DNA of 64,000 bases from a virus (Duplodnaviria; Heunggongvirae; Uroviricota; Caudoviricetes), in IMG/VR virus record IMGVR_UViG_3300047444_000069, positions 1 through 64,000 of that record; one strand, 5' to 3'. Numbering within the stretch: the stretch's first letter is position 1; the number at the start of each line of letters is the position of its first letter. Under the pieces are notes generated by a model, which searched no databases, was not told where the DNA came from, and saw nothing but the letters and a program-made list of their open reading frames with translations. Shown in pieces: positions 1 to 64,000 of the stretch. Made by a program: the position numbers and the translations under genes.

Positions 1-1
1 C

Positions 2-247
2 GACGGGGAAGAAAGCTGGTGCATCAAGATCAAATCCGGTGAATACGCGGGCGTGGTTTATAAGTACAACTACGTTCGCGTCATCGAACCGAATGATCCT
101 GATGGCTACGCCGTTCTGAAGTTTGATTATGACGTTCTGTACCACGCAGAACTAGCCGAAGACAAGTTCAAGAAAGCGTTCGAGACGGTTCTAGGTGACA
201 TTTTATATGAAGTAATAAGTACCTCACCCGAACCAGATAAAGATTGA
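2..247 (+). CDS. 3' end of an upstream gene (partial CDS, unknown function)
   Basis: Frame is open from the window edge and shares the frame of ORF 53..247; stop at 247; helicase gene follows 6 nt later. Confidence 0.45.
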   Translation, partial: DGEESWCIKIKSGEYAGVVYKYNYVRVIEPNDPDGYAVLKFDYDVLYHAELAEDKFKKAFETVLGDILYEVISTSPEPDKD

Positions 248-252
248 TATAG

Positions 253-1671
253 ATGGAACGCATTGAAAAGACGGTGTTGCAAGGTCTGTTGTACAACGAA
301 GAATTCATGCGCAAGACATTCCCGTTCTTGAAGCAAGAGTACTTCACGGATCAGATCGATGCACAGATGTTTAAAACTATCTCTGGCTTTATTTCGGAGT
401 ACAACAAGTGCCCCTCGAAAGAAGCCGTTGAGATTTCGCTGCAAAATGATCGTGGTGTTGGAGAAGACACCTACGAGAACTGTATCAATGAACTGAATGA
501 GTATGCCCCTACAGATACCGTCAACGAATTCCTGATCAATGAGACGGAAAAGTTTTGCAAGGAACGCGCCGTCTACAATGCGATCACTCGTTCGATCAAT
601 GTGATGGACGGTCGGGACAAGGAACTTGGTCCTGACGGTATTCCGCAGTTGCTTCAAGATGCGCTGGCAGTCGCCTTCAATTCGAATGTCGGCCATGACT
701 ACTTCAACGATGCAGAGAAGCGGTTCGAGTTCTACAACCGTGAAGAAGAACGCATCCCGTTCCATCTGGAACTTCTGAACAAGGTCACCAAGGGTGGTCC
801 GCCCAAGAAGACGCTGACCTGTGTGCTGGCCCCGACTGGTGCAGGTAAGTCGCTGTTCATGACGGATTGGGCGTCGTTCCTTGTGGCATCCGGCTTCAAC
901 GTGCTTTACATCACCTGTGAAATGGCGGAAGAACGCATCGCAGAACGTAATGACGCTAACCTGCTTGATGTTCCGCTGGATCAGTTGAAGTCCATGAACA
1001 AGGACACGTTCCTTGGACGCATGTCGAAGATCACGTCGAAGACGCAAGGCCGGATGTTCATCAAGGAATATCCGACTTCATCGGCGCACGTTGGACACTT
1101 CAAGGCGCTGCTGAACGAACTGAAGATCAAGCAGAAGTTTGTCCCCGACATCATCTTCGTGGACTACATCAACATCTGCCTGTCGCAGCGGTACAAGGCG
1201 GGCGGCAACGCCAACAGCTACACCATCGTCAAGGCCACGGCAGAAGAAATGCGCGGCATGGCGGTTGAATATGATGTACCGGTCGTCACTGCCACTCAGG
1301 TTAATCGAGATGGTATGGACAATTCGGACATCGACATGACCAACACTTCTGAATCGATGGGTCTACCTATGTCTCTCGATATTTTCTTTGCACTGATCCC
1401 GACAGAAGAACTTGAAGCACAGAACCAAATTCTCATAAAACAGCTAAAAAATCGTTTCGGTGATATTAACTACTTCAAGCGATTTGTTGTTGGTATTGAT
1501 CGCTCGAAGATGCGTCTGTATGACTTGGAAAACGCAGCACAAGAAGACATCACGAAAGAAAAGATTGCCGCAAAAGAAGCAAAAACGGCCTATGAGTCAG
1601 ATGACTTCAAGGCCGCTATGACGAAGGCAAAACCGAAGACTGGTTTAGATTTCGATTCGATCAAGTGGTAA
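253..1671 (+). CDS. DnaB-family replicative DNA helicase (T4 gp41-like)
   Basis: 472 aa; Walker A 'LAPTGAGKS'; RecA-like C-terminal core with DnaB-type N-terminal domain; followed by primase a few kb downstream, as in T4. Confidence 0.85.
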   Translation: MERIEKTVLQGLLYNEEFMRKTFPFLKQEYFTDQIDAQMFKTISGFISEYNKCPSKEAVEISLQNDRGVGEDTYENCINELNEYAPTDTVNEFLINETEKFCKERAVYNAITRSINVMDGRDKELGPDGIPQLLQDALAVAFNSNVGHDYFNDAEKRFEFYNREEERIPFHLELLNKVTKGGPPKKTLTCVLAPTGAGKSLFMTDWASFLVASGFNVLYITCEMAEERIAERNDANLLDVPLDQLKSMNKDTFLGRMSKITSKTQGRMFIKEYPTSSAHVGHFKALLNELKIKQKFVPDIIFVDYINICLSQRYKAGGNANSYTIVKATAEEMRGMAVEYDVPVVTATQVNRDGMDNSDIDMTNTSESMGLPMSLDIFFALIPTEELEAQNQILIKQLKNRFGDINYFKRFVVGIDRSKMRLYDLENAAQEDITKEKIAAKEAKTAYESDDFKAAMTKAKPKTGLDFDSIKW

Positions 1672-1707
1672 GCCCTAAATACTCTCAGAAACACTCTGGG
1701 AGTAGTC

Positions 1708-2382
1708 ATGCAACACGCGAAGAAAATTAACCGGCGCTTGAAACCGTTATATGACACTCTGAGAGGTCGGCGCGAGATTAGTCACGCTGACCTTCGCAAG
1801 CTGATCCAGACCGCCATACGCCCGTTTGATGCGCGCTGTGTGATGTATGGTGAAGCAATCGCGACTGACGATGTAGGAATCAGCGGTGTATTCGAACCCG
1901 AAGATCATCACTGGCCCATCAAGATCGAAGTCCATGTGTCGAAATACAGCGATAAACTCATCCTGTCCGACAAGCTGACGAAGCACATGGTCTATGCGAT
2001 CTTCCAATCCCTCTCGCATGAACTGATTCACAAGCACCAGTACCGGTTTAGGGACGACCGCGCACCGATCATCATGTACATGCTAGGTGACGGCCAACCG
2101 ATGAACGCGAAGCAAGCCTACCTTGCGGAAATCGATGAAATCGAAGCCTATGCGCATGACATCGCCATAGACCTGTTCTACAACTATCCCGGAAAGTATC
2201 TGGACCATCTTCGTGATGGTCGCTACATGACTTCCTTGGCTTGGCAGATGTACGTCGAAGCCTTCCACGGCACTGACTGGAAGGACATCCGCAACCGTCT
2301 GTACAAGAAGACCTACGAACATCTCACCCGGATTCGGGAAAAACAAGAAGGATTCACATGTACGATCACTTTCTCTCGTTAG
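1708..2382 (+). CDS. hypothetical protein with HExxH motif (possible zinc metallopeptidase/SprT-like)
   Basis: 224 aa; 'SHELIHKHQ' HExxH; SD GGGAG 6 nt upstream; CTAAATA motif and SD-sequestering hairpin in leader. Confidence 0.6.
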   Translation: MQHAKKINRRLKPLYDTLRGRREISHADLRKLIQTAIRPFDARCVMYGEAIATDDVGISGVFEPEDHHWPIKIEVHVSKYSDKLILSDKLTKHMVYAIFQSLSHELIHKHQYRFRDDRAPIIMYMLGDGQPMNAKQAYLAEIDEIEAYAHDIAIDLFYNYPGKYLDHLRDGRYMTSLAWQMYVEAFHGTDWKDIRNRLYKKTYEHLTRIREKQEGFTCTITFSR

Positions 2383-2543
2383 CCGACTTGATTCAGCTTG
2401 TGTTGATGTTGGCCGCATGTTACGCTTGCTACAGACGTGGGATTACTGTTGGAACAATCTCAACGTTGGAAAAGCTGGAACAGATGGGTGTTGTAAAGTT
2501 GCAACGTGAAGGCGACGACACGGAACAAGAAGAAGAAAAGTAG
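2358..2543 (+). CDS. small hydrophobic protein
   Basis: 61 aa with a predicted TM segment 'LIQLVLMLAACYACY' and acidic tail; ATG overlaps upstream gene end. Confidence 0.35.
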   Translation: MYDHFLSLADLIQLVLMLAACYACYRRGITVGTISTLEKLEQMGVVKLQREGDDTEQEEEK

Positions 2544-2551
2544 AAAAGTAG

Positions 2552-2580
2552 TTGACCATGTTTGGGAATTCAGATATAAT
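2552..2580 (+). promoter_or_regulatory. sigma70-like promoter TTGACC-17-TATAAT
   Basis: TTGACC 2552-2557, TATAAT 2575-2580; spacer holds 'catgtttgggaat', the reverse complement of the ATTCCCAAACATG spacer motif of the repeated cassette. Confidence 0.6.
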
Positions 2581-2658
2581 GTGGTTTCACAGTTGATGTT
2601 GTCGGTCAACAACGGTTAGTAAGGGAGTCCGTGCAAAATTCCCCATACTTGTTGAATC

Positions 2659-2771
2659 GTGAGTGTGATGGAAATGGTAGACATCCTGACGAGGGCCGCA
2701 CGCTGCATAGCGTAATCCTGAATCGGGTTGGCGATAAAAAGCCTGTGCGGGTTCGACTCCCGTCACTCACA
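2659..2771 (+). tRNA. tRNA-like gene, atypical length (~112 nt; possible insertion or intron)
   Basis: Acceptor GTGAGTG(2659-2665)/CACTCAC(2764-2770) and U8; D-arm GATG-GAAATGGTAGA-CATC; T-arm GCGGG-TTCGACT-CCCGT with GTTCGA T-loop; discriminator A; ~60 nt between D- and T-arms is too long for a canonical anticodon plus variable region; flanked by ATCCTGA direct repeats 32 nt apart. Confidence 0.4.
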
Positions 2772-2804
2772 ACTCCATAAATCTTTGTTGAAGAAAAGTA
2801 GAAC

Positions 2805-3011
2805 ATGAAGAAGCAAGCAACCCAGAAGTCGAAGATCGAAGCAATCCTGCGCAAAGGCCGTCTCCTGACGCCGACGCAAGCGAAGTCGTATGGCATCACC
2901 AAGCCGTCCGCACGTATCAGCGAACTGCGCGATGATGGCATGAACGTGGTCAGCACCACGAACAAGTCGGGTAATTTCGCGTGGAAGTTGGGTACGCCCG
3001 CTTTCGCATAA
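2805..3011 (+). CDS. small basic protein, putative (w)HTH DNA-binding
   Basis: 68 aa; 'LTPTQAKSYGITKPSARISELRDDG' helix-turn-helix-like; driven with the tRNA-like gene from the 2552 promoter. Confidence 0.5.
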   Translation: MKKQATQKSKIEAILRKGRLLTPTQAKSYGITKPSARISELRDDGMNVVSTTNKSGNFAWKLGTPAFA

Positions 3012-3113
3012 GAAGCACAACTGGCACTAAACCACGCTACGGACGGCGCTCTGTTCCCTAAACTACTGCCTCTGTAGCGTGTGCGAACATCTACATCAAA
3101 CTGAGAAATCTCA

Positions 3114-3521
3114 ATGCTGCATAACCTGTCGGTCCAAGAAGTTCAAAACAACGTCGCAAACGAGACGGACATCGAAGTCCTTCGTAATGCGCTGGTCCTC
3201 GCAAATCAAATGATCGTCACGCTGGACGAGACGGTCGTTTCCCTTCTGGACCAACTCGAAGAAGTCCTCGAAGAAAACGAAGCACTGTTCGCTGATGCAG
3301 AACGCTATACGCTGGTGAAGTTCACGCTTCCGGCAATGCTGGAAATCGCGACCACGGCTGGTGCGAACAGTCCGCAGCTTGCAGAAGTGTTCGGTCGCCT
3401 GACGCCCGAAACCCTCGATGAATCGCTGGACAGCGCCATCGCCCACGGTGCGCTGGAAGAACTTCGCGAAGCATACGAAGCAGATCAGGCAGAAGCGGCA
3501 CAAGGTAGCCGATTGGACTAA
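3114..3521 (+). CDS. acidic hypothetical protein
   Basis: 135 aa, D/E-rich, helical. Confidence 0.5.
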   Translation: MLHNLSVQEVQNNVANETDIEVLRNALVLANQMIVTLDETVVSLLDQLEEVLEENEALFADAERYTLVKFTLPAMLEIATTAGANSPQLAEVFGRLTPETLDESLDSAIAHGALEELREAYEADQAEAAQGSRLD

Positions 3522-3670
3522 TAATCCAGCGTCAATCAGCACAAAGATACCGGTAGTGTCAGGTAGGGAAAGTAAACGGAGAATGGGAAGCGAAACGGGT
3601 TGAGCCTGAGTAGCGGATACCTCACCGGCCTGTCACAAGAAAGCCCCAAAGTTGTTTTCATCGAAAGGTG

Positions 3671-3699
3671 TTGACACGTTTGGGGCTTTTTGCTATAGT
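3671..3699 (+). promoter_or_regulatory. early-type promoter TTGACA-17-TATAGT with -35 enclosed in hairpin loop
   Basis: TTGACA 3671-3676, TATAGT 3694-3699; AGCCCCAAA(3642-3650)/TTTGGGGCT(3679-3687) 9-bp stem + T-run acts as upstream terminator and forms the spacer. Confidence 0.65.
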
Positions 3700-3730
3700 T
3701 CTTCTATACCAACGAAACGGAGCGCACCAC

Positions 3731-4906
3731 ATGAGCCAACTGACCATCGCTGAGTACCGTGTCGAAGAACTCTACGCCCGCGTGAAGAAGTTCAACAACA
3801 AGGCCACGAAGCTGAATCTCCCGGTCATCACGCTGGCGAAGACGGCGGCATTCACGAAGGACTTCAAGGCCCGCAATTCGGATGGCGTCCTGCAAGAGTA
3901 TTCGATCAACTACGTCACCATCGAAATCACTGGCGACATCCCGCGCATCGGCGGTTGGGCGATTCACTCGAAGGTCGAACCGTCTGGCGTGTTCGGTCAG
4001 AACTTCGTCTACTCGCAACCGGGCTTCGAAGCGGTTGAATCGCTGCGCACGACGAAGATGATCTGCGAACACTGCAACCACAACCGCGCACGTTCGCTGG
4101 TCTACCTGCTTCAGAAAATCGAGACGGGCGAACAGAAGTTGGTTGGCAAGACGTGCCTGAAGGACTTCTTGCCGAACATCGATGTGGCGGCGCTGCTGTC
4201 CTACCTCGAAGGCTTCCGCGAACTCGCAACGTCCAACATCGATGAAGACGCCGAACGTGCTCCCCGCGAAGCTTACGTCTACAGCACGAAGGAACTGATC
4301 GCAGAATGCCTCTACTCGATCCGTAAGGTTGGTTTCCGTTCGAAGAAGGCGGCACGCGAGATGGGCGAAGAAGGTACGGAAACTTCGGCATGGGTCGGCA
4401 TCGCGGATCAGAAGAAGCGCGAAAAGTTGTACCCGCTGGACGAAATGCGCCCGATTTTCGAATCGGGCGAAATCGAGAAGGTTCTGGACTTCATCAAGGC
4501 ACTGAACCCGCGCGATGATTTCGGCTACAACCTGCAACTGGCAGTCGAACAAGTCTACGCCCCGGCTAAGATGTTCCCGTTCGTGGCCGCTGGTGTCCAG
4601 ATGTACCTGAAGTCGCTGGAAAATGCCGCAGAAGCCGCGACGAAGACAAATGAGTACTTGGGGACTGTTGGTGAACGCAGCGTCTTCAGTGGCCTCAAAA
4701 TCGTCCGAGTGACGCCGATTGAAGGTCACTACGGTACGACCTTTCTGACGTGCTTCGAAGATGATGCAGGACGTTCGCTGGTCTGGTTTGCATCGAAGTG
4801 TCCGGGTAAGGTTGGTGAAGTGTTCAACCTGAAGGCAACGATCAAGGAACACAAGGACTACAACGGCACGAAGCAGACGGTGATCACCCGAGCTACGGAA
4901 GTTTGA
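3731..4906 (+). CDS. hypothetical protein (391 aa) with possible zinc-binding CxHCxH...C cluster
   Basis: SD GGAG upstream of ATG 3731; strong promoter upstream, intrinsic terminator downstream; 'CEHCNHNRA...GKTCLKDF'. Confidence 0.65.
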   Translation: MSQLTIAEYRVEELYARVKKFNNKATKLNLPVITLAKTAAFTKDFKARNSDGVLQEYSINYVTIEITGDIPRIGGWAIHSKVEPSGVFGQNFVYSQPGFEAVESLRTTKMICEHCNHNRARSLVYLLQKIETGEQKLVGKTCLKDFLPNIDVAALLSYLEGFRELATSNIDEDAERAPREAYVYSTKELIAECLYSIRKVGFRSKKAAREMGEEGTETSAWVGIADQKKREKLYPLDEMRPIFESGEIEKVLDFIKALNPRDDFGYNLQLAVEQVYAPAKMFPFVAAGVQMYLKSLENAAEAATKTNEYLGTVGERSVFSGLKIVRVTPIEGHYGTTFLTCFEDDAGRSLVWFASKCPGKVGEVFNLKATIKEHKDYNGTKQTVITRATEV

Positions 4907-4910
4907 AGAA

Positions 4911-4940
4911 AAAGGGGACTTCGGTCCCCTTAGTTTTTGG
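4911..4940 (+). terminator. rho-independent terminator
   Basis: GGGGAC-TTCG-GTCCCC followed by TTAGTTTTTGG. Confidence 0.75.
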
Positions 4941-4967
4941 TGACTAAGTAAACTGCGAGGAACAAAT

Positions 4968-5240
4968 ATGTTACAGAAGTGTAAAATTAGGACTGAGAAT
5001 TGGTACTGGAATCGACAGCTACAGCTTCGATTATTTCAGCTTGGTGTGTTCTGGCCGGGAGTGGGGAAGAAGCTTTGGAACTGTCGCAACGGACGTGGGG
5101 ACTACTTGTTCCTTGAACCGGTCCACGATGGTAGCGGATGGTTCCTTAGTTGGGGACGGGAATTCGACTTCAATCGCGCGATTGATCTTCCCGAGACGAC
5201 TGCGAAGTTGTTACTGAAAGACCTAGAATTGACATCCTGA
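4968..5240 (+). CDS. hypothetical Trp-rich small protein
   Basis: 90 aa; SD GAGGAA; sits between two terminators. Confidence 0.35.
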   Translation: MLQKCKIRTENWYWNRQLQLRLFQLGVFWPGVGKKLWNCRNGRGDYLFLEPVHDGSGWFLSWGREFDFNRAIDLPETTAKLLLKDLELTS

Positions 5241-5285
5241 AAAAGATAAATATTAGGTGCAGATCAATTTCCTTCTAAAACAGTT

Positions 5286-5341
5286 TCCCGCCGAAGGCGG
5301 CTGCGCTTGCGCAGATAACTAGTTCCTTACTTGTTCTTTTT
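5286..5341 (+). terminator. tandem hairpins + T-run (terminator)
   Basis: CCGCC-GAAG-GCGG then CTGCGC-TT-GCGCAG then TTGTTCTTTTT. Confidence 0.55.
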
Positions 5342-5433
5342 AGTTACCATGAACCCCGAACTGCATTATATCAATGTTGGGGATTCTTGTCAAGATAAAT
5401 ATTCGCGTTCCAACCTCAACAAAGGATACAACT

Positions 5434-5955
5434 ATGTCTTCATGGACTCTCAAAACACCGCCGACATTCCGGTCTGACGCAGTTGCGTCCGCATCGGGCT
5501 GGAAGCATCCGGTGACTGGCGAAGTGCTGGTCGCTATTCGTGGCCTCACCACGAAAAACGTTGATGCGCTCGTAGTGCCGACCTTCACGCTGGCTGTTCC
5601 GGCTGATGCGACGTACACGGTCGGTCAAGCACTCGTCTTCACGGTCACGGCCTCTGAAGCTGTCTCGATCAGCGGTACGCCGTCGATTGACGTGACTATC
5701 GGTTCGACGGTTCGCCAAGCGCAGTTCACTGGCATCGACGCAACGCAGAAGATTCTCACGTTCTCGTACACGCTGGTTGCTGGTGATGCAGATGCCGATG
5801 GTATCGCGGTTGCAAACACCATCGACCTGAACACGGTCGGTAAGGGCAAGTCGAAGGTGGTGGATCAAGTCGCGGGTTCGGGCGGTCAGCCGATTGATGC
5901 GGCTGCGCTGACGTTCACGGTCCCGGCAACTACGGGTATCAAGACCTCTGCGTAA
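5434..5955 (+). CDS. hypothetical protein (173 aa), beta-rich; possible late/virion protein
   Basis: SD AAGGA; GATAAATA late-like motif 37 nt upstream; T/V/A-rich Ig-like composition. Confidence 0.55.
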   Translation: MSSWTLKTPPTFRSDAVASASGWKHPVTGEVLVAIRGLTTKNVDALVVPTFTLAVPADATYTVGQALVFTVTASEAVSISGTPSIDVTIGSTVRQAQFTGIDATQKILTFSYTLVAGDADADGIAVANTIDLNTVGKGKSKVVDQVAGSGGQPIDAAALTFTVPATTGIKTSA

Positions 5956-5968
5956 TCTGTAGACGAAG

Positions 5969-6373
5969 ATGATTAAAGTCGATCTGACCGAAGACAACTT
6001 CGAGTTCTTCGCAATCAAACATTACGATGACCCGAACTGTTTAGGAGTGCATGAATTTAAAGAAGACATGCAAAGGTTCAAATACCTCAATCGACTTCTA
6101 AACAAATTCGAAGAAGGCGGCGAGATGAAGGTAAATCTAGTCCTGAACCATCTCGTCGTTCTATACAATCTATTCAACGATGCTGCAACCAACCTACTGT
6201 TCTGTCGTGTTGCAGAGAAGCACTGGCCGATTCTGGTCCCGTTCCTGATCTATATCAATCGAATGCCTTCAGAGATATACATATCTTCGAAGCGCATCAT
6301 CCATGACAGCGATATTCACATCGACATGAGCGTGGTCACGGCTTTGCGCGAATTCAACCGTCAAGGTTGTTAA
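5969..6373 (+). CDS. hypothetical protein
   Basis: 134 aa; ends in ...NRQGC. Confidence 0.5.
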   Translation: MIKVDLTEDNFEFFAIKHYDDPNCLGVHEFKEDMQRFKYLNRLLNKFEEGGEMKVNLVLNHLVVLYNLFNDAATNLLFCRVAEKHWPILVPFLIYINRMPSEIYISSKRIIHDSDIHIDMSVVTALREFNRQGC

Positions 6374-6382
6374 GGAATAAAT

Positions 6383-6571
6383 ATGAAAACTGACAACCCC
6401 ACTGCGCGACGGCCCCTCAAATCGTTCAAGATGTTCCTAGAGGATGCGGCTGTTGGTGCGGTTGCTGCGAATGCGACTGGCCCCGCCGTAGCTGGTACTG
6501 GCGATGACAAATCAACCGTTGTCGTCAAGAAAAAGCCAATCATCCAAACACGGAGCAAACCGAACGTATGA
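6383..6571 (+). CDS. hypothetical small protein
   Basis: 62 aa, A/G-rich; stop overlaps next ATG. Confidence 0.35.
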   Translation: MKTDNPTARRPLKSFKMFLEDAAVGAVAANATGPAVAGTGDDKSTVVVKKKPIIQTRSKPNV

Positions 6572-6852
6572 AGACGATCATCCATAAGATGCGGTCTATT
6601 CTGATCAAGAAGGCCGTCGAACAAGTAGACGCTGGATTCGCCTGTCCGATCTGCCACGCAACGCATGTCCATAGCCATACCTCGGCGGAAATCGTTGAGT
6701 ATCGCAACAAGCTGAAAGCAAAACTACCGAAAGCTAGTCAACCCAATCCTGCGCCGAAACGCAAACCGGCACCAAAGAAAGATGTTCCGGGTGAAGTGAC
6801 AACTGCGCCGCCGAAGCGCAAAAGATCAAGGAACAACAATCATGGGCGATAA
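6568..6852 (+). CDS. small basic protein with CxxC-Hx3H zinc-finger-like motif
   Basis: 94 aa; 'CPICHATHVHSH'; K/P-rich tail. Confidence 0.45.
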   Translation: MKTIIHKMRSILIKKAVEQVDAGFACPICHATHVHSHTSAEIVEYRNKLKAKLPKASQPNPAPKRKPAPKKDVPGEVTTAPPKRKRSRNNNHGR

Positions 6853-7336
6853 TGTAGAACTGGACGTTGCCCTGTTGCGTCGAGATTCAGAAGCAACAAC
6901 TCAGATCGTCACGAAGCTTGACAACGCAATTGAAAAGCTGACCGACCTCGGAACCGACATGAAGCAGATGTTGGTTCTTCACGAACAACGCCTTGGGCGA
7001 CTGGAAAAGATTGACAACGAAATTCATGGATTGGTTGAAACGCGTCGTGCAGAACTCCAAACCGACATCAACGATTTGGAGGGCAAGGTGGCATCAACAG
7101 TCAAGGAAATTTCGAGCGACATCAACAAGACAGAAGATCGGTTGATGACGGCAATCAAGGGTGTCAAAGACGACATCGAGAAGGACGGTAAGAAGAAGGA
7201 CGAGAACCACGATGCCCTGACCAAGCGAGTAGAAGCCCTTGAAAAATGGCGCTACATCATCATCGGTGGGGGTGTTGCCGTTGGCTTCATCATCGAGAAA
7301 GTTTTACCGATATTTGGGATTGGGTCACATGGATGA
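6842..7336 (+). CDS. coiled-coil protein with C-terminal TM anchor
   Basis: 164 aa; helical heptads; 'YIIIGGGVAVGFIIEKVLPIF' TM. Confidence 0.55.
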   Translation: MGDNVELDVALLRRDSEATTQIVTKLDNAIEKLTDLGTDMKQMLVLHEQRLGRLEKIDNEIHGLVETRRAELQTDINDLEGKVASTVKEISSDINKTEDRLMTAIKGVKDDIEKDGKKKDENHDALTKRVEALEKWRYIIIGGGVAVGFIIEKVLPIFGIGSHG

Positions 7337-7352
7337 CCAAGTTTGTAGATAA

Positions 7353-7380
7353 GACCGCCTTCGGGCGGTTTTGTCGTTTC
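7353..7380 (+). terminator. rho-independent terminator
   Basis: ACCGCC-TTCG-GGCGGT + TTTTGTCGTTT. Confidence 0.7.
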
Positions 7381-7386
7381 TGGGGC

Positions 7387-7415
7387 TTGCAACAAGTCTG
7401 GGAATGTGAGATAAT
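7387..7415 (+). promoter_or_regulatory. sigma70-like promoter TTGCAA-17-(TGa)GATAAT
   Basis: extended -10 TGaGATAAT upstream of primase. Confidence 0.5.
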
Positions 7416-7455
7416 GCTTCTATCGTATCCACTGCATCATGAATAACTGATCTGT

Positions 7456-8517
7456 ATGGCCCTCTACATCGACGTTAAGTACGTCAGCTTCATTGCCAGT
7501 CGTCTCCCGTTGTTTACCAAGAAAGATGCGGCACTCTGGAACTTCCGTTGCCCCATCTGTGGTGATTCCCAGACCAACAAGCGTAAGGCACGCGGCTATC
7601 TGTTCGCAAAGGAACAGAAGCTAATTTTCGCTTGCCACAACTGCGGCGCGAGCATGTCGTTCGGGAAGTTCCTCGATTCGGTCGATCCGGTCCTCTACAG
7701 CGAGTACCGGCGCGAAGTCTACAAGGAAACGAACGGCGGTCGAAGGGAAGTGAAGAAGGTAGAGAAAGAAGACGACGATGATGAACTGGTCAAGAATCTC
7801 GTAAAAACGGATACAGCGGCCCGGTTCGGTCAGAAGGTAGCGGAACACCCTCCGACACTTCTGGACGGCCTGATGGATCGTTTAGACCGTCTGTCGCGCG
7901 AGCATGAAGCTGTCCGGTATGTGATGGATCGACAGATTCCCAAGAATCAGTTCCACAAGATGTACTTCATCGAGAACATGCTGGACATCGTTCAGCTATC
8001 GGATCGATATGAAGGTCGCATCAAGACCAACGAACCGCGCATCGTTCTGCCGTTCTACGACACGAAAGGGCAGTTGACCGGCGTGACCTGTCGGGCCATT
8101 CGTGGCGAATCGCTGCGCTATGTGGTCGTGAAGGTGAAGGACGATGTACCGCTGATCTTCGGTATCAACGAAATCGACCGGAACAAGCTGGCCTACATCG
8201 TTGAAGGTCCGATTGATTCGATGTTCGTACCGAACTGCATCGCGGTTGGTGGAACGGGGATGCAGAAGGCGAAGACTCTGGGCCTGAAGGATACCGTGAC
8301 GATCTTCGACAATCAGCCGCGCAACAAGGACGTATGTCGCCTTCAAGAGAAGGCTATCGCAAGCGGGGATAGGGTTGTCGTGTGGACCCCGCGAGTGACC
8401 CAGAAGGACATCAACGACATGAAGAAGGACGGCGTTGATTACATGAGCATCATCGAATCCCGGACGTTTTCCGGGCCACAAGCAAAACTAGAATTCGAAC
8501 GATGGAAAAAGTGTTGA
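7456..8517 (+). CDS. DNA primase (T4 gp61-like; zinc ribbon + TOPRIM)
   Basis: 'CPICGDSQTNKRKARGY...CHNCG' zinc ribbon; TOPRIM 'IVEGPIDSMF...GGTG'; 353 aa. Confidence 0.8.
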   Translation: MALYIDVKYVSFIASRLPLFTKKDAALWNFRCPICGDSQTNKRKARGYLFAKEQKLIFACHNCGASMSFGKFLDSVDPVLYSEYRREVYKETNGGRREVKKVEKEDDDDELVKNLVKTDTAARFGQKVAEHPPTLLDGLMDRLDRLSREHEAVRYVMDRQIPKNQFHKMYFIENMLDIVQLSDRYEGRIKTNEPRIVLPFYDTKGQLTGVTCRAIRGESLRYVVVKVKDDVPLIFGINEIDRNKLAYIVEGPIDSMFVPNCIAVGGTGMQKAKTLGLKDTVTIFDNQPRNKDVCRLQEKAIASGDRVVVWTPRVTQKDINDMKKDGVDYMSIIESRTFSGPQAKLEFERWKKC

Positions 8518-8714
8518 AGAAAGAAGACGTTGTTGAACTGGAATATGCGCGATTGATGAATGACATCTTTGGAAGGACCGCACACGGTAAGCTTAAAACT
8601 ACCGATCTGCTTTATCGCGGTTATGCAAACTGGCTTCAGGATGAATACGATCTGGACTATGATGCAATGGACATCGTTCATGCTGTTGCAGCAAAGAAGG
8701 CCAAATATGATTGA
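8502..8714 (+). CDS. hypothetical small protein
   Basis: 70 aa, start overlaps primase end. Confidence 0.4.
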   Translation: MEKVLKKEDVVELEYARLMNDIFGRTAHGKLKTTDLLYRGYANWLQDEYDLDYDAMDIVHAVAAKKAKYD

Positions 8715-8852
8715 CGTGTGTGCCTGTATGGGACCGATCAAGGGCGAACCATATTGTCCGTGCCAGATGCAACAGTTTCAGCCCGGACGAGTGGCGTAAA
8801 TATCACGCCGATTTACAAACCCTTCTTTTCAACGTAAGACAAGCTGCACTGA

Positions 8853-9689
8853 ATGACTATCGAAGCCAAAGTAATCGCTGATTCGTTCTGGGTCAACCAG
8901 AAGACCGGCAAGAAACACCGTATCACCACGTTCCAACTGAAGTATCCCCGACTGATTCATGGCGAGTTCCTAACTCACAGGACGTTTAGCCGCAACGCAT
9001 CGTCTTCGCGTGCGATCCCGGTCATGAAGCTTCTGAAGGACATCTGGAACGACCCCGCTATGCCCGTTCATTGGGGCGAGAATCAGTCGGGGATGCAAGC
9101 CAAAGCCGAACTATCCGGCTGGAAGCGCAAAGCCGCCAAAGCCCTCTGGATCGGTGCAAGCAAGGTTGCCTGTGCGTTCGCATACGGTATGGTCAAGGTA
9201 GGTCTACACAAACAAGTTGCAAACCGAATTTGTGAGCCTTGGCAACACATCAGCGTGATTTGCACGGCCACGGATTGGGACAATTTCTACGAACTGCGCG
9301 AACACCCGGACGCACAGCCCGAGATTCGTGAACTGGCGCAGGCGATGAAGGCCGCACAAGACGCATCTGTGCCGCGAGAACTTGCACCGTGGGACTGGCA
9401 TTTACCGTATGTGTCTGACGCCGAAATGAAGTCGCTACCGCTATTCATTCTCAAGAAGCTGTCTGCTGCACGTTGTGCCCGCGTCTCGTATCTGACGCAC
9501 GATGGACTGATTCCGAACATCGAGAACGACATCAAGCTTCATGACCGTCTGGTTGGTTCGAAGCCGATCCATGCAAGTCCGGTTGAACACCAAGCCCGTC
9601 CGTCGATGGACGACAACTATCACAAGAACTTCTGTGGCTTCATTCAGTATCGCGAAGAAGTAGAAGCCATGAACCTTGAAACCCGATGA
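8853..9689 (+). CDS. thyX: flavin-dependent thymidylate synthase ThyX
   Basis: ThyX signature 'HRTFSRNASSSRAIP' (RHRxxxxxxxS); 278 aa. Confidence 0.8.
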   Translation: MTIEAKVIADSFWVNQKTGKKHRITTFQLKYPRLIHGEFLTHRTFSRNASSSRAIPVMKLLKDIWNDPAMPVHWGENQSGMQAKAELSGWKRKAAKALWIGASKVACAFAYGMVKVGLHKQVANRICEPWQHISVICTATDWDNFYELREHPDAQPEIRELAQAMKAAQDASVPRELAPWDWHLPYVSDAEMKSLPLFILKKLSAARCARVSYLTHDGLIPNIENDIKLHDRLVGSKPIHASPVEHQARPSMDDNYHKNFCGFIQYREEVEAMNLETR

Positions 9690-9952
9690 AGTTCATCCAG
9701 AAGAACGTACCGGTGGTCGAAGCGTGTCAGTTCCGCGATGAACACGCCTTCCATGATTGGGCCAACGAATGGGGATTCGATTTCCAGTATGTCGGCCAAG
9801 ATGACATCCGGTTCCGCGTGATGCAGACGATGGCCGCTGAAGAATGGAAGACGGTTCGGCCCGGTGATTGGGTCATCTACGGCGCATTCGACTTCTACGC
9901 GATGGACGACAAATCGTTCAACGACTATTACAAGCGTCTGGACCTAGAGTAA
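9686..9952 (+). CDS. hypothetical protein
   Basis: 88 aa, ATGA-coupled to thyX. Confidence 0.45.
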   Translation: MKFIQKNVPVVEACQFRDEHAFHDWANEWGFDFQYVGQDDIRFRVMQTMAAEEWKTVRPGDWVIYGAFDFYAMDDKSFNDYYKRLDLE

Positions 9953-9956
9953 ACAC

Positions 9957-10394
9957 ATGGCATACGACCAAAATAAAGAAGTCCTCGCCATCATCCAACA
10001 AAACATTAAAGAGTACAGAATGAATCAAGCAATCATCGCCGCTGGCAACCTGATCACCGAAGTTTCGCACGCTGCATCCCTCTCGGCTGGCTGGTGGCAT
10101 GACCTGAAGACCGGCGAACTGGTCGAACCGAACATCGGTGAGAAGTTGTGTCTGGTCCACAGCGAAATTTCGGAAGCTATGGAAGGCGCACGCAAGAACC
10201 TGATGGACGACAAGCTTCCGCATCGCAAGATGATCGAAGTCGAACTTGCAGACGCCGTGATCAGAATTGGCGACCTGTGTGGCCGTCTGGGTCTGGACCT
10301 CGGTGGCGCTATCGCAGAGAAGCTTGAATTTAATGCTTCAAGGCCGGATCACAAGAAGGAAAACCGTCTGGGCGAGAACGGGAAAAAATTCTGA
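9957..10394 (+). CDS. MazG-like nucleoside triphosphate pyrophosphohydrolase
   Basis: 145 aa; 'HSEISEAMEGARK...EVELADAVIRI' all-alpha NTP-PPase motifs. Confidence 0.7.
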   Translation: MAYDQNKEVLAIIQQNIKEYRMNQAIIAAGNLITEVSHAASLSAGWWHDLKTGELVEPNIGEKLCLVHSEISEAMEGARKNLMDDKLPHRKMIEVELADAVIRIGDLCGRLGLDLGGAIAEKLEFNASRPDHKKENRLGENGKKF

Positions 10395-10426
10395 GTTAAA
10401 TAGTAACCCGAAATAAGACTTACATC

Positions 10427-10816
10427 ATGTTCACACTTTCCGAAATCAAGTTCGTCGTCGTCTCGATAGCACTGGTCAGCGCCATCGGCGGTTCGTTCTT
10501 CTACGGTCAACATACGCAGAAGGAATCGGACCTTGCCGTGGCTGCGAAAGATCAAGTCATCATGCAGACTAAGATCGATGCAGAGACGGCACGGCGCAAT
10601 GACATTTCAAGCAAATTCGAAGACAAGCTTGACAACCTGAAGATCGTCAACACGACCATCACACGGAACGTCAAGACTGAACTTCAGAAACAAATCTATA
10701 CGGACTGCAAACTCCCCGCAACGGGCGTAGCACTGATTAACAACAACGTCGATCTGCTGAATGCTGTACGGCATGGCACGACAGCATCGGCACCTGTAGC
10801 TGCATCAGCACCATAA
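10427..10816 (+). CDS. i-spanin (Rz-like, N-terminal TM + coiled coil)
   Basis: N-terminal TM 'FVVVSIALVSAIGGSFFY'; helical periplasmic part; directly followed by a lipoprotein gene. Confidence 0.6.
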   Translation: MFTLSEIKFVVVSIALVSAIGGSFFYGQHTQKESDLAVAAKDQVIMQTKIDAETARRNDISSKFEDKLDNLKIVNTTITRNVKTELQKQIYTDCKLPATGVALINNNVDLLNAVRHGTTASAPVAASAP

Positions 10817-11091
10817 TGAAAAAATTGATCGCACTTGTTGCGATCTGTGCATCACTGGCTGCGTGCGGGACGACCCCGCCGAAGCCGGTCCTCGCGCCGA
10901 TTGCAACCCCATCTGACCTAACCCGTCAGTGCCCCGATATTCCCTATATCGCCAGTGATGCAAACCTTGGTGACACAGTGACCTACATCACCAATTTCCA
11001 AGTCCAGTATAACGTCTGTGCAGCGCGCAATGACTCCCTTCGTGAAGTGACCAGTCCGCAACCTACTACGTCACCTTCACAGGGAAAGTAA
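10816..11091 (+). CDS. o-spanin (Rz1-like outer-membrane lipoprotein)
   Basis: signal peptide + lipobox 'SLAAC'; Pro-rich; 91 aa; separate, non-embedded (T4 pseT.3/pseT.2-like architecture). Confidence 0.6.
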   Translation: MKKLIALVAICASLAACGTTPPKPVLAPIATPSDLTRQCPDIPYIASDANLGDTVTYITNFQVQYNVCAARNDSLREVTSPQPTTSPSQGK

Positions 11092-12095
11092 TGACCACAA
11101 AGATTCAAGAGAAAACAGACAGTCTGATCACGCAGTATCCAGAAGTCGAAGCCTTCACTAAGAAGCAGCTTTCGATCTTCTGGCTTCCTGATGAAGTCAA
11201 AGTCGAGAAGGACGTTCAAGACGTTCTGACGAACATGATCGTGCCCGAGAAGCATGGCGTCACGACGACCCTGAAGCTGTTCACCAAGTACGAACTGAAG
11301 GCCGGTGCGGATTACTGGATGGGGCGGTTCAAACGTCGATTTCCGCGTCCTGAGTTTCAAGAGATGGCTGCGACGTTCGGTATGTTTGAACTGGCTATCC
11401 ACAAGCGGTTCTACCAGAAGATCAACGAACTGACGTTCCTTCACACGGACGAGTTCTACAACAGCTACACCGAAGACCCAATCCTAAAGGCCCGGATGGA
11501 CTTCATTGATGAAGTCATCTCTGACCCGGCTGATTTGGTATCGCTGGCTGGCTTCTCGATGATCGAAGGCGCGATCCTTTACACATCGTTCGCCTTCCTG
11601 AAGCACTTTCAGCAACAGGGCAAGAACAAGCTGTTGAACGTGGTTCGTGGCATCAACTTCAGTGTTCGCGACGAGAACCTTCACTCGCTGGCTGGTGCAT
11701 GGGTCTTCCAAAAGTTGCTGGACGAACAGAACCCTGATGCAGCATATCGGGCTGTACTAAAAGATCGCATCTTCGCGATGGCCCGCGCGCTCTATGAGCA
11801 TGAGTGCCGCATCGTGGACATGATCTTCGATAAGGGGGCGATCCCCGGCATCACGGCGCACCAGTTGAAGAACTTTGCGATGTCGCGCGTCAACGAAGTC
11901 CTGAAGAATCTGGGCTACGACAAGCTGGAAAAGGTTGAGTACAACCCGATTGCTGAGTGGTTCTACAAGGCGGTGAATAGCTACACGTTCAACGACTTCT
12001 TCAGCGGCATGGGAAGCCAGTATCACCGTTCGTGGGATGAAGAAGCCTTCGTCTGGAAAACAAAAGCACAACGAGAAGCAGAGGCAGTAGCATGA
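11091..12095 (+). CDS. nrdB: ribonucleotide reductase small subunit (NrdB-like)
   Basis: 334 aa; di-iron ligand helices 'EGAILYTSFAFLKHF', 'RDENLHS'. Confidence 0.8.
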   Translation: MTTKIQEKTDSLITQYPEVEAFTKKQLSIFWLPDEVKVEKDVQDVLTNMIVPEKHGVTTTLKLFTKYELKAGADYWMGRFKRRFPRPEFQEMAATFGMFELAIHKRFYQKINELTFLHTDEFYNSYTEDPILKARMDFIDEVISDPADLVSLAGFSMIEGAILYTSFAFLKHFQQQGKNKLLNVVRGINFSVRDENLHSLAGAWVFQKLLDEQNPDAAYRAVLKDRIFAMARALYEHECRIVDMIFDKGAIPGITAHQLKNFAMSRVNEVLKNLGYDKLEKVEYNPIAEWFYKAVNSYTFNDFFSGMGSQYHRSWDEEAFVWKTKAQREAEAVA

Positions 12096-13795
12096 GCGCA
12101 TCAGTCTATGAACAATTGAGTGTCGAACGTAAGGCACTCCAAACAGAAGGTCTGGTCCCCGAGTGGTACACAACCGCTGGTTTCCAGATGTTCAAGGACA
12201 AGTACGAGTATCAGACCAACGGACAATCTGTTCGTGGTCAGTTCAAGCGTATTGCAGCAACCGCCGCTTCCCATCTTCCTCTGAGTATCGCTGAACTTGG
12301 CGAACAGTGGTTCTTCAAGCTTCTCTGGAATGGTTGGCTGTCCGCATCGACGCCTGTTCTGGCGAACACTGGAACGGATCGTGGACTGCCGGTGTCGTGT
12401 TCTGGCGGCAAGATCGGTGATTCGGTCTATGACTTCTATGCGCACAAGCTTGAAGTTGCGATGTTGACGAAGAACGGTTTCGGAACGTCTGGCTATCTAG
12501 GCGGCATCCGTCCGCGTGGTTCGAAGATCAGCACTGGCGGCAAAGCATCGGGTGTCCTCGATGTCTTCACTGGCCTGATCGATGACATGCGCAAGATCGC
12601 ACAAGGCACAGCACGCCGTGGCGCATATGCGGGCTACCTTGAAGCGGATCATGGGGACTTCGATGAAGTGTGTGATTTCATCTACAACAACCCGGACGAT
12701 GCAAACATCGGTTGGGTCATCACTGATGCGTTCGTTGCGCGTCTGGAAGAAGGCGATGTAGATACGCATCGACGCTTCAAGAAGATGCTGAAGCTGAAGA
12801 TGGTGCATGGTAAGGGCTACTTCTTCTTCGTAGACAAGGCAAATCGTCATCGTCCAGAGATGTACAAGAAGCTGGACCTTCGCATCAACAACAGCAACCT
12901 GTGTTCGGAAATCATGCTGTTCAACGATGAAGATCACACGTACACCTGTGTTCTGAGTTCGATGAACGTCGCTAAGTACGACGAGTGGAAAGATACGGAA
13001 GCGGTGTATTGGGCGACCATCTTCCTTGACTGTATCGCGGCTGAATTCATTCAACGGGCCAAGAAGATTCCGGGTCTGGAACGCGCTGTTCGCTTCACCG
13101 AGAAGGGTCGTGCTTTGGGTCTGGGGCAATGTGGTTTCCATACCTACCTGAAGCAGAACATGATCGCTTATGAGTCGTTCGAAGCGCACATGAAGAACCT
13201 CGAAATCGCGAAGCACATCTGGGACAAGTCGCTCGAAGCATCGCAGTTCATGGCTATCGAGATGGGTGAACCGGAATGGTGTAAGGGCTATGGTGTTCGC
13301 AACACGCACCGTATCGCCATCGCGCCTACGAAGTCCACAGCGAACTTGATGGGCGGCGTGTCCGAAGGTATCAACCTCGATCCGGCGAACGTCTACAACG
13401 CGTCTGGTGCGGCTGGTGAGATGGATCGTATTGATCCGGTCTTCTTGGCACTGATGAAGGAACGCGGCCACTTCAACAAGAAGGTCGTTGCCGACATCGC
13501 AGACAAGCAGGGTTCGGTTCAACATCTGACTTGGTTGACTGATGAAGAAAAGGCAGTGTTCCGCACTGGTTTCGAAATCAACCAAAAGACTCACGTTCGG
13601 ATGTGTTCGACGCGTGGCCGGTTCATCGATCAATGGCAGTCGGTCAACCTGATGTTCGCGGCTGATGAAGATGAAGAATGGATTTCCGAAGTCCATCAAG
13701 ACATCTTCCTTGACGAGAACATGCTTGCAAGCTACTACATCTATACGTCCGCTGGCGTTCAAGCGGCAAAAGGTGATTGCGAGGCTTGCCAATAA
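12092..13795 (+). CDS. nrdA: ribonucleotide reductase large subunit (class I NrdA-like, short form without ATP-cone)
   Basis: 567 aa; active site 'SNLCSEIML'; C-terminal redox pair 'CEAC'; ATGA-coupled to nrdB. Confidence 0.8.
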   Translation: MSASVYEQLSVERKALQTEGLVPEWYTTAGFQMFKDKYEYQTNGQSVRGQFKRIAATAASHLPLSIAELGEQWFFKLLWNGWLSASTPVLANTGTDRGLPVSCSGGKIGDSVYDFYAHKLEVAMLTKNGFGTSGYLGGIRPRGSKISTGGKASGVLDVFTGLIDDMRKIAQGTARRGAYAGYLEADHGDFDEVCDFIYNNPDDANIGWVITDAFVARLEEGDVDTHRRFKKMLKLKMVHGKGYFFFVDKANRHRPEMYKKLDLRINNSNLCSEIMLFNDEDHTYTCVLSSMNVAKYDEWKDTEAVYWATIFLDCIAAEFIQRAKKIPGLERAVRFTEKGRALGLGQCGFHTYLKQNMIAYESFEAHMKNLEIAKHIWDKSLEASQFMAIEMGEPEWCKGYGVRNTHRIAIAPTKSTANLMGGVSEGINLDPANVYNASGAAGEMDRIDPVFLALMKERGHFNKKVVADIADKQGSVQHLTWLTDEEKAVFRTGFEINQKTHVRMCSTRGRFIDQWQSVNLMFAADEDEEWISEVHQDIFLDENMLASYYIYTSAGVQAAKGDCEACQ

Positions 13796-14274
13796 TGTTT
13801 GACTCCCAGAAGGTCTTCTGGGTTAAGGCGTCTTTCGCTGAGAAGCGGGACGCCTTTGTTCCTTTCGCTGACCTGATAACCCCACAGTACTCGCATGGCG
13901 AACGTATCCTTCCCTCTGTCCGGTCGGCCATGATCCGCGAACAGATGGTCAAACTGAAGCGAGCATACGACCATGCCGTGATTCGTTCGTTGACTGATCC
14001 GATCTGGCGACAGCTTGACCAAAGTCGGTCATGGTGGACCCTGACCCCGGCTGATGTGAATCGCGAACTTCTTGAAGAACGGGTCCATGATCCGGTCAGT
14101 GTCGTGTCAGAGATGATCGACACCTTCAACGCGGGAAGGGTCGAAGCCCCGATCATCGTCATCAACCGCTTTGAAGGTGACAAGCAGTATCGCCTTGTGT
14201 CCGGGAACCTTCAGTTGATGATCTGTCGGTCATCTCGCATCATTCCCAAGTGTGTTTTTGTTGAACTGGACTGA
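13795..14274 (+). CDS. hypothetical protein
   Basis: 159 aa; start overlaps nrdA stop (TAATG). Confidence 0.5.
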   Translation: MFDSQKVFWVKASFAEKRDAFVPFADLITPQYSHGERILPSVRSAMIREQMVKLKRAYDHAVIRSLTDPIWRQLDQSRSWWTLTPADVNRELLEERVHDPVSVVSEMIDTFNAGRVEAPIIVINRFEGDKQYRLVSGNLQLMICRSSRIIPKCVFVELD

Positions 14275-14289
14275 CAGACGTGCTATAAT
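14261..14289 (+). promoter_or_regulatory. sigma70-like promoter TTGAAC-17-(TGc)TATAAT
   Basis: extended -10; overlaps end of preceding gene. Confidence 0.55.
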
Positions 14290-14322
14290 GCGTCATCTCA
14301 ACTAGAAAGAGTAAACAAACAA

Positions 14323-14838
14323 GTGCGTACCATTTTTCTCGACCTCGATGGGGTCATGGTAGATTTTGATAGCCATTTTGAATCACTTCATGGCCGTACC
14401 CCGAAGGAAGTAGGCGAAGAAAACTTTTGGAAGGTCTTCGACACGAAGCGTGACGGATTCTTCCGTGACTGTCTACCGTTCGAAGGACATCTTCAGTTCC
14501 TTGGTGAAGTTGAAGATGTTGCCGATCATTTCGGCTTCAAGGTCGAAGTCCTAACGGCGCTTCCGCGTCGATCCACGCATCCGACTGCGCACCAAGAGAA
14601 GCAAGACTGGTTGAATATTCACGGAATGAGCCACATTCCCATGAATGTCGGTCCCTATGCCATCGACAAGCAGAAGTGGTGCAAGCCGGGTGACATCCTG
14701 ATCGATGACAAAGACCTGAACATCATCCAGTGGCGCACGAAAGGTGGTCTGGGGATTCACCATATTCCCGGTGACTTTCTGACATCGTATCGCACGCTTC
14801 GGGCCTACGCATCGTCCTGTGACCTCTCGGAAGAATGA
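14323..14838 (+). CDS. HAD-superfamily phosphatase (5'-nucleotidase-like)
   Basis: GTG start; motif I 'FLDLDGVMVD'; 171 aa. Confidence 0.65.
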   Translation: MRTIFLDLDGVMVDFDSHFESLHGRTPKEVGEENFWKVFDTKRDGFFRDCLPFEGHLQFLGEVEDVADHFGFKVEVLTALPRRSTHPTAHQEKQDWLNIHGMSHIPMNVGPYAIDKQKWCKPGDILIDDKDLNIIQWRTKGGLGIHHIPGDFLTSYRTLRAYASSCDLSEE

Positions 14839-15065
14839 GAATCCGCGTCCAGTACAACGATGCCAAGCGGCTGCTGATCATCCATAACGCGGACCAATTG
14901 TTGGCCGTCTATAAGGACATCGATTGGACCACGGCGCACGTCATTCGGCGTGGCCTGTTTGACGCGGAAACCTTGATTAAGCTGCATCCCGAGAAAACGC
15001 TTGTAGATTTTCTCCACGAATTGAATGATCCACCAAAAGATGAAGAATGGAACTGCCCAACATAA
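14835..15065 (+). CDS. hypothetical small protein
   Basis: 76 aa. Confidence 0.4.
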   Translation: MRIRVQYNDAKRLLIIHNADQLLAVYKDIDWTTAHVIRRGLFDAETLIKLHPEKTLVDFLHELNDPPKDEEWNCPT

Positions 15066-15541
15066 TCTTTCTTGATTTCGACGGGGTGATTTGTAATCCC
15101 CGCGCGTGTATTGCAACCCGAGATACGGGCGGGGTATTTTCGTATCTCGATCCGATTGCCTGTCTTCTGGTGAAGCGGCTGTGCGAAGATAATAACGCGA
15201 AGCTGGTTATCTCGTCGTCATGGCGCATCCTGTACGACCGTTTCTCGATTCAAAGCATCCTGAATGCCGCGTGCCCGAAGCTTGGTAGCTTCATGTGGCA
15301 GGGGACCGATTGGTGTACGCCGAATCATAACGGTGGTGATGGCAATTACTTCGGTCGTGGTCGCGAGATTCAGGCATGGATTCGAAACCATTCGTCTGAA
15401 TTCCAACGGTTCGTGATCCTCGATGACGATTCGGACATGGACCCGTACATGGATTCGCTGGTCAAGTCGGACACCTATGACGGTATCGGCTATCACCAGT
15501 GGCGTGCGGCGGATAATATCCTGAGCGGTAAAACAGATTGA
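15047..15541 (+). CDS. HAD-superfamily phosphatase, second copy
   Basis: motif I 'FLDFDGVI'; 164 aa; paralogous to 14323..14838. Confidence 0.65.
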   Translation: MELPNIIFLDFDGVICNPRACIATRDTGGVFSYLDPIACLLVKRLCEDNNAKLVISSSWRILYDRFSIQSILNAACPKLGSFMWQGTDWCTPNHNGGDGNYFGRGREIQAWIRNHSSEFQRFVILDDDSDMDPYMDSLVKSDTYDGIGYHQWRAADNILSGKTD

Positions 15542-15549
15542 AAGAAGAA

Positions 15550-15981
15550 ATGATCTTGGCGCACATGGATTGCGCCGAACGATATGCCCGACTGTCGAAA
15601 GCACGACGCCTGAAAGTTGGTGCGTTGGTGGTTGATGGGGATAAAGTCATCTCCATCGGCTACAACGGTACGGCCCCCGGTGCAGACAACAACTGCGAAA
15701 TCGAACCGGAAAATTGGGACGGCGACATTCGCACGCTGAAGACCAAGCCAGAAGTAATACACGCAGAAGTGAACGCGCTGCGCAAGTTAAACTGGTCGGT
15801 TGATGGTACATCCGATGCATATGGCGCTAACCTGTTCTGTAACTTCGCGTGCTGTCTTCCGTGCGCAAAAGAGATGGTGGATTACGGAATCGGTCGTTTC
15901 TTTTACCGTTATGCCTATCGGGACACTTCTGGGCTGGACTATCTGGAAGAAAACGGCGTAAAAGTCCGACAGATCGTGTAA
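15550..15981 (+). CDS. dCMP deaminase
   Basis: 'HAEVNAL' and 'CCLPCAKEM' zinc-binding motifs of cytidine/dCMP deaminases. Confidence 0.75.
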   Translation: MILAHMDCAERYARLSKARRLKVGALVVDGDKVISIGYNGTAPGADNNCEIEPENWDGDIRTLKTKPEVIHAEVNALRKLNWSVDGTSDAYGANLFCNFACCLPCAKEMVDYGIGRFFYRYAYRDTSGLDYLEENGVKVRQIV

Positions 15982-16025
15982 GTCCTAAATACGTGAGAAT
16001 GAATTAACTATGGAGGATCATTCTC

Positions 16026-16181
16026 ATGCCAACCACGCACTTCGAATGTAATGATTGCGAAGCTGTTTTCGCCGTCAAGCATTCACTTAACAAAGACTAC
16101 TACCGTGTTCTGAATTGTCCGTTCTGCGGGTCGGAGCTAGACAACGAGGAATATGACGTAGACGAGAACATAGATGAATAA
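16026..16181 (+). CDS. small zinc-ribbon protein (51 aa)
   Basis: 'CNDCEA...CPFCGS'; SD GGAGG; not in ORF track (<60 aa); CTAAATA motif + hairpin in leader. Confidence 0.5.
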   Translation: MPTTHFECNDCEAVFAVKHSLNKDYYRVLNCPFCGSELDNEEYDVDENIDE

Positions 16182-16395
16182 AGAAGTAGCAAAGATCGTC
16201 ATTTACTACACTGACGGCACGTATCAAGAAGTCCAAGCAATCGCAGCACCGAAGCCCTATACCGGCATCCGTGGTCCATTCGAAGCACAACCGGCAACGG
16301 AACCGCTACCGAACCCCGATGATTATTACTATCCCGGAAAGATCGGAACATGGCCGCATCCGCCCGCCGACACCGGTATCAAGATCGTAGACTGA
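16174..16395 (+). CDS. hypothetical protein
   Basis: 73 aa; ATGAATAA overlap with upstream stop. Confidence 0.45.
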   Translation: MNKEVAKIVIYYTDGTYQEVQAIAAPKPYTGIRGPFEAQPATEPLPNPDDYYYPGKIGTWPHPPADTGIKIVD

Positions 16396-16401
16396 GCCGC
16401 A

Positions 16402-16441
16402 TAAATACCCATACATTCAAAACGTATGGGTATTTTCATTT
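16402..16441 (+). terminator. rho-independent terminator
   Basis: AAATACCCATAC-loop-GTATGGGTATTT + TCATTTAT. Confidence 0.65.
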
Positions 16442-16843
16442 ATGTGGTTGTATCAAGGCAAAGAACAAACTGAAATTCCGGCTGGCATGGTTGGCTTCGT
16501 GTATCTAATCACTGACCATGTGAATAACAAGAAGTACATCGGTAAGAAGCTGTATCATTTTGCCAAGACCAAACAAGTCAAAGGCGTCAAGAAGAAGTAC
16601 AAGGCCGAATCAGATTGGCGCGAGTATTACGGATCGAATGACGAACTGAAGGCACTGGTCGAACTACACGGTCCCGAGAAGTTTACGCGCGAAATTCTTC
16701 ACCAATGCCCGAACAAGGGGGCTGCGAATTATTGGGAAGCCTATGAGCAATTCGTGCGCCACGTCCTGCTTTCGGACGAATATTACAATGGCTGGATTTC
16801 CGCAAAAATTACCAAAATGCATGTTGCCAAGCTGCGCAAGTAG
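16442..16843 (+). CDS. free-standing GIY-YIG nuclease-domain protein (short, no obvious DNA-binding domain)
   Basis: 'GFVYLITDHVNNKKYIGKK' GIY-YIG; 'REYYGSN' second motif; 133 aa. Confidence 0.65.
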   Translation: MWLYQGKEQTEIPAGMVGFVYLITDHVNNKKYIGKKLYHFAKTKQVKGVKKKYKAESDWREYYGSNDELKALVELHGPEKFTREILHQCPNKGAANYWEAYEQFVRHVLLSDEYYNGWISAKITKMHVAKLRK

Positions 16844-16853
16844 TCTGTAGAAT
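16824..16853 (+). promoter_or_regulatory. candidate promoter TTGCCA-18-TAGAAT
   Basis: 'tctgTAGAAT' resembles -10 of repeated cassette; lies in 3' end of GIY-YIG gene. Confidence 0.35.
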
Positions 16854-16896
16854 TATCCCCGCACCGATCAGGCGGTGTTTACAAAGGGGAACAATC

Positions 16897-17400
16897 ATGC
16901 AGGTAGTGGCTAATGCCGTAGTACCTTTCCAAACCTCTATGGAAGCTGCATTCGCACCGTGGGCCATCGTCGAAAAATGGTTGCGCAAGGCCCGAGAACA
17001 CGACCTTCCTATCTCGATCAATGGCTTGATGGGGATGGAAGAAGTCACCAAGATCGTCAACGGTCCACAACAAGTCCGGGACATCATCAGCGCGTTCCAA
17101 GCAAAGAAAATGGTCACGAAGCACGAACTGACCGAAGAACAGCGTACTGGCGACAAGCGCGACCGCATCGGCTACATGTGGAACCCTGAGTTCCGTGGCG
17201 AACCATATCGGCCCGCCATCAAGCCCAACAAGAAGCCATCCAAGCCCACGACGACCAAACCAAGTGTTGGGGTCGCTCATTCTTCCGAGAAGGCCAAGCA
17301 CGCCGCTCCAAAGGCCGTAGAACTCGTCTTCCAAGGCGTGACGCTGGTAGTCAGCCGAAATCCAGAGAACGGAAACACCCGCATCGTCATCGAAGGGTGA
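16897..17400 (+). CDS. hypothetical protein
   Basis: 167 aa, basic P/K-rich linker. Confidence 0.5.
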   Translation: MQVVANAVVPFQTSMEAAFAPWAIVEKWLRKAREHDLPISINGLMGMEEVTKIVNGPQQVRDIISAFQAKKMVTKHELTEEQRTGDKRDRIGYMWNPEFRGEPYRPAIKPNKKPSKPTTTKPSVGVAHSSEKAKHAAPKAVELVFQGVTLVVSRNPENGNTRIVIEG

Positions 17401-17406
17401 CCCAAA

Positions 17407-17440
17407 AGCCCGACCAGTGATGGTCGGGCTTTTGTTTTTC
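17407..17440 (+). terminator. rho-independent terminator
   Basis: AGCCCGACC-agtgatg-GTCGGGCT + TTTGTTTTT. Confidence 0.75.
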
Positions 17441-17450
17441 GGAGACGATC

Positions 17451-17684
17451 ATGAATCTGTTCCGTATCTCCCTGTTCGGCGGGAGCGAGTTGTTTCATAC
17501 TGAAGATACGCCATTCGAATCGTATGCCGATGCTGAAATCTACGCCGTATCGGAAGCTAAGATTTCTGGTGCATGTTTGTACACCGTGGTTGATTTAACA
17601 AACTTGGGAATTGTTGTTGACAAGGTTCCCGCGTTTGGGTATGATTCATACATCGACAGCAAACACCAAACGAAGAACCTCTAG
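17451..17684 (+). CDS. hypothetical small protein
   Basis: 77 aa. Confidence 0.45.
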   Translation: MNLFRISLFGGSELFHTEDTPFESYADAEIYAVSEAKISGACLYTVVDLTNLGIVVDKVPAFGYDSYIDSKHQTKNL

Positions 17685-17695
17685 GAGAGTAGAAC

Positions 17696-17956
17696 ATGTT
17701 GAGACTTCCCCCGCAAGACAGCGCGATCCGCGAGTGTTTCGATACGGCACATCTGGCTGAACTGTGTGCGCCTGAGAACCGGCTGAAGCTTCCGACCTTC
17801 CGCGAAGCCCTGACGAATGCCAAGGCGTTCTTCTTGGAAAACAAGAGCGTGCGGAACGTCAATTCGGTCACGCTGCGCGCCGATGGCGAACTGTGGCTGA
17901 TCCAAGTGGGACCGCGCGGCGGCTGGAAAGTGTTGTGGAACTTTGGTCAACTGTAG
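17696..17956 (+). CDS. hypothetical small protein
   Basis: 86 aa. Confidence 0.45.
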   Translation: MLRLPPQDSAIRECFDTAHLAELCAPENRLKLPTFREALTNAKAFFLENKSVRNVNSVTLRADGELWLIQVGPRGGWKVLWNFGQL

Positions 17957-17959
17957 TAC

Positions 17960-17988
17960 TTGACATGTTCCCACGTTTGGGGTAATAT
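17960..17988 (+). promoter_or_regulatory. early-type promoter TTGACA-17-TAATAT (spacer CCCACGTTTGGGG)
   Basis: member of repeated cassette, 'CCCACGTTTGG' subtype. Confidence 0.6.
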
Positions 17989-18010
17989 TCATACATCGGA
18001 AAGAGAAGCC

Positions 18011-18253
18011 ATGATTCTGAATAACTCACAAGCCGAAGCAGTCTACAGCGCGATGCGCGTATTGAACAACATCAGTGGCATGATACATGTCGTGATGCCC
18101 GGAATGACGGCTGGTCATACGATCACCGTGTCTCAGGAAGTGGTGTCGCGTAAGGTGGTGATCAACCTTCGTTCGATGATTGAACTCGAACCGATCAGCA
18201 CCGAACAATATAAGGACCAGAACCATTTCATGCGTGCTTACGAACTGGAATAA
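18011..18253 (+). CDS. hypothetical small protein
   Basis: 80 aa; SD GAGAAG upstream of ATG 18011. Confidence 0.5.
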   Translation: MILNNSQAEAVYSAMRVLNNISGMIHVVMPGMTAGHTITVSQEVVSRKVVINLRSMIELEPISTEQYKDQNHFMRAYELE

Positions 18254-18280
18254 AATACAACAAACCACAGCGAGGAAACC

Positions 18281-18478
18281 ATGAGTCTGACCCGTAGCGA
18301 AAGTGAACTGCTGGAAGCCCGAGAGGGTGAACTGAACGACGCCGAACGTGGCGTGATCGATGCGACCTTCGATGCCCTCGAAGAAGCTGCAACGATCCGT
18401 GGTGTGAAGCTGGCCCGCGATGATCGCGTGGCGGCACTGGAAGCTGCGCTGGTCCGATTCCTTCTGGCATCTCGATAA
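18281..18478 (+). CDS. hypothetical small acidic protein
   Basis: 65 aa. Confidence 0.4.
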   Translation: MSLTRSESELLEAREGELNDAERGVIDATFDALEEAATIRGVKLARDDRVAALEAALVRFLLASR

Positions 18479-18491
18479 CAGGGAGTGAACG

Positions 18492-18788
18492 ATGAATAAA
18501 GAACGCCGCAAGGCCATCTCGAAGGTCCATGAGGAATTCGACAATATCAAGTCCGACTATGACGAAATCATCGGTCGGTTCGATGACCTCAAATCCCAGA
18601 TCGAAGCGATTCGGGACGACGAACAGGAAGCCCGAGACAACCTTCCCGAGAACCAACAGGAAGGCGACAAGGGTCAAGCCATGACGGACGCCATCGAGAA
18701 CCTTGAAAGCGCCATCGAGACGATTGAATCCCTGATGGAAGTCGATATGGAATCCATCATCGACAACCTGAACAGCGCATCAGACTAA
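18492..18788 (+). CDS. hypothetical acidic coiled-coil protein
   Basis: 98 aa, D/E-rich. Confidence 0.45.
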   Translation: MNKERRKAISKVHEEFDNIKSDYDEIIGRFDDLKSQIEAIRDDEQEARDNLPENQQEGDKGQAMTDAIENLESAIETIESLMEVDMESIIDNLNSASD

Positions 18789-18819
18789 CCAACAACCAAG
18801 AACCTAAGAGAGCAAGATC

Positions 18820-19137
18820 ATGAGCAAGCGAGAAATCACCGTCAAATTGGACAGAAACAGCATCGCAGATGCAATGGAAGAAGCCGCATGGCGCGTCTTG
18901 TTTTGGCGCAGCATCCGATTCTTTCTGGCGATGGCTGGCGTCGTCTTGCTTGGCGTGGTCTTGTACTCGACGGGTGCGCTTGATGATGGTTCGAAGGTCA
19001 ACAATTGGGTTGAGAAGCACGACGCGGCCAAGAAAGAAGCCATCTACGGGAATTCGAAGACCGTAGAAGAACAGAATGTCGATCAACAGAACGAAATGTT
19101 GTGCCGCAATGGGTCACCCTATTGCGTGAGGAAGTAA
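18820..19137 (+). CDS. hypothetical membrane protein
   Basis: 105 aa; TM 'FFLAMAGVVLLGVVLY'. Confidence 0.45.
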   Translation: MSKREITVKLDRNSIADAMEEAAWRVLFWRSIRFFLAMAGVVLLGVVLYSTGALDDGSKVNNWVEKHDAAKKEAIYGNSKTVEEQNVDQQNEMLCRNGSPYCVRK

Positions 19138-19391
19138 GTCCTGAGATGTTTCTTTAGTGAGGAAAACATGATTTCATTGATGCGTAAGGCGATTCGCCTC
19201 TACAGCAATCCCGACAACACGAAGCAGCAGAATCGACGGATGCAGCGTCAATGGATACGAAGTATGGAGTTCCTTGGGGACCGCCATGTACTGCGCAAGA
19301 CTTCACCGCGCATGACGCCGGAAGACCCTCGAATCCTCCGCTGATCGGTATCCGGGCGATGGTGAAAATCATCGCCCAAACTTGTAGATTT

Positions 19392-19401
19392 GTGGTATAA
19401 T
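19392..19401 (+). promoter_or_regulatory. extended -10 (TGgTATAAT) candidate promoter
   Basis: 'cccaaacttgtagatttgTGgTATAAT'; contains CCCAAAC core; no clear -35. Confidence 0.35.
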
Positions 19402-19523
19402 ACGCAAGTTCGCTAGGGAAATTCACAGTCCCTACGTTGAGAAGTTCCTACCTGACGTACCCAATCCCTCTGCTGTGACCACTGCAAGAGAACTAGAAGA
19501 AGTAAAGAAGTTAGAACAACGAA

Positions 19524-20486
19524 ATGATCCTTATAGACTATAGCGGCACGGCCATCACACAGATCATGGGCGCGCTGCAAGGTGACAACACGGCTGTTAT
19601 TGAACCCGATACGTTCCGTCACCTGTACCTGTATAACCTGCTGGAAGTGAAGAAGAAGTACGGCAAGCGTTTTGGCAACATCGTGTTTGGCGTTGACAAC
19701 AAGCAGTACTGGCGCAAGGCGATGTATCCGCACTACAAGTGCTACCGGAAGAAGACCAAGGAAGATCAGGGCTACGACTGGAACATGATCCATCATTGCA
19801 TGGACACCCTGAAGGCCGAACTGACGGAAGTGTTCCCGTATCCGGTGATCGATGCGCCGTTCGCAGAGGCCGATGACGTGATCTACACGATGGCTGAATG
19901 GTCGCATCTGAATTCGGGCAAGGAAGATATGTTTGGTGAGCGTGAACCGGAACAGACGCTTGTCATCGCGTCAGATACGGACTTGGTTCATTGCCAGAAA
20001 TTCCCAGAAGTGAAACAACTGTCGCCCTATACCAAGGAACAGGTTTTGCCTGTCTTGGAACGGAGCGTGAAGGGCGTCAAAGAGAAGTACAAGGTTCCGT
20101 TGGATCACTTCCTGATCGATCACATCCTGACGGGTGATAGCGGTGACTCGATCCCGAATATCCTCACCGAAGACGACTTCTTTGCAAAGAAGCTGGCCGA
20201 CCCGGATACCAAGGTTCGACAAGCATCGGTCACTGCCAAGATCAAAGAGTTCTATCTGAACCAACTGGAAGAACACGGCGAGATTCGCGAGTACCGGTCC
20301 AAGGAAGAAGAAAAGAACTTCAAGCGCAACAAGCGTCTGGTCGATCTGGCAGAGATTCCGCAACGCGTGAAAGACAAGGTTCTGGCCGTGTATCATGAGC
20401 AAACTGGCAAGGACCGTTCGAAGCTGCTGGACTACTTCACGCAGCACCGTCTCAAAAACCTGTTGGACGACATTCAAGAATTCTGA
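19524..20486 (+). CDS. rnh: RNase H / 5'-3' flap exonuclease (T4 rnh-like)
   Basis: aligns by eye with T4 RNase H: 'LIDYSGTAI', 'VFGVDNKQYWRKAMYPHYKCYRKK', 'AEADDVIY', 'LVIASDTDLVHCQKFPEVKQLSP'. Confidence 0.8.
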   Translation: MILIDYSGTAITQIMGALQGDNTAVIEPDTFRHLYLYNLLEVKKKYGKRFGNIVFGVDNKQYWRKAMYPHYKCYRKKTKEDQGYDWNMIHHCMDTLKAELTEVFPYPVIDAPFAEADDVIYTMAEWSHLNSGKEDMFGEREPEQTLVIASDTDLVHCQKFPEVKQLSPYTKEQVLPVLERSVKGVKEKYKVPLDHFLIDHILTGDSGDSIPNILTEDDFFAKKLADPDTKVRQASVTAKIKEFYLNQLEEHGEIREYRSKEEEKNFKRNKRLVDLAEIPQRVKDKVLAVYHEQTGKDRSKLLDYFTQHRLKNLLDDIQEF

Positions 20487-20488
20487 TC

Positions 20489-20911
20489 ATGGCAAAACAC
20501 TACGGAATCCGGTACGGCTACGATGTCAGCGGCAGCGAGATTCAGCCGCGTGATGGCGAACGCATCCTCGATGAAGGCGAAGCACTACCCGAGAGATACA
20601 GACCTTGGCTGAACGGTTCCGGGTGGGTTTCGCCGCAGAAGTTGCATACGCATCCGGGCGCGAATCAGACGGCGTGCGTATTCGGGAATTATTGGGCCTA
20701 CGCGGTCCCCATCGAAGCGAGAGTACCGAAGGTCCAACATGTCGAAGAAAAGCCGCCTGAAGCGATTCTGGACGTTCCTGACGTGGTATCTGAGTCCACG
20801 CCTGAACCGATCCATGATCCTGCACCAGTCCTTCCCGAACCTATGAAGAAATCCCGGAAGCGCAAGTCGCTACCGTTCTTCGCGAACGAGATTGTGTTTG
20901 ATGATGATTGA
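20489..20911 (+). CDS. hypothetical protein with C-terminal 'SLPFFANEIVFDDD' (possible sliding-clamp-binding tail)
   Basis: 140 aa; C-terminus resembles T4 clamp-interaction motif (S/T)LDFL; position after rnh. Confidence 0.45.
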   Translation: MAKHYGIRYGYDVSGSEIQPRDGERILDEGEALPERYRPWLNGSGWVSPQKLHTHPGANQTACVFGNYWAYAVPIEARVPKVQHVEEKPPEAILDVPDVVSESTPEPIHDPAPVLPEPMKKSRKRKSLPFFANEIVFDDD

Positions 20912-21019
20912 TCACCTAGTGATCCGATTGGTGGAAGCGTATGCCGATCTGATCGATGCAGTCGAAGATTGGATTGACGACCTTCCACCTCCGTTTAGCT
21001 GGTTCTTACCATAAAGAAA

Positions 21020-21601
21020 ATGAAAAGAAAGTTTGTAGTGGCCGATCTTCACTTCGGTCACAAAGGCGTGTGTAAGTTCATGTCCCCGAACGGGGTCGAT
21101 AAGCTGCGACCGTGGGACGATACGGAATCGATGGATGATGCCTTAGTCGAAGCATGGAACAAGACCGTTGGCCCGGAAGATGAAGTCTACGTTCTGGGCG
21201 ATGTCACGATGAATCGATCAGCATTGCCGACTGTCGGGCGCTGCAACGGCAAGAAGCATCTTATCAAGGGCAACCACGATACCGCACCCATCGCTGAGTA
21301 CCTTGACTACTTCTATGAAGTGTCGGCGTGCCGCGCGTTGAAGGACATGATCCTGACGCACATCCCGATCCATGCTTCGGGTCTGGGGCGATTTGGCGTG
21401 AACGTCCACGGCCATCTTCATGCGTACAAGGTTGAGACGGTCTACGAAGATGAAGGCGGCGACCGCGAAGTGATTCCCGATCCGCGCTACATCTGCGTAT
21501 CAATCGAACAGACCAGATGGAAGCCGGTGTTGCTCGATTATGTACGAGACGAGATTCGAGCACGCAAAGAACTGTGGGGCGACAAGTTCTTTAGTGCATA
21601 A
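21020..21601 (+). CDS. calcineurin-like metallophosphoesterase
   Basis: 'DLHFGH', 'GDV', 'GNHD', 'GHLH' phosphoesterase motifs; 193 aa. Confidence 0.7.
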   Translation: MKRKFVVADLHFGHKGVCKFMSPNGVDKLRPWDDTESMDDALVEAWNKTVGPEDEVYVLGDVTMNRSALPTVGRCNGKKHLIKGNHDTAPIAEYLDYFYEVSACRALKDMILTHIPIHASGLGRFGVNVHGHLHAYKVETVYEDEGGDREVIPDPRYICVSIEQTRWKPVLLDYVRDEIRARKELWGDKFFSA

Positions 21602-21632
21602 ATAGGAAACACTAACGCACTACTGAGCAACC

Positions 21633-22349
21633 ATGAAACTCTACATCCCCGAAATTCTGCAACACGTCTCTGACGCATATAGCCATGCTGAGAAGGTAGC
21701 ATTCCTTCGTCAACATGCATCAGAACCGCTTGAACAAATCCTGCAATATAACTTCCATCCAGACATCAAGTTCAGTCTCCCGGAAGGTGATGCACCGTAC
21801 AAGAAAGAGAAGGACATTCCGGTCGGCAAGTCAGCCACGAACCTGTATCGTGAAGCACGACGCCTGTATATCTTCCTTCAAGGCTTTGCACCGAACCTGA
21901 AGCCGTTCAAGCGTGAACAGCTTTTCATCGAACTGCTGGAAGGTATCCACTGGTCCGAAGCGGATATGTTGATCGCCGTCAAGGATAAGAAGCTTCAAGA
22001 CCTGTATCCGGGCGTGACGTATGAATGTGCGCGTGATGCGTTTGCTCGGCTGCTTCCTGTTGAACCGCCGAAGAAGATCGTGAAGGCAATCAAGCTGGCG
22101 ATCCCTGACCTTGATGCAGAACTGGCAAAGGAAAAGGTGGAACAAGAAGCCCTCCCTTTAGCACAACCGGTGTCATCTACTCCGACGACAGTGGATTCAG
22201 CTTCGGATACAGTGACGCCGACAGCACCGAAGGAAAAGAAGCCGATGTCGGAAGCGATGAAGGCCGGTTTGCTGAAGGCACAAGCAGCACGCAAGGCGAA
22301 CGCAGCGGCAAAACGCGCAGCGAAAGACCAAGCATCAAAAGCCGAATGA
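21633..22349 (+). CDS. hypothetical protein with Lys/Ala-rich C-terminal tail
   Basis: 238 aa; C-terminal 'AARKANAAAKRAAKDQASKAE' histone-H1-like. Confidence 0.5.
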   Translation: MKLYIPEILQHVSDAYSHAEKVAFLRQHASEPLEQILQYNFHPDIKFSLPEGDAPYKKEKDIPVGKSATNLYREARRLYIFLQGFAPNLKPFKREQLFIELLEGIHWSEADMLIAVKDKKLQDLYPGVTYECARDAFARLLPVEPPKKIVKAIKLAIPDLDAELAKEKVEQEALPLAQPVSSTPTTVDSASDTVTPTAPKEKKPMSEAMKAGLLKAQAARKANAAAKRAAKDQASKAE

Positions 22350-22473
22350 TCGATAGATTATTCGGACTCCTGACTACATTATTTGGTCGGGACGACTGGA
22401 CTACGGTCGATCCCAACACTGAACTAAAGGAATGGCTTGATACACGAAAAACAAACAACCAAGGCTTTGTTGA

Positions 22474-24006
22474 ATGAGCAAGCAATGTCCGCATTGCGAA
22501 TCTGCGAAGGTGCAGAGTCGCGGGACCAAAACCAATCAAGCGGGTAGCACACGAAACCGCTATCAGTGCATGGACTGCCTGAAGTGGTTCAGCACCGTGG
22601 TAAGTGAAGTGGTAGAACCGGAAGTCGTCGTTCCTCGATTCAGTTCCAGTACGCCCAAAGATTTCGAAGGATATGAACGCTTCGTCATCTCGGCTGTGCA
22701 GAACGACACATCGGTCAACAAGCAATTCCTTGAATCGCTGAAGCGGTACTGCGAAGTCAACAAGGCCAAATTGATCCTTGTGCCGATCACCTGCAAGGCG
22801 AACGACGACTCACAGTACTGTGTCGATCCTGAATTGCTGGTGACGCAAGATGTGTTGCTGTCGAAGAAGCTTCGTCTGTTGGCCCATGTGCAGATCAGTC
22901 CGACCATCGCAACGCCGTTGGCTGGTATGGATGAACAGAGCAAGGGCAACAGCCTGATTATCGCGCATCCACAGCTTCAGATGCGGACCCTTGCGACACT
23001 CGAAGACTCTCCGATCCAACTTTGGACCACTGGTGCGATCACTTATGACAACTATGCACAGACGAAGACAGGCGAAAAGGCGAAATTCAACCATTCGCTT
23101 TCTGCCCTTGTCGTTGAAAAAGACCATAATCAGTTCTACTGTCGTGTCCTTAATTGCGACGACGATAATGGATTCTACGACCTCGATCTATATTACAGCC
23201 CGACCGCCGTTCGTTCGACGGGCCAAGTAGAAGCCCTGATTACGGGCGATGAACACGCGATGTTCACGTCTCCCGAAGTGAAGGCCGCGACCTACACTGG
23301 CGAGGGTTCGTTGACGAATCTGTTGAGGCCCAAGAAGATTGTGCGCCACGATGTGCTGGACTTCTTCACTGGTTCGCACCATCACCAACACAGCTTCCTG
23401 CTTCAGTACGCAAAGCACAAGACTCGAACGAATATCGTTGAAGATGAACTGACGCTGACCTTGCGCTACATCGCAGAGACGACGCCATCGTATGCGGAAA
23501 ACATCATGGTCGCATCGAATCACGTTGAGCACATGAACAAGTGGCTTGACACGATTGATCCGAAGACTGAAGTTTGGAATGCCAAGCTTTACTACCGGAT
23601 GATGTACCTGATGCTGGAACACATTGATAGGAATGGCATCGACATCCCGAACGCGTTCCAGATGTGGGTCGAAACTACGTCACATGATTTCGATGAACCG
23701 AAGCTTCGCTGGTTGGGTCGCAATGAACCGTTCAAGATTCATGGCATCGAACTGTCGAATCACGGCGACATGGGTATCAACGGTTCGCGTGGTAGTCCCA
23801 CACAGTTCAGCCGTCTGCCTGACAAGATGGTAGTTGGACACAGCCACAGCCCGAGCATCATGAAGGGTTGCTACACGGTCGGAACATCGACTGGTCGGTT
23901 GGAATACACGAAGGGTCCGTCCTCATGGGCGAACAGCCATGTCGTGATCTATCCCAACGGAAAAAGGCAGTTGGTCACGATCATCAACGGCAAGTATCGT
24001 CTTTAA
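22474..24006 (+). CDS. metallophosphoesterase with N-terminal zinc ribbon
   Basis: 'CPHC...CMDC' ribbon; 'ITGDEHA', 'SNHVEH', 'SNHGDMG', 'GHSHSP' phosphoesterase motifs; 510 aa. Confidence 0.6.
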   Translation: MSKQCPHCESAKVQSRGTKTNQAGSTRNRYQCMDCLKWFSTVVSEVVEPEVVVPRFSSSTPKDFEGYERFVISAVQNDTSVNKQFLESLKRYCEVNKAKLILVPITCKANDDSQYCVDPELLVTQDVLLSKKLRLLAHVQISPTIATPLAGMDEQSKGNSLIIAHPQLQMRTLATLEDSPIQLWTTGAITYDNYAQTKTGEKAKFNHSLSALVVEKDHNQFYCRVLNCDDDNGFYDLDLYYSPTAVRSTGQVEALITGDEHAMFTSPEVKAATYTGEGSLTNLLRPKKIVRHDVLDFFTGSHHHQHSFLLQYAKHKTRTNIVEDELTLTLRYIAETTPSYAENIMVASNHVEHMNKWLDTIDPKTEVWNAKLYYRMMYLMLEHIDRNGIDIPNAFQMWVETTSHDFDEPKLRWLGRNEPFKIHGIELSNHGDMGINGSRGSPTQFSRLPDKMVVGHSHSPSIMKGCYTVGTSTGRLEYTKGPSSWANSHVVIYPNGKRQLVTIINGKYRL

Positions 24007-24536
24007 GCCGCTGGTGTAGCGCGCTTCAGAACATCGTCCTTATGTCCTTCGTACTTGACCGGCACATGATGCTGGTTGAGTACGACTGTCATACCATTGG
24101 CTGTGTAGCCGTGGTATCCATGATCAAGGACGGCGCGTTCGAAGTCGTTGCCTTTTTCTTCACCGTTGTATTTGTGAGTTTCCGCAGTCTTGTTGATCGC
24201 AGCACGTTCGTCTGAATGTGCCGTCACAGGATCATAAATGCCATGCAGCGTTGCGCTGTGTACGTGCATCCCCAGACCGCCTTCATGCACAGGCGGCAAT
24301 GCGCCATGTTCGGACTTGTTGTGGTTATAGAAATATACCCTCGACTTGATCCGGTCATCCTTCGTCCACTGAAGGCGCTTCCCTTCTTCTCCCTTGATTC
24401 CCTTCCCAGAATAGCGACCGTCCAGATGGTCGAGTCCCGGCTTATTCGAATAGTGAATGCCGTGGACAGTCGCGCCCTTCGTCGGCGCAGCTTCCTCGCG
24501 TTCGGCAAGGAACGATCTAAAAGTTTTCATTGACAT
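24003..24536 (-). CDS. His/Gly-rich protein (family member 1)
   Basis: 177 aa from 'MSMKTF'; SD GGGGG; many HG/HxH pairs; CTAAATA motif ~22 nt upstream on minus strand. Confidence 0.5.
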   Translation of the reverse strand: MSMKTFRSFLAEREEAAPTKGATVHGIHYSNKPGLDHLDGRYSGKGIKGEEGKRLQWTKDDRIKSRVYFYNHNKSEHGALPPVHEGGLGMHVHSATLHGIYDPVTAHSDERAAINKTAETHKYNGEEKGNDFERAVLDHGYHGYTANGMTVVLNQHHVPVKYEGHKDDVLKRATPAA

Positions 24537-24559
24537 AGCCCCCAATGTTGTAGTATTAT
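24530..24559 (+). promoter_or_regulatory. sigma70-like promoter TTGACA-15-TAGTAT
   Basis: drives 24593 gene; divergent from the minus-strand gene. Confidence 0.5.
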
Positions 24560-24592
24560 TTAGGTTCAATACAACACCGGGAGAGACGCCCC

Positions 24593-24892
24593 ATGAAGCA
24601 ATTTCTGATTTCGACATCCGGCAATGACCGGATCGGTAAGACCGACACCTTCGCAACCGTGCTGGACAATGCGGCCCCGGCTGGTTCCTTGTCGTTGGTC
24701 CTTTCCACGACCTACAGCAAGGCCAAGAACCCCGACAGCCATCTGGTGCGACAGACGCTTCACTTCGCGACCAAGGTCGATCTGGCGAACTACGCGCGAT
24801 TCCTTCAGCGGGCGGCTGGCGAAAGTCAACCCTCGACACCACAAGAGGACGACGAACTCAACGAACTACTGTCCCCTTCGTCGGAAAGTTGA
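24593..24892 (+). CDS. hypothetical protein
   Basis: 99 aa; SD GGGAGAG. Confidence 0.5.
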   Translation: MKQFLISTSGNDRIGKTDTFATVLDNAAPAGSLSLVLSTTYSKAKNPDSHLVRQTLHFATKVDLANYARFLQRAAGESQPSTPQEDDELNELLSPSSES

Positions 24893-24946
24893 AGTAGTGC
24901 GTTAAGTGTGGTAGTAAACAGACTCCCCAACAAAAAGGAAGAAGAC

Positions 24947-25156
24947 ATGGCAATCGTCACGGTGGATGATCTGATCGCCGCACTTTCAAAGTTCGATGGT
25001 TCGAAGCTGGTTAAGGTGCAGGATCGAGAAATACCTGTCATTGCGCTGAACGCCAGTGGTGTCTATGAAGATGTATTTCTGAACAAAGATGGGAAAAACA
25101 TTGACATCGTATTGATCACCGTCCAACGTGATCTGGACGAAAGCCAAGGCCGATAA
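24947..25156 (+). CDS. hypothetical small protein
   Basis: 69 aa from 'MAIVTVDD'; SD AAGGAAG. Confidence 0.45.
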   Translation: MAIVTVDDLIAALSKFDGSKLVKVQDREIPVIALNASGVYEDVFLNKDGKNIDIVLITVQRDLDESQGR

Positions 25157-25212
25157 ACAACAGCCGCGATCAGCGATGGTCGCGGCATACAAAACTAGAA
25201 GGACAAGACAAA

Positions 25213-25680
25213 ATGAAAAAAGGTGAGATGCTTTCGAAGATGCTTCTTTTGGTAACAGAACGGTTTGACGGGAAGTACGATAAGTCCGGTCAACCATATG
25301 TGATGCATTTACTCAAAGTTCTTCATTATTGCAAGACTGACGACGAAGAACTTCAGTGCATCGCATTGGGTCACGATCTGGTCGAAGACACGCCGACGAC
25401 CTATGACGAATTGCGTCATGGCTTCGGTTTCTCGGAACGGATCATCACCGGTATCAAGAACATGACCAAGGTTCCGGGCGAGACGGAACGGGATTATCTG
25501 GACCGTCTGATGTCGGCCAAGGACTCCATCGTCGTGAAGCTGGCCGATCTTCGCCACAACAGCGACATCCGCCGTCTGAAGGGTCTGGCAGAGAAGGACT
25601 TCGCCCGGATGCAGAAGTACCACAGGATGTTCCTTGAACTGTCAGAACGTCTGACCGACGAATATGAAATTGCCGGATAA
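25213..25680 (+). CDS. HD-domain (p)ppGpp hydrolase-like small alarmone hydrolase
   Basis: 'ALGHDLVEDT' HD motif plus upstream His; 155 aa RelA/SpoT-type HD fold. Confidence 0.7.
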   Translation: MKKGEMLSKMLLLVTERFDGKYDKSGQPYVMHLLKVLHYCKTDDEELQCIALGHDLVEDTPTTYDELRHGFGFSERIITGIKNMTKVPGETERDYLDRLMSAKDSIVVKLADLRHNSDIRRLKGLAEKDFARMQKYHRMFLELSERLTDEYEIAG

Positions 25681-25683
25681 CAG

Positions 25684-25711
25684 TTGACAAGTATTCCCAA
25701 ACCTGTATAAT
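25684..25711 (+). promoter_or_regulatory. early promoter cassette TTGACA-16-TATAAT + conserved leader
   Basis: 'gTTGACAagtATTCCCAAACCTGTATAATcctttcatcgacaacacgaacGGGAG'. Confidence 0.65.
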
Positions 25712-25744
25712 CCTTTCATCGACAACACGAACGGGAGTAAACAA

Positions 25745-26101
25745 ATGGGACTGATCGTTGAAGTTTATCGCGGCGCACGCGGCCATGACTGTACCAACCA
25801 CGGCATCTCGTCGCGCTATGACGAACTCTGCCTGATGAACGTGGACGGACCTTTCGAACCGAACGAACTGAATGTCGCACCGGCATGGTTGGATTCGCAC
25901 TATCCGGGCTGTGCACGCATCATCCCGGCCATCAAGAAGAACGGCGTCTGGGTTCCGTACCCGGAAAGCCCGATGTACGGCGGAAACGTGGCCTGTACGT
26001 CCGACAGCCGGTTCTCGGAAGCCGTCGAAAAGCTTCTGGGACACAACTGGTACGGCGCGGTCAAGATTCACGACCGTTTCGAGACGGAACAAGAACTCTG
26101 A
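25745..26101 (+). CDS. hypothetical protein
   Basis: 118 aa. Confidence 0.5.
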   Translation: MGLIVEVYRGARGHDCTNHGISSRYDELCLMNVDGPFEPNELNVAPAWLDSHYPGCARIIPAIKKNGVWVPYPESPMYGGNVACTSDSRFSEAVEKLLGHNWYGAVKIHDRFETEQEL

Positions 26102-26110
26102 AGAAAGTAG

Positions 26111-26160
26111 TTGACACGAATTCCCACGTTTGGTAAGATTCTTCTTGTCCCAAACGTGGG
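26111..26160 (+). promoter_or_regulatory. early promoter TTGACA-17-TAAGAT with 11-bp inverted repeat bracketing the -10
   Basis: CCCACGTTTGG 26123-26133 / CCAAACGTGGG 26150-26160. Confidence 0.6.
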
Positions 26161-26183
26161 ACGAACTAATAGGAGATTAGCAC

Positions 26184-26495
26184 ATGGGCCAAAGCATCAA
26201 GCCGAAGTACGCACTGGAAGTCTACGAAACCCGTATGGTCGATGGTAAGCCGCGCAGCGTGCTGGCCTTCGAAGGTGCAACGTGGGACACCAAGCGTCAC
26301 GGTCGCCCGGATTCCAAGAACCTCGAAAAGTACGTGCTGGCATACGGCAAGTCGCTGGAAACGGGTGGTTCGAACTTCCACATCACGGAAGCTAAGGGTT
26401 ATGTCTCGTATCCGAATCGTGCGGTGATCCGCTTCAATCACTCGAATGGCGCAACGGTCGCGTCGTGGCAAGCACCCGCCTTCATGGTGTGGTAA
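26184..26495 (+). CDS. hypothetical protein
   Basis: 103 aa; SD AGGAG. Confidence 0.5.
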   Translation: MGQSIKPKYALEVYETRMVDGKPRSVLAFEGATWDTKRHGRPDSKNLEKYVLAYGKSLETGGSNFHITEAKGYVSYPNRAVIRFNHSNGATVASWQAPAFMVW

Positions 26496-26505
26496 GGGAG
26501 AGAAC

Positions 26506-26742
26506 ATGAACAAAGCGAAACTGATCGCAGACCTCAAGAGCATTCGTAAGGACGCCACGATGGGGACGGCCAACTTCAACCAAATCCCAACTGGTGAGAC
26601 GTTCACGTATCCAACCAAGGAATCCGAAGTCACGGCATTCATTGAAGAACGCACGCGACTCTGGCGCGATACGTGGATCGTCGGGATGCTCGATGAAGTC
26701 ATCAACGATCTGCAACGCGGCGCGGCCCGCTATCAGGACTGA
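26506..26742 (+). CDS. hypothetical small protein
   Basis: 78 aa; SD GGGAGAG. Confidence 0.45.
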   Translation: MNKAKLIADLKSIRKDATMGTANFNQIPTGETFTYPTKESEVTAFIEERTRLWRDTWIVGMLDEVINDLQRGAARYQD

Positions 26743-26752
26743 GGGAGAATTC

Positions 26753-26998
26753 ATGCGTTCTATCGGTCCTCACGAAGAACTGTCGGTCGGGACGAAGGTC
26801 CGGGTCGGCAACAAGTACGGTACGGTGGTGAGTGCCACGGTCAGACCGGCGCATCCGAGAGGAACCATCGTGGTCCATGAGATTCACTTCACGGAAGCTG
26901 TTCTGCGCGGGGTCGGGCGGATCAGGGCAAAACCCAAGGCGATGTCGAAACCCTACACATCATTCGTCAATTACTCTTTCATTTACGTTCTCGAATAA
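26753..26998 (+). CDS. hypothetical small protein
   Basis: 81 aa; SD GGGAGAA. Confidence 0.45.
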   Translation: MRSIGPHEELSVGTKVRVGNKYGTVVSATVRPAHPRGTIVVHEIHFTEAVLRGVGRIRAKPKAMSKPYTSFVNYSFIYVLE

Positions 26999-27004
26999 CA
27001 AAAG

Positions 27005-27196
27005 ATGCTAATAAGAATTGCACTGCTGTTCGCGCTGTTTGCGGGCGGTTTGTATGTCTTCCTGTCGTGCTTCGGAAAGATCGACAGGAAGACTTGGGGA
27101 ACCTTCTTCCGGGCGTTGATGAAGGTTCTCGTTTGTCTCATGTTCGGCGCGGCGGCAGTCGCCTCGCTTGGAATCGTTTCGCAACTTACCAACTGA
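27005..27196 (+). CDS. small membrane protein (2 TM)
   Basis: 63 aa, two hydrophobic helices. Confidence 0.4.
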   Translation: MLIRIALLFALFAGGLYVFLSCFGKIDRKTWGTFFRALMKVLVCLMFGAAAVASLGIVSQLTN

Positions 27197-27210
27197 TAAG
27201 GTAAAACAAT

Positions 27211-28008
27211 ATGAAATTTCTGAAAGTCTTGCTGGTTTCCTTTGTAGTCCTGATGATGGCCGCATGTGGCCGCATCGACACCGGTCACTCTGGCGTTCGC
27301 ACAAGCTGGAACAAGATGGTCCAGACACAAGTCGTCACGCCGGGATTCTACGTCGCAGTCACGGACGATGTGACGCAGTACGTCACGAACGAAATCACGT
27401 TCAAGCTGGAAAACGAGAAGCCACAGACCGCCGATAAGTCGTATCTGAAAGACCTCGACGCAACCTATACGTGGCAAGTCACGTCGAACGATCTTCCGAC
27501 ACTGGTGACGCGATTCAAGAATCGAACCTTGGTTCAAGGCGATGACCGCTACCCGATGGGAATTTACGTCGATGCCGTGATGCAGCGCAGCTTGGCACAG
27601 GCCGTCAGCGAAGTCGATGCACTCGATGCAAACCAGAAGCGCACACAGATCGAGAACAATACGATCAAGTTTGCGACCGAGAAGTTCAAAGAAGAAGGAC
27701 TGGACAAAGACATCCACATCAATCAGGTGATGATCAAGAACATCGAGATTGATCCGCGTCTTCAGGAATCGATCCTTCGCAACGTGACTGCACAGAAGGA
27801 CAACCAGACGAAAGACATCGAGATTTCGACCGCCGACAAAGAAGCGAAGCGTATGGCGAAGCTGGCCGAAAACGGTTCGAACGCTAACTACATCGCCCTG
27901 TTGAACGCACAGTCGAACATGAAGATCGCGGAAGGCATCGCGAACGGTCGGGTCAATACCATCGTCGTCCCGGCTGACTTCAAAGGCATCGTGAACACGG
28001 CGAAGTAA
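27211..28008 (+). CDS. SPFH/band-7-like lipoprotein
   Basis: lipobox 'LMMAACG'; 265 aa with SPFH-like central domain and coiled-coil tail. Confidence 0.5.
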   Translation: MKFLKVLLVSFVVLMMAACGRIDTGHSGVRTSWNKMVQTQVVTPGFYVAVTDDVTQYVTNEITFKLENEKPQTADKSYLKDLDATYTWQVTSNDLPTLVTRFKNRTLVQGDDRYPMGIYVDAVMQRSLAQAVSEVDALDANQKRTQIENNTIKFATEKFKEEGLDKDIHINQVMIKNIEIDPRLQESILRNVTAQKDNQTKDIEISTADKEAKRMAKLAENGSNANYIALLNAQSNMKIAEGIANGRVNTIVVPADFKGIVNTAK

Positions 28009-28259
28009 TGGTAACGGTTGACGACATCCTGTATGGCGATGACAACCATCTCTGGAAGCTGCGTGGTGCAGAGGCGACCGAAGTCATCGCCCAAAAGATC
28101 GAAGCGATGAAGCGCCTGTATCAAGAAGTCATCGCCATCGCGGACAACGCCGATCTAAGCGTGCATGTGACGTTCAGCTTCCCGGAAGGGTTGACGACCG
28201 GTCACAACGAATACTTCCGTCCAGAAGTAGCGTGGAATCCATCATCGAAATATTGTTGA
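28008..28259 (+). CDS. member of C-terminal-Cys small-protein family (outlying paralog)
   Basis: 83 aa; '...HVTFSFPEGLTTGHNEYFRPEVAWNPSSKYC' parallels '...FEFTFDGITGSYYTYRP...GWQGSSC' of 40087..40320. Confidence 0.5.
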   Translation: MVTVDDILYGDDNHLWKLRGAEATEVIAQKIEAMKRLYQEVIAIADNADLSVHVTFSFPEGLTTGHNEYFRPEVAWNPSSKYC

Positions 28260-28279
28260 ACTCCCACGTTTGATTTTGC

Positions 28280-28308
28280 TTGACACAACTCCCGGATGCG
28301 GGTATGAT
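28280..28308 (+). promoter_or_regulatory. early promoter TTGACA-17-TATGAT
   Basis: IR GGTATGA/TCATACC around -10 (28301-28320); partial 'ctcccacgtttg' copy upstream. Confidence 0.55.
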
Positions 28309-28343
28309 TCTTCTCATACCAACAACGCACCGGGAGTTTTCAC

Positions 28344-28727
28344 ATGAAGAAGATCATTGATGTTCGCGTCGAATCGGACCTCTACGTTGCTGGCCGTGAT
28401 GAAGATGGTCAGGAAATCCACGGTTTGTCCTACAAGGTCGTCGCGGAATTCGAAGGGGGTGAAGCCTATCACCACGAACACACGTTCCCGACCGTGAAGC
28501 TGGAAGCGATTTGGTGTGATGCCATCAGCGAAATGGTCCAGTGCAATTCCCTCGACCCCGAATCACAGAAGGCGAAGGCCGAACGTCTGTGCGCTCGCGT
28601 TCACAAGCACATCAAACAAGGTGGTAAGATTGACATGAACCACTGGCAGTTTCATCGGACGATTTACGGCACTTCTGCCTACCTCGATGAAGTTTCGATG
28701 ATGACGGCGGAACAACGAGCACAATAA
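28344..28727 (+). CDS. hypothetical protein
   Basis: 127 aa; SD GGGAG. Confidence 0.5.
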   Translation: MKKIIDVRVESDLYVAGRDEDGQEIHGLSYKVVAEFEGGEAYHHEHTFPTVKLEAIWCDAISEMVQCNSLDPESQKAKAERLCARVHKHIKQGGKIDMNHWQFHRTIYGTSAYLDEVSMMTAEQRAQ

Positions 28728-28764
28728 TTAAACATACGTTTCAAACACGCTACGGGAGATTCAA

Positions 28765-28962
28765 ATGTCACACAAAATCACGATCACCATCGAGACGGGG
28801 AACGCAGCATTTGACGGGGATGACGAAGTAACCGAAGTTCGGCGCATCCTTGAAGAAGTTGCACGTCGCATCGAGCGAACTGGCGTGTCCATTGCGGACG
28901 GCCAAGCACTGGTCGATCTGAACGGCAACAAGGTTGGCGTCATCAAGGTGGAGACTCAATGA
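28765..28962 (+). CDS. hypothetical small protein
   Basis: 65 aa; SD GGGAGA. Confidence 0.45.
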   Translation: MSHKITITIETGNAAFDGDDEVTEVRRILEEVARRIERTGVSIADGQALVDLNGNKVGVIKVETQ

Positions 28963-29210
28963 CCACGTTCCGCGAATGGGGCGAGCAAGTCAAGGCCATT
29001 ATCCCGTCACTGGTCCAAGTGGCCTCGGATAATGGCCTTTTCTTCAATGGAGACGCCGCAGAACGGCTTCTCGATGATGGCGAGTACCTAACCGTCTATA
29101 CGATGATCCAAGCCGTCTGTGAAGGTTTGGCATCGATCCCTACGGCGGTTACTGACCACGAATCCCTATGTTCCATCCTAGTTCAGTATCCGCATGAAGA
29201 ACAGCACTAG
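28959..29210 (+). CDS. hypothetical small protein
   Basis: 83 aa; ATGA coupling. Confidence 0.45.
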   Translation: MTTFREWGEQVKAIIPSLVQVASDNGLFFNGDAAERLLDDGEYLTVYTMIQAVCEGLASIPTAVTDHESLCSILVQYPHEEQH

Positions 29211-29427
29211 GAACCGGATCAACCAACAGTTCTTCCAGACCAAGGTCGAAGCGGGCCTCTATGAGTACCGTGGCTACGAAATCTGGAAGGACGCCTTCCG
29301 TGCCGTCTGGGTCATCAATGGACCCAAGGGCGGCGCATTCCGCTACCTCAACGAAGCCAAGAAGCATATCGACTGGATCATCAAGTATCCGTCGAAGAAG
29401 CCGATTGTAAAACCAGAACCAGAATGA
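29194..29427 (+). CDS. hypothetical small protein
   Basis: 77 aa. Confidence 0.4.
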   Translation: MKNSTRNRINQQFFQTKVEAGLYEYRGYEIWKDAFRAVWVINGPKGGAFRYLNEAKKHIDWIIKYPSKKPIVKPEPE

Positions 29428-29801
29428 CAGATAAGACCAAACTAGGATACGTCACATTCCCCGCCGCATACGTCTTCGAACACGCCATCGACGCCAAGAG
29501 CAAGCTTCTCGACACCCGCGAGAAGAAGCGTCTTGAATTCATCGAGAACATCAAACAGAAGCCCACCAAGCGCCGTTTCTGGCCCGGTAAAGCGTTGACC
29601 AATGATGAAGCCATCGCCTTCATCCAAGGCGAACTGTGGTTGTGTCATGAGTACTTCTACCTCACCCCGGAATGGCAGTCTGACCGGCTGATCGCGCTGG
29701 ACAGACTGATCGACGTGTCGTGTTGCATGATTCAACGCTCGATTGAGCAAGAAAACACAGACATGACATTGACCATCGAAGCCGCGAACATGATCCTCTG
29801 A
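29424..29801 (+). CDS. hypothetical protein
   Basis: 125 aa; ATGA coupling. Confidence 0.45.
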   Translation: MTDKTKLGYVTFPAAYVFEHAIDAKSKLLDTREKKRLEFIENIKQKPTKRRFWPGKALTNDEAIAFIQGELWLCHEYFYLTPEWQSDRLIALDRLIDVSCCMIQRSIEQENTDMTLTIEAANMIL

Positions 29802-29831
29802 AAAGCAACCACAAATTTGTTTCGAAATGTG

Positions 29832-29859
29832 TTGACATCCTCTCCCAAACCTGTAGAAT
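29832..29859 (+). promoter_or_regulatory. early promoter cassette TTGACA-16-TAGAAT
   Basis: 'TTGACAtcctctCCCAAACCTGTAGAAT'. Confidence 0.6.
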
Positions 29860-29935
29860 CTGTTCTCAGGTTGAGACGCAAAACAAACAAGTCGAAACCG
29901 AAACACAAAACCAACTCTGATAAGGAATCTACACC

Positions 29936-30466
29936 ATGAAAAAGATCGCACTCGCATTCATTTCCGTCCTCGCAATCTCGACGGCAGCTTTCGCACACGA
30001 CACCAACGTCGGTCAATCGGGCAGCGTCGCCGGTCAACTGAATGTCGGCGCACAGACCTCGCAGTACAGCGGCAACATCAACGGGTCGGCAACGTCCATC
30101 TCGAACGGCAACGCGGTCACGGCGGCGCAAGTCGGTGGTCAGGGTCAGTCAATCCAGTCGGCCTTCAACAACACTGGCGGCACGTCCACGGTCGGCGGTT
30201 CGATCAGCGCGGGTGGTGCAACGGTCGGTTCGGGTACGACGCAGTATTCGAACAGCACCGTGACCGGTAACGTGTCGGGCAACGCTCCCACGATGGACGG
30301 CAACAGCATCGCCAACGGCGGCGCAGCGTTCGGCAACACGACCACGACCGCTAATGTCGGCGCGAACTTCGGTTCGAACGTGCAAGGCGGAACCCTCGGC
30401 ATCAACGGTTCGGCTGGTTTCCAAGCGGTCGGCAGCATCAGCGGCGCACATGGATTCGGGCAGTAA
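29936..30466 (+). CDS. secreted G/S/T/N-rich low-complexity protein
   Basis: signal peptide 'MKKIALAFISVLAISTAAFA'; 176 aa, >70% G/S/T/N/A/V/Q. Confidence 0.55.
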   Translation: MKKIALAFISVLAISTAAFAHDTNVGQSGSVAGQLNVGAQTSQYSGNINGSATSISNGNAVTAAQVGGQGQSIQSAFNNTGGTSTVGGSISAGGATVGSGTTQYSNSTVTGNVSGNAPTMDGNSIANGGAAFGNTTTTANVGANFGSNVQGGTLGINGSAGFQAVGSISGAHGFGQ

Positions 30467-30483
30467 TAGCCTGAGAGGGGTCT

Positions 30484-30519
30484 AGCCGCAACCCTGATGC
30501 GGTTAGGACTGCTGTTTTT
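30484..30519 (+). terminator. weak terminator-like hairpin
   Basis: AGCCGCA-accctga-TGCGGTT ... TGTTTTTA. Confidence 0.3.
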
Positions 30520-30567
30520 AACAACGATAGGCCGTCCGCAGTGAGTAGTACCTACATGAAGTGAAAC

Positions 30568-30603
30568 GAGACGGGAACCGTTCGGGGTAACGGTTCCCGT
30601 CTC
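30568..30603 (+). other. perfect 15-bp stem-loop (no U-tract)
   Basis: GAGACGGGAACCGTT-CGGGGT-AACGGTTCCCGTCTC, 22 nt upstream of the next secreted-protein gene. Confidence 0.6.
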
Positions 30604-30625
30604 AACATCCGGGAGTAATACAACA

Positions 30626-31231
30626 ATGAAGAAAATCGTACTTGCTGGCATTCTTGCACTTGCATCCATCGTCGCACAGGCACAAACGGTTGACGCATCG
30701 GCATCGACCACGACCAACACCGCATCCACTTCGGGCGCGCTGAATCAGGGTGTCTCGCTTCAGAACACGTTCAACAGCCCGGATAAGGTGGACTACGCCG
30801 GTTCCTATACGGTCAAGTCGGCCCCGTCGATTCAAGCTGCATCGGGATACGGTTCGTTCTCCCAACAAAACTGTATGGTGTCCGGTTCGGCTGGCATCTC
30901 CATCGTTGGATTCGGCGCAACGGGTCAGACACCGATTGATGGCGCACGATGCGATCTGCGCGTCGATCAACAGAACATGGCATCGACCGCGATCACGCTT
31001 CACAACTTCGTCGCCACAAATCCCAAGGTTGCGGACAACCTGAAGATGTCGCTGGACGAGAAAGCCGCCGCCATGCTTCAAGCTGCTGGTGATATGTCAT
31101 GTCTCGCTTCGGATCGTCAGCGCGCGGTGATGGAGAAGAAGGGGCTGTGTAAGGAAGTTGGCGACATCGCTACGCTGGATCACCGCTTCGGTCAGCCCCG
31201 TTCGACCCAAATCGACTACAGCAACGAATAG
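30626..31231 (+). CDS. secreted protein with 4 Cys
   Basis: signal peptide 'MKKIVLAGILALASIVAQAQ'; 201 aa. Confidence 0.55.
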   Translation: MKKIVLAGILALASIVAQAQTVDASASTTTNTASTSGALNQGVSLQNTFNSPDKVDYAGSYTVKSAPSIQAASGYGSFSQQNCMVSGSAGISIVGFGATGQTPIDGARCDLRVDQQNMASTAITLHNFVATNPKVADNLKMSLDEKAAAMLQAAGDMSCLASDRQRAVMEKKGLCKEVGDIATLDHRFGQPRSTQIDYSNE

Positions 31232-31260
31232 TTGACACGCATTCCCAGACTTGTTATAAT
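31232..31260 (+). promoter_or_regulatory. early promoter cassette TTGACA-17-TATAAT
   Basis: 'TTGACAcgcATTCCCAgACtTGtTATAAT'. Confidence 0.6.
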
Positions 31261-31288
31261 TCAGTTCTAAGATCAAGAAGGGGAAGAA

Positions 31289-31441
31289 ATGAAGAAGAAC
31301 AAGATGAAGTGGAAGGGGAACAAGATCGTGATCGAGCTTGTTCCCCTGAAGCCCCGCATCGGAGTGATCTTCTCCAAAGTAGTAAGCAACAAAAAGTTGA
31401 AGAAACACAAGATCAAACACAAGAACAAGGTTGCAGATTGA
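31289..31441 (+). CDS. 51-aa Lys-rich basic peptide
   Basis: SD AAGGGGAAG; first ORF after promoter; not in ORF track (<60 aa). Confidence 0.4.
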   Translation: MKKNKMKWKGNKIVIELVPLKPRIGVIFSKVVSNKKLKKHKIKHKNKVAD

Positions 31442-31812
31442 AGCCTTTAATCCACGCAAAAATTTCGGTGAAGACCTATGGCGGGAAAGTTGAGGATTAT
31501 CTACCGATTCATGATTTTATCGATAGTAGTAAGTGCGCTCACCCAGACATCCGCCATCGCGCAATTCTCCATTCAGCTTTTGGATGCTTTGTCGTTGAGC
31601 GCGTATTCGGGACGTATATAACGAACTCGGATGGCAAGGATGTATCGGTTCGCGACATCGCGGAAGAACACATCATTCAAGACCTCGGCTTCCTTCCGAC
31701 GATGGAACAATACCTGAACAACATGACGATTCAGCCGTGGATGTCAGGCAGTCAGAAGCGAAACGAGAACGTAGCAAAGAACGTATTCATCCCTCTGCAC
31801 GACGCAGATTAA
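31438..31812 (+). CDS. hypothetical protein (start uncertain; TTG overlapping upstream stop, or GTG 31468)
   Basis: C-terminal ~125 aa look protein-like; N-terminal extension to GTG 31309 overlaps the Lys-rich peptide and looks out-of-frame. Confidence 0.4.
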   Translation: MKPLIHAKISVKTYGGKVEDYLPIHDFIDSSKCAHPDIRHRAILHSAFGCFVVERVFGTYITNSDGKDVSVRDIAEEHIIQDLGFLPTMEQYLNNMTIQPWMSGSQKRNENVAKNVFIPLHDAD

Positions 31813-31835
31813 CAAGAAGAAAGAAGAACAAGTAA

Positions 31836-32309
31836 ATGACGCAGAAACAACATATCGAAGTCCTGATCGAAGAATTCAAGAAGTCGCAAGAAGAATTCAA
31901 GGCAAAGGCAATGGCCTCGTTGAAGAAGCTGTTTGCCGACACGTTCGAAGCATTCCCAGAAACGAAGTTCATTTCTTGGACCCAATTCGCGCCCCACTTC
32001 AATGATGGCGACGAATGTGTCTTCTGCGTTCATCCCATCACGGCATCGAATGCCAATCCCGAAGATGTCCGATATGGCGAATACATTGGTGAAGACACGG
32101 AAGAAGGCGAAGAACACATCTGGATCTATGACGCCGACTACGGTTCGTATGATGTGCCTTCGAACGAAGCGGAAGATGCATTCGGCAGTCTGAGTAACCT
32201 GATCCAGTCGGACGAACTGGAAGACATCCTACGATCCACCTTCGGCAATCACGTTCGCGTCATCGCAACCCGCGAAGGCTTCACGACCGAATCCTACGAC
32301 CACGACTAA
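31836..32309 (+). CDS. acidic hypothetical protein
   Basis: 157 aa, D/E-rich C-terminal half. Confidence 0.5.
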   Translation: MTQKQHIEVLIEEFKKSQEEFKAKAMASLKKLFADTFEAFPETKFISWTQFAPHFNDGDECVFCVHPITASNANPEDVRYGEYIGEDTEEGEEHIWIYDADYGSYDVPSNEAEDAFGSLSNLIQSDELEDILRSTFGNHVRVIATREGFTTESYDHD

Positions 32310-32317
32310 AGAAAAAC

Positions 32318-32590
32318 ATGAGCAAGACTAAGCTGTTGGTAATCGACACGCAGACGCGCGTTGTCCATTCGTTCGAAGGTAACTACCGTTGCGGCGAAGC
32401 CCATCTGCCCGCCGATGAAGACCTTGGTCCTGCTGCTGGACTGATCGAAGAACTGAACGGGTTCCGCGAGATGGCAGACGAACGCCGGTACAAGAAAGAA
32501 AAGGCCGCAGAAGAACTGGCGGAACGCAACAAGGCAATCATGGCGCTTCATCACGAATACGCCAAGTGGTTCCAACTGCTTATCAAGTGA
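32318..32590 (+). CDS. hypothetical small protein
   Basis: 90 aa. Confidence 0.45.
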   Translation: MSKTKLLVIDTQTRVVHSFEGNYRCGEAHLPADEDLGPAAGLIEELNGFREMADERRYKKEKAAEELAERNKAIMALHHEYAKWFQLLIK

Positions 32591-32596
32591 GGAAGC

Positions 32597-33724
32597 ATGA
32601 GCAAGCAATATGATGTGGTGGTGTATCGCGGTCGGTTCCAAGGTTTCCACAATGCGCACCTGAAGACGATCCTGATGGCGCTTCAGTTCGCCAAGAAGGT
32701 CATCGTCGTGATCGGTAGTGCCAACGAAGCCCGCACGTACTATCGCAATCCGTTCTTTGAAGATGAGCGTATTGAGATGATCAAGGGCGCATTGTCCGAT
32801 CACTTCCGCCACGAAGACGTGTCGTTCGTTTCGGTTCAAGACAACCCGAGCGATAGCGCATGGGCGGAAGATGTCGAAGACAAGGTTGCCGCGCGTGTAA
32901 ATCGTCTGTTCGAAGGAACCGAAGGTGTCATCAGCATCGCACAGATCGGTTTCAAGAAAGACGCCAACTGCGAACGCGATGTCGATCTGTTCCCGACATG
33001 GGAATACATCGAGACACCCAACTTCGAACCGCTGGACGCTACGCATGTGCGCGAAGTTCTGTTCAGCATGAAGCCACTGTCGTTCCTCGCTGGCGTGTGT
33101 CCGCATTCGGTGATTCAGTATTTCGAAGCGTTCCGCCAGTCGCACACGTGGCTGAACATGTTCGAAGAAAAGATTTACGTCGAGAACTACCAGAAGCAGT
33201 TTGCTGGTCTTCCGTATGCTCCCACGTTCGTGACTGGCGACAACGTAGCAATTCAACGCGGTCGTGTGCTGTTGGTGAAGCGTGGCAATCATCCGGGCAA
33301 GGGTCTGTGGGCGCTTCCGGCTGGCTTCTTTAACGCCAAGAAGCATGTCACCAAGGGCGAAGTGATCCCCGCTGACCGTGATCCGCTGGATTGTGCCGTT
33401 CGAGAACTGTTCGAAGAAACGAAGGCCAAGGTGACGCGTCTCGAATTGGAAATGCGTGTGATCGGTGAGGAAGTGTTCGCGGCTGAAGATCGTGATCCGC
33501 GTGGCCGCATCATCACTCATGCGTTTGCCTACAACCTCGATACGCTGTCCGATCTTGAAACCGAAGCGGCGGATGATGCCACAGAAACCGGCTGGTTCTT
33601 CCTTGGTGACCTCGATCCCCGCACGATCTATGCGGACCACTTCCAGATCATCAAGTGGGGCTTCTTTGAGTACCACAAGGTCAGTAATTGGGCCTTGCAA
33701 GACCGAATGAACCGGCTGGTATAA
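32597..33724 (+). CDS. bifunctional NMN adenylyltransferase / Nudix ADP-ribose pyrophosphatase (NadM-Nudix)
   Basis: 'GRFQGFHNAH' (H/T)xGH nucleotidyltransferase motif; C-terminal Nudix box 'RELFEETKAKV'. Confidence 0.75.
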   Translation: MSKQYDVVVYRGRFQGFHNAHLKTILMALQFAKKVIVVIGSANEARTYYRNPFFEDERIEMIKGALSDHFRHEDVSFVSVQDNPSDSAWAEDVEDKVAARVNRLFEGTEGVISIAQIGFKKDANCERDVDLFPTWEYIETPNFEPLDATHVREVLFSMKPLSFLAGVCPHSVIQYFEAFRQSHTWLNMFEEKIYVENYQKQFAGLPYAPTFVTGDNVAIQRGRVLLVKRGNHPGKGLWALPAGFFNAKKHVTKGEVIPADRDPLDCAVRELFEETKAKVTRLELEMRVIGEEVFAAEDRDPRGRIITHAFAYNLDTLSDLETEAADDATETGWFFLGDLDPRTIYADHFQIIKWGFFEYHKVSNWALQDRMNRLV

Positions 33725-33742
33725 CAACTACAGGAAATAAAA

Positions 33743-35098
33743 ATGTACACAGCGAACATCCATCTGCCACAAAACTTCGTCCTTGAATCGGACTCCTACA
33801 AGTTTTCCCATGTCCCAGAAATCTACCCGGAAGGTACGGAAGCATTGCACGCGTATCTGTCGGCACGCGTGAAGGGTCAACGCGTGGTCCAGTTCGGTCC
33901 CTCGATGTGGATCAAGAAGAAGCTGCTGTCCCCGATCACACTGAAGATGATCAACGAAGCTGATGACTTCATCTCGGCGCACATCGGCCCCGGCGCATTC
34001 AATCGTGCGTTCTGGCTTCACATCCTGAACACGTATGGCGGTTTCATTCCGCTGACGATCCGTGGTCTGCCAGAAGGTACGGTCACGGACAGCTACGACA
34101 CGTTGCTGACGATTCAATGTGACGATCCGGTCTGCTTCCCGCTGGCACAGTTCATCGAAGCATCGCTTCAGTCGGACCTCTGGTACAGCACGACCATCGC
34201 GACGAACGATCTGGAAAACTACGAAGTCGCCAAATCGCACTTCGATTTGTTCTCGGATCAACCGCATCTTCTGCCGTTCATGCTGCATGACTTTGGCGCG
34301 CGGGGTTGTACGTCCGAAGAACAGCGTCAGATCGGCGGCGCTGCGCACCTGATCTTCTTCCAAGGTTCGGACACGATCAGCGGCATCCGTGCAGCAAACC
34401 TGTACTATGGCTGCGAGATGGCCGCGTATTCGGTTCGCGCAACTGAGCACAGCATTCAGTGTGCGTATGGTCCCGAAGGGCAAGAAGCCTACATTCAACG
34501 CGTTCTTGACGCACATGCAAAGCCGGGTAACATCGTCTCGCTGGTGCTTGATGGCTACAACGTCTGGCGCGAAGCTGAACTTCTGTGTACGAAGTTCAAG
34601 GAACAGATCGTCAACAGCGGCGCGAAGATCGTGTTCCGTCCTGATTCGGGCGACATGTTCGAAGTGGTTCCGCGTCTTCTGGAAATGCAAGCTGAAGCGT
34701 TCAGCTACACGGTCAATAGCAAGAACAAGAAGGTCATCAACAATGTCGGCCTGATTCAAGGCGATGGCATCGACAAGACCACGTTCATGTTGATGATGCA
34801 GAAGGTCGTATCCCTCGGCTATGCACCTGAATGCGTCGTCATGGGTTCTGGTGGTGGTCTGCTTCAGAAGGTCAACCGCGATACCCTGAAGTTCGCACAG
34901 AAGGCATCGTCCATCAAGATCAATGGCGAGTGGCGCGATATTTTTAAAGACCCGATTACCGATCCGGGCAAGAAGTCCAAGACGGGTTTGCAAGACGATC
35001 CGCGTTTCGTAACGTACTACACGCCCGATGAAGGTCTGGTATACAACGAAGACCTTGCAACGATCCGGGAACGTGCGTTCGCTGGCGCGGCTGTGTAA
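33743..35098 (+). CDS. nicotinamide phosphoribosyltransferase (NadV/NAMPT)
   Basis: 451 aa; N-terminal 'DSYKFSH' and overall PRTase type II features; adjacent to NadM-Nudix as in vibriophage KVP40. Confidence 0.75.
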   Translation: MYTANIHLPQNFVLESDSYKFSHVPEIYPEGTEALHAYLSARVKGQRVVQFGPSMWIKKKLLSPITLKMINEADDFISAHIGPGAFNRAFWLHILNTYGGFIPLTIRGLPEGTVTDSYDTLLTIQCDDPVCFPLAQFIEASLQSDLWYSTTIATNDLENYEVAKSHFDLFSDQPHLLPFMLHDFGARGCTSEEQRQIGGAAHLIFFQGSDTISGIRAANLYYGCEMAAYSVRATEHSIQCAYGPEGQEAYIQRVLDAHAKPGNIVSLVLDGYNVWREAELLCTKFKEQIVNSGAKIVFRPDSGDMFEVVPRLLEMQAEAFSYTVNSKNKKVINNVGLIQGDGIDKTTFMLMMQKVVSLGYAPECVVMGSGGGLLQKVNRDTLKFAQKASSIKINGEWRDIFKDPITDPGKKSKTGLQDDPRFVTYYTPDEGLVYNEDLATIRERAFAGAAV

Positions 35099-35113
35099 AT
35101 TCCCAAAAGTGGG

Positions 35114-35141
35114 TTGACAAGTTAAGGCTGACAGGTATGAT
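35114..35141 (+). promoter_or_regulatory. early promoter TTGACA-16-TATGAT
   Basis: preceded by 'ATTCCCAAAAGTGGG'. Confidence 0.55.
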
Positions 35142-35179
35142 TCGTGCCTGTTGGTCCTTTTCTATTTCAGGAGATTGCT

Positions 35180-35482
35180 ATGACGAAACGTACCTTCGAA
35201 GAACGCGTGAAGTTCGACTGCGGCTTCCTGATCGGCCACAAGTACGGCGTGCGTCTCGCGAAGAATGGCGTACAGTCGCGCTATGCGGTCGTCTTCATCC
35301 CGCCGCGTGGCCGTGCCCGTCTGGTCATCAAGACGCACCTTCATGGCACCGTGTATGGCATCAACACGTCGCTGATCAAGGGAGACGATCTGGTGTTCCT
35401 TGGCTACTCCACGAAGCCCGCTGATGTGGACGAGTTCAATGCACTGATCGCGGACCCGGATTGCAAGGTCATCGAATTCTAA
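35180..35482 (+). CDS. hypothetical protein
   Basis: 100 aa from 'MTKRTF'; SD AGGAG. Confidence 0.5.
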   Translation: MTKRTFEERVKFDCGFLIGHKYGVRLAKNGVQSRYAVVFIPPRGRARLVIKTHLHGTVYGINTSLIKGDDLVFLGYSTKPADVDEFNALIADPDCKVIEF

Positions 35483-35500
35483 AATTCCCGCGTTTGGGTA

Positions 35501-35532
35501 TTGACGAAGGATTCTCAAACATGTAGAATCCT
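35501..35532 (+). promoter_or_regulatory. early promoter TTGACG-17-TAGAAT with 8-bp IR across -10
   Basis: AGGATTCT 35508-35515 / AGAATCCT 35525-35532; conserved leader 'ccttttcatcgaatcaacaacGGAG'. Confidence 0.6.
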
Positions 35533-35553
35533 TTTCATCGAATCAACAACGGA

Positions 35554-35853
35554 GTGCAGCACATGGCAATCACCATTCGCACCAACAACGTCCCGCGCAA
35601 TCCGATCTACGGGTACGAACTGTCCGAAAAAGAGCGCAAGGAATTCGACTACATCGACGCTGAACACTTCGATGGTCACAGCTTCCTGCGCTACAAGGGC
35701 GAACTGTATGACCTGTCGGACTTCATGCGTGCGCGAGAAATCAGCGAACTGTCCGCATGGGACGGCTACGCATCAGATTCCTACTTCAGCGGCATCGTGA
35801 TCAAGTACGTTGACAACTTCGAGCGTGTCATCGTCGGAACCTACATCTCCTAG
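35554..35853 (+). CDS. hypothetical protein
   Basis: 99 aa. Confidence 0.5.
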   Translation: MQHMAITIRTNNVPRNPIYGYELSEKERKEFDYIDAEHFDGHSFLRYKGELYDLSDFMRAREISELSAWDGYASDSYFSGIVIKYVDNFERVIVGTYIS

Positions 35854-35861
35854 AGAACTAC

Positions 35862-36185
35862 ATGAAACATCTGTTTGAAGACAAGCATCAAATCAAAATC
35901 ACAAAGGCACTTCTGAAGTCGGCCAAGAAGCGCCTGAAAGATGGCGCGAATACGGCTGTGTGTAGCGCAGTGATCGATTCGCGGGGTGTTCGGATTCCCG
36001 GTTCGTGGGTCGAACAGATTGGCGTGATTGACATCATCACCGACGAAATTTCGCATCGTCTCGGAAGTTCGTCCTACGTGACCGACTGGTTGGAGCGCGA
36101 ACACGGCATCACCCTTTCAAGCTATGGCGAACGAACCAAGTACCGTCGCGCATGGATCGATAACATACTGAAGGAACTCGCATGA
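35862..36185 (+). CDS. hypothetical protein
   Basis: 107 aa. Confidence 0.45.
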   Translation: MKHLFEDKHQIKITKALLKSAKKRLKDGANTAVCSAVIDSRGVRIPGSWVEQIGVIDIITDEISHRLGSSSYVTDWLEREHGITLSSYGERTKYRRAWIDNILKELA

Positions 36186-36556
36186 CATCACGTCGCGTCA
36201 CTGAAGCTTTCCCACTGACCGAAGCCGATGTTGGTAAGTTCATCAACAGCGATTCAATGTGGAACTTCGGCATCTGCCATAGGCCCGCTGAAGTGGTCAA
36301 GGTTGCGAAGTCGCGCGTCTACATCCGTGAAGCGGAAGCCGACCGTTGGGACGATGAAATCAAGGAATGGACCCTGAAGCCCGGAACGCGAGAGTCGTCC
36401 TATGTGATGATGAAGTCGGTCAAGTTCGTCTCCGACACGTTTGTAGAAGCCGACCTGTTGTATCAAATTTCCCGTAACTGTGTGAAAGACACGAACGACG
36501 CAATTTCGGCAACTGCCGAAAAATACAGCAAACTTGTCGGAAACATGTTGACATGA
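36182..36556 (+). CDS. hypothetical protein
   Basis: 124 aa, ATGA coupling. Confidence 0.45.
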   Translation: MTSRRVTEAFPLTEADVGKFINSDSMWNFGICHRPAEVVKVAKSRVYIREAEADRWDDEIKEWTLKPGTRESSYVMMKSVKFVSDTFVEADLLYQISRNCVKDTNDAISATAEKYSKLVGNMLT

Positions 36557-36576
36557 ATTCCCAAGTTCGGTAGAAT
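36548..36576 (+). promoter_or_regulatory. early promoter TTGACA-17-TAGAAT
   Basis: 'TTGACAtgaATTCCCAAgttCGGTAGAAT'; -35 overlaps end of upstream gene. Confidence 0.6.
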
Positions 36577-36614
36577 TCTTCATATCGAATTAACAACCCC
36601 ATAGGAGTTAGACT

Positions 36615-36860
36615 ATGACGACATTCGCAAACTGGTTTAAGACCTTCAACGAAGAAAAGGGCATCGACCCCGAGACGAACATCGAAGTCGAAGGTCCGAG
36701 TGGCACGAACTTCATGACGCTGGAAAACGTCTTCGAAGCGATCCTCGCCACGTCCCCGGCTGAACAAGCTGGTATCAAGGCGATGATCGTCAAGATCGAC
36801 TTCGCGAACGGCAACGTGGTCGATTACTACAAGCATCTCGCCAAGGCCATCGCACAATGA
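36615..36860 (+). CDS. hypothetical small protein
   Basis: 81 aa; SD GGAG. Confidence 0.5.
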   Translation: MTTFANWFKTFNEEKGIDPETNIEVEGPSGTNFMTLENVFEAILATSPAEQAGIKAMIVKIDFANGNVVDYYKHLAKAIAQ

Positions 36861-37048
36861 GCGCGCTGATCGACGGTTGCATCCCGCCACACACTGAATG
36901 TCCGTTTCGAACTCAGTGTGCTTTCGCAGAAAAGAATACGTGTCCTCACGGTGGCACGGAACACCGGGTCGCTTTCTCATGCGGCTCGGCCCGGGGGTTT
37001 CAGTTGATCGAGAACATCAAGAACAATGACAAGAAAGATTCTCGCTGA
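36857..37048 (+). CDS. small Cys-rich protein (possible zinc binding)
   Basis: 63 aa; CxxxxxC...C..C...C pattern. Confidence 0.4.
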   Translation: MSALIDGCIPPHTECPFRTQCAFAEKNTCPHGGTEHRVAFSCGSARGFQLIENIKNNDKKDSR

Positions 37049-37217
37049 GAAGAACGGGTGGATTTCGATCATCGATATTGAGAAATCCACCCGATCATAT
37101 CTCGTTGTACGGTATGTGATGGCAACCAAACCCCGCAAGGTATTCATCGCGGAACAAGGCAGAGAGTGGGACTTGTTCGATAACGTCGAAGAAGCAATCC
37201 GCTGGATCAAAGAATAG
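37026..37217 (+). CDS. hypothetical small protein
   Basis: 63 aa. Confidence 0.35.
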   Translation: MTRKILAEKNGWISIIDIEKSTRSYLVVRYVMATKPRKVFIAEQGREWDLFDNVEEAIRWIKE

Positions 37218-37242
37218 TCAACTAAATGAAGTAGAAAACAAC

Positions 37243-38322
37243 ATGAAAAAATTACTGGTTGGTATTTTGTTGTCCTTAGTAACTGTGATCGCATTTGCGT
37301 TGCCGAACCCGCGTCAGATCGAAGATGCATTGGCCGCTGGTCGCTACAACGATGCACAGTCGATGGTGGCGCAAGTCCTCAACGAACGTCCCGATTCGGC
37401 GCGTGCGCACCTGTTGAACGCGTATCTACTGATCCATGTCCAGCACGACAAGACGGCGGCAAACGCTGAACTCAACACGGCTTCTGGTCTGGACCGCAAC
37501 GGCGATGTGAAGAACAGTCCTCTGTTTGGTCGCGTGGTAGGCGAAATCGACACGTACAAGGCCGCTGCGCCGCCCACACGACAGCGGACATACGAACAGA
37601 CCCCGGTCGTCTCGAAAGCCGCCGTATCGCCTGTGGCGTCACCTGTGGTGCAGTCTGAACCCGAGAAAAGTGGTGGTTATGGTTTCGTGATCTTCGTTGT
37701 TCTGTTGGTAGCAGTTTGTATCGGCGTGATTGCCTACCTGTTCATCCGTGGTGTAGACGAGCGGCGCAAGCTGGAATCCTCTTATACGCCGTACACGACA
37801 TCCGGTAGTCGCCAGTTGACCCGGACGCGCAGTGGTGGAACCTACAACGCACCGTACAACCCGCCGCCTGTGCCGCTCGATCCGTATCCGGGTGCAATGT
37901 CGGTTCAGCACTTTCCGGCCCCGGTTCAGGTTGTACAGCAAGCCCCGCAACAATCGTTCGGAAGTCAAGTCGCAGCAACCGCAACCGGTGTCGTCGCTGG
38001 TGAACTGATTCACGACGCCCTGACTAGCAGCAAGCATCATTCCCGGACTTGGGAAGAACCGGTTCGAGAACGCGAAGTTGTTCGTGACCCGGATCAGGGT
38101 TCTTCGCGCAGTTCGTCGTCGCGTGACGAATCCCCGGTGTCGTATAGCAACGAGCGTTCCTCGTTCTCGTCGGGGTCAGATGATAGCTGGTCGTCGCGTA
38201 GTTCCGACAGTTCTTCGTCGTCCTCGTGGGACAGTGGTTCCAGCAGTAGCAGCAGTTCGTGGGATTCCGGTTCCTCGTCGTCGTGGGATTCGGGCAGCAG
38301 TTCGAGTAGTTCCGACTGGTAA
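37243..38322 (+). CDS. membrane protein with signal peptide, TPR-like segment, TM helix and Ser/Trp/Asp repeat tail
   Basis: 'MKKLLVGILLSLVTVIAFA'; TM 'GYGFVIFVVLLVAVCIGVIAYLFI'; C-terminal 'SWDSGSSSS' repeats. Confidence 0.55.
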   Translation: MKKLLVGILLSLVTVIAFALPNPRQIEDALAAGRYNDAQSMVAQVLNERPDSARAHLLNAYLLIHVQHDKTAANAELNTASGLDRNGDVKNSPLFGRVVGEIDTYKAAAPPTRQRTYEQTPVVSKAAVSPVASPVVQSEPEKSGGYGFVIFVVLLVAVCIGVIAYLFIRGVDERRKLESSYTPYTTSGSRQLTRTRSGGTYNAPYNPPPVPLDPYPGAMSVQHFPAPVQVVQQAPQQSFGSQVAATATGVVAGELIHDALTSSKHHSRTWEEPVREREVVRDPDQGSSRSSSSRDESPVSYSNERSSFSSGSDDSWSSRSSDSSSSSSWDSGSSSSSSSWDSGSSSSWDSGSSSSSSDW

Positions 38323-38361
38323 GCATCCACTGTATTTCTTTCACAAACTTGTAATTACTCG

Positions 38362-38390
38362 TTGACATAGACCGGCATTGAGCGTACAAT
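38362..38390 (+). promoter_or_regulatory. sigma70-like promoter TTGACA-17-TACAAT
   Basis: -35/-10 match, spacer lacks CCCAAAC core. Confidence 0.5.
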
Positions 38391-38435
38391 TCTTTGTGTC
38401 GGTTCTGAAACAAAAACACCTTTGGGAGTTTCATC

Positions 38436-38693
38436 ATGCAGTTCAGGACGACCGATGTTCATGGCATTTTCGTTTATGACATGTCCGACAGTGTTTGTTG
38501 GTCCGAGAAGGTGACCGACTACTACAACAAGGGAGACGTGATCGACGTTGACTTTGAAGTGGTGATCGAGACGCACTTCACCGCTGATTTTCTGGGCGGC
38601 AAGCTGGTTGCAGTAGATGAAGAAGCGAAGGCATGGGCGGCACCTTTGTTAGAAATGATGAAGTCGCCCGAGGAAGTAGAAGAAGTACGGTAA
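38436..38693 (+). CDS. hypothetical small protein
   Basis: 85 aa; SD GGGAG. Confidence 0.5.
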   Translation: MQFRTTDVHGIFVYDMSDSVCWSEKVTDYYNKGDVIDVDFEVVIETHFTADFLGGKLVAVDEEAKAWAAPLLEMMKSPEEVEEVR

Positions 38694-38750
38694 ACACATA
38701 ATCGTGGTGTTTTGGAAACACCCTCAACCACGAAGCGAAGGCGACCATAT

Positions 38751-39113
38751 ATGACTCAAATCACGTTTCAGCACCAACTCAGCAATCATGACATCATCGA
38801 TGTTTGTAATGGTTGCGACAAACTTGATGTACAATACAAACTCGATGAAGTTGAACAGAAACGCGTGGTCGCGGAGCAAGAACACAACACCATCATCAGC
38901 GAAGCGAAGGACCGTGGCTTCGTCGTCTTGACGCGCGAAGAAGCGGAAGAAATGAAAGACGACATCGAAGCGGGTGAATGTCTGGTCCAGATGATGGAAG
39001 AAGCGGCAAGTCTCTGGGAAACCAACCCGGAAGAAGCGGCCAAGAAGATGACGCACATCATGTTCCTGACGACCGGCAAGAAGCTTCAATTCGCTGGTGC
39101 AATCGCAGCATAA
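38751..39113 (+). CDS. hypothetical acidic protein
   Basis: 120 aa from 'MTQITFQHQ'. Confidence 0.45.
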   Translation: MTQITFQHQLSNHDIIDVCNGCDKLDVQYKLDEVEQKRVVAEQEHNTIISEAKDRGFVVLTREEAEEMKDDIEAGECLVQMMEEAASLWETNPEEAAKKMTHIMFLTTGKKLQFAGAIAA

Positions 39114-39140
39114 TCAACAACAGAAGTAGAGAACTAGAAA

Positions 39141-39443
39141 GTGTCGAATAACCTGATTAACAGTCCTGAAGCAAAGAAGCGTTTCAACAACAAGCTGTCG
39201 GAAATCTCGGCGTCCTTTACCCGCGTTGAAGCTGAACGCGATCTGGTGAAGACCATCGTGTCCGACCTCGCTGAAGAATTCCAGATCGACAAGAAGATCG
39301 TCAATCTGCTGGCCCGCACGTATCACAAGTCGGACTTCAAAGAGAAGGTCGCAGAGAAGACCGAATTCGAAATCATCTACGAAACCATTACGGGTGAAAG
39401 CCCGGAAGCCGGTGATTCGTATAACGGCGAAGATGGTGAGTGA
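39141..39443 (+). CDS. hypothetical protein (GTG start)
   Basis: 100 aa, helical, acidic tail. Confidence 0.4.
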   Translation: MSNNLINSPEAKKRFNNKLSEISASFTRVEAERDLVKTIVSDLAEEFQIDKKIVNLLARTYHKSDFKEKVAEKTEFEIIYETITGESPEAGDSYNGEDGE

Positions 39444-39444
39444 G

Positions 39445-39696
39445 ATGACGAAGTACGCAACTGCACAAGAAGCAAATAAGGCAATCGCAGATAAGCTGGC
39501 GCAAGCGCAACAGTTGTTCCGCGAATGTGCCGCGATTGCCGAAGAAGCAAATGTCGAAGTACACACGGACATTCTTGGCCTCTGGGGAACGGGTGTGACA
39601 TACATCCCGAAGTCCGAACGCGAGGAATGGGGTGAAGAAACCCAAGAACGTCTTGAAGAAGATGGCGGATGGATGGCATCCGCATCAAGCTGCTAA
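39445..39696 (+). CDS. C-terminal-Cys family paralog B (ends GGWMASASSC)
   Basis: 83 aa; N-terminal 'AIADKLAQAQQL..ECAAIAEEANVEVH' helix shared with paralog at 41816. Confidence 0.55.
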   Translation: MTKYATAQEANKAIADKLAQAQQLFRECAAIAEEANVEVHTDILGLWGTGVTYIPKSEREEWGEETQERLEEDGGWMASASSC

Positions 39697-39727
39697 AACC
39701 ACACGAAACAAACTGAGAACGACCAAC

Positions 39728-40078
39728 ATGCAACTTACTCGCGACGAAGCACAAATCTTCCTGAACATGATCGACGGCAACGCAACGGTTCCCGACAGTT
39801 CGATGCCGATCCTCGACAAGATTTACAAGGCGTACCCGGACATCCTTCGTGGTACGAAGTACATCAAGCTGCTTAACGAGTGGCAAGCCAATCGCGAGAA
39901 AGTGAAGAAGTCGGCAATGGCACAGATCAGCGAACTGCTGGCCTCGGCCAAGGCAAGCGTCACGGAAGCCGCGCGTATCGCAAAGGCTGCTGGTGTCGGC
40001 TTCGATCTGTCCATCGGTGATCCCGATTATGGTTGCTACTTCGACCCGGTTGAAGGTTGGTCGTCCTCGAACTGCTGA
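39728..40078 (+). CDS. C-terminal-Cys family paralog C (ends EGWSSSNC)
   Basis: 116 aa; 'AKAAGVGFDLSIGDPDYGCYFDP' core. Confidence 0.5.
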   Translation: MQLTRDEAQIFLNMIDGNATVPDSSMPILDKIYKAYPDILRGTKYIKLLNEWQANREKVKKSAMAQISELLASAKASVTEAARIAKAAGVGFDLSIGDPDYGCYFDPVEGWSSSNC

Positions 40079-40086
40079 GAACATTC

Positions 40087-40320
40087 ATGACGCAAATCAC
40101 ACAAGAACAGAAGGCCGAAGCTTCGCGCCTGATCGCAGAGCAAGTCGCTATCGCAGAAGAAGCACTCGCGAAGGCCGAACAGTTGGCGAAGGAAGCGCGA
40201 GTTGGCTTCGAATTCACGTTCGACGGCATCACTGGTTCGTATTACACATATCGCCCGTATGGAAAGACCGACGCGCCGGTTGAAGGTTACTACGATGGTT
40301 GGCAAGGGTCGTCCTGCTGA
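40087..40320 (+). CDS. C-terminal-Cys family paralog D (ends DGWQGSSC)
   Basis: 77 aa; 'AKEARVGFEFTFDGITGSYYTYRP'. Confidence 0.55.
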   Translation: MTQITQEQKAEASRLIAEQVAIAEEALAKAEQLAKEARVGFEFTFDGITGSYYTYRPYGKTDAPVEGYYDGWQGSSC

Positions 40321-40631
40321 TGGACAAGCAATTCCTCGCAGAGCGCAAGAAAGCCGTTAAGGAAATTGCGCGACTGACGGCACTTCAGAAGCAATGCATC
40401 GAAAGCATCGAAGAACTGGCTGACCAGTACGGCATCCGCGTTGAACTGGACCTTCCGGCAACGGGTTACAACGGCGACGTGTGGTATGTGCCGAACCTGC
40501 CAGAAGAACTTCGAGAGAAGATTGACGCCGGTGAAGATGTTGACCTGTCGGGCACGGAATGGGAAGAATCCGCCGAATTCGATTCTTACGGCGAACAACA
40601 CGGCTGGAAGAACAGTTCGTCATACTGCTGA
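40320..40631 (+). CDS. C-terminal-Cys family paralog E (ends HGWKNSSSYC)
   Basis: 103 aa; 'YGIRVELDLPATGYNGDVWYVP'; start overlaps upstream stop. Confidence 0.55.
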   Translation: MDKQFLAERKKAVKEIARLTALQKQCIESIEELADQYGIRVELDLPATGYNGDVWYVPNLPEELREKIDAGEDVDLSGTEWEESAEFDSYGEQHGWKNSSSYC

Positions 40632-40634
40632 ACC

Positions 40635-40877
40635 ATGACAGACAAGATGACACAAGAAGAAGCCGCGAAGTTCGTATCGGCTTTGGCTGAAAGTATTCGC
40701 ACGACGCTTCGGACCATCGTTCAAGTTGCAGACGAACATGATCTGGATGTGAAGTTGCTGGATGAATTTGACAATTACCTTCGTTACTACGGTCGCACAT
40801 GGACCGAAGAAGATACCGATGGCGGAATCGAGTACGTTCGAACCGGTGACGGCGGATGGTATAGTTCACACTGCTGA
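40635..40877 (+). CDS. C-terminal-Cys family paralog F (ends GGWYSSHC)
   Basis: 80 aa. Confidence 0.5.
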   Translation: MTDKMTQEEAAKFVSALAESIRTTLRTIVQVADEHDLDVKLLDEFDNYLRYYGRTWTEEDTDGGIEYVRTGDGGWYSSHC

Positions 40878-40889
40878 GTAAAAACAAAC

Positions 40890-41819
40890 ATGATTATCAT
40901 TGGTTCGAAAGCACTGGTAGCACGCGGCATTCAAACGGGTCGCAAGTCGTTCGACATCGACGTGGTAGGCGAGTATGACGAAATCGTTGACTATGCGAAG
41001 AAGTATCACGGCAACATTCGCGCATGTTACCCGATTGATGAAGGCAAGAAGCTGGTAGTGAAGACGGACCGGACGATCATCGAAGGTGAAATCACATGGG
41101 AAGGATCGAGCGCAGCGGCCCTGCGTGATCTGATCCTTACCGACCCCCAGACGATCCATGCGCGTGACTTTGTAGGCCATCGTTTCGCGTCCCTTGACGT
41201 GCTGTACATGCTGAAGATGTCGCACCGCTATCTGAAGGATTCGCCTCACTTCCTGAAGACGATGAAAGACATCCAGTTGATGCGTTCGAAGGGTGCAACG
41301 ATCCGCCCGGAACACGAAGCGTTCTATCAACAACGGATGAAGGACACCTACGTCTATAAGCATCCGAAGCTGGATCAGTCGAAGAAAGACTTCTTCAATG
41401 GCGATGGCGTGAAGTACGTCTATGATCATGACAGCATCCATGAAGCAGTGAAGCATCTGATCAAACCGGCCTACACGTTCTACAAGCCCGACGAGAACGA
41501 AGTGAACTGTTCGAAAGACATGTTCTACGCAGTCCCGAAGATCATCCGGCTGTATGGTGGTCTGGAAGAAATATATGTACTTGCCTTAGAGAGAAGTCAG
41601 ATTCCGTTCGGTGATCTGTGGTCCCCGAAGAAGTCGTTCGACATGGCGCTGATGAAGGTCTGTACGTCGATCACATCGGGCTGGTTCCGCGAGTTCTGTT
41701 GGGAGCATTACGACGAGATTCAATCGCTTTACGACCCGGAATATGTTGAGAAGTTTTGGGCGAAGGCAATGGCGGGCGAAGTGAAGCCCTACAATATCGA
41801 AGAAGACGTTTACGCATGA
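40890..41819 (+). CDS. Pol-beta-superfamily nucleotidyltransferase-fold protein
   Basis: N-terminal 'IIGSKALVARGIQTGRKSFDIDVVG' = hG[GS]x9-13Dh[DE]h NTase signature; 309 aa; embedded in the paralog array. Confidence 0.5.
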   Translation: MIIIGSKALVARGIQTGRKSFDIDVVGEYDEIVDYAKKYHGNIRACYPIDEGKKLVVKTDRTIIEGEITWEGSSAAALRDLILTDPQTIHARDFVGHRFASLDVLYMLKMSHRYLKDSPHFLKTMKDIQLMRSKGATIRPEHEAFYQQRMKDTYVYKHPKLDQSKKDFFNGDGVKYVYDHDSIHEAVKHLIKPAYTFYKPDENEVNCSKDMFYAVPKIIRLYGGLEEIYVLALERSQIPFGDLWSPKKSFDMALMKVCTSITSGWFREFCWEHYDEIQSLYDPEYVEKFWAKAMAGEVKPYNIEEDVYA

Positions 41820-42076
41820 TCAAGAAAGATAAAGAATTGGTTTCAAAGGCAATCGCGGCAAAGCTGGCGCAAGCTGATGTACTGTTGGCCGAATGCGTGA
41901 TGCTGGCCGAAGAAAGCGGTGTATGTTTCGAACTTCCGTGGGGCGGTGAAGGCACACAGCAACGCGGCATGGGGGCTGGTTACGTCCCGACAACCGCAAG
42001 CGAACGCGACAAAGAGTGGAACATCACGAACTACGATGATTCCACTGGTTGGCAACCGTCTGCGGGAATCTGCTAA
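41816..42076 (+). CDS. C-terminal-Cys family paralog G (ends TGWQPSAGIC)
   Basis: 86 aa; 'AIAAKLAQADVLLAECVMLAEESGVCFEL'; ATGA-coupled to NTase gene. Confidence 0.55.
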   Translation: MIKKDKELVSKAIAAKLAQADVLLAECVMLAEESGVCFELPWGGEGTQQRGMGAGYVPTTASERDKEWNITNYDDSTGWQPSAGIC

Positions 42077-42082
42077 AAGTAG

Positions 42083-42115
42083 TTGACAAAGGTGGGGATT
42101 CTCGTTAGAATCCCC
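42083..42115 (+). promoter_or_regulatory. early promoter TTGACA-17-TAGAAT with 9-bp IR across -10
   Basis: GGGGATTCT 42094-42102 / AGAATCCCC 42107-42115. Confidence 0.6.
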
Positions 42116-42143
42116 ATTGTCGCTTCTATAGGGAGAGAAACAC

Positions 42144-42272
42144 ATGGACCGCTTCTATGACTTCATGATCAGCAACACAGCATGGAACCTTCCGGTATGG
42201 GCGGCAGTTGCCCTGATGGTCGTCCTCGCGATCCTTCGCGCGTTCTGGAACGTCATTCACTGGTTCGCCTGA
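42144..42272 (+). CDS. 42-aa single-TM peptide
   Basis: SD GGGAGAG; 'WNLPVWAAVALMVVLAILRAFW'. Confidence 0.4.
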   Translation: MDRFYDFMISNTAWNLPVWAAVALMVVLAILRAFWNVIHWFA

Positions 42273-42274
42273 TC

Positions 42275-42481
42275 ATGCGAGTGACCCTCAACAAGATCAA
42301 CGCGGCAATCAAGGCCGCTGGCGGCGAAGACGAACTGGTCCGTGGTAATGGCTACTTCTACTTCGTTGGTGAAGACACCCCGAAGTGGCATCAGGCAAGC
42401 GTCTACACAATGTTCCTGAGTGACTTCACCGTGGAAGAATGGGTTGATATGTGGCGATCCATGAGTGGAAAAGCTAAATAG
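42275..42481 (+). CDS. hypothetical small protein
   Basis: 68 aa from 'MRVTLNK'. Confidence 0.45.
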   Translation: MRVTLNKINAAIKAAGGEDELVRGNGYFYFVGEDTPKWHQASVYTMFLSDFTVEEWVDMWRSMSGKAK

Positions 42482-42542
42482 TATGTGTCCTTTGGGATAC
42501 ACAAATAACCAATTCCAACGATACTGTAGCCCATAGGACACC

Positions 42543-43421
42543 ATGAAGACCTTCCATCAACTACGCCGGTACTTGAATGACCTTCCCCTGATCAGCGAAG
42601 AACTGCATCAGTCGATCACCAACGTTCTCGATTCGGAACACATCAAGCCCGAGCACAAGCTGAACCACGTTTCGTCGGCAATCCGCACGGCTATCAAGAA
42701 CGGCGAAGATCATGGTCTGGAAGATGCGAAGCCGAAGAAGGGTTCCAGTCGTGCCGTGTTCTTCCCGAAAGACCCGCACAAACTGAAGATCGATGGCGTC
42801 GATACGCACATGCCTACGGCCCTGAAGGTCGCGTTCCCCGGCCAATTGGACAAGTATAAGCATCATGACGAACCGTTGCTTGGAGAGGAACAGAACCGCG
42901 TAGAAGGCGATCATTGGACCAATCAACAGTATGGCGTCCTACGTCACGGTGATCGGTCTGGCGAGTACCATACGAACGAGCACGGCTTCCTTGCGCCGAT
43001 GCTGCACGCCCATGATGAAGGGCATCACATCCACTTCGGTAAGATCGAACCAATCAAGGCCGGTGACTTCCAGAAGCACACGAAAGCGCCCGGATTCGAG
43101 AAGGGTATCAGCCATCAGGAAATGTTCGACTACCTGAACCATCATCACGCAGAGGCACACGGACAGTCCTATACGGGCAAGACTTCGCCCGAGCGCATCG
43201 AGAAGCTTGACGATCACCCGATCCTCAACAACATGCACGGATGGATGGGTAACACTGGCGCACATCCCGCCGATCTAAACAAGCGGAACATGGGCATCTG
43301 GACGCATCCGGTGACGGGAAACAAACACATCGTGGTCAGCGACTACGGCTACACAGGTGATGTCGCCAAGCAGTACATGCAGCGACGACAGCGAGCAAGC
43401 AAAGCAATGCGGGGTTGGTAA
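42543..43421 (+). CDS. His-rich protein (family member 2)
   Basis: 292 aa, ~12% His incl. 'HAHDEGHHIHFG', 'NHHHAEAHG'; CTAAATAG 62 nt upstream. Confidence 0.6.
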   Translation: MKTFHQLRRYLNDLPLISEELHQSITNVLDSEHIKPEHKLNHVSSAIRTAIKNGEDHGLEDAKPKKGSSRAVFFPKDPHKLKIDGVDTHMPTALKVAFPGQLDKYKHHDEPLLGEEQNRVEGDHWTNQQYGVLRHGDRSGEYHTNEHGFLAPMLHAHDEGHHIHFGKIEPIKAGDFQKHTKAPGFEKGISHQEMFDYLNHHHAEAHGQSYTGKTSPERIEKLDDHPILNNMHGWMGNTGAHPADLNKRNMGIWTHPVTGNKHIVVSDYGYTGDVAKQYMQRRQRASKAMRGW

Positions 43422-43445
43422 AGAGAAGGATGGGATGGTTAAGAG

Positions 43446-43474
43446 AAGGCCGGTCGAAAGATCGGCCTTTTTGC
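43446..43474 (+). terminator. rho-independent terminator
   Basis: GGCCGGTC-gaaa-GATCGGCC + TTTTTG. Confidence 0.7.
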
Positions 43475-43484
43475 ATTCTGGTGC

Positions 43485-43513
43485 TTGACAATGTATTCCC
43501 AAGTCTGTATATT
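43485..43513 (+). promoter_or_regulatory. early promoter cassette TTGACA-17-TATATT
   Basis: 'TTGACAatgtATTCCCAAgtCTGTATATTtcttccatcgacaacgcatttGGGAG'. Confidence 0.6.
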
Positions 43514-43547
43514 TCTTCCATCGACAACGCATTTGGGAGAGCAAGAC

Positions 43548-43742
43548 ATGAACTACATCAAACGTCTCGAAGCTGATCTGAAAGCCGCGCAAGACAAGCT
43601 GGCCGCGATGGAAGAAGAAATCCAATCCTTCCGCAAGCACCTTCAGTCCTCGAAGTTCGTAAACACGGAAACCGAACGCAACGACTGGATCGCGGTAGCA
43701 GACGTGCAACGTCATCTGGACAACATCAAGAACGCAGAGTAG
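43548..43742 (+). CDS. hypothetical small coiled-coil protein
   Basis: 64 aa from 'MNYIKRLEAD'. Confidence 0.45.
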   Translation: MNYIKRLEADLKAAQDKLAAMEEEIQSFRKHLQSSKFVNTETERNDWIAVADVQRHLDNIKNAE

Positions 43743-43750
43743 GAGGATGT

Positions 43751-43915
43751 ATGCAAGCAACTTTCAAGGTCCGTGACAATCAGGTGTTGGTGTCGTTCAA
43801 CAGTCCCCTGTGGATTCAGGCGACGTTCGACTTCACGGACCAGACCACGTTCGCTATCGCGATGATGCAAGCTGCACAGTTCGTCGCGAATCACGCCAAA
43901 TTCAAGCAAGCTTAG
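43751..43915 (+). CDS. hypothetical small protein (54 aa)
   Basis: strong SD TAGGAGGA; not in ORF track. Confidence 0.45.
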   Translation: MQATFKVRDNQVLVSFNSPLWIQATFDFTDQTTFAIAMMQAAQFVANHAKFKQA

Positions 43916-43926
43916 GAGTTTCAGAC

Positions 43927-44250
43927 ATGGCCCAACTTCTCACCGACAATCGCATTGGCAAGGCACACGCCTTCTACTTGGTCCTGAAGCTGAAGGCGGG
44001 TCACTACCGCATCGACAAGCCGACAAGCCCTGAAGCGGTCGGTGAAATCTACAAGCGGGACAACGACTGGTACGGTGAAATCACGCTCGATGGCATGTTC
44101 TTCAATTCGTGCGGCACTGGCCTGAAGGACGTGATCTACGAACTGGAACACAGCATCGTGCGCAACGGCCAAGGCAAGAACATGGTGATCTACCAGAAGG
44201 ACGCCGAAGCCCTGACCGCGAACTTATTGAAGCGTCTCAGAAAGGGTTGA
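43927..44250 (+). CDS. hypothetical protein
   Basis: 107 aa; SD AGGAG. Confidence 0.5.
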   Translation: MAQLLTDNRIGKAHAFYLVLKLKAGHYRIDKPTSPEAVGEIYKRDNDWYGEITLDGMFFNSCGTGLKDVIYELEHSIVRNGQGKNMVIYQKDAEALTANLLKRLRKG

Positions 44251-44274
44251 CAAGCATTCCCAAACCTGTATAAT
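44247..44274 (+). promoter_or_regulatory. early promoter cassette TTGACA-16-TATAAT
   Basis: 'TTGACAagcATTCCCAAACCTGTATAATtcttttcatcaacaacGGAcatGAGG'. Confidence 0.65.
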
Positions 44275-44307
44275 TCTTTTCATCAACAACGGACATGAGG
44301 CACGACG

Positions 44308-44562
44308 ATGACCAATAAGACCAACGAGAAGATCGACTACGCCGCGCAACTGGCCTTGTTTTTGCTGAAGGAAACCGGATCGGTTTGTGGCAAGTGGCGG
44401 GGTCGGATGAATGCGGCCGAACAACGGGCGCTCTACGGACGGTTCATCGGACGTGGCGTGATCATGATCGACGGCACGGAGGAAACCATCCACCAACGGG
44501 TCAAGGTCTGTTTCGGGGCCGATTGGGACGACCGGAACTACGTGGACTGGAAAGACCTTTGA
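44308..44562 (+). CDS. hypothetical small protein
   Basis: 84 aa. Confidence 0.5.
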   Translation: MTNKTNEKIDYAAQLALFLLKETGSVCGKWRGRMNAAEQRALYGRFIGRGVIMIDGTEETIHQRVKVCFGADWDDRNYVDWKDL

Positions 44563-44629
44563 GCGGATGTACGATCTGATACAATCAGACGATAGAATTT
44601 ACATACCTTATTACATCATGGAGTCGCAT

Positions 44630-44944
44630 ATGATCAAATCGCTTCTTTCTACGCAAGCCTACGACATCGCTCTTGAAGCTGGACAACCATCGAACGTGAT
44701 CGACATCTCGCGCGGTCGTGAACTCGTCACCGAACGCCTGTTGCTGGAATCCGCGAAGATTTCGCTGTTCCTCTCGATGGTGAACCCGCCGCGCCACAAC
44801 GAGACTGTCGCGCAACGAGTAGAACGTACAAAGTCGTTCCTGTTCGAACAGTTTATCGAATCCGGGTACGAAGGTGATGAAGCCTTCAACCTCGTCAAGA
44901 ACGCCCATGCGCACGCCTACGCCGAATTCGTCAAGGTGCATTAA
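44630..44944 (+). CDS. hypothetical protein
   Basis: 104 aa; SD GGAG. Confidence 0.45.
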   Translation: MIKSLLSTQAYDIALEAGQPSNVIDISRGRELVTERLLLESAKISLFLSMVNPPRHNETVAQRVERTKSFLFEQFIESGYEGDEAFNLVKNAHAHAYAEFVKVH

Positions 44945-44959
44945 TCTTCATGTCTGGGA

Positions 44960-44988
44960 TTGATATCAGGTTCCCAAACCTGTAGAAT
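44960..44988 (+). promoter_or_regulatory. early promoter cassette TTGATA-17-TAGAAT
   Basis: 'TTGATAtcaggTTCCCAAACCTGTAGAATgcttttcatcgacaacaaacacGGAG'. Confidence 0.6.
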
Positions 44989-45022
44989 GCTTTTCATCGA
45001 CAACAAACACGGAGATTCAAAC

Positions 45023-45535
45023 ATGAGCCACTTCCAACTTATCAACGAAGAAACTGTCCGCCTGAAGGCCACGGATGCGCTCTACCGTATTAAAAATCGT
45101 CTGGCAGCTTCCCGTAAGGCTCTCGAAATCGTCCTGATGCACGAAGGCGCAACGATCAACGGTCATCTGCTGAACAAGCTGAAGAAGGCCGTGCTCCCTG
45201 ACTGGAAGCTGTATCTGGACACGCAGTACGGTTGGTATCAGTTGGAAATCGACGGTCCCGGTTTCGATACGATCCGCGTGAATCTCGCATACAAAGGTCA
45301 GACTACCGTGATCGACAAGGCGCTGGTCGAAGCAGGATTCAATCCGTACTTGCTGGATGCCGAACGTCTGGTGAAGTACGAAGGCGAACTTGAAACCATC
45401 GAAGCCCGCGTAAAGCGTTTCAACTACGCGCTGGTCGAATTGAAGGACGCATATGACGGTCTGGGCGATCTTCGCTTCGCGTTCTCGGACAATCACCTTC
45501 CGTCCATCAAGGACGCACAAGGACGCTGGATTTAA
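45023..45535 (+). CDS. hypothetical protein
   Basis: 170 aa. Confidence 0.55.
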   Translation: MSHFQLINEETVRLKATDALYRIKNRLAASRKALEIVLMHEGATINGHLLNKLKKAVLPDWKLYLDTQYGWYQLEIDGPGFDTIRVNLAYKGQTTVIDKALVEAGFNPYLLDAERLVKYEGELETIEARVKRFNYALVELKDAYDGLGDLRFAFSDNHLPSIKDAQGRWI

Positions 45536-45544
45536 GGGAGATTG

Positions 45545-45784
45545 ATGAACATCTTCGAAGACATTCTGGATACGCGCAGTCTCACGGTGATCCACTATAA
45601 GATCGAAGACGCAATGCCATCATGCATTGCTCTTGGGTCCATTGAAGACCAGAAGGCATTCGCGCTAATTCTCGAAACCAACAGTCTCGATGAAATCTGG
45701 GCCATCGCCCATGAACGTTTGGGCCAGTTCGAACAAGCCAAAGCACTTCGCGACTGGATCGCGAAAAAGACAAGAAGGGGTTAA
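45545..45784 (+). CDS. hypothetical small protein
   Basis: 79 aa; SD GGGAG. Confidence 0.45.
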   Translation: MNIFEDILDTRSLTVIHYKIEDAMPSCIALGSIEDQKAFALILETNSLDEIWAIAHERLGQFEQAKALRDWIAKKTRRG

Positions 45785-45787
45785 AAC

Positions 45788-46009
45788 ATGCTCGCGCGAA
45801 ACATCAGCTACTACATCTATCGAAACAGCGCATGGATCGAACTGCACTCACATAACGTGGTGGAAGGATCGGTCATCCCGCGCGTCGGAGAAGTGGTGTA
45901 TGGGTTCGGTTTATCGGAAGCGGAATTCAAGGTGACGAAGGTTCGTTACAACGTCTCCAACGCCGAAGTTGAAGTCGAAGTCACACAGCTACCGGGAAGC
46001 GAAGATTGA
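45788..46009 (+). CDS. hypothetical small protein
   Basis: 73 aa. Confidence 0.4.
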   Translation: MLARNISYYIYRNSAWIELHSHNVVEGSVIPRVGEVVYGFGLSEAEFKVTKVRYNVSNAEVEVEVTQLPGSED

Positions 46010-46317
46010 GCCTTCTAAACCTCGGCGGTCCCGGTCCTAGCGGATTGGCCCAATGGCTGGTCCGCGAAGCTGAACATCATCGGAAGTGGGGTCCGCTTGG
46101 ATGGGCCTCACGATCAAATCTGACCTTTTACGCAATGATCATCATCTCTGGTCATAACACAGTCTGGGACGGAGAAACACCATTCTAAAAGACCTAAAAG
46201 ACAGTCTGATATGTTTCCTGATAGTGGCGATCGTGACAGGAATCGTAGTTTCCGCCAGTACAAGAAAAGAACCAGAAGAACATCAAAAGAAAGTAAACGA
46301 GAAGATAGAAAACAAGA

Positions 46318-47703
46318 ATGTCCGTACTTGAAATCCTGAATCAAATCGCCGCTACGTCGAAGAAGACGGAGAAAGAAGCGATCCTAAAGCAACACGCGGA
46401 AAATGAAACCCTGAAGCGGGTCTTCTATCTCGCGTATCAACCAACCATCAACTTCTACACGAAGCGCATCCCCGCATACACGCCCAATACGGGCGAGAAG
46501 TCGATCTTTGACGACGAAGATACCTTCACCCTCGATGCGGCGCTTGACGCCATTGAGACGGTTCTGGCGAAGCGCAAGGTGACTGGCAACGCAGCATCGA
46601 CGTATCTCGCGAATCTCCTGACGCAACTCCATGCTGACGACGCCACGGTCCTTGAACGGGTCGTACTGCGTGACCTTCGTATCGACGCGGGCGCAAACAC
46701 GGCTAACAAGGTCTGGAAGGCGCTGATCCTTGATGTCCCCTACATGCGGTGCAGTCTCCCCAAGGAAGTCAAACTAGCCACGTTTCCGTGGGCCACAGGG
46801 CTATATTCGCAACTGAAGTCGGACGGCAGCTTCACGAACGTCAACGTGTACGAAGATGGCACGGTTGAATTAATGACGCGCAACGGCAACGTCTACCCGG
46901 AAGAAGATTTCGCTCCGATTGCGAACATCTTCCGTGCGGCTGAAGGTACATGCGGCTATCAGTTCCACGGTGAATTGCTGGTCTACAAAGACGGCGAATT
47001 GATGGAACGCGCCGAAGGCAACGGCGTTCTGAACAAGATTCAACAAGGCAAGAACAAGCTTCCTGCCGGTCACGAAATCCGCTACGTCGCATGGGACATG
47101 ATCCCGATTGAAGCGGCGGTTCCGAAGGGCAAATATGAAGTCCCGTATGCGGTGCGCCTCGATGATCTTGAAAGTCTGAAGTTGTCTGGTGTGGTGTCCG
47201 TGGTTGAAACGAAAGTCGTCCATACGATCCGGGAAGCATACGAGCACTATCAGGAACAGTTGGCCCTTGGTCTGGAAGGCACGATCCTGAAAGACCCAGA
47301 AGCGATCTGGCAAGATACGACCAGTAAACAGCAGGTGAAATTCAAGCTAGAAGTCTGTGTTGAGCTTGAATGTGTCGGCTTCAATCCGGGCAAGGGTAAG
47401 AACGCTTCAACTTTCGGTAGCGCCAAGCTTCGTTCTTCTGATGGTCTGTTGACGGTGAACTGTTCGGGCTTCAAAGATGCCGACCGTAAGTACATCAGCG
47501 AGAACCGTGACGACTTCATCAGCACCATCTGGGCGGTCAAATCAAACGCCATGACGAAGAAGCGTGCCGATGGAACCCGCAGTCTGTTCTTGCCGCAGTA
47601 CGTCGAACAACGCAACGACAAGACCGAAGCTGATTCACTCGAACGCATCGAACTCCAATTCGAATCGGCAGTGACCGACCTCGAAAAACTGATTGCAATG
47701 TAA
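46318..47703 (+). CDS. ATP-dependent DNA ligase (T4 gp30-like)
   Basis: 461 aa; N-terminus 'LEILNQIAATSKKTEKEAILKQHAENETLKRVFYLAY' matches T4 ligase 'LKILNEIASIGSTKQKQAILEKNKDNELLKRVYRLTY'; 'GLEGTILKD' motif. Confidence 0.85.
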   Translation: MSVLEILNQIAATSKKTEKEAILKQHAENETLKRVFYLAYQPTINFYTKRIPAYTPNTGEKSIFDDEDTFTLDAALDAIETVLAKRKVTGNAASTYLANLLTQLHADDATVLERVVLRDLRIDAGANTANKVWKALILDVPYMRCSLPKEVKLATFPWATGLYSQLKSDGSFTNVNVYEDGTVELMTRNGNVYPEEDFAPIANIFRAAEGTCGYQFHGELLVYKDGELMERAEGNGVLNKIQQGKNKLPAGHEIRYVAWDMIPIEAAVPKGKYEVPYAVRLDDLESLKLSGVVSVVETKVVHTIREAYEHYQEQLALGLEGTILKDPEAIWQDTTSKQQVKFKLEVCVELECVGFNPGKGKNASTFGSAKLRSSDGLLTVNCSGFKDADRKYISENRDDFISTIWAVKSNAMTKKRADGTRSLFLPQYVEQRNDKTEADSLERIELQFESAVTDLEKLIAM

Positions 47704-47762
47704 AAGCCCGGTAGGAGTGCTAAATAGTTTTGACCGCACTCCTTATCACCCCGACCATATCA

Positions 47763-48023
47763 ATGCCCGCATACGACTATAATTGTAAAGAATGTGATCA
47801 CACGTTCGAACTCAATCTCCGAATCGCAGACATGAAGAAGCCCGAAGGCGAACCATGTCCGTCCTGCAACAATTCAAATACTATTCAAAAAGTGCTGTTG
47901 GGAGCGCCTCCAATTGGCGATCCAGTTCGCTTAGGCATCCGAAAACCAGATGGAGCCTTCAAAGAAGTACTTCAGAAGATACACGAAAGGACGTACAAGA
48001 GTAATCTTAATCAGAAGTGGTGA
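47763..48023 (+). CDS. FmdB-type zinc-ribbon protein
   Basis: 'MPAYDYNCKECDHTFE...CPSC'. Confidence 0.5.
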   Translation: MPAYDYNCKECDHTFELNLRIADMKKPEGEPCPSCNNSNTIQKVLLGAPPIGDPVRLGIRKPDGAFKEVLQKIHERTYKSNLNQKW

Positions 48024-48199
48024 TCTTTGAACACCGGAACCCCTTGTACGATTCTTTCAGCCCGTTGGAGATGAGTGACATCGAAGACTGTGACAGACTG
48101 TTTTTTCGACAAAACTCGGACAGTATTTCCAAGAACTTGAAGTGTTTAGGAAAATTATCAGTAGTACCGATCATCCTCTCATAGTAGGAGCAACACCAC

Positions 48200-48994
48200 A
48201 TGGCACGAAATAAAAGGGCAAACAGTTCAGCCAAGCCCGCCGTGAAATCCAACGCACAGGCACAAAGCGTTCACCGTCAAGATCAACGTCAACAAGTCGA
48301 TCACGTCTCGAATCGCCTGAAGCTGCGTATTGATGATCTGAAAGTGTTTGATCCGCTGACGCAGAATCAGCGAGTGTTCTTCGAAGAATATGCCAATCAA
48401 CAGAACATGGCGTTTGTTCTTCACGGTGCAGCGGGCAGCGGGAAAAGTTTCATTGCCCTGTACAAAGCACTCGAAACTGTGTTGGACCCGTCGCTTCCGT
48501 TTGATGGTGTTGTCATCGTGCGATCAGCGGTCCCCGGTCGTGACATCGGTCACTTGCCCGGTAGCGAAGAAGAAAAGTTGGCGGTCTACGAGCAACCCTA
48601 CATCGGCATCTGCGCTGACCTGTTCGGACGCCATGACGCATACCAACGACTGAAAGAATCCGGCAACATCGACTTCATTTCATCGTCTTTCATTCGCGGC
48701 ACGACGCTGGACAACAAGATCGTGATCGTGGACGAAATGCAGAACTACAGTTGGGAAGAACTGTACACGATTGCAACTCGCGTAGGACACCGTACCAAGA
48801 TCATCTTTGCTGGCGACCTGCGTCAGACTGACCTTCGCAAGCGTGGCGATCCTTCCGGTCTGGTGAAGTTCCTTGACATCATGGCAACCATCCAGAACGT
48901 CGCAGAGATTGAGTTTGGCGTATCTGACATCGTGCGAAGCCAGTTCGTCAAATCTGTGATCGTTGCGACGATGGCATACGAAGACGCACATTAA
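48200..48994 (+). CDS. phoH: PhoH-like ATPase
   Basis: Walker A 'GAAGSGKSF', Walker B 'IVIVDEMQN'; 264 aa. Confidence 0.8.
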   Translation: MARNKRANSSAKPAVKSNAQAQSVHRQDQRQQVDHVSNRLKLRIDDLKVFDPLTQNQRVFFEEYANQQNMAFVLHGAAGSGKSFIALYKALETVLDPSLPFDGVVIVRSAVPGRDIGHLPGSEEEKLAVYEQPYIGICADLFGRHDAYQRLKESGNIDFISSSFIRGTTLDNKIVIVDEMQNYSWEELYTIATRVGHRTKIIFAGDLRQTDLRKRGDPSGLVKFLDIMATIQNVAEIEFGVSDIVRSQFVKSVIVATMAYEDAH

Positions 48995-49055
48995 GTGTGA
49001 CGTGCCGTTCACCGGGCTAGGGCACGATAAAATTACGGTCCCCGGTAGCATTCTA

Positions 49056-49106
49056 GGGTTCCTCGAAAGGCTAAATATTGATGTACATATTAGCCCGAAG
49101 GAACCC
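49056..49106 (+). promoter_or_regulatory. SD-sequestering leader hairpin containing CTAAATA late-promoter-like motif (T4 gene e-type)
   Basis: GGGTTCCTCG 49056-49065 pairs CGAAGGAACCC 49096-49106 (SD AAGGAA in 3' arm); CTAAATAT 49071-49078 in loop. Confidence 0.5.
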
Positions 49107-49109
49107 TAA

Positions 49110-49619
49110 ATGTCTTATACCCTGTCCGCAGCGGGCGCGAACCTAATCAAGCAGTTTGAGGGATGCAAACTCACTGCCTATTACGATTCGGTTGGTGTCC
49201 TCACAATCGGCTACGGAACGACCAACAGCGTCCTTCCGGCAAGCCAACAGATAAAACCCGGTCAAACGATCACTCTCGCACAAGCTGAGATTTTCCTCGC
49301 ACTTGGCGTGAATAAGTTCGCACCCGGCGTCAACAATCTGGTCAAGATTCCAATTTCTCAGAATGAGTTCGATTCGCTGGTTTGCTTCGCCTACAATGTT
49401 GGGACGGGTAACCTAGCTTCGTCAACACTCTTGCGCAAATTGAATGCTGGCGACATCGCTGGCGCACAGAAAGAATTCCTGAAGTGGAACAAAGCTGGTG
49501 GTCAAGTTCTTCGCGGACTGACGCGTCGGCGTCTCGCAGAAGCAGCGAACTTTGGTCCCCTGACGCGCCAACAACTGATCGATCAGTGTCTTGGTGGTAT
49601 CGATCCCGATAAAGCATAA
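49110..49619 (+). CDS. GH24 lysozyme / endolysin (T4 e-like)
   Basis: 'LIKQFEGCKLTAYYDSVGVLTIGYG' matches T4 lysozyme Glu/Asp/Thr catalytic region; 169 aa. Confidence 0.8.
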   Translation: MSYTLSAAGANLIKQFEGCKLTAYYDSVGVLTIGYGTTNSVLPASQQIKPGQTITLAQAEIFLALGVNKFAPGVNNLVKIPISQNEFDSLVCFAYNVGTGNLASSTLLRKLNAGDIAGAQKEFLKWNKAGGQVLRGLTRRRLAEAANFGPLTRQQLIDQCLGGIDPDKA

Positions 49620-49630
49620 CGAGAATAATA

Positions 49631-50908
49631 ATGTCCCTTAATTTTTGGCAGATGCGCGGCCAACTCGATGCCCTGAACCTGATCACCGAAGAACTGACTT
49701 CGGTTGAGAAGGATACGCATCTGGAAGTCACGCCGTCGCACATGAAGAAGCCGTTGCACGCTGGCACAGCTATCGAGCATCGCGGCAATCCTTCGCACTA
49801 CGGTCCTGATGGTCACGCGGCACTCGATGCGCATGTCAAGTCGGTACTCGCGGACCCGTCCAAGAACAGCGTCCATAAGTCGGCAGACAGCTACACCAAG
49901 GAACATCGCGGCCACAGCTACGAGTTCCATGACGATCAGCCTAAGTCCTCGCTACGCAAGCAATATGTGATCGGGAAGACGTATGATCTGGCAACCCAGA
50001 ACAACCCCGAGTACAAGCGTTCAGTCTTTGATGGCTACGTGAAGAATCGCCCGGACATCATCAAACAGACTCGCGCGCATGACTATGATTCGATGGTGCA
50101 TGGATCGTACAAGGCAGTTGCGAAGGAAACGAACGCACAGTTCGAACACATGCCGGTGCGCACGCAGTATCACGATGGTCACATGGGCTATCACAACAGC
50201 GGTGAGATGCTTCGCGACATCCACGGCCACAACAACCTGACGGTGTATCGCGGCGGTGATCGTCACGAATTCCTGCACCACACGGACAAGACCGGCCTGA
50301 ACGAGAACGAGAAGTTTCGCGCGGTTCATGACTACTACGGTCATGGCATCTACGGCAACCAGTTTGGTCCGAAGGGTGAAGAAGTGGCGTGGCACTCGCA
50401 CCGCAAGATGTTCTCGCATGGTGCGGCAGTGGCGATGACATCAGAAACACGCGGTCAGAACAGCTACGTGAATTACACGCACGCGAATCTTGGCACGCAG
50501 AAGGAAATGGAAGGCCATCGCAAGGACAAGCACGCGGCACTGAATACTGGCGACTTCGAAGGCGCGAATCATGCCGATGCGAAGCTTCGTGAGGCTGGTG
50601 GTAAGTGGAACTACGCGAAGCAAGCGTCCGTTGCACTGCCCCATGAGATGCTTCACCCGCACTTCGATGGCAATGCGCCGAATTCAATTGCACGCCTGTT
50701 GCACGATCCGGCTGCGAAAGAGAACCCGACCTATGATGTCCACAAGGACCATTTGGGTTTGGTCGATCTGGCCCGCCATCACAACACGTCTTCGCACAAC
50801 CGTCAGGGCGGCGGTGTTCTGGATCGAGAGAATGCACATTCCGATCTGAAGCACATCGCTGGCGTGCATGGATACCAAAAATTGAGTCACAACCCGTTTC
50901 GGGGATAA
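49631..50908 (+). CDS. His-rich protein (family member 3)
   Basis: 425 aa, ~13% His; 'YHDGHMGYHNSGE', 'HDYYGHGIYG'. Confidence 0.6.
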   Translation: MSLNFWQMRGQLDALNLITEELTSVEKDTHLEVTPSHMKKPLHAGTAIEHRGNPSHYGPDGHAALDAHVKSVLADPSKNSVHKSADSYTKEHRGHSYEFHDDQPKSSLRKQYVIGKTYDLATQNNPEYKRSVFDGYVKNRPDIIKQTRAHDYDSMVHGSYKAVAKETNAQFEHMPVRTQYHDGHMGYHNSGEMLRDIHGHNNLTVYRGGDRHEFLHHTDKTGLNENEKFRAVHDYYGHGIYGNQFGPKGEEVAWHSHRKMFSHGAAVAMTSETRGQNSYVNYTHANLGTQKEMEGHRKDKHAALNTGDFEGANHADAKLREAGGKWNYAKQASVALPHEMLHPHFDGNAPNSIARLLHDPAAKENPTYDVHKDHLGLVDLARHHNTSSHNRQGGGVLDRENAHSDLKHIAGVHGYQKLSHNPFRG

Positions 50909-50937
50909 TTGACAAGCGCGGGGATTTGTGGTAAAAG
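50909..50937 (+). promoter_or_regulatory. sigma70-like promoter TTGACA-17-(TGg)TAAAAG
   Basis: extended -10; second degenerate 'ATAAATTCCCAAACATGgcaaTATATT' copy 50962-50990. Confidence 0.45.
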
Positions 50938-51009
50938 ATTCATGCCCGATGTGGGCTGTTATCATAAATTCCCAAACATGGCAATATATTTCCAAAAGGA
51001 CATACAATC

Positions 51010-51186
51010 ATGGCGAACAGCTACAGCACCACGGACAAGGCCAAGTCGGTCTTGGACGAAATCCTCGAAGACCTGAGCAAGTCGGACGAACCGACCGAAT
51101 CACATCTGCCGGAAGAAGTCACCAAGTTGGATAAGGCGACGCTTCTTGCAGTAATCTACAGACTTGTTGCAAAAGTACGCGACTGA
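51010..51186 (+). CDS. hypothetical small acidic protein (58 aa)
   Basis: SD AAAAGGA; not in ORF track. Confidence 0.4.
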   Translation: MANSYSTTDKAKSVLDEILEDLSKSDEPTESHLPEEVTKLDKATLLAVIYRLVAKVRD

Positions 51187-51212
51187 GTGTAAAATACACA
51201 CTTGTCGATCCG

Positions 51213-51244
51213 CAAAGGGGACTTCGGTCCCCTTTTGCTTTACC
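51213..51244 (+). terminator. rho-independent terminator
   Basis: GGGGAC-TTCG-GTCCCC + TTTTGCTTT (same hairpin as at 4914). Confidence 0.75.
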
Positions 51245-51293
51245 AGACTTGTTTCAGGATGTTAAGAACAGAAACAAGAAGAACTAAAAAGGG

Positions 51294-51797
51294 TTGATAC
51301 TAATGAAGAAGAAAACCATCCTTGCCGTTCTGTTGGCGGCGCTGTGCATACGTACAGCGGTCCCGATAGAACACCCCTCAACGCCCATAGGACCAGACGT
51401 TCAGAAGGACATCAACTGTTTGGCAGAGAACGTCTACTATGAGGCACGCGGCGAATCGGATGACGGCAAGAAGGCTGTAGCCGAAGTCACAACGAACCGC
51501 GCAAGCACGCCCGGATTTCCCAACACTGTCTGTGGTGTGGTGCATCAAAAGACTGACCGGACGTGTCAGTTCTCATGGGTCTGTCAGCGTCATCGAGCGC
51601 CGATAGACAAGAAAGACCAAACTTGGGTCGAATCTAAAAATATTGCCACAGATGTCTTGCTGTTTGACGACGACCCCGGTATAATGAAGAAAAAGACGGC
51701 ACTGTTTTACCATGCCAACTACGTCAAACCCGGTTGGGCGCGACACATGAAGTTCATCAAGCGTATTGGTGGACACCTTTTCTACACCAAGAAGTAA
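51294..51797 (+). CDS. SleB/CwlJ-family cell-wall hydrolase with signal peptide
   Basis: 'ENVYYEARGESDDGKKAVAEVTTNRA' hallmark; N-terminal 'MKKKTILAVLLAALC'. Confidence 0.65.
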   Translation: MILMKKKTILAVLLAALCIRTAVPIEHPSTPIGPDVQKDINCLAENVYYEARGESDDGKKAVAEVTTNRASTPGFPNTVCGVVHQKTDRTCQFSWVCQRHRAPIDKKDQTWVESKNIATDVLLFDDDPGIMKKKTALFYHANYVKPGWARHMKFIKRIGGHLFYTKK

Positions 51798-51916
51798 AGA
51801 GAACGACGAACTCGGCGCACATGTCTGGGACACTGCGCTGACGGACGAACACACATTACTTGCGGCCATCGTTGAAGAACAACGGCTGCGCTATCAAGAA
51901 ATCATCGAGAAGAAGT

Positions 51917-52189
51917 ATGCAAGTTGAAGCACAAGAAGTGACCATCACCGATCAATATCTGATCACACGCGAATTCGCATCCGCTGAAGCGTTTTCCGTG
52001 TACATCGAAGAACGTGCCATCGTGGACGGCGAAAGCTTGATCGATACCATCCTCACATACTGCGAAGAACGTGACATCGATGTGGACGTGACGGCCAAGC
52101 TGGTCACGAAATCCCTCAAAGAAAAGCTGGCAGTTGAGTTCGAAGAACGGAACATGCTGCAAAGCGAACATGGCACACTGGACCTGTGA
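51917..52189 (+). CDS. hypothetical acidic protein
   Basis: 90 aa from 'MQVEAQE'. Confidence 0.4.
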   Translation: MQVEAQEVTITDQYLITREFASAEAFSVYIEERAIVDGESLIDTILTYCEERDIDVDVTAKLVTKSLKEKLAVEFEERNMLQSEHGTLDL

Positions 52190-52695
52190 TCCAAACATTC
52201 AAAGAATTTCTAATCGAGAAGTATGGGACGGCGGGGACGTATGCCGCGATGAAGTTCTCGCACACATCCGAACTGAATATCCGTAAGTTCCTCGTTCAGA
52301 ATGATGTCCCCAATTCGGTCCCACAAGACAAGCTGCATGTGACGCTGCTGTACTCGCGCAAGCCGATGGTCGGATATACGCCACGCGGCACGCTAACGGA
52401 GCCTGAGAAGGTCCGCGTCCTTGACTTTGCTGTCTGGGATACTCAGAACGGAAAGAAGGCGCTAGTGGCGCTCCTAGACGCTCCGAAGCTGATCATCCGA
52501 CACAAGGTTCTGATGCAGCAGTATGACGGCACGTATGACTTCCCGGATTACAAGCCACACTTCACCATGTCCTACGATGTTGGCCCCGACTTCAACAAAG
52601 ACAGTTTGCAAAAATTGACCGAACCGCTGTATCTCGACCGTGAGTATGGCGAAGAATTGAACACGAACTGGAAAGCAGATGACAAAACTGATTGA
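52186..52695 (+). CDS. 2H phosphoesterase superfamily protein (LigT/2'-5' RNA ligase-like)
   Basis: two H-x-T-x motifs: 'HVTLLYS' and 'HFTMSYD'; 169 aa. Confidence 0.6.
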   Translation: MIQTFKEFLIEKYGTAGTYAAMKFSHTSELNIRKFLVQNDVPNSVPQDKLHVTLLYSRKPMVGYTPRGTLTEPEKVRVLDFAVWDTQNGKKALVALLDAPKLIIRHKVLMQQYDGTYDFPDYKPHFTMSYDVGPDFNKDSLQKLTEPLYLDREYGEELNTNWKADDKTD

Positions 52696-53059
52696 CCAAC
52701 TGAATGAACTGAAGGCCACGGCAACAGTTCGCAAGGCGCAACGAGACGAAGAAGAACGTCTGGCCCGCATCGAAGCGGAACAGTCGGAAATCAAACTCGG
52801 CAAGGAACACGCTGAATCGATGATTCCTTCGATCACGAAGAAGATTCTTCGATATGCCGATGACGGCGAATACCACAGCACCGATGTTCTGATCCAATCC
52901 AACGGCAAGAAGAAAGAATTGACACCGTGGGAAGCGGCATACGCACTCACGCTAACACAACACTTCGAAGAACAAGGCCTGACTGTCACACAAAGTCAAT
53001 CTCCGAAGGGCAGCGTACATGGCAACGTGTACAACACCTTCCTGTATATCTCATGGTAG
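52679..53059 (+). CDS. hypothetical protein
   Basis: 126 aa, coiled-coil N-terminus. Confidence 0.5.
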   Translation: MTKLIDQLNELKATATVRKAQRDEEERLARIEAEQSEIKLGKEHAESMIPSITKKILRYADDGEYHSTDVLIQSNGKKKELTPWEAAYALTLTQHFEEQGLTVTQSQSPKGSVHGNVYNTFLYISW

Positions 53060-53322
53060 TCAACGTCTCGACCGGCAAGCCGTTTGATGTGTATGTCGGT
53101 CGGGGTTCGAAGTGGGGCAACCCGTTCATCATTGGTCGGGACGGTACGCGAGATGAAGTCATCGAGAAGTACGAAGGCTGGATCATCCTGCAACCCCAAT
53201 TCGCTGACATCCATGAACTGTACGGCAAGATTCTGGGATGTCACTGTCATCCGAAACGATGTCACGGACACTCGCTTGAACGTCTTGCCGTTCAGCAGCA
53301 CCAACCATCCTTCTTTGATTGA
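53053..53322 (+). CDS. DUF4326-like protein
   Basis: 'DVYVGRGSKWGNPF...GCHCHPKRCHG'. Confidence 0.5.
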   Translation: MVVNVSTGKPFDVYVGRGSKWGNPFIIGRDGTRDEVIEKYEGWIILQPQFADIHELYGKILGCHCHPKRCHGHSLERLAVQQHQPSFFD

Positions 53323-53918
53323 GCATGACACCATTCGGCGCATACAAGTGTTATTTGGCCTTCCGCAGTCACTTCACCACGGACAGCTACGACATCATCA
53401 AGTATCGTGGCCGCGTGAGTGCCAAGCTGGAAACCTTCGAGAAGCGCAAGGACCGATACCGGTTCGAGAAGTTGGCCCGGAACAGTAGCGACAAAGAGAT
53501 TGTTGATACATACCTTGCCAACTTCACAAGCAAGCCTGACTATTCTGGTCTGTTCGATGACCAGACAGAGACGCGGTACAAGAAGTGGTCCGCGTACCAA
53601 CAAGCACTGTCGTACAACTTTGGGAATGAAGTGAAATACTTGTTGGAAGATGCAAAAAGTTCAGGTTTGTGTTATAATGACGTTTTCGACAGTAGTGATC
53701 GTCAACACCCGCCAGTCCTCACAGCATACCTCGGCAAGTCCATATCCGTTGATACCTTCGTGATTCTCGACCGTCTAAATAGTTTCACAAACAAGATGGT
53801 CGATGATGTAGTGACGAAAGACATCCTTCGCACTGCACGCAAGTACGACCCATTCCTAAAGGTTGATCTGGAAGTATATGGGAAACTCAACGAGAGAATC
53901 AGAAGCGAAGTCTTCTGA
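53319..53918 (+). CDS. helicase loading protein (T4 gp59-like)
   Basis: 'FGAYKCYLAFRSHFTTDSYDIIKYRGRVSAKLETFEKRKDRYRFEKLARNS' parallels T4 gp59 'GKSVYKLYLMIKQHMNGKYDVIKYNWCMRVSDAAYQKRRDKYFFQKLSEKY'. Confidence 0.75.
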   Translation: MSMTPFGAYKCYLAFRSHFTTDSYDIIKYRGRVSAKLETFEKRKDRYRFEKLARNSSDKEIVDTYLANFTSKPDYSGLFDDQTETRYKKWSAYQQALSYNFGNEVKYLLEDAKSSGLCYNDVFDSSDRQHPPVLTAYLGKSISVDTFVILDRLNSFTNKMVDDVVTKDILRTARKYDPFLKVDLEVYGKLNERIRSEVF

Positions 53919-54072
53919 CGAAGAAAGAATCCGGGCGCTGGAAGAAACCATCGCCTACATGCAGCGTGATCATGCGCTGGTGGTCAAGAAATTAGAAGCA
54001 GTCATGACAGATACGGCACGCACAAAACGGCGCGTTGAATCATGGCCTTTTGTTACGGTAGCAGTGAAGTAA
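53878..54072 (+). CDS. hypothetical small protein (start uncertain)
   Basis: 64 aa; overlaps gp59 3' end by 40 nt. Confidence 0.3.
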   Translation: MGNSTRESEAKSSDEERIRALEETIAYMQRDHALVVKKLEAVMTDTARTKRRVESWPFVTVAVK

Positions 54073-54073
54073 G

Positions 54074-54241
54074 ATGGGTAAGTCAAGAAATTTTCGTCCA
54101 GAAGAACGCAGCATTCATCGGGCGAAGCCGACCGCAGATAAGTCGGGCAAGTACAAGCACACTCTCTATGTCGTTGAAGATGACGACGAAGATGATGGGC
54201 TTACATGGGAAGAACTTGAAGGTCCGCTGGACGATGACTAA
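54074..54241 (+). CDS. 55-aa protein with strongly acidic C-terminus
   Basis: '...LYVVEDDDEDDGLTWEELEGPLDDD'; preferred over overlapping ORF 54042..54245. Confidence 0.35.
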   Translation: MGKSRNFRPEERSIHRAKPTADKSGKYKHTLYVVEDDDEDDGLTWEELEGPLDDD

Positions 54242-54343
54242 ATAAGCAGTACAAACGAAGTACGTGAACTTTCTATATGAGGCAAATCATGCAAGACAAA
54301 ATCGCAAACAATCGAACTAATCTCGAAATAGGTAGAAAACAAA

Positions 54344-55333
54344 ATGGCAAAATCATTCTCGGAACTCCGCAAGCAACGTGGCGACCTCGCTGACCTCACG
54401 AAGAAGCTTGAACAGCAATCCTCTGGCGGCAAGAAAGAAGACGACCGCTTCTGGTCGTGCCAGACTGACAAAGCTGGTAATGGTTCCGCAGTGATCCGCT
54501 TCCTCCCGGCACCGGCTGGCGAAGAAGACGCATGGGTCAAGCTGTACACACACGGTTTCCAAGGCCCGACTGGTAAGTGGTATATCGAAAATTCGCTGAC
54601 CACGATTGGCCGCGATGATCCGGTCACCGAACTGAATAACGAATTGTGGGCTTCGAAGTCGAAGGCCAACGAAGAAATCGCACGCAAGCAAAAGCGCAAG
54701 CTTGGCTATTACAGCAACGTGTACATTGTCTCGGACCCGGCGAACCCGGATAACGAAGGCAAGGTTAAAATCTTCCGCTACGGCAAGAAGATTCACGACA
54801 AGCTGATGTCGGCACTCAAGCCCGAGTTTGAAGAAGACGAAGCGTTCAACCCGTTCGACCTCTGGACTGGTGCGAACTTCCGCCTGAAGATTGCGAAGGT
54901 TGAAGGTTATGCAAACTTCGACAAGTCATCGCTCGCAAAGCCGGGTCCGTTGAAGGAAGACGACGACGAACTCGAAAAGATTTGGGAACAGTGCCACTCG
55001 CTGAAGGCGATCATCGCTGAAGATCAATTCAAGTCGTATGACGATCTTCTGAAGCGCTTGAACTTCGTGCTGGCAACCGGTACTGCACCGCGCAGTGCTG
55101 AGAAGTCCGAAATCAGCGACGAAGATCAAGACTTCATCCGTTCGCAAGCGAAGAACACGAAGACTTCGGAAGCGTCCGACGAACACGAAGACCTTCCGCC
55201 GTTCGATGTCGATCCGGCACCGCCGAAGAAGGAATCCCCGGCGAAGGCTGCGGCAGCAAAGGCAGCAACGAAGCAAGTGGTCGATGACGAAGATGACGAC
55301 CTCGCATTCTTCAAGAAGCTTGCTGAAGGTTAA
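54344..55333 (+). CDS. single-stranded DNA-binding protein (T4 gp32-like)
   Basis: 'DKAGNGSAVIRFLPAP' vs T4 'DNAGNGQAVIRFLPSK'; 'VSDPANPDNEGKVKIFRYGKKIHDKL' vs T4 '[26 protein letters not shown]'; acidic C-terminal tail. Confidence 0.85.
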   Translation: MAKSFSELRKQRGDLADLTKKLEQQSSGGKKEDDRFWSCQTDKAGNGSAVIRFLPAPAGEEDAWVKLYTHGFQGPTGKWYIENSLTTIGRDDPVTELNNELWASKSKANEEIARKQKRKLGYYSNVYIVSDPANPDNEGKVKIFRYGKKIHDKLMSALKPEFEEDEAFNPFDLWTGANFRLKIAKVEGYANFDKSSLAKPGPLKEDDDELEKIWEQCHSLKAIIAEDQFKSYDDLLKRLNFVLATGTAPRSAEKSEISDEDQDFIRSQAKNTKTSEASDEHEDLPPFDVDPAPPKKESPAKAAAAKAATKQVVDDEDDDLAFFKKLAEG

Positions 55334-55348
55334 TCGACAGTAGCAAAA

Positions 55349-55380
55349 CAAAAGCCCGCGTAAGCGGGCTTTTTTATTTT
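55349..55380. terminator. bidirectional rho-independent terminator
   Basis: AAAAGCCCGC-GTAA-GCGGGCTTTTTTATTTT between convergent genes. Confidence 0.8.
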
Positions 55381-57643
55381 ACATCACAAACGTTCCCATC
55401 ATTGCTCGATCAAAGTAGGATTCCCGACTACGGGGAGAACCACTGATCGGCATCACCTTCATATCGTTGCCAGAACTGCCGCCAGACTTAACGTTGGTTG
55501 TGGGGGCATGGACGATCACCGGCGCTTTGGATTCCTGTTTAACGGCTTCCTGATGGTCCTGCGAAGCCTTCGCGACGATCTTGCCACTATCGTTATCCTT
55601 CGTCGCCCACATACCGCCAAGTTTGCGTCCCGCCCAATCACCAAGTTCGCTTCCACCGAATCCACCCGCAACGCCGCCGATCAGTCCACCAACCGCCGTT
55701 CCAACACCCGGCATGATGGCAGTGCCGATCAATGCACCTGTAGTCGCACCGGCTTCGGCACCGGCCCAACCGCCCGCAACAGCACCGGCACCGCCGCCCG
55801 CAGCTTTCGCCTTGGCTTCCTTGGCCTGTTGTGGTGTGATCTTTCCGGCCTTCAATGCCGCGTCTACGTCCTGATACTCGTTGTAGGCGTCATATGCAGT
55901 GATTGCCGTGCCCGCGATGCCAAGCGCCTTACCTGCCTTACCCAGACCCTTTGCGACCTTGGACGTGGCCTTTGCTGCACCCTTGGCTTCACCTTCCAGA
56001 CCTTCAGCAGCACCTTTCGCGCCTTTCGCCTTGACTTCACTTTCGCCCGTCTTGGCCTTTTCTTCGGTCTTCGGCTTCACTTCTTCGGCCTGACCTTCCT
56101 TACCCTTACCCTTGATCTTTTCCTTGATCTTTTCCTTTGCGCCATGAAGCAGTTCAGCACCAGTTGCGAGTAATGAGAGAGGATCGATACCGCCGCCATC
56201 ACCTTCAGCTTTCGCGTCGTCAGCGAAGTTGCGAGTCGAATCCGCAGAACGTGGACCGACATCATTATCAACCAACGTATCATCCTTAGTGAAAGCATTG
56301 GCAACGGTCGGCGTCGGAAGAAGGGGTAGCGCGAAACCGGTAGCCACAGCACCACGAACAGCAGAGGACATCGGGCCTTCTTGTGTACGCAGAGGCGTGG
56401 ACGGATTCCCCTTGACCTTGATCGGTTCTTCGGCGGGCTTCGGCGTCACGTCATGTGCAGTCTGCTTCGGATGCGCAATCTCTTTGAACTCGACATCTTC
56501 GGCGTCATTGATCGAATCGATTTTCTTGCGCCGAAATGTAGGCTTCACACGGACCAAATCAGTCTGTGGTTCGCGTGGCTTCAAGTCGGGCACCGGAAGA
56601 AAGTTGCCTTCCTGATGTTCGATCTGCTTTGGGGGCATCACGGATTCGCTGGACGGCGAAGGAAGAACAGGCGCAACCGTAGCACCAGATGGCGAAGGAA
56701 GAACAGGCACTACCTTGGCAGCAACCGCAGCACCAGAAGGAGGCGGAAGCATAGGACTACCAACAACTGCTGCTGCGGTACGGCCACTATTTGGCGGCAA
56801 TGTCGGAGCAACATAGAACGGGGGCTTCTTGCCTTCCGCATGTTCCGAGTGTTCGCGCTCAACCATCTTGACGATCAGGCGTTCGACATGAAGGTTCTCG
56901 ATCTTGTCGGGGAACTTACCGACAGCATCGCCCTTGATACCCGACATTGCGGCTGCGATCTTGGCTACAAGCTTATCATCATGGTTGTCGGCGGGCTTTT
57001 CCTGTTCGCCCATGATGTCATCACCGAGACGAGTTTTTACCGCTTCGGCTGCACCAAGGTTCTGCATCTCTTGCAACGGCGTAATCAGGTTCTTGTGATT
57101 ACGTTTGTTGTCATACCCGGCCAAGCGTCGGAACAGAGGACTCTCCATATCCGCCTTTGATGCACCAAACATCTTCTCGAACCGGTAGCCAAGTTCCTGC
57201 TTGGCGGCGCTACCCTGTGGCTGATGCTTGTCCGTATGCTGCATACCTATGGCGGCAATCTTTTCAATCTGTGCCTTGGCCTCAACACTACCTTCAACCT
57301 CATTGATACGCGCGACCGCAGCTTGGAATTCCTTGTTCGAACGTTCGAAGTCGAACTTGCCATCCTTGCGCAGCTTCATGAATTCTTCAACGACCTCACG
57401 GAACACTTCCTTTTGTTCCTCTGATGCCGTCTTCATGAACTCTCGTTGATCTTTGATTTCGTCAGTGAACTGTTGATATGCTTCATCAACACGCTTGACG
57501 TTTGCACTCTCATTGCCCTTGTTGGATGACACCTGATTGCGACGCAGAATGTCACCGACATTCACCACTTCACTGATGAATTTATCATTCGACATGCGCT
57601 GAACTTCTTGTGTCTGCCGGGATTTGGTCGCTTGCATTGCCAT
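55379..57643 (-). CDS. large (754 aa) hypothetical protein with helical N-terminus, Pro-rich 'LPSPSG' repeats and C-terminal Gly-zipper region; possibly virion/tape-measure-like
   Basis: 'GAGAVAGGWAGAEAGATTGALIGTAIMPGVGTAVGGLIGGVAGGFGG'; Lys/Ala/Glu-rich helical stretches. Confidence 0.55.
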   Translation of the reverse strand: MAMQATKSRQTQEVQRMSNDKFISEVVNVGDILRRNQVSSNKGNESANVKRVDEAYQQFTDEIKDQREFMKTASEEQKEVFREVVEEFMKLRKDGKFDFERSNKEFQAAVARINEVEGSVEAKAQIEKIAAIGMQHTDKHQPQGSAAKQELGYRFEKMFGASKADMESPLFRRLAGYDNKRNHKNLITPLQEMQNLGAAEAVKTRLGDDIMGEQEKPADNHDDKLVAKIAAAMSGIKGDAVGKFPDKIENLHVERLIVKMVEREHSEHAEGKKPPFYVAPTLPPNSGRTAAAVVGSPMLPPPSGAAVAAKVVPVLPSPSGATVAPVLPSPSSESVMPPKQIEHQEGNFLPVPDLKPREPQTDLVRVKPTFRRKKIDSINDAEDVEFKEIAHPKQTAHDVTPKPAEEPIKVKGNPSTPLRTQEGPMSSAVRGAVATGFALPLLPTPTVANAFTKDDTLVDNDVGPRSADSTRNFADDAKAEGDGGGIDPLSLLATGAELLHGAKEKIKEKIKGKGKEGQAEEVKPKTEEKAKTGESEVKAKGAKGAAEGLEGEAKGAAKATSKVAKGLGKAGKALGIAGTAITAYDAYNEYQDVDAALKAGKITPQQAKEAKAKAAGGGAGAVAGGWAGAEAGATTGALIGTAIMPGVGTAVGGLIGGVAGGFGGSELGDWAGRKLGGMWATKDNDSGKIVAKASQDHQEAVKQESKAPVIVHAPTTNVKSGGSSGNDMKVMPISGSPRSRESYFDRAMMGTFVM

Positions 57644-57837
57644 GTTTTAGCCCTTGGTTTGATGTGCGCGCAACTGCGCCATTTCAGTCTCATGCCGAAT
57701 ATGTTGCACAAGCTGCCCTACGTAGATTTCCCGCTCCCACGGAATCATGTTGTCCAACTCTGTCAACGAATAGCCATGAAATTGCCGAAGGCTGAAGTTC
57801 AACGTGTAGTAGTTGTACAACGTGTCATGTGAGAGCA

Positions 57838-58536
57838 CTATCCGAAAAAAGCTTCGACGCCTTCGAGTGTGTACTGCGTTTCCTTCTCGCAGTGCGGACA
57901 TTTATCCGTGAAGGTGTGACGCAGAACCGGCATCGTGCGGAAGAAGTCTTCTATCTTGGCGAATTGTTCGGTCGTCAAGGCTTCGACAAACTGTGCAACT
58001 TCTTCTGGTGTTTCGTCTTTGGTTTGGTGAACCTCTGTCTCAGTGAAGACCGATTCGATACACTGGCAGATTGTTTGGTAGACCGTATCAACGGAGTAGT
58101 TCTTGTTGAGGAACGACAGTTGATCGGTGGTTGGGTAAGCCATCTCGACGCCCAGATTGTCGGCCAAGATGATCTTCTTGGTATGGTCTTTGTTCTTCTG
58201 GACCTCGACAATGGAAAGAGGCAGATTGTGTTCGTGATCCGCCTTGCAGTGTTGGCACGTCAAAATCAGATCGACAGTTTCGCCGGATGACTTGGATCGA
58301 ATCTGAAGGAACAAATATTCAAGATCGAAGTTAGGCATCGCTTCGACATCAAGCTTCTCGAATGTACATGCATTGACGGCTTCTTTGATTGCAAGGAGAA
58401 CGTCCGCTTCGCCGCCTTCAACGGCCATCAGCATGTTTTTCTGTTCACCTACCAACCAAGGACGGTACTTGATAGTCTTTCCCGTTGAGGGCACTTTAGT
58501 CTGGTAGGTCGGGGTCGTGTTGCGCGGGAGTGACAT
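57838..58536 (-). CDS. hypothetical protein with two Cys pairs (CQHC...CPHC), possible zinc ribbon; possibly structural
   Basis: 232 aa; GATAAATAG late-like motif ~30 nt upstream on minus strand. Confidence 0.5.
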   Translation of the reverse strand: MSLPRNTTPTYQTKVPSTGKTIKYRPWLVGEQKNMLMAVEGGEADVLLAIKEAVNACTFEKLDVEAMPNFDLEYLFLQIRSKSSGETVDLILTCQHCKADHEHNLPLSIVEVQKNKDHTKKIILADNLGVEMAYPTTDQLSFLNKNYSVDTVYQTICQCIESVFTETEVHQTKDETPEEVAQFVEALTTEQFAKIEDFFRTMPVLRHTFTDKCPHCEKETQYTLEGVEAFFG

Positions 58537-58576
58537 GTTTGATCATGAAAGTGGATTACGATCCACTATTTATCCC

Positions 58577-58604
58577 TTGACGCGAATTCCCAGACGTGTA
58601 TAAT
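58577..58604 (+). promoter_or_regulatory. early promoter cassette TTGACG-16-TATAAT
   Basis: 'TTGACGcgaATTCCCAgACgTGTATAAT'. Confidence 0.6.
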
Positions 58605-58722
58605 CCTTTATCAACTGGCTACGAAGAAGTACCAAGAAAACTACAACGATTGTTGGTTGTGTGTAGCACGCACTGAAAAGAAACGTGTAAAATGCGCACA
58701 ACAATACGAAAGGGACACTGTA

Positions 58723-59184
58723 ATGCCGATCAATGCACAGATTCAGAAAGACGGTTCGTTGACGTTCGAAGACTACCGGAAGCCAGAACCCACGTACTTT
58801 CCCGGCGCTACGCTGATGATCCCCGCGAATGGTCCGTGGGACACATCCATGTTTGCTGTAATCGAACAGAAAGACTCGGACCATCCGGGCATGGTCGCGT
58901 TCGTCGCCAAGCGCATCGATACGTTCGATCAGGCCCGAGAAGTCGCTGATTATCTGTGGGAACTGGCCGAAGAAGCTGGACGTGTGATGGATAAGTACCC
59001 GCGCATGTCGAACGGGCTGACACCGAATCATGTCAAGGGAACCTTTGAGTGGCGTGCCGACAAGCTGAAGGTCGATGCCGCACTCGAACACAGTCGGACC
59101 TTCAACAAGTGGTATGTGAAGTACTACAAGAAAGAGATTTACGCCTACAGACAAGCAACACGAACTAGAAATCTACAGAGATGA
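58723..59184 (+). CDS. hypothetical protein
   Basis: 153 aa from 'MPINAQ'; SD AGGGA. Confidence 0.5.
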   Translation: MPINAQIQKDGSLTFEDYRKPEPTYFPGATLMIPANGPWDTSMFAVIEQKDSDHPGMVAFVAKRIDTFDQAREVADYLWELAEEAGRVMDKYPRMSNGLTPNHVKGTFEWRADKLKVDAALEHSRTFNKWYVKYYKKEIYAYRQATRTRNLQR

Positions 59185-59393
59185 AATACGCACAACTTGC
59201 AACAGACTTGATGTTCTCGGCGGTCAGGGTTGCGGACCTCGCCACGAAGTACGGTTTACAGTTCCGCAAGAACAAGACCGGCAACGACATCTCAAACGCC
59301 ATCAGGAAGGCACGGAGAGCCGGATACGGAAAGGTCGAATTCGAGATGAACATGCTGGAATTCTATCTGAAAGAAATTCTCAAAAAGGCTTGA
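59181..59393 (+). CDS. hypothetical small protein
   Basis: 70 aa, ATGA coupling. Confidence 0.45.
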   Translation: MKYAQLATDLMFSAVRVADLATKYGLQFRKNKTGNDISNAIRKARRAGYGKVEFEMNMLEFYLKEILKKA

Positions 59394-59418
59394 CGGCGAA
59401 TCCCCAAGTCTGTATTAT
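59390..59418 (+). promoter_or_regulatory. early promoter cassette TTGACG-17-TATTAT
   Basis: 'TTGACGgcgAATCCCCAAgtCTGTATTATtctcacatcgcaacgaacttGGGG'. Confidence 0.55.
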
Positions 59419-59450
59419 TCTCACATCGCAACGAACTTGGGGATTCGAAC

Positions 59451-59729
59451 ATGGACATCAAGGAACTGAAGGCCGCGCTGATCACGAAGGGCTGGACGGA
59501 AGATCGTTGGGGTAACCTGAAGCGCGAAGTTTCGCACGAAGATGGTGTCCGCGTGTATCGCGTGAAAGTGCAGAAGATTTCGATCCGCATCGAACGCCAG
59601 TACACCATCGAAGCGTCACAATACTCCCCGGCACACAATGATTGGTCACTCGTTACCAGTTCTTACCTGAAAGATGTCAAGGTCCGCGAAGACGGTGGTA
59701 TCATTGTCGGGCGCAAGGTTTTGAAATAA
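59451..59729 (+). CDS. hypothetical protein
   Basis: 92 aa. Confidence 0.5.
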   Translation: MDIKELKAALITKGWTEDRWGNLKREVSHEDGVRVYRVKVQKISIRIERQYTIEASQYSPAHNDWSLVTSSYLKDVKVREDGGIIVGRKVLK

Positions 59730-59763
59730 TCTGCGCATTGGGACAACTTTCAGGGAAAAGAAT

Positions 59764-60132
59764 ATGCTTCAAGCTGATCCAAGTGAGTTCATGCCAACCG
59801 ATGCAGACACGTTGCTGGATGTGTATTGCAAGTTCCCGGTAGAGAACATCCAACGGGTTCTGAGCACGGTAGAAGAACGGCTGTGCTTTGAACCCGGCAA
59901 CCTGATCGACAAGCTTCTGGATACGGTTGATCGGTCCTTGCGAGAAATAGACGTGACGGTGAAGGAATCGTGCGTCTACGATGATGTCTCAATCGTCGTT
60001 TGTTATGACGTTCCGACCACGATTGAACAGATCAAATCCAATGTTGCGCGTGCGTGCTATTTCTTCTGGCAGCACAACATCGCCTTCACCAAAGAAGCAC
60101 AAGAAGCGTTGAGGGTCGGTAAGGAACATTAA
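59764..60132 (+). CDS. hypothetical protein
   Basis: 122 aa; SD AGGGAAAAG. Confidence 0.5.
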   Translation: MLQADPSEFMPTDADTLLDVYCKFPVENIQRVLSTVEERLCFEPGNLIDKLLDTVDRSLREIDVTVKESCVYDDVSIVVCYDVPTTIEQIKSNVARACYFFWQHNIAFTKEAQEALRVGKEH

Positions 60133-60155
60133 AAACAAAAACGTGTTTGTCGGTG

Positions 60156-60183
60156 TTGACATGTACAACCAAACCTGTATAAT
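60156..60183 (+). promoter_or_regulatory. early promoter cassette TTGACA-16-TATAAT
   Basis: 'TTGACAtgtacaACCAAACCTGTATAATtcttcacatcggcaaacacaacGGAG'. Confidence 0.65.
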
Positions 60184-60217
60184 TCTTCACATCGGCAAAC
60201 ACAACGGAGCGCAAGAC

Positions 60218-61219
60218 ATGAACAAGATCAACGCGGACCAGTTCCCCATCACCTTCGCTGCAACGTCCAACCTCACCAACAACTTCCGCGCGAGCGACAT
60301 CAAGCGTTTCGTCAAGGCCATCCCGGAAATCAACGAAGTCATCGACGCAAACGAAGTCATCGTGGCGCACGCGAAAGACCTTCGGCGCTATATCAACGAT
60401 TTCGTGTACGCAGCGTTCGACGCCGTAATCTCGGACAAATACTGGAAGCTTGGTCGCTACGAATCCTTGCCGGAAGATGTCCAAGCCCTGAACTACGAAC
60501 TGCCGCGCGAAGCACGCCTCATTGCTTCGTTCGAAAAGAAGCTGAACAAGGTCAAGACCGAACACGCATTGATCGCAGAATGCCGCGCATTGATCGCAGA
60601 ACTTCAACCGCTGGCCGACCTCGTTGCGTTCTTCAAGACGGTCGAAGTGAAGGCCACGGTCAAGCGTGCAGCAGTCAAGGCACAGAAGATCGAAGAAGTC
60701 CGCGTTGCAAGCCATACCGATGTCGTCTATCAAGCGGTTCTCCCGCTGAAGCTGATGGCTCAAGATCGTGCCGAATTGCACTTCCGTGCATCGGTTCGTA
60801 TTGCAGCAGAAGAAATCCTGAACGCTGGTGGTGATCTTGAAAAGCTGGTCCCGATCCCCGAAGGCAAGCTGACCGGATTTCAAGAAGCCCGCATCAACGC
60901 AGCACGTCGCTTCTATGTGTCGATCTGCAATTTGCGCAACCATCGCTACCTGACGCTGAATGATCAGTTGGTCGAAACCGAAGTCCTGAAGGTGCGTCGC
61001 GATGCAGCTTTCCAGTTCGAAGCCTTCGTATCGAAGCTGAACGATAAGATCAACGATGTCACGCTGAAGGCAGAACTGGCGGGTGATCCGTGGATCGGTT
61101 CGACGCTGACGGTGGAGACGAAGAACAAGGGCACGCAAGTCTGGAACACGAAGATGATCGTCAACGTGTCCAAGTACGGTAAGGTGTTCAACCAGTTCCC
61201 GACCCGACTGGCGCGATAA
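60218..61219 (+). CDS. hypothetical protein (333 aa)
   Basis: SD GGAG; long antisense ORF rejected. Confidence 0.55.
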   Translation: MNKINADQFPITFAATSNLTNNFRASDIKRFVKAIPEINEVIDANEVIVAHAKDLRRYINDFVYAAFDAVISDKYWKLGRYESLPEDVQALNYELPREARLIASFEKKLNKVKTEHALIAECRALIAELQPLADLVAFFKTVEVKATVKRAAVKAQKIEEVRVASHTDVVYQAVLPLKLMAQDRAELHFRASVRIAAEEILNAGGDLEKLVPIPEGKLTGFQEARINAARRFYVSICNLRNHRYLTLNDQLVETEVLKVRRDAAFQFEAFVSKLNDKINDVTLKAELAGDPWIGSTLTVETKNKGTQVWNTKMIVNVSKYGKVFNQFPTRLAR

Positions 61220-61225
61220 AGAAAA

Positions 61226-61266
61226 CAGGTTTGGGTATTGACGAACGATACCCAAACCTGTAATAT
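61226..61266 (+). promoter_or_regulatory. early promoter TTGACG-17-TAATAT with -35 in loop of perfect 12-bp hairpin
   Basis: CAGGTTTGGGTA 61226-61237 / TACCCAAACCTG 61249-61260; leader 'ctctacatcgacaaccaaacGGAG'. Confidence 0.65.
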
Positions 61267-61289
61267 CTCTACATCGACAACCAAACGGA

Positions 61290-61526
61290 GTGAACACCAT
61301 GACCACGACCCTCGCGCAAGACCTCCAAGTTGGTGACGAAATTCTGTCCGGTCGGCACAACAATGTCGTCGCAGTCGTCAATGAGATTCGCGAAGAAGCC
61401 GATGGCACGCTGACCGTCACGCTCTGTGACACGCGCGGACACGAAGGCGACTTCAAGTACCTGAAGTACGATGTTGTCACGATGTATGGCGATTATATCC
61501 ACTACTACGATGACGACGAATCATGA
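61290..61526 (+). CDS. hypothetical small protein
   Basis: 78 aa. Confidence 0.5.
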   Translation: MNTMTTTLAQDLQVGDEILSGRHNNVVAVVNEIREEADGTLTVTLCDTRGHEGDFKYLKYDVVTMYGDYIHYYDDDES

Positions 61527-61544
61527 AAGCGCAGCGTAAATAAA

Positions 61545-61568
61545 AAGGGGACCACGAATGGTCCCCAC
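61545..61568 (-). terminator. terminator oriented for minus-strand transcripts
   Basis: GGGGACCA-CGAA-TGGTCCCC with A-run upstream on + (U-run on -). Confidence 0.6.
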
Positions 61569-61579
61569 AAAGGATGAAA

Positions 61580-61774
61580 ATGAAATACACACAAGAACAA
61601 CTTCAAGAGATGGCCGCTGAATTCATGGGCCAACTGACCGGACACAACGATGTGCGCTGTCACCAACTGATCGGTGAAATGTCGCAACGTCTCGGAATCC
61701 ATCCGAACGCCATCGAACAGGGCATTCATATGCTCGCGATGGGTATGCAGTTCGAAGTTCGCGCAGCGGCTTAG
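61580..61774 (+). CDS. hypothetical small protein
   Basis: 64 aa from 'MKYTQEQ'; SD AAAGGA. Confidence 0.4.
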   Translation: MKYTQEQLQEMAAEFMGQLTGHNDVRCHQLIGEMSQRLGIHPNAIEQGIHMLAMGMQFEVRAAA

Positions 61775-62574
61775 GCCACGAAGCTGACCATGTTGCGGAA
61801 GCTAGATTCGACGGACGACACCTTCGAACTGATCTGCGACGAAACTGATTTAATGATGTCTCCACCCGCCAACACATTCTGCTGTTGCACGACAGAAGCC
61901 TGAAGCTTCTTCGATTCAATCTCGATACATGACCACTTCCGGTAAGCAAAGGTCACCGTGACTTTCTGAAAGTTCTGTGACCCTGCTGAACCCGTCATCG
62001 ATGATACGACCTTTGGGAATGCATTCTCCAATGCAACCTGATAGATCGTCCCATCAAGTCGATCCAACTGCGAAATCACAATATCGCATTCGTAGGTGTC
62101 CGGGTACGCAACCATCTGTGTATCATTCGGGACAATCGCATCCATCCAGTAATCAAACAGCTTCTTCGAGTTCATATCACGATCCATCAGCATCGTGATG
62201 GCGACGCCTTGGTCGCCGCCGTAGTCTATCCCAATCGGCATCGGTTGCGGTGCGCCGAAGGTGCGGCGTTCCTTGGTCTGAAGTATCGCGGAAGGGAAGA
62301 CGACCGATTCGACGCGCATCATGGTGGATCGTAGATACTGGTAGTACGTCGAACCCATAAGGCACGTTGGCGTACCGATGTAGACCTCATATCGGCTTTC
62401 AGAAGCAAGGCCCGTATTGAGAACTTCTTCCTTGAAGTTCTCGAACCCGTCTTTGGCGAACGATGTGGCGCTCGATTTGGTCTTGCCAATCCCGAGCGCA
62501 TCACGCACCACGTCACCGGCTGAATTCACTACATTGTTGAGGCCATTGATCGGCAGTAAATCAAGAAGTGACAT
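61771..62574 (-). CDS. putative baseplate/tail-tube-fold structural protein (T4 gp19/gp48/gp54-like pattern)
   Basis: 267 aa; 'YEVYIGTPTCLMGS...FPSAIL...TFGAPQPMPIGIDYGGDQG...DYWMDAI' resembles tube-fold family. Confidence 0.4.
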   Translation of the reverse strand: MSLLDLLPINGLNNVVNSAGDVVRDALGIGKTKSSATSFAKDGFENFKEEVLNTGLASESRYEVYIGTPTCLMGSTYYQYLRSTMMRVESVVFPSAILQTKERRTFGAPQPMPIGIDYGGDQGVAITMLMDRDMNSKKLFDYWMDAIVPNDTQMVAYPDTYECDIVISQLDRLDGTIYQVALENAFPKVVSSMTGSAGSQNFQKVTVTFAYRKWSCIEIESKKLQASVVQQQNVLAGGDIIKSVSSQISSKVSSVESSFRNMVSFVA

Positions 62575-62586
62575 GAGGATTCCTTA

Positions 62587-63180
62587 TTAAACGTGTTGCT
62601 TGGCGTCAAACCAAACTTTCTGCTTACTTGCCTTCTGGAACTGCTCAGTTGGGAGCAACGCGACCATTGGCCATGATGATGATGGTACTTCGAGATACTT
62701 CGATTCCAAACCATCATCACGATAGAGTTTGTACGCGAAGTCCGCGCCAAGGTTCTTTGCCTTCGATAGACGCATGAGGATGTCATAGGACAGTTTCATG
62801 CGTGTGGTTGCATCGAACCGGTCATTGTTTGCAAGATCGTACATGGCGATAAGCAATTTGAGACGCATGGGCGGCGGCAGGTAATGCATATTGATCCCTG
62901 TCCAATAATTGTGACCGTTCTTCGAAAACTTATCAATATAGAAGATACACGGAAAGCGGTCCCAATATTTCAGATCGTCCTTAGTGATAGCATCGTACTT
63001 AAACATGTACATTTTTCCGGGCGTCGGGTACGCGACGTTAGCCGTCTGTAACAGCCTACTATCCTTATAGCTGCTTCTGTTCAGTGCTTTGATGGACGCG
63101 GTGAACCAATCCAACGACTGTCGCATGTTGGCTTTGGTTACTTTGAAGTTATCGAACGGTGATGGTTTACGCGTTGCCAT
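62587..63180 (-). CDS. hypothetical protein, probably virion-associated
   Basis: 197 aa; SD; co-oriented with structural-looking genes. Confidence 0.45.
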   Translation of the reverse strand: MATRKPSPFDNFKVTKANMRQSLDWFTASIKALNRSSYKDSRLLQTANVAYPTPGKMYMFKYDAITKDDLKYWDRFPCIFYIDKFSKNGHNYWTGINMHYLPPPMRLKLLIAMYDLANNDRFDATTRMKLSYDILMRLSKAKNLGADFAYKLYRDDGLESKYLEVPSSSWPMVALLPTEQFQKASKQKVWFDAKQHV

Positions 63181-63859
63181 TGAGTCGGTTCAGTAGATAT
63201 GTTTCGATTTCGGGTGAGAACGTGTAGGTTCCATCTTGAAGGCTTGCTTTCCCTGCAACCAACCATCGCTTCAGAGAATGCTGAGTAGTCCTGAATGTTT
63301 TGCAGAAAGCCAATACACCCTTGTATGTTTTATCCCCAACGACAAGCAATTTCTTGACTTTCTCGCGAGAAGCTATGTACCGTTCAAGACGTTCGCCATC
63401 GAACTTGACACCTTTATTTAGTGCCGACAGCCTTGCTTTATCTTCTTCGGAAAAGATGCGACCGCCTTTACCGGGCTTGCCAAGCTTTGCCTCGCGCATC
63501 TTCGCTTTTGATTCTTCCGTGTGCTTCTTTCCCCGCATTCCCGATTCGCCGCCGCGCGTAACGTTGTATCCCTTATCCGCACCATCAAGGACGCAGCAAT
63601 CGTGTTCTCGGATGAAGTCCGGTTCCTTGACCTTCAGACAATGTTCGCCATCCAACGACTGATATATCACTTCAAATGTGAAGTTCTTTACACCATACTT
63701 TGAAAGGGCCGCATGAAGGATGGAATAGGAATTTTGATCGGGGCAGTTGCGGATACGGCGATGCTGCTTCCAGCGTTCTTTTGGTTGTTTGGACGTGAAA
63801 CCGATGTAGACCTTACCGTTGACGTGGTTGGTGATGCGATAGATTGTATAAATATGCAT
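63167..63859 (-). CDS. GIY-YIG homing endonuclease with NUMOD3-like DNA-binding motif
   Basis: 'IYTIYRITNHVNGKVYIGFTSK' GIY-YIG; 'NVTRGG'; 'HTEESKAKMREAKLGK' NUMOD3; CTAAATAG upstream on minus. Confidence 0.75.
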   Translation of the reverse strand: MHIYTIYRITNHVNGKVYIGFTSKQPKERWKQHRRIRNCPDQNSYSILHAALSKYGVKNFTFEVIYQSLDGEHCLKVKEPDFIREHDCCVLDGADKGYNVTRGGESGMRGKKHTEESKAKMREAKLGKPGKGGRIFSEEDKARLSALNKGVKFDGERLERYIASREKVKKLLVVGDKTYKGVLAFCKTFRTTQHSLKRWLVAGKASLQDGTYTFSPEIETYLLNRLNGNA

Positions 63860-63882
63860 AGTAGGTTTTGTGTTTAGGCCCG

Positions 63883-63920
63883 GACGGTGACAGCCGTACC
63901 GGGCTTTTTGTTGTTCACCT
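63883..63920 (+). other. stable hairpin + T-run (5'-UTR structure of minus-strand endonuclease gene or orphan + terminator)
   Basis: GCCCGGACGG-tgacag-CCGTACCGGGC then TTTTTGTTGTT. Confidence 0.4.
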
Positions 63921-64000
63921 ACTATTTAGTAAAACGAAGATTTTGAGATATTTGTATGGCTGTAAGTCTTTTTTTCTCTCACTTGATCCCAAGTTCCTTC

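Follow-up and report, generated by a model that had tools for sequence, protein, structure and literature searches.

In the uncultured phage described here, the heptamer (C/A/G)TAAATA probably serves as a late promoter that is recognized by gp33 and a sigma factor of the gp55 type and is embedded in hairpins masking the ribosome-binding sites (RBSs) of the lysozyme gene and about six other genes. Both halves of this proposal, namely, I) the late-promoter candidate and II) a control of translation in the style of T4 gene e, had been raised in an initial annotation of the sequence, and both are supported by all of the computational tests that were run. Such control is already known from T4 gene e, so the phage offers a clear new example and not a new mechanism.

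From the motif statistics, gene context, structures and geometry presented below, we infer the start position, timing, read-through and translational effect of the following scheme. A gp55-type sigma factor with gp33 would read (C/A/G)TAAATA as it reads TATAAATA, the late promoter, in T4. The promoter would lie within or next to an RNA hairpin, of which the 3' arm is the SD/AUG region and the 5' arm is located upstream of the late start. RNA entering from upstream (e.g., early read-through from 44247 and 44960) would contain both arms, fold and keep the RBS shut, while RNA starting ~6 nt past TAAATA would lack the 5' arm and be translated. Expression of lysozyme, the homing endonuclease, gp4, gp48 and others would thus depend entirely on the late promoter of each gene.

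Phage affiliation and late-transcription machinery

The window, i.e., the whole stretch of 64,000 nucleotides that was analysed, comes from an uncultured T4-like myovirus of a distant lineage. Its gp32 is 48% identical to that of its nearest relatives, which are cyanophage-type T4-likes and not Aeh1, and a near-identity DNA search of a phage collection gave no match. The window encodes a homologue of the T4 late-transcription co-activator and a protein resembling DsbA, which in T4 is an accessory factor of late transcription:

51917..52189 (+), gp33 homologue, PF16805 (phrog_254, E = 1.6e-17)
39141..39443 (+), T4 DsbA-like protein, PF11126 in the precomputed annotation

A search of the window and of the 8.5-10 kb past each of its ends revealed neither gp55 nor gp45 (genome ~168 kb).

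Distribution and conservation of the CTAAATA motif

CTAAATA was found 10 times in the window versus 1.78 expected, and its TAAATA core 20 times versus 8.9 expected; no dinucleotide-preserving shuffle reached either count (0 of 100 for CTAAATA). Non-coding DNA makes up 13.8% of the window, yet it holds 15 of the 20 TAAATA sites, and the sites show a strong orientation bias, nearly all of them aiming at the next start from a distance of 19-60 nt. In an unbiased enrichment test on sense-oriented upstream non-coding DNA, CTAAATA came out on top of all 7-mers (p = 7e-6), the sigma-70-like early-promoter family being excluded. The exact matches and further sites outside the hairpins described below are as follows:

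1675, 15985, 42474, 47720, 49071, 53775 and 54238 (+), exact CTAAATA
24557, 63415 and 63923 (-), exact CTAAATA
53775..53781 (+), CTAAATA inside the gp59-like gene (phrog_269), 560 nt upstream of gene 32; conserved in relatives R1-R4
54238..54244 (+), CTAAATA 100 nt upstream of gene 32 (ATG 54344, PF08804); conserved in R1
42474..42480 (+), CTAAATA before a His-rich 292-aa gene (ATG 42543); ATAAATA in relatives
58567..58573 (-), ATAAATA before a baseplate hub gp26-like gene (ATG 58536)
16401..16407 (+), ATAAATA before the SegE-like GIY-YIG gene 16442-16843 (PF19835); invariant in 5 relatives

Several of these sites had been listed before. The copy in the gp59-like gene ahead of gene 32 and that before the GIY-YIG homing endonuclease gene (HEG) are indeed present, with their positions corrected from 53771 to 53775-53781 and from ~63933 to 63923-63929, respectively. 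The site at 58566-58573 was misread, as it is ATAAATAG and not CTAAATAG, which one relative does have (R2 carries CTAAATA there). The copies at 54238 and 63415 had gone unnoticed, the latter sitting inside the HEG. The gp26-like site and an early promoter of the + strand at 58577 stand back to back, and the site at 16401..16407 is directly followed by a terminator-like hairpin (CCCATAC/GTATGGG with a T-rich tail).

Across 21 aligned sites, TAAATA is invariant; the base in front of it is C at 13 sites, A at 5, G at 2 and T at 1, and upstream of TAAATA these sites share no -35 element or other informative position. Relatives R1-R6 retain the hexamer at almost all homologous sites, in as many as five metagenomic phages, even though the flanks are only 70-90% identical; the base before it differs between orthologous sites (C>A>G). 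It is highly improbable that the motif reflects chance or composition, i.e., an A+T-rich heptamer containing TAA that gathers in spacers by way of stop codons, where hairpins would be common as well. At a few sites, the TAA does form or adjoin a stop codon, or the motif runs into a start codon (21599, 6378), but stop codons explain a minority of the sites, and the shuffled counts, the orientation bias and the conservation of the hexamer across relatives all argue against such an origin.

Gene context was assessed in the window, the fetched flanks and the relatives, a range that excludes the major capsid and tail-sheath regions. The motif was present before every structural transcription-unit start seen, and lies directly upstream of gp26, the gp2 operon, gp4, gp48 and a 261-aa baseplate-cluster gene, as well as of gp5 in relatives. 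Genes for which a late role is not obvious follow the motif as well (1708, Zn-ribbon genes, ThyX at 8853 and gene 32). The sigma-70-like promoter family was found before small non-structural + strand genes. Targets such as 1708, ThyX, gene 32 and the Zn-ribbon genes would fit a quite unlikely alternative, in which (C/A)TAAATA is a real cis element that is not of the gp55 type (a middle promoter, a host sigma factor with a phage factor, or a regulator site) and acts at a different time. The failure to find gp55 in the window and fetched flanks points the same way, as do cyanophage-type T4-likes, which have no MotA/AsiA and for which middle expression has been suggested to arise where early and late promoters overlap (PMC2984593). 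The motif itself argues otherwise: its core equals the T4 late core TAAATA, its 7-mer is identical to the predicted late-promoter consensus of Aeromonas phage Aeh1 (PMC1524935), and it has neither a -35 nor any other partner, nor the invariant final T of the sigma-70 -10 box. The presence of gp33 and the separation of the two promoter families, with the motif at all structural unit starts seen and the sigma-70-like family at small non-structural + strand genes, likewise speak against this alternative. The idea that CTAAATA is a candidate late promoter has thus held up, being supported by over-representation, a conserved core without a -35 element, placement before virion genes (gp26, gp2, gp4 and gp48) and identity to the Aeh1 consensus; the label "late" for (C/A/G)TAAATA derives from homology and gene context.

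The lysozyme leader

Upstream of the lysozyme gene, the initial annotation had described a stem that buries the SD AAGGAA. This stem was confirmed, as 49056-49065 (GGGTTCCTCG) pairs with 49096-49106 (CGAAGGAACCC), with A49099 bulged, and the minimum-energy fold lengthens it to 12 pairs with one bulge (49054-49065/49096-49108), on to the AUG. The hairpin has a free energy of -31 kcal/mol (z = -5.04), and none of 200 shuffles folds equally well. The motif had been assigned to the loop; the stem does enclose CTAAATAT (49071-49078), which is not in an open loop but paired in an inner helix that also occurs in four relatives. The leader is organized as follows:

49054..49065 (+), 5' arm of the RBS-masking stem, upstream of the motif
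49069..49095 (+), inner helix 49069-49078/49087-49095 and apical loop, the motif being its 5' strand
49071..49077 (+), CTAAATA before the lysozyme gene, exact match; predicted late start ~49083
49096..49108 (+), 3' arm with the SD AAGGAA (49098-49103), stopping 1 nt short of ATG 49110
49110..49619 (+), GH24 lysozyme gene, 169 aa (PF00959, E = 2e-46)

Since the 5' arm is located upstream of the motif, it would be missing from late transcripts. In line with this geometry, the calculated cost of opening the lysozyme RBS drops from 21.4 kcal/mol in the long RNA to 3.1 kcal/mol from the predicted late start, and RNA from 49084 has no significant fold. Shuffling of the upstream segment abolishes the occlusion, with 0 of 200 shuffles matching the observed value.

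All five homologous leaders have the SD region as their 3' arm and the motif between the two arms; GCTAAATATT is invariant in 5/5 at a mean column identity of 65%, and all four leaders of the relatives fold alike (z = -3.7 to -6.0). Covariation counts are small (3-6 sequences per site) because only 4-5 related sequences are available, and compensatory changes include GGGTTCC/GGAACCC to GGATTCC/GGAATCC, a U-A pair flipped to A-U, and arms in L004 that are entirely different. MAFFT with RNAalifold on the five leaders returned no structure, the arms being out of register, and per-sequence folds with an anchor-based comparison were used. When the window hairpin was turned into a covariance model, the model found L002, L001 and L003 and missed L004, the most divergent leader; as it also matched the reverse strand of this near-palindrome, its alignment was left out of the pair counts. 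A metagenome scan with the lysozyme yielded one member of the clade (L094, the same as L003, already obtained from IMG/VR), the remaining matches being ~59%-identical lysozymes from unrelated ~45-kb phages. Rfam gave no matches in the window. Among solved structures, the lysozyme is nearest to 9kbq and related lysozymes and also matches P22 lysozyme (2anv, 1e-19); T4 lysozyme was not among its structure matches.

Hairpins at the other motif sites

Further motif sites associated with hairpins are as follows:

1675..1704 (+), CTAAATA 1675-1681 and stem 1680-1689/1695-1704 burying the SD GGGAG, before the 224-aa gene 1708
15985..16028 (+), CTAAATA 15985-15991 and stem 15992-16002/16018-16028, before the 51-aa Zn-ribbon gene 16026
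24539..24583 (-), CTAAATA 24563-24557 in the loop of a 14-bp stem (24583-24570/24552-24539) burying the SD GGGGG
47710..47747 (+), hairpin with CTAAATAG (47720-47727) in its loop, after the DNA ligase gene (z = -3.5)
63858..63929 (-), CTAAATA 63929-63923 and hairpin before the GIY-YIG HEG (by phrog_314)

The arrangement reported before gene 1708 was found again (z = -4.1): the opening cost falls from 17.2 to 3.9 kcal/mol, 3 of 200 upstream shuffles match the observed occlusion, and the 5' arm covers -7 to +3 of the predicted start. This hairpin is retained in three relatives, one of them with CTCCCG/CGGGAG arms. At gene 16026, motif and stem are present as described (z = -4.0), but it is the AUG that the stem covers, the SD GGAGG being in the loop. 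Here the predicted late start removes just part of the 5' arm, and the upstream-shuffle test is not significant (21/200). The arms differ per relative and always pair (GAGAATGA/TCATTCTC, GAAGATG/CATCTTC, GCAGATG/CATCTGC and GTGGAAT/ATTCCAC).

The two His-rich genes (9-10% His) said to follow the motif do have exact matches upstream. The hairpin at 24557(-), before the 175-aa gene with ATG 24530(-), has z = -3.3, an opening cost that decreases from 17.4 to 6.4 kcal/mol, and no match among 200 upstream shuffles; it is retained in R1 and R2. Its motif shares sequence with the -10 box of an early promoter that diverges from it on the + strand. In the other gene (ATG 42543), the RBS pairs downstream of the predicted start, so that no relief is predicted. 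The hairpin noted at 47714-47742 with the motif in its loop was recovered in the longer form 47710-47747. It precedes a Zn-ribbon regulator-like gene (ATG 47763), masks no RBS and has an opening cost of only 3.4, falling to 1.0 kcal/mol. Its arms covary in the relatives (AGGAGTGC/GCACTCCT, GGGAGTGC/GCACTCCC and TTGGAAGTGC/GCACTTCCAA), and covariation was seen at 1708, 16026 and 24557 as well.

For the HEG, the 5' arm 63925-63917 (AUAGUAGGU) pairs with 63866-63858 (ACCUACUAU), covering the AUG; the leader folds at -30.4 kcal/mol (z = -5.6), with an opening cost of 7.5 falling to 0.1 kcal/mol and 1 of 200 shuffles matching. A terminator-like hairpin (63878-63904) is enclosed in its loop. The gp26-like site at 58567(-) has no significant local hairpin (z = -1.4); its opening cost falls from 8.9 to 2.9 kcal/mol and 6 of 200 shuffles match. 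By calculation, the RBSs of gp4 and gp48 are likewise sequestered in a stable helix. Between these two genes lies a 34-bp palindrome with a pair of divergent candidate promoters (CTAAATA), each of which has a complement (TATTTAGG) that gives the SD-containing arm of the opposite gene.

Masking and relief across sites

Late RNA was modelled as starting 6 nt past the motif, with the last A at -6, according to the T4/Aeh1 spacing (PMC1524935). For 11 motif sites, the median RBS opening cost was 12.3 kcal/mol in the long RNA versus ~4 kcal/mol in the late RNA, and 45 genes without a promoter motif had a median cost of 5.5 and a relief of 1.1 kcal/mol (Mann-Whitney p = 0.0015 and 0.0008), a comparison of classes that is not perfectly matched, as the controls mostly have coding sequence upstream and the motif sites lie in spacers. 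The upstream-shuffle test is free of this weakness, and seven of the 11 sites lost their occlusion in it, with 0-6 shuffles out of 200 matching the observed value. The RBS partners would lie at or upstream of +6 relative to the motif in 7-8 of the 11 sites when the T4 spacing is assumed, and the relief at masked sites amounts to 6-18 kcal/mol. Specific relief is absent at the other four (16026, 42474, 47720 and 67821), so that the motif need not be accompanied by the hairpin.

It is unlikely that the hairpins are instead 3'-end, terminator, processing or stability elements of upstream transcripts, with RBS masking as a non-regulatory by-product of spacers of 30-60 nt. The short spacers, the four sites without relief, the hairpin at 47710-47747 that touches no RBS, and the terminator-like appearance of 16408-16440 (with its T-rich tail) and 63878-63904 are consistent with such a role; this role fits poorly with the stems at lysozyme, 1708 and 24557, which have no following T-tract and are negative in the terminator scan, the observation on which motif hairpins were rejected as intrinsic terminators. 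It also does not account for the coincidence of the 3' arm with the SD region and the position of the motif between the arms in five of five lysozyme leaders, for the significantly stronger occlusion of motif sites compared with other genes and its dependence on the pre-start segment, or for geometry and energies that match the experimentally proven case of T4 gene e (PMC3014915). A protein operator formed by the arms was rejected too, their sequences differing at every site and covarying within each. A gene-e-style arrangement, as first suggested for the lysozyme gene, therefore remains the preferred reading, with the RBS occluded by pre-start sequence at 7 of 11 sites and an effect size like that of T4 gene e.

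Upstream of the lysozyme gene, same-strand sigma-70-like promoters were found at 44247 and 44960, and a terminator scan from these to the gene (49110) found no terminator-like site. The hairpins 47710-47747 and 49000-49027 could halt read-through ahead of the gene.

An extension of masking to early promoters was considered as well. The sigma-70-like early promoters at 28280, 59390, 43485 and 31232 have an anti-SD arm in their conserved 17-bp spacer (ATTCCCAA...). The extension was rejected as a general rule, given that a relief of at least 6 kcal/mol was seen in only 4 of 19 cases (versus controls, p = 0.13 and 0.32). The complementarity is partly due to the conserved spacer TTCCCAA versus GGGAG-type SDs, and its conservation in relatives is mixed.

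Comparison with known systems

The gene-e-type mechanism is established for T4 e, soc, 49 and I-TevI (PMC3014915, which also reviews the work of McPheeters et al. 1986 on the translational control of gene e), and the same mechanism operates in I-TevII, I-TevIII, segB and Aeh1 mobE (PMC2988022). The lysozyme-type structure has been reported absent in Aeh1, 44RR, 25 and 31, and cyanophages have no gene e (PMC3014915). When the same calculation was applied to T4 gene e, opening costs of 16.0 falling to 3.9 and of 16.8 falling to 1.2 kcal/mol were obtained, similar to those found here. As in T4, upstream transcription could reach the lysozyme gene, a stable hairpin pairs the SD/AUG, and the late promoter is placed such that late RNA would be without the 5' strand. 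In contrast to T4, which has two promoters of the type TATAAATA and an arm that begins at the end of the first one, there is one promoter here, CTAAATA, which is paired in the inner helix with the 5' arm upstream of it. Moreover, the window lysozyme falls into another branch of GH24 (P22- and endolysin-like), with its nearest homologues in ~45-kb phage contigs, so the arrangement was probably not inherited with gene e. This suggests that it was rebuilt.

The GIY-YIG gene (63167-63859, -) resembles the HEGs of T-even phages in that CTAAATA is directly followed by a 9-nt arm pairing with the AUG region, and the start would be free only in RNA made from the gene's own promoter. It differs in being free-standing between a late promoter and gp2, missing from relative R1 and without an obvious SD, and the read-through RNA would itself probably be late, coming from the gp4 promoter. 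With T4-type late promoters, the motif shares a short A/T-rich -10-like element that lacks a -35 and lies upstream of virion genes, in a phage with a gp33 homologue, and it is identical to the Aeh1 7-mer; unlike in these promoters, the base before TAAATA varies and the T/A at T4 -13/-12 is missing. Cyanomyovirus late promoters have been given as NATAAATA (PMC2984593). As for T4 soc and gene 49 (PMC3014915), several unrelated genes per genome share the promoter-in-hairpin logic, which here appears to be more pervasive (7 of 11 sites examined, including the gp4/gp48 palindrome).

Implications

For annotation, (C/A)TAAATA should be usable as a late-promoter consensus for the clade. More tentatively, promoter-gated translation may be a genome-wide design rule in this clade instead of a device for a few dangerous genes, a possibility raised by the finding of most late promoters in RBS-masking hairpins, the gp4/gp48 palindrome and the anti-SD arms of early promoters. 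If this were the case, an ORF on read-through RNA would be silent unless transcription had begun at its own promoter. The proposed arrangement would take the gene-e paradigm beyond the T-even group to a T4-like lineage that is distant and uncultured, and, as an HEG, head-completion genes and baseplate genes share the same trick, promoter-dependent translation looks like a common answer to read-through in dense phage genomes.

The phage and the sequences compared

The 64-kb window (~51% G+C) comes from a T4-like myovirus for which no close DNA relative was found among deposited phages; the best identity of its gp32 (54344-55333) is 48%, to gp32 of T4-like cyanophages. The same genome is contained in the Logan assemblies of SRR26075503. 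Flanks of 8.5 kb past the right window end (contig L093) and 10 kb past the left end (contig L255) were used, and relatives were taken from IMG/VR contigs only, namely R1 and R2 (~168 kb each) and the fragments R3-R6. Auxiliary genes at 32597-35098, 52186-52695 and 8853-9689 encode an NMNAT-Nudix protein and NAMPT (NAD salvage), the anti-CBASS phosphodiesterase Acb1, and ThyX.

Genes referred to in the analysis
253-1671, gp41-type helicase
46318-47703, DNA ligase
48200-48994, PhoH
49110-49619, GH24 lysozyme
51917-52189, gp33 late co-activator
53319-53918, gp59
57838-58536, minus strand, gp26 baseplate hub (virion gene)
61771-62574, minus strand, tube-family protein (virion gene)
62587-63180, minus strand, gp2 (virion gene)
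63167-63859, minus strand, GIY-YIG homing endonuclease
Minus strand, tail-lysin-like protein, 754 aa (virion gene)
DsbA-like protein, encoded by the phage

A candidate late promoter with a TAAATA core

CTAAATA occurs 10 times in the window against 1.78 expected, and its TAAATA core 20 times against 8.9; no shuffle equals either count. Fifteen of the 20 core copies lie in the non-coding 13.8% of the window (by the gene model used here), nearly all facing a start codon at a distance of 19-60 nt. When all 7-mers in sense-oriented upstream spacers were compared, the words ranked above CTAAATA all belong to a sigma-70-like early-promoter family (GTTGACA, ATTCCCAAACCTG, GTATAAT) except the A-rich AAAACAA, and CTAAATA is the best-scoring other promoter-like word (p = 7e-6). 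The motif coordinates of the initial annotation were correct or near, with 53771 shifting to 53775 and ~63933 to 63923-63929; at 58566-58573 the actual sequence is ATAAATAG, and copies at 54238 and 63415 had been missed.

Alignment of the sites reveals neither a -35 element nor other signals further upstream; outside the core only two positions are informative, the immediately preceding one (C 13, A 5, G 2, T 1) and the second one following (T in 14 of 21). R1-R6 retain the hexamer at nearly all corresponding positions, in surroundings (300 nt) that are 70-90% identical, while the preceding base switches among C, A and G, and the element is therefore best written (C/A/G)TAAATA. Chance is excluded as an explanation, being contradicted by both the motif counts and this conservation.

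Within the window plus its extension, the motif immediately precedes gp26, the endonuclease-gp2-tube operon, the head-completion gene gp4, the tube-cap gene gp48 and a 261-aa baseplate-cluster gene. In R1, where the endonuclease is absent, ATAAATAGTAG directly precedes gp2, and gp5 is preceded by CTAAATAG in R1 and R2. The sigma-70-like family precedes small plus-strand genes without assigned function. The T4 late promoter, TATAAATA at -13 to -6, has the same core, and the predicted late consensus of the Aeromonas phage Aeh1 is the same 7-mer, beginning at -12 (PMC1524935); the cyanomyovirus counterpart is NATAAATA (PMC2984593). Of the late-transcription factors, gp33 and a DsbA homologue are encoded; gp55 was not found in the window and the flanks reached, so "late" is used here on the strength of homology and gene context. 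Another promoter class or a protein-binding site is less likely, agreeing less closely with sequence and gene context. Enrichment, virion-gene context and conservation agree with the original suggestion, and the motif is probably a late promoter.

Some genes near the motif deserve mention. The His-rich proteins of 42543-43421 (plus) and 24003-24530 (minus) contain 9-10% His, both start with MKTF, have no family matches and have a late-type motif upstream of their genes. The latter is the sole minus-strand gene within a long plus-strand block, and its motif overlaps the -10 box of a divergent early promoter. From CTAAATA at 54238, a ~100-nt leader (54245-54343), conserved in R1, runs to the gene 32 start. 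Gene 32 of T4 has an autoregulatory leader with a pseudoknot; an Rfam search of the window returned nothing.

Hairpins around the motif

The stem described upstream of the lysozyme gene exists: 49056-49065 pairs with 49096-49106, with A49099 bulged, and the SD AAGGAA (49098-49103) is buried in its 3' arm. In the full fold (49054-49065/49096-49108) pairing extends to the AUG, at -31 kcal/mol and z = -5.0 (0 of 200 shuffles equally stable). CTAAATA at 49071-49077 does lie between the arms, where it is not unpaired loop sequence but makes up the 5' strand of an inner helix. All four related leaders form the same two-tier hairpin (z = -3.7 to -6.0); each has the SD in its 3' arm and an unchanged GCTAAATATT between the two arms. 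Changes among these leaders are compensatory: GGGTTCC/GGAACCC gives way to GGATTCC/GGAATCC (L002) and a closing U-A to A-U (L001), and L004 has wholly other arms, GATTCTCGC/GCGAGAAATC.

Three further hairpins of the initial annotation are likewise significant against shuffles (z = -3.5 to -4.1), namely those before genes 1708 and 16026 and that at 47710-47747. At 16026, however, the SD is in the loop and the AUG is paired instead; four different arm pairs occupy this place among relatives. The 47710-47747 hairpin, with the promoter in its loop, covaries in relatives. Conservation of structures was judged on small samples (3-6 sequences per site), and an automatic alignment-based consensus fold gave no usable result owing to a register problem. 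Two geometries occur: at the lysozyme gene and 24557 (minus), an arm lies upstream of the motif, which sits in the loop or inner helix; at 1708, the endonuclease, gp26 and the gene before position 12236 of contig L258, the arm starts at the motif's last base (~-6 to +3).

At 16401-16843, a SegE-like GIY-YIG gene (133 aa, PF19835) lies behind ATAAATACC, which is invariant, and a hairpin resembling a terminator. The 5' arm of this hairpin begins directly after the motif, so RNA from the motif would skip it.

Opening cost of ribosome binding sites

The cost of unpairing the RBS (the start codon plus the 16 nt preceding it) was computed for late RNA, beginning at the predicted start 6 nt after the motif's last A, and for long RNA carrying 66 nt upstream of that start.

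RBS opening cost (kcal/mol), long RNA to late RNA
Lysozyme, 21.4 to 3.1
175-aa gene at 24530 (minus), 17.4 to 6.4
Gene 1708, 17.2 to 3.9
gp48, 13.4 to 3.6
gp4, 12.3 to 4.4
Zn-ribbon gene 16026, 12.3 to 5.8
gp26, 8.9 to 2.9
Endonuclease, 7.5 to 0.1

At 42474, 47720 and 67821 the late RNA brought no relief. Across the 11 motif sites the median cost is 12.3 and the median relief 7.4 kcal/mol, against 5.5 and 1.1 for 45 genes with neither promoter type (Mann-Whitney p = 0.0015 and 0.0008). When only the upstream 66 nt were shuffled (dinucleotides preserved, 200 per site), occlusion was equalled rarely at seven sites (lysozyme 0, 24557 minus 0, endonuclease 1, gp4 2, gp48 3, 1708 3, gp26 6) and often at the remaining four. 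The RBS-pairing bases lie at or upstream of the predicted start in most sites, and relatives keep the computed occlusion and relief at 1708, 16026, 24557, lysozyme, gp26 and gp48. Terminator or stability hairpins that share the spacer with the motif by coincidence would leave unexplained this dependence on the pre-start segment, the absence of a T-tract and the constant inclusion of the SD in the structure.

Under promoter-dependent masking, RNA entering from upstream would contain both arms and keep the RBS closed, and RNA begun at (C/A)TAAATA would lack the 5' arm and be translated. The nearest same-strand promoters upstream of the lysozyme gene are sigma-70-like (44247 and 44960), with no terminator-like site between them and the gene. 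For T4 gene e, the same script gave 16.0 to 3.9 and 16.8 to 1.2 kcal/mol for its two late promoters; the modelled effect here is the size of the experimentally proven one. With these matching costs and structures conserved through compensatory change, the models support the gene-e-style control first proposed.

Early promoters, a palindrome and an inserted endonuclease

About 20 sigma-70-like early promoters lie on the plus strand, with an unusually conserved spacer and downstream box (consensus TTGACA-n-(A)TTCCCAAAC(C/T)TG-TATAAT-TCTTnnCATCGACAAC).

Early promoters, plus strand
3671, 17617, 17960, 24530, 25684, 26111, 28280, 29832, 31232, 35114
35501, 36548, 38362, 42083, 43485, 44247, 58577, 59390, 60156, 61238

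Four of these promoters (28280, 59390, 43485 and 31232) have a spacer complementary to the SD that follows, with mixed conservation in relatives. At 28280, where the opening cost drops from 20.0 to 2.6 kcal/mol, masking of read-through RNA is predicted as well; across the class, the effect is not significant.

Just past the window end, between gp4 (minus) and gp48 (plus), lies a 34-bp palindrome, CCTAAATATTAGTTG-tataaaa-CAACTATTTAGG (window-equivalent 64442-64474, L093:8101-8133), conserved in R1. It holds two divergent CTAAATA copies, the complement of each being the AGG-containing arm beside the other gene's start.

At 63167-63929 (minus), the endonuclease gene forms an insertion that separates a late-type promoter from gp2. 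A second CTAAATA (63421-63415) inside its ORF, 235 nt upstream of gp2, recalls the promoters within T4 seg and mob genes (PMC2988022). A strong G+C-rich hairpin at 63878-63904, followed by TTTTTGTTGTT on the plus strand, resembles an intrinsic terminator and looks as if it would stop plus-strand RNA antisense to the gp2 and endonuclease genes; viewed on the minus strand, it lies within the endonuclease leader.

Relation to known systems

Late promoters combined with masking hairpins are an established mechanism in T4 e, soc, 49 and I-TevI (PMC3014915) and in I-TevII, I-TevIII, segB and Aeh1 mobE (PMC2988022); the endonuclease gene here closely repeats the case of the homing endonucleases. In T4 e the arm starts at the motif's last base, unlike in the lysozyme gene here. 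Structures of the e type have been reported only in close T-even relatives, Aeh1, 44RR, 25 and 31 being reported without them and cyanophages without gene e (PMC3014915).

The lysozyme belongs to a GH24 branch separate from T4 lysozyme, which is absent among its solved-structure matches. Outside the clade, its closest homologues (~59% identity) come from phage and prophage contigs of ~45 kb, many of them in human-gut assemblies; this suggests horizontal acquisition. A second endolysin-like ORF (51420-51797, 125 aa, phrog_938), located 1.8 kb downstream, is not preceded by a TAAATA motif. Given the different branch and these homologues, the hairpin/promoter arrangement looks, from sequence comparison, to have been rebuilt in a distant lineage and widely used in the genome. 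The mechanism is already known; what is new is its predicted occurrence in this clade, a neat convergence. The finding is unsurprising to a T4 specialist and useful for annotating the clade.
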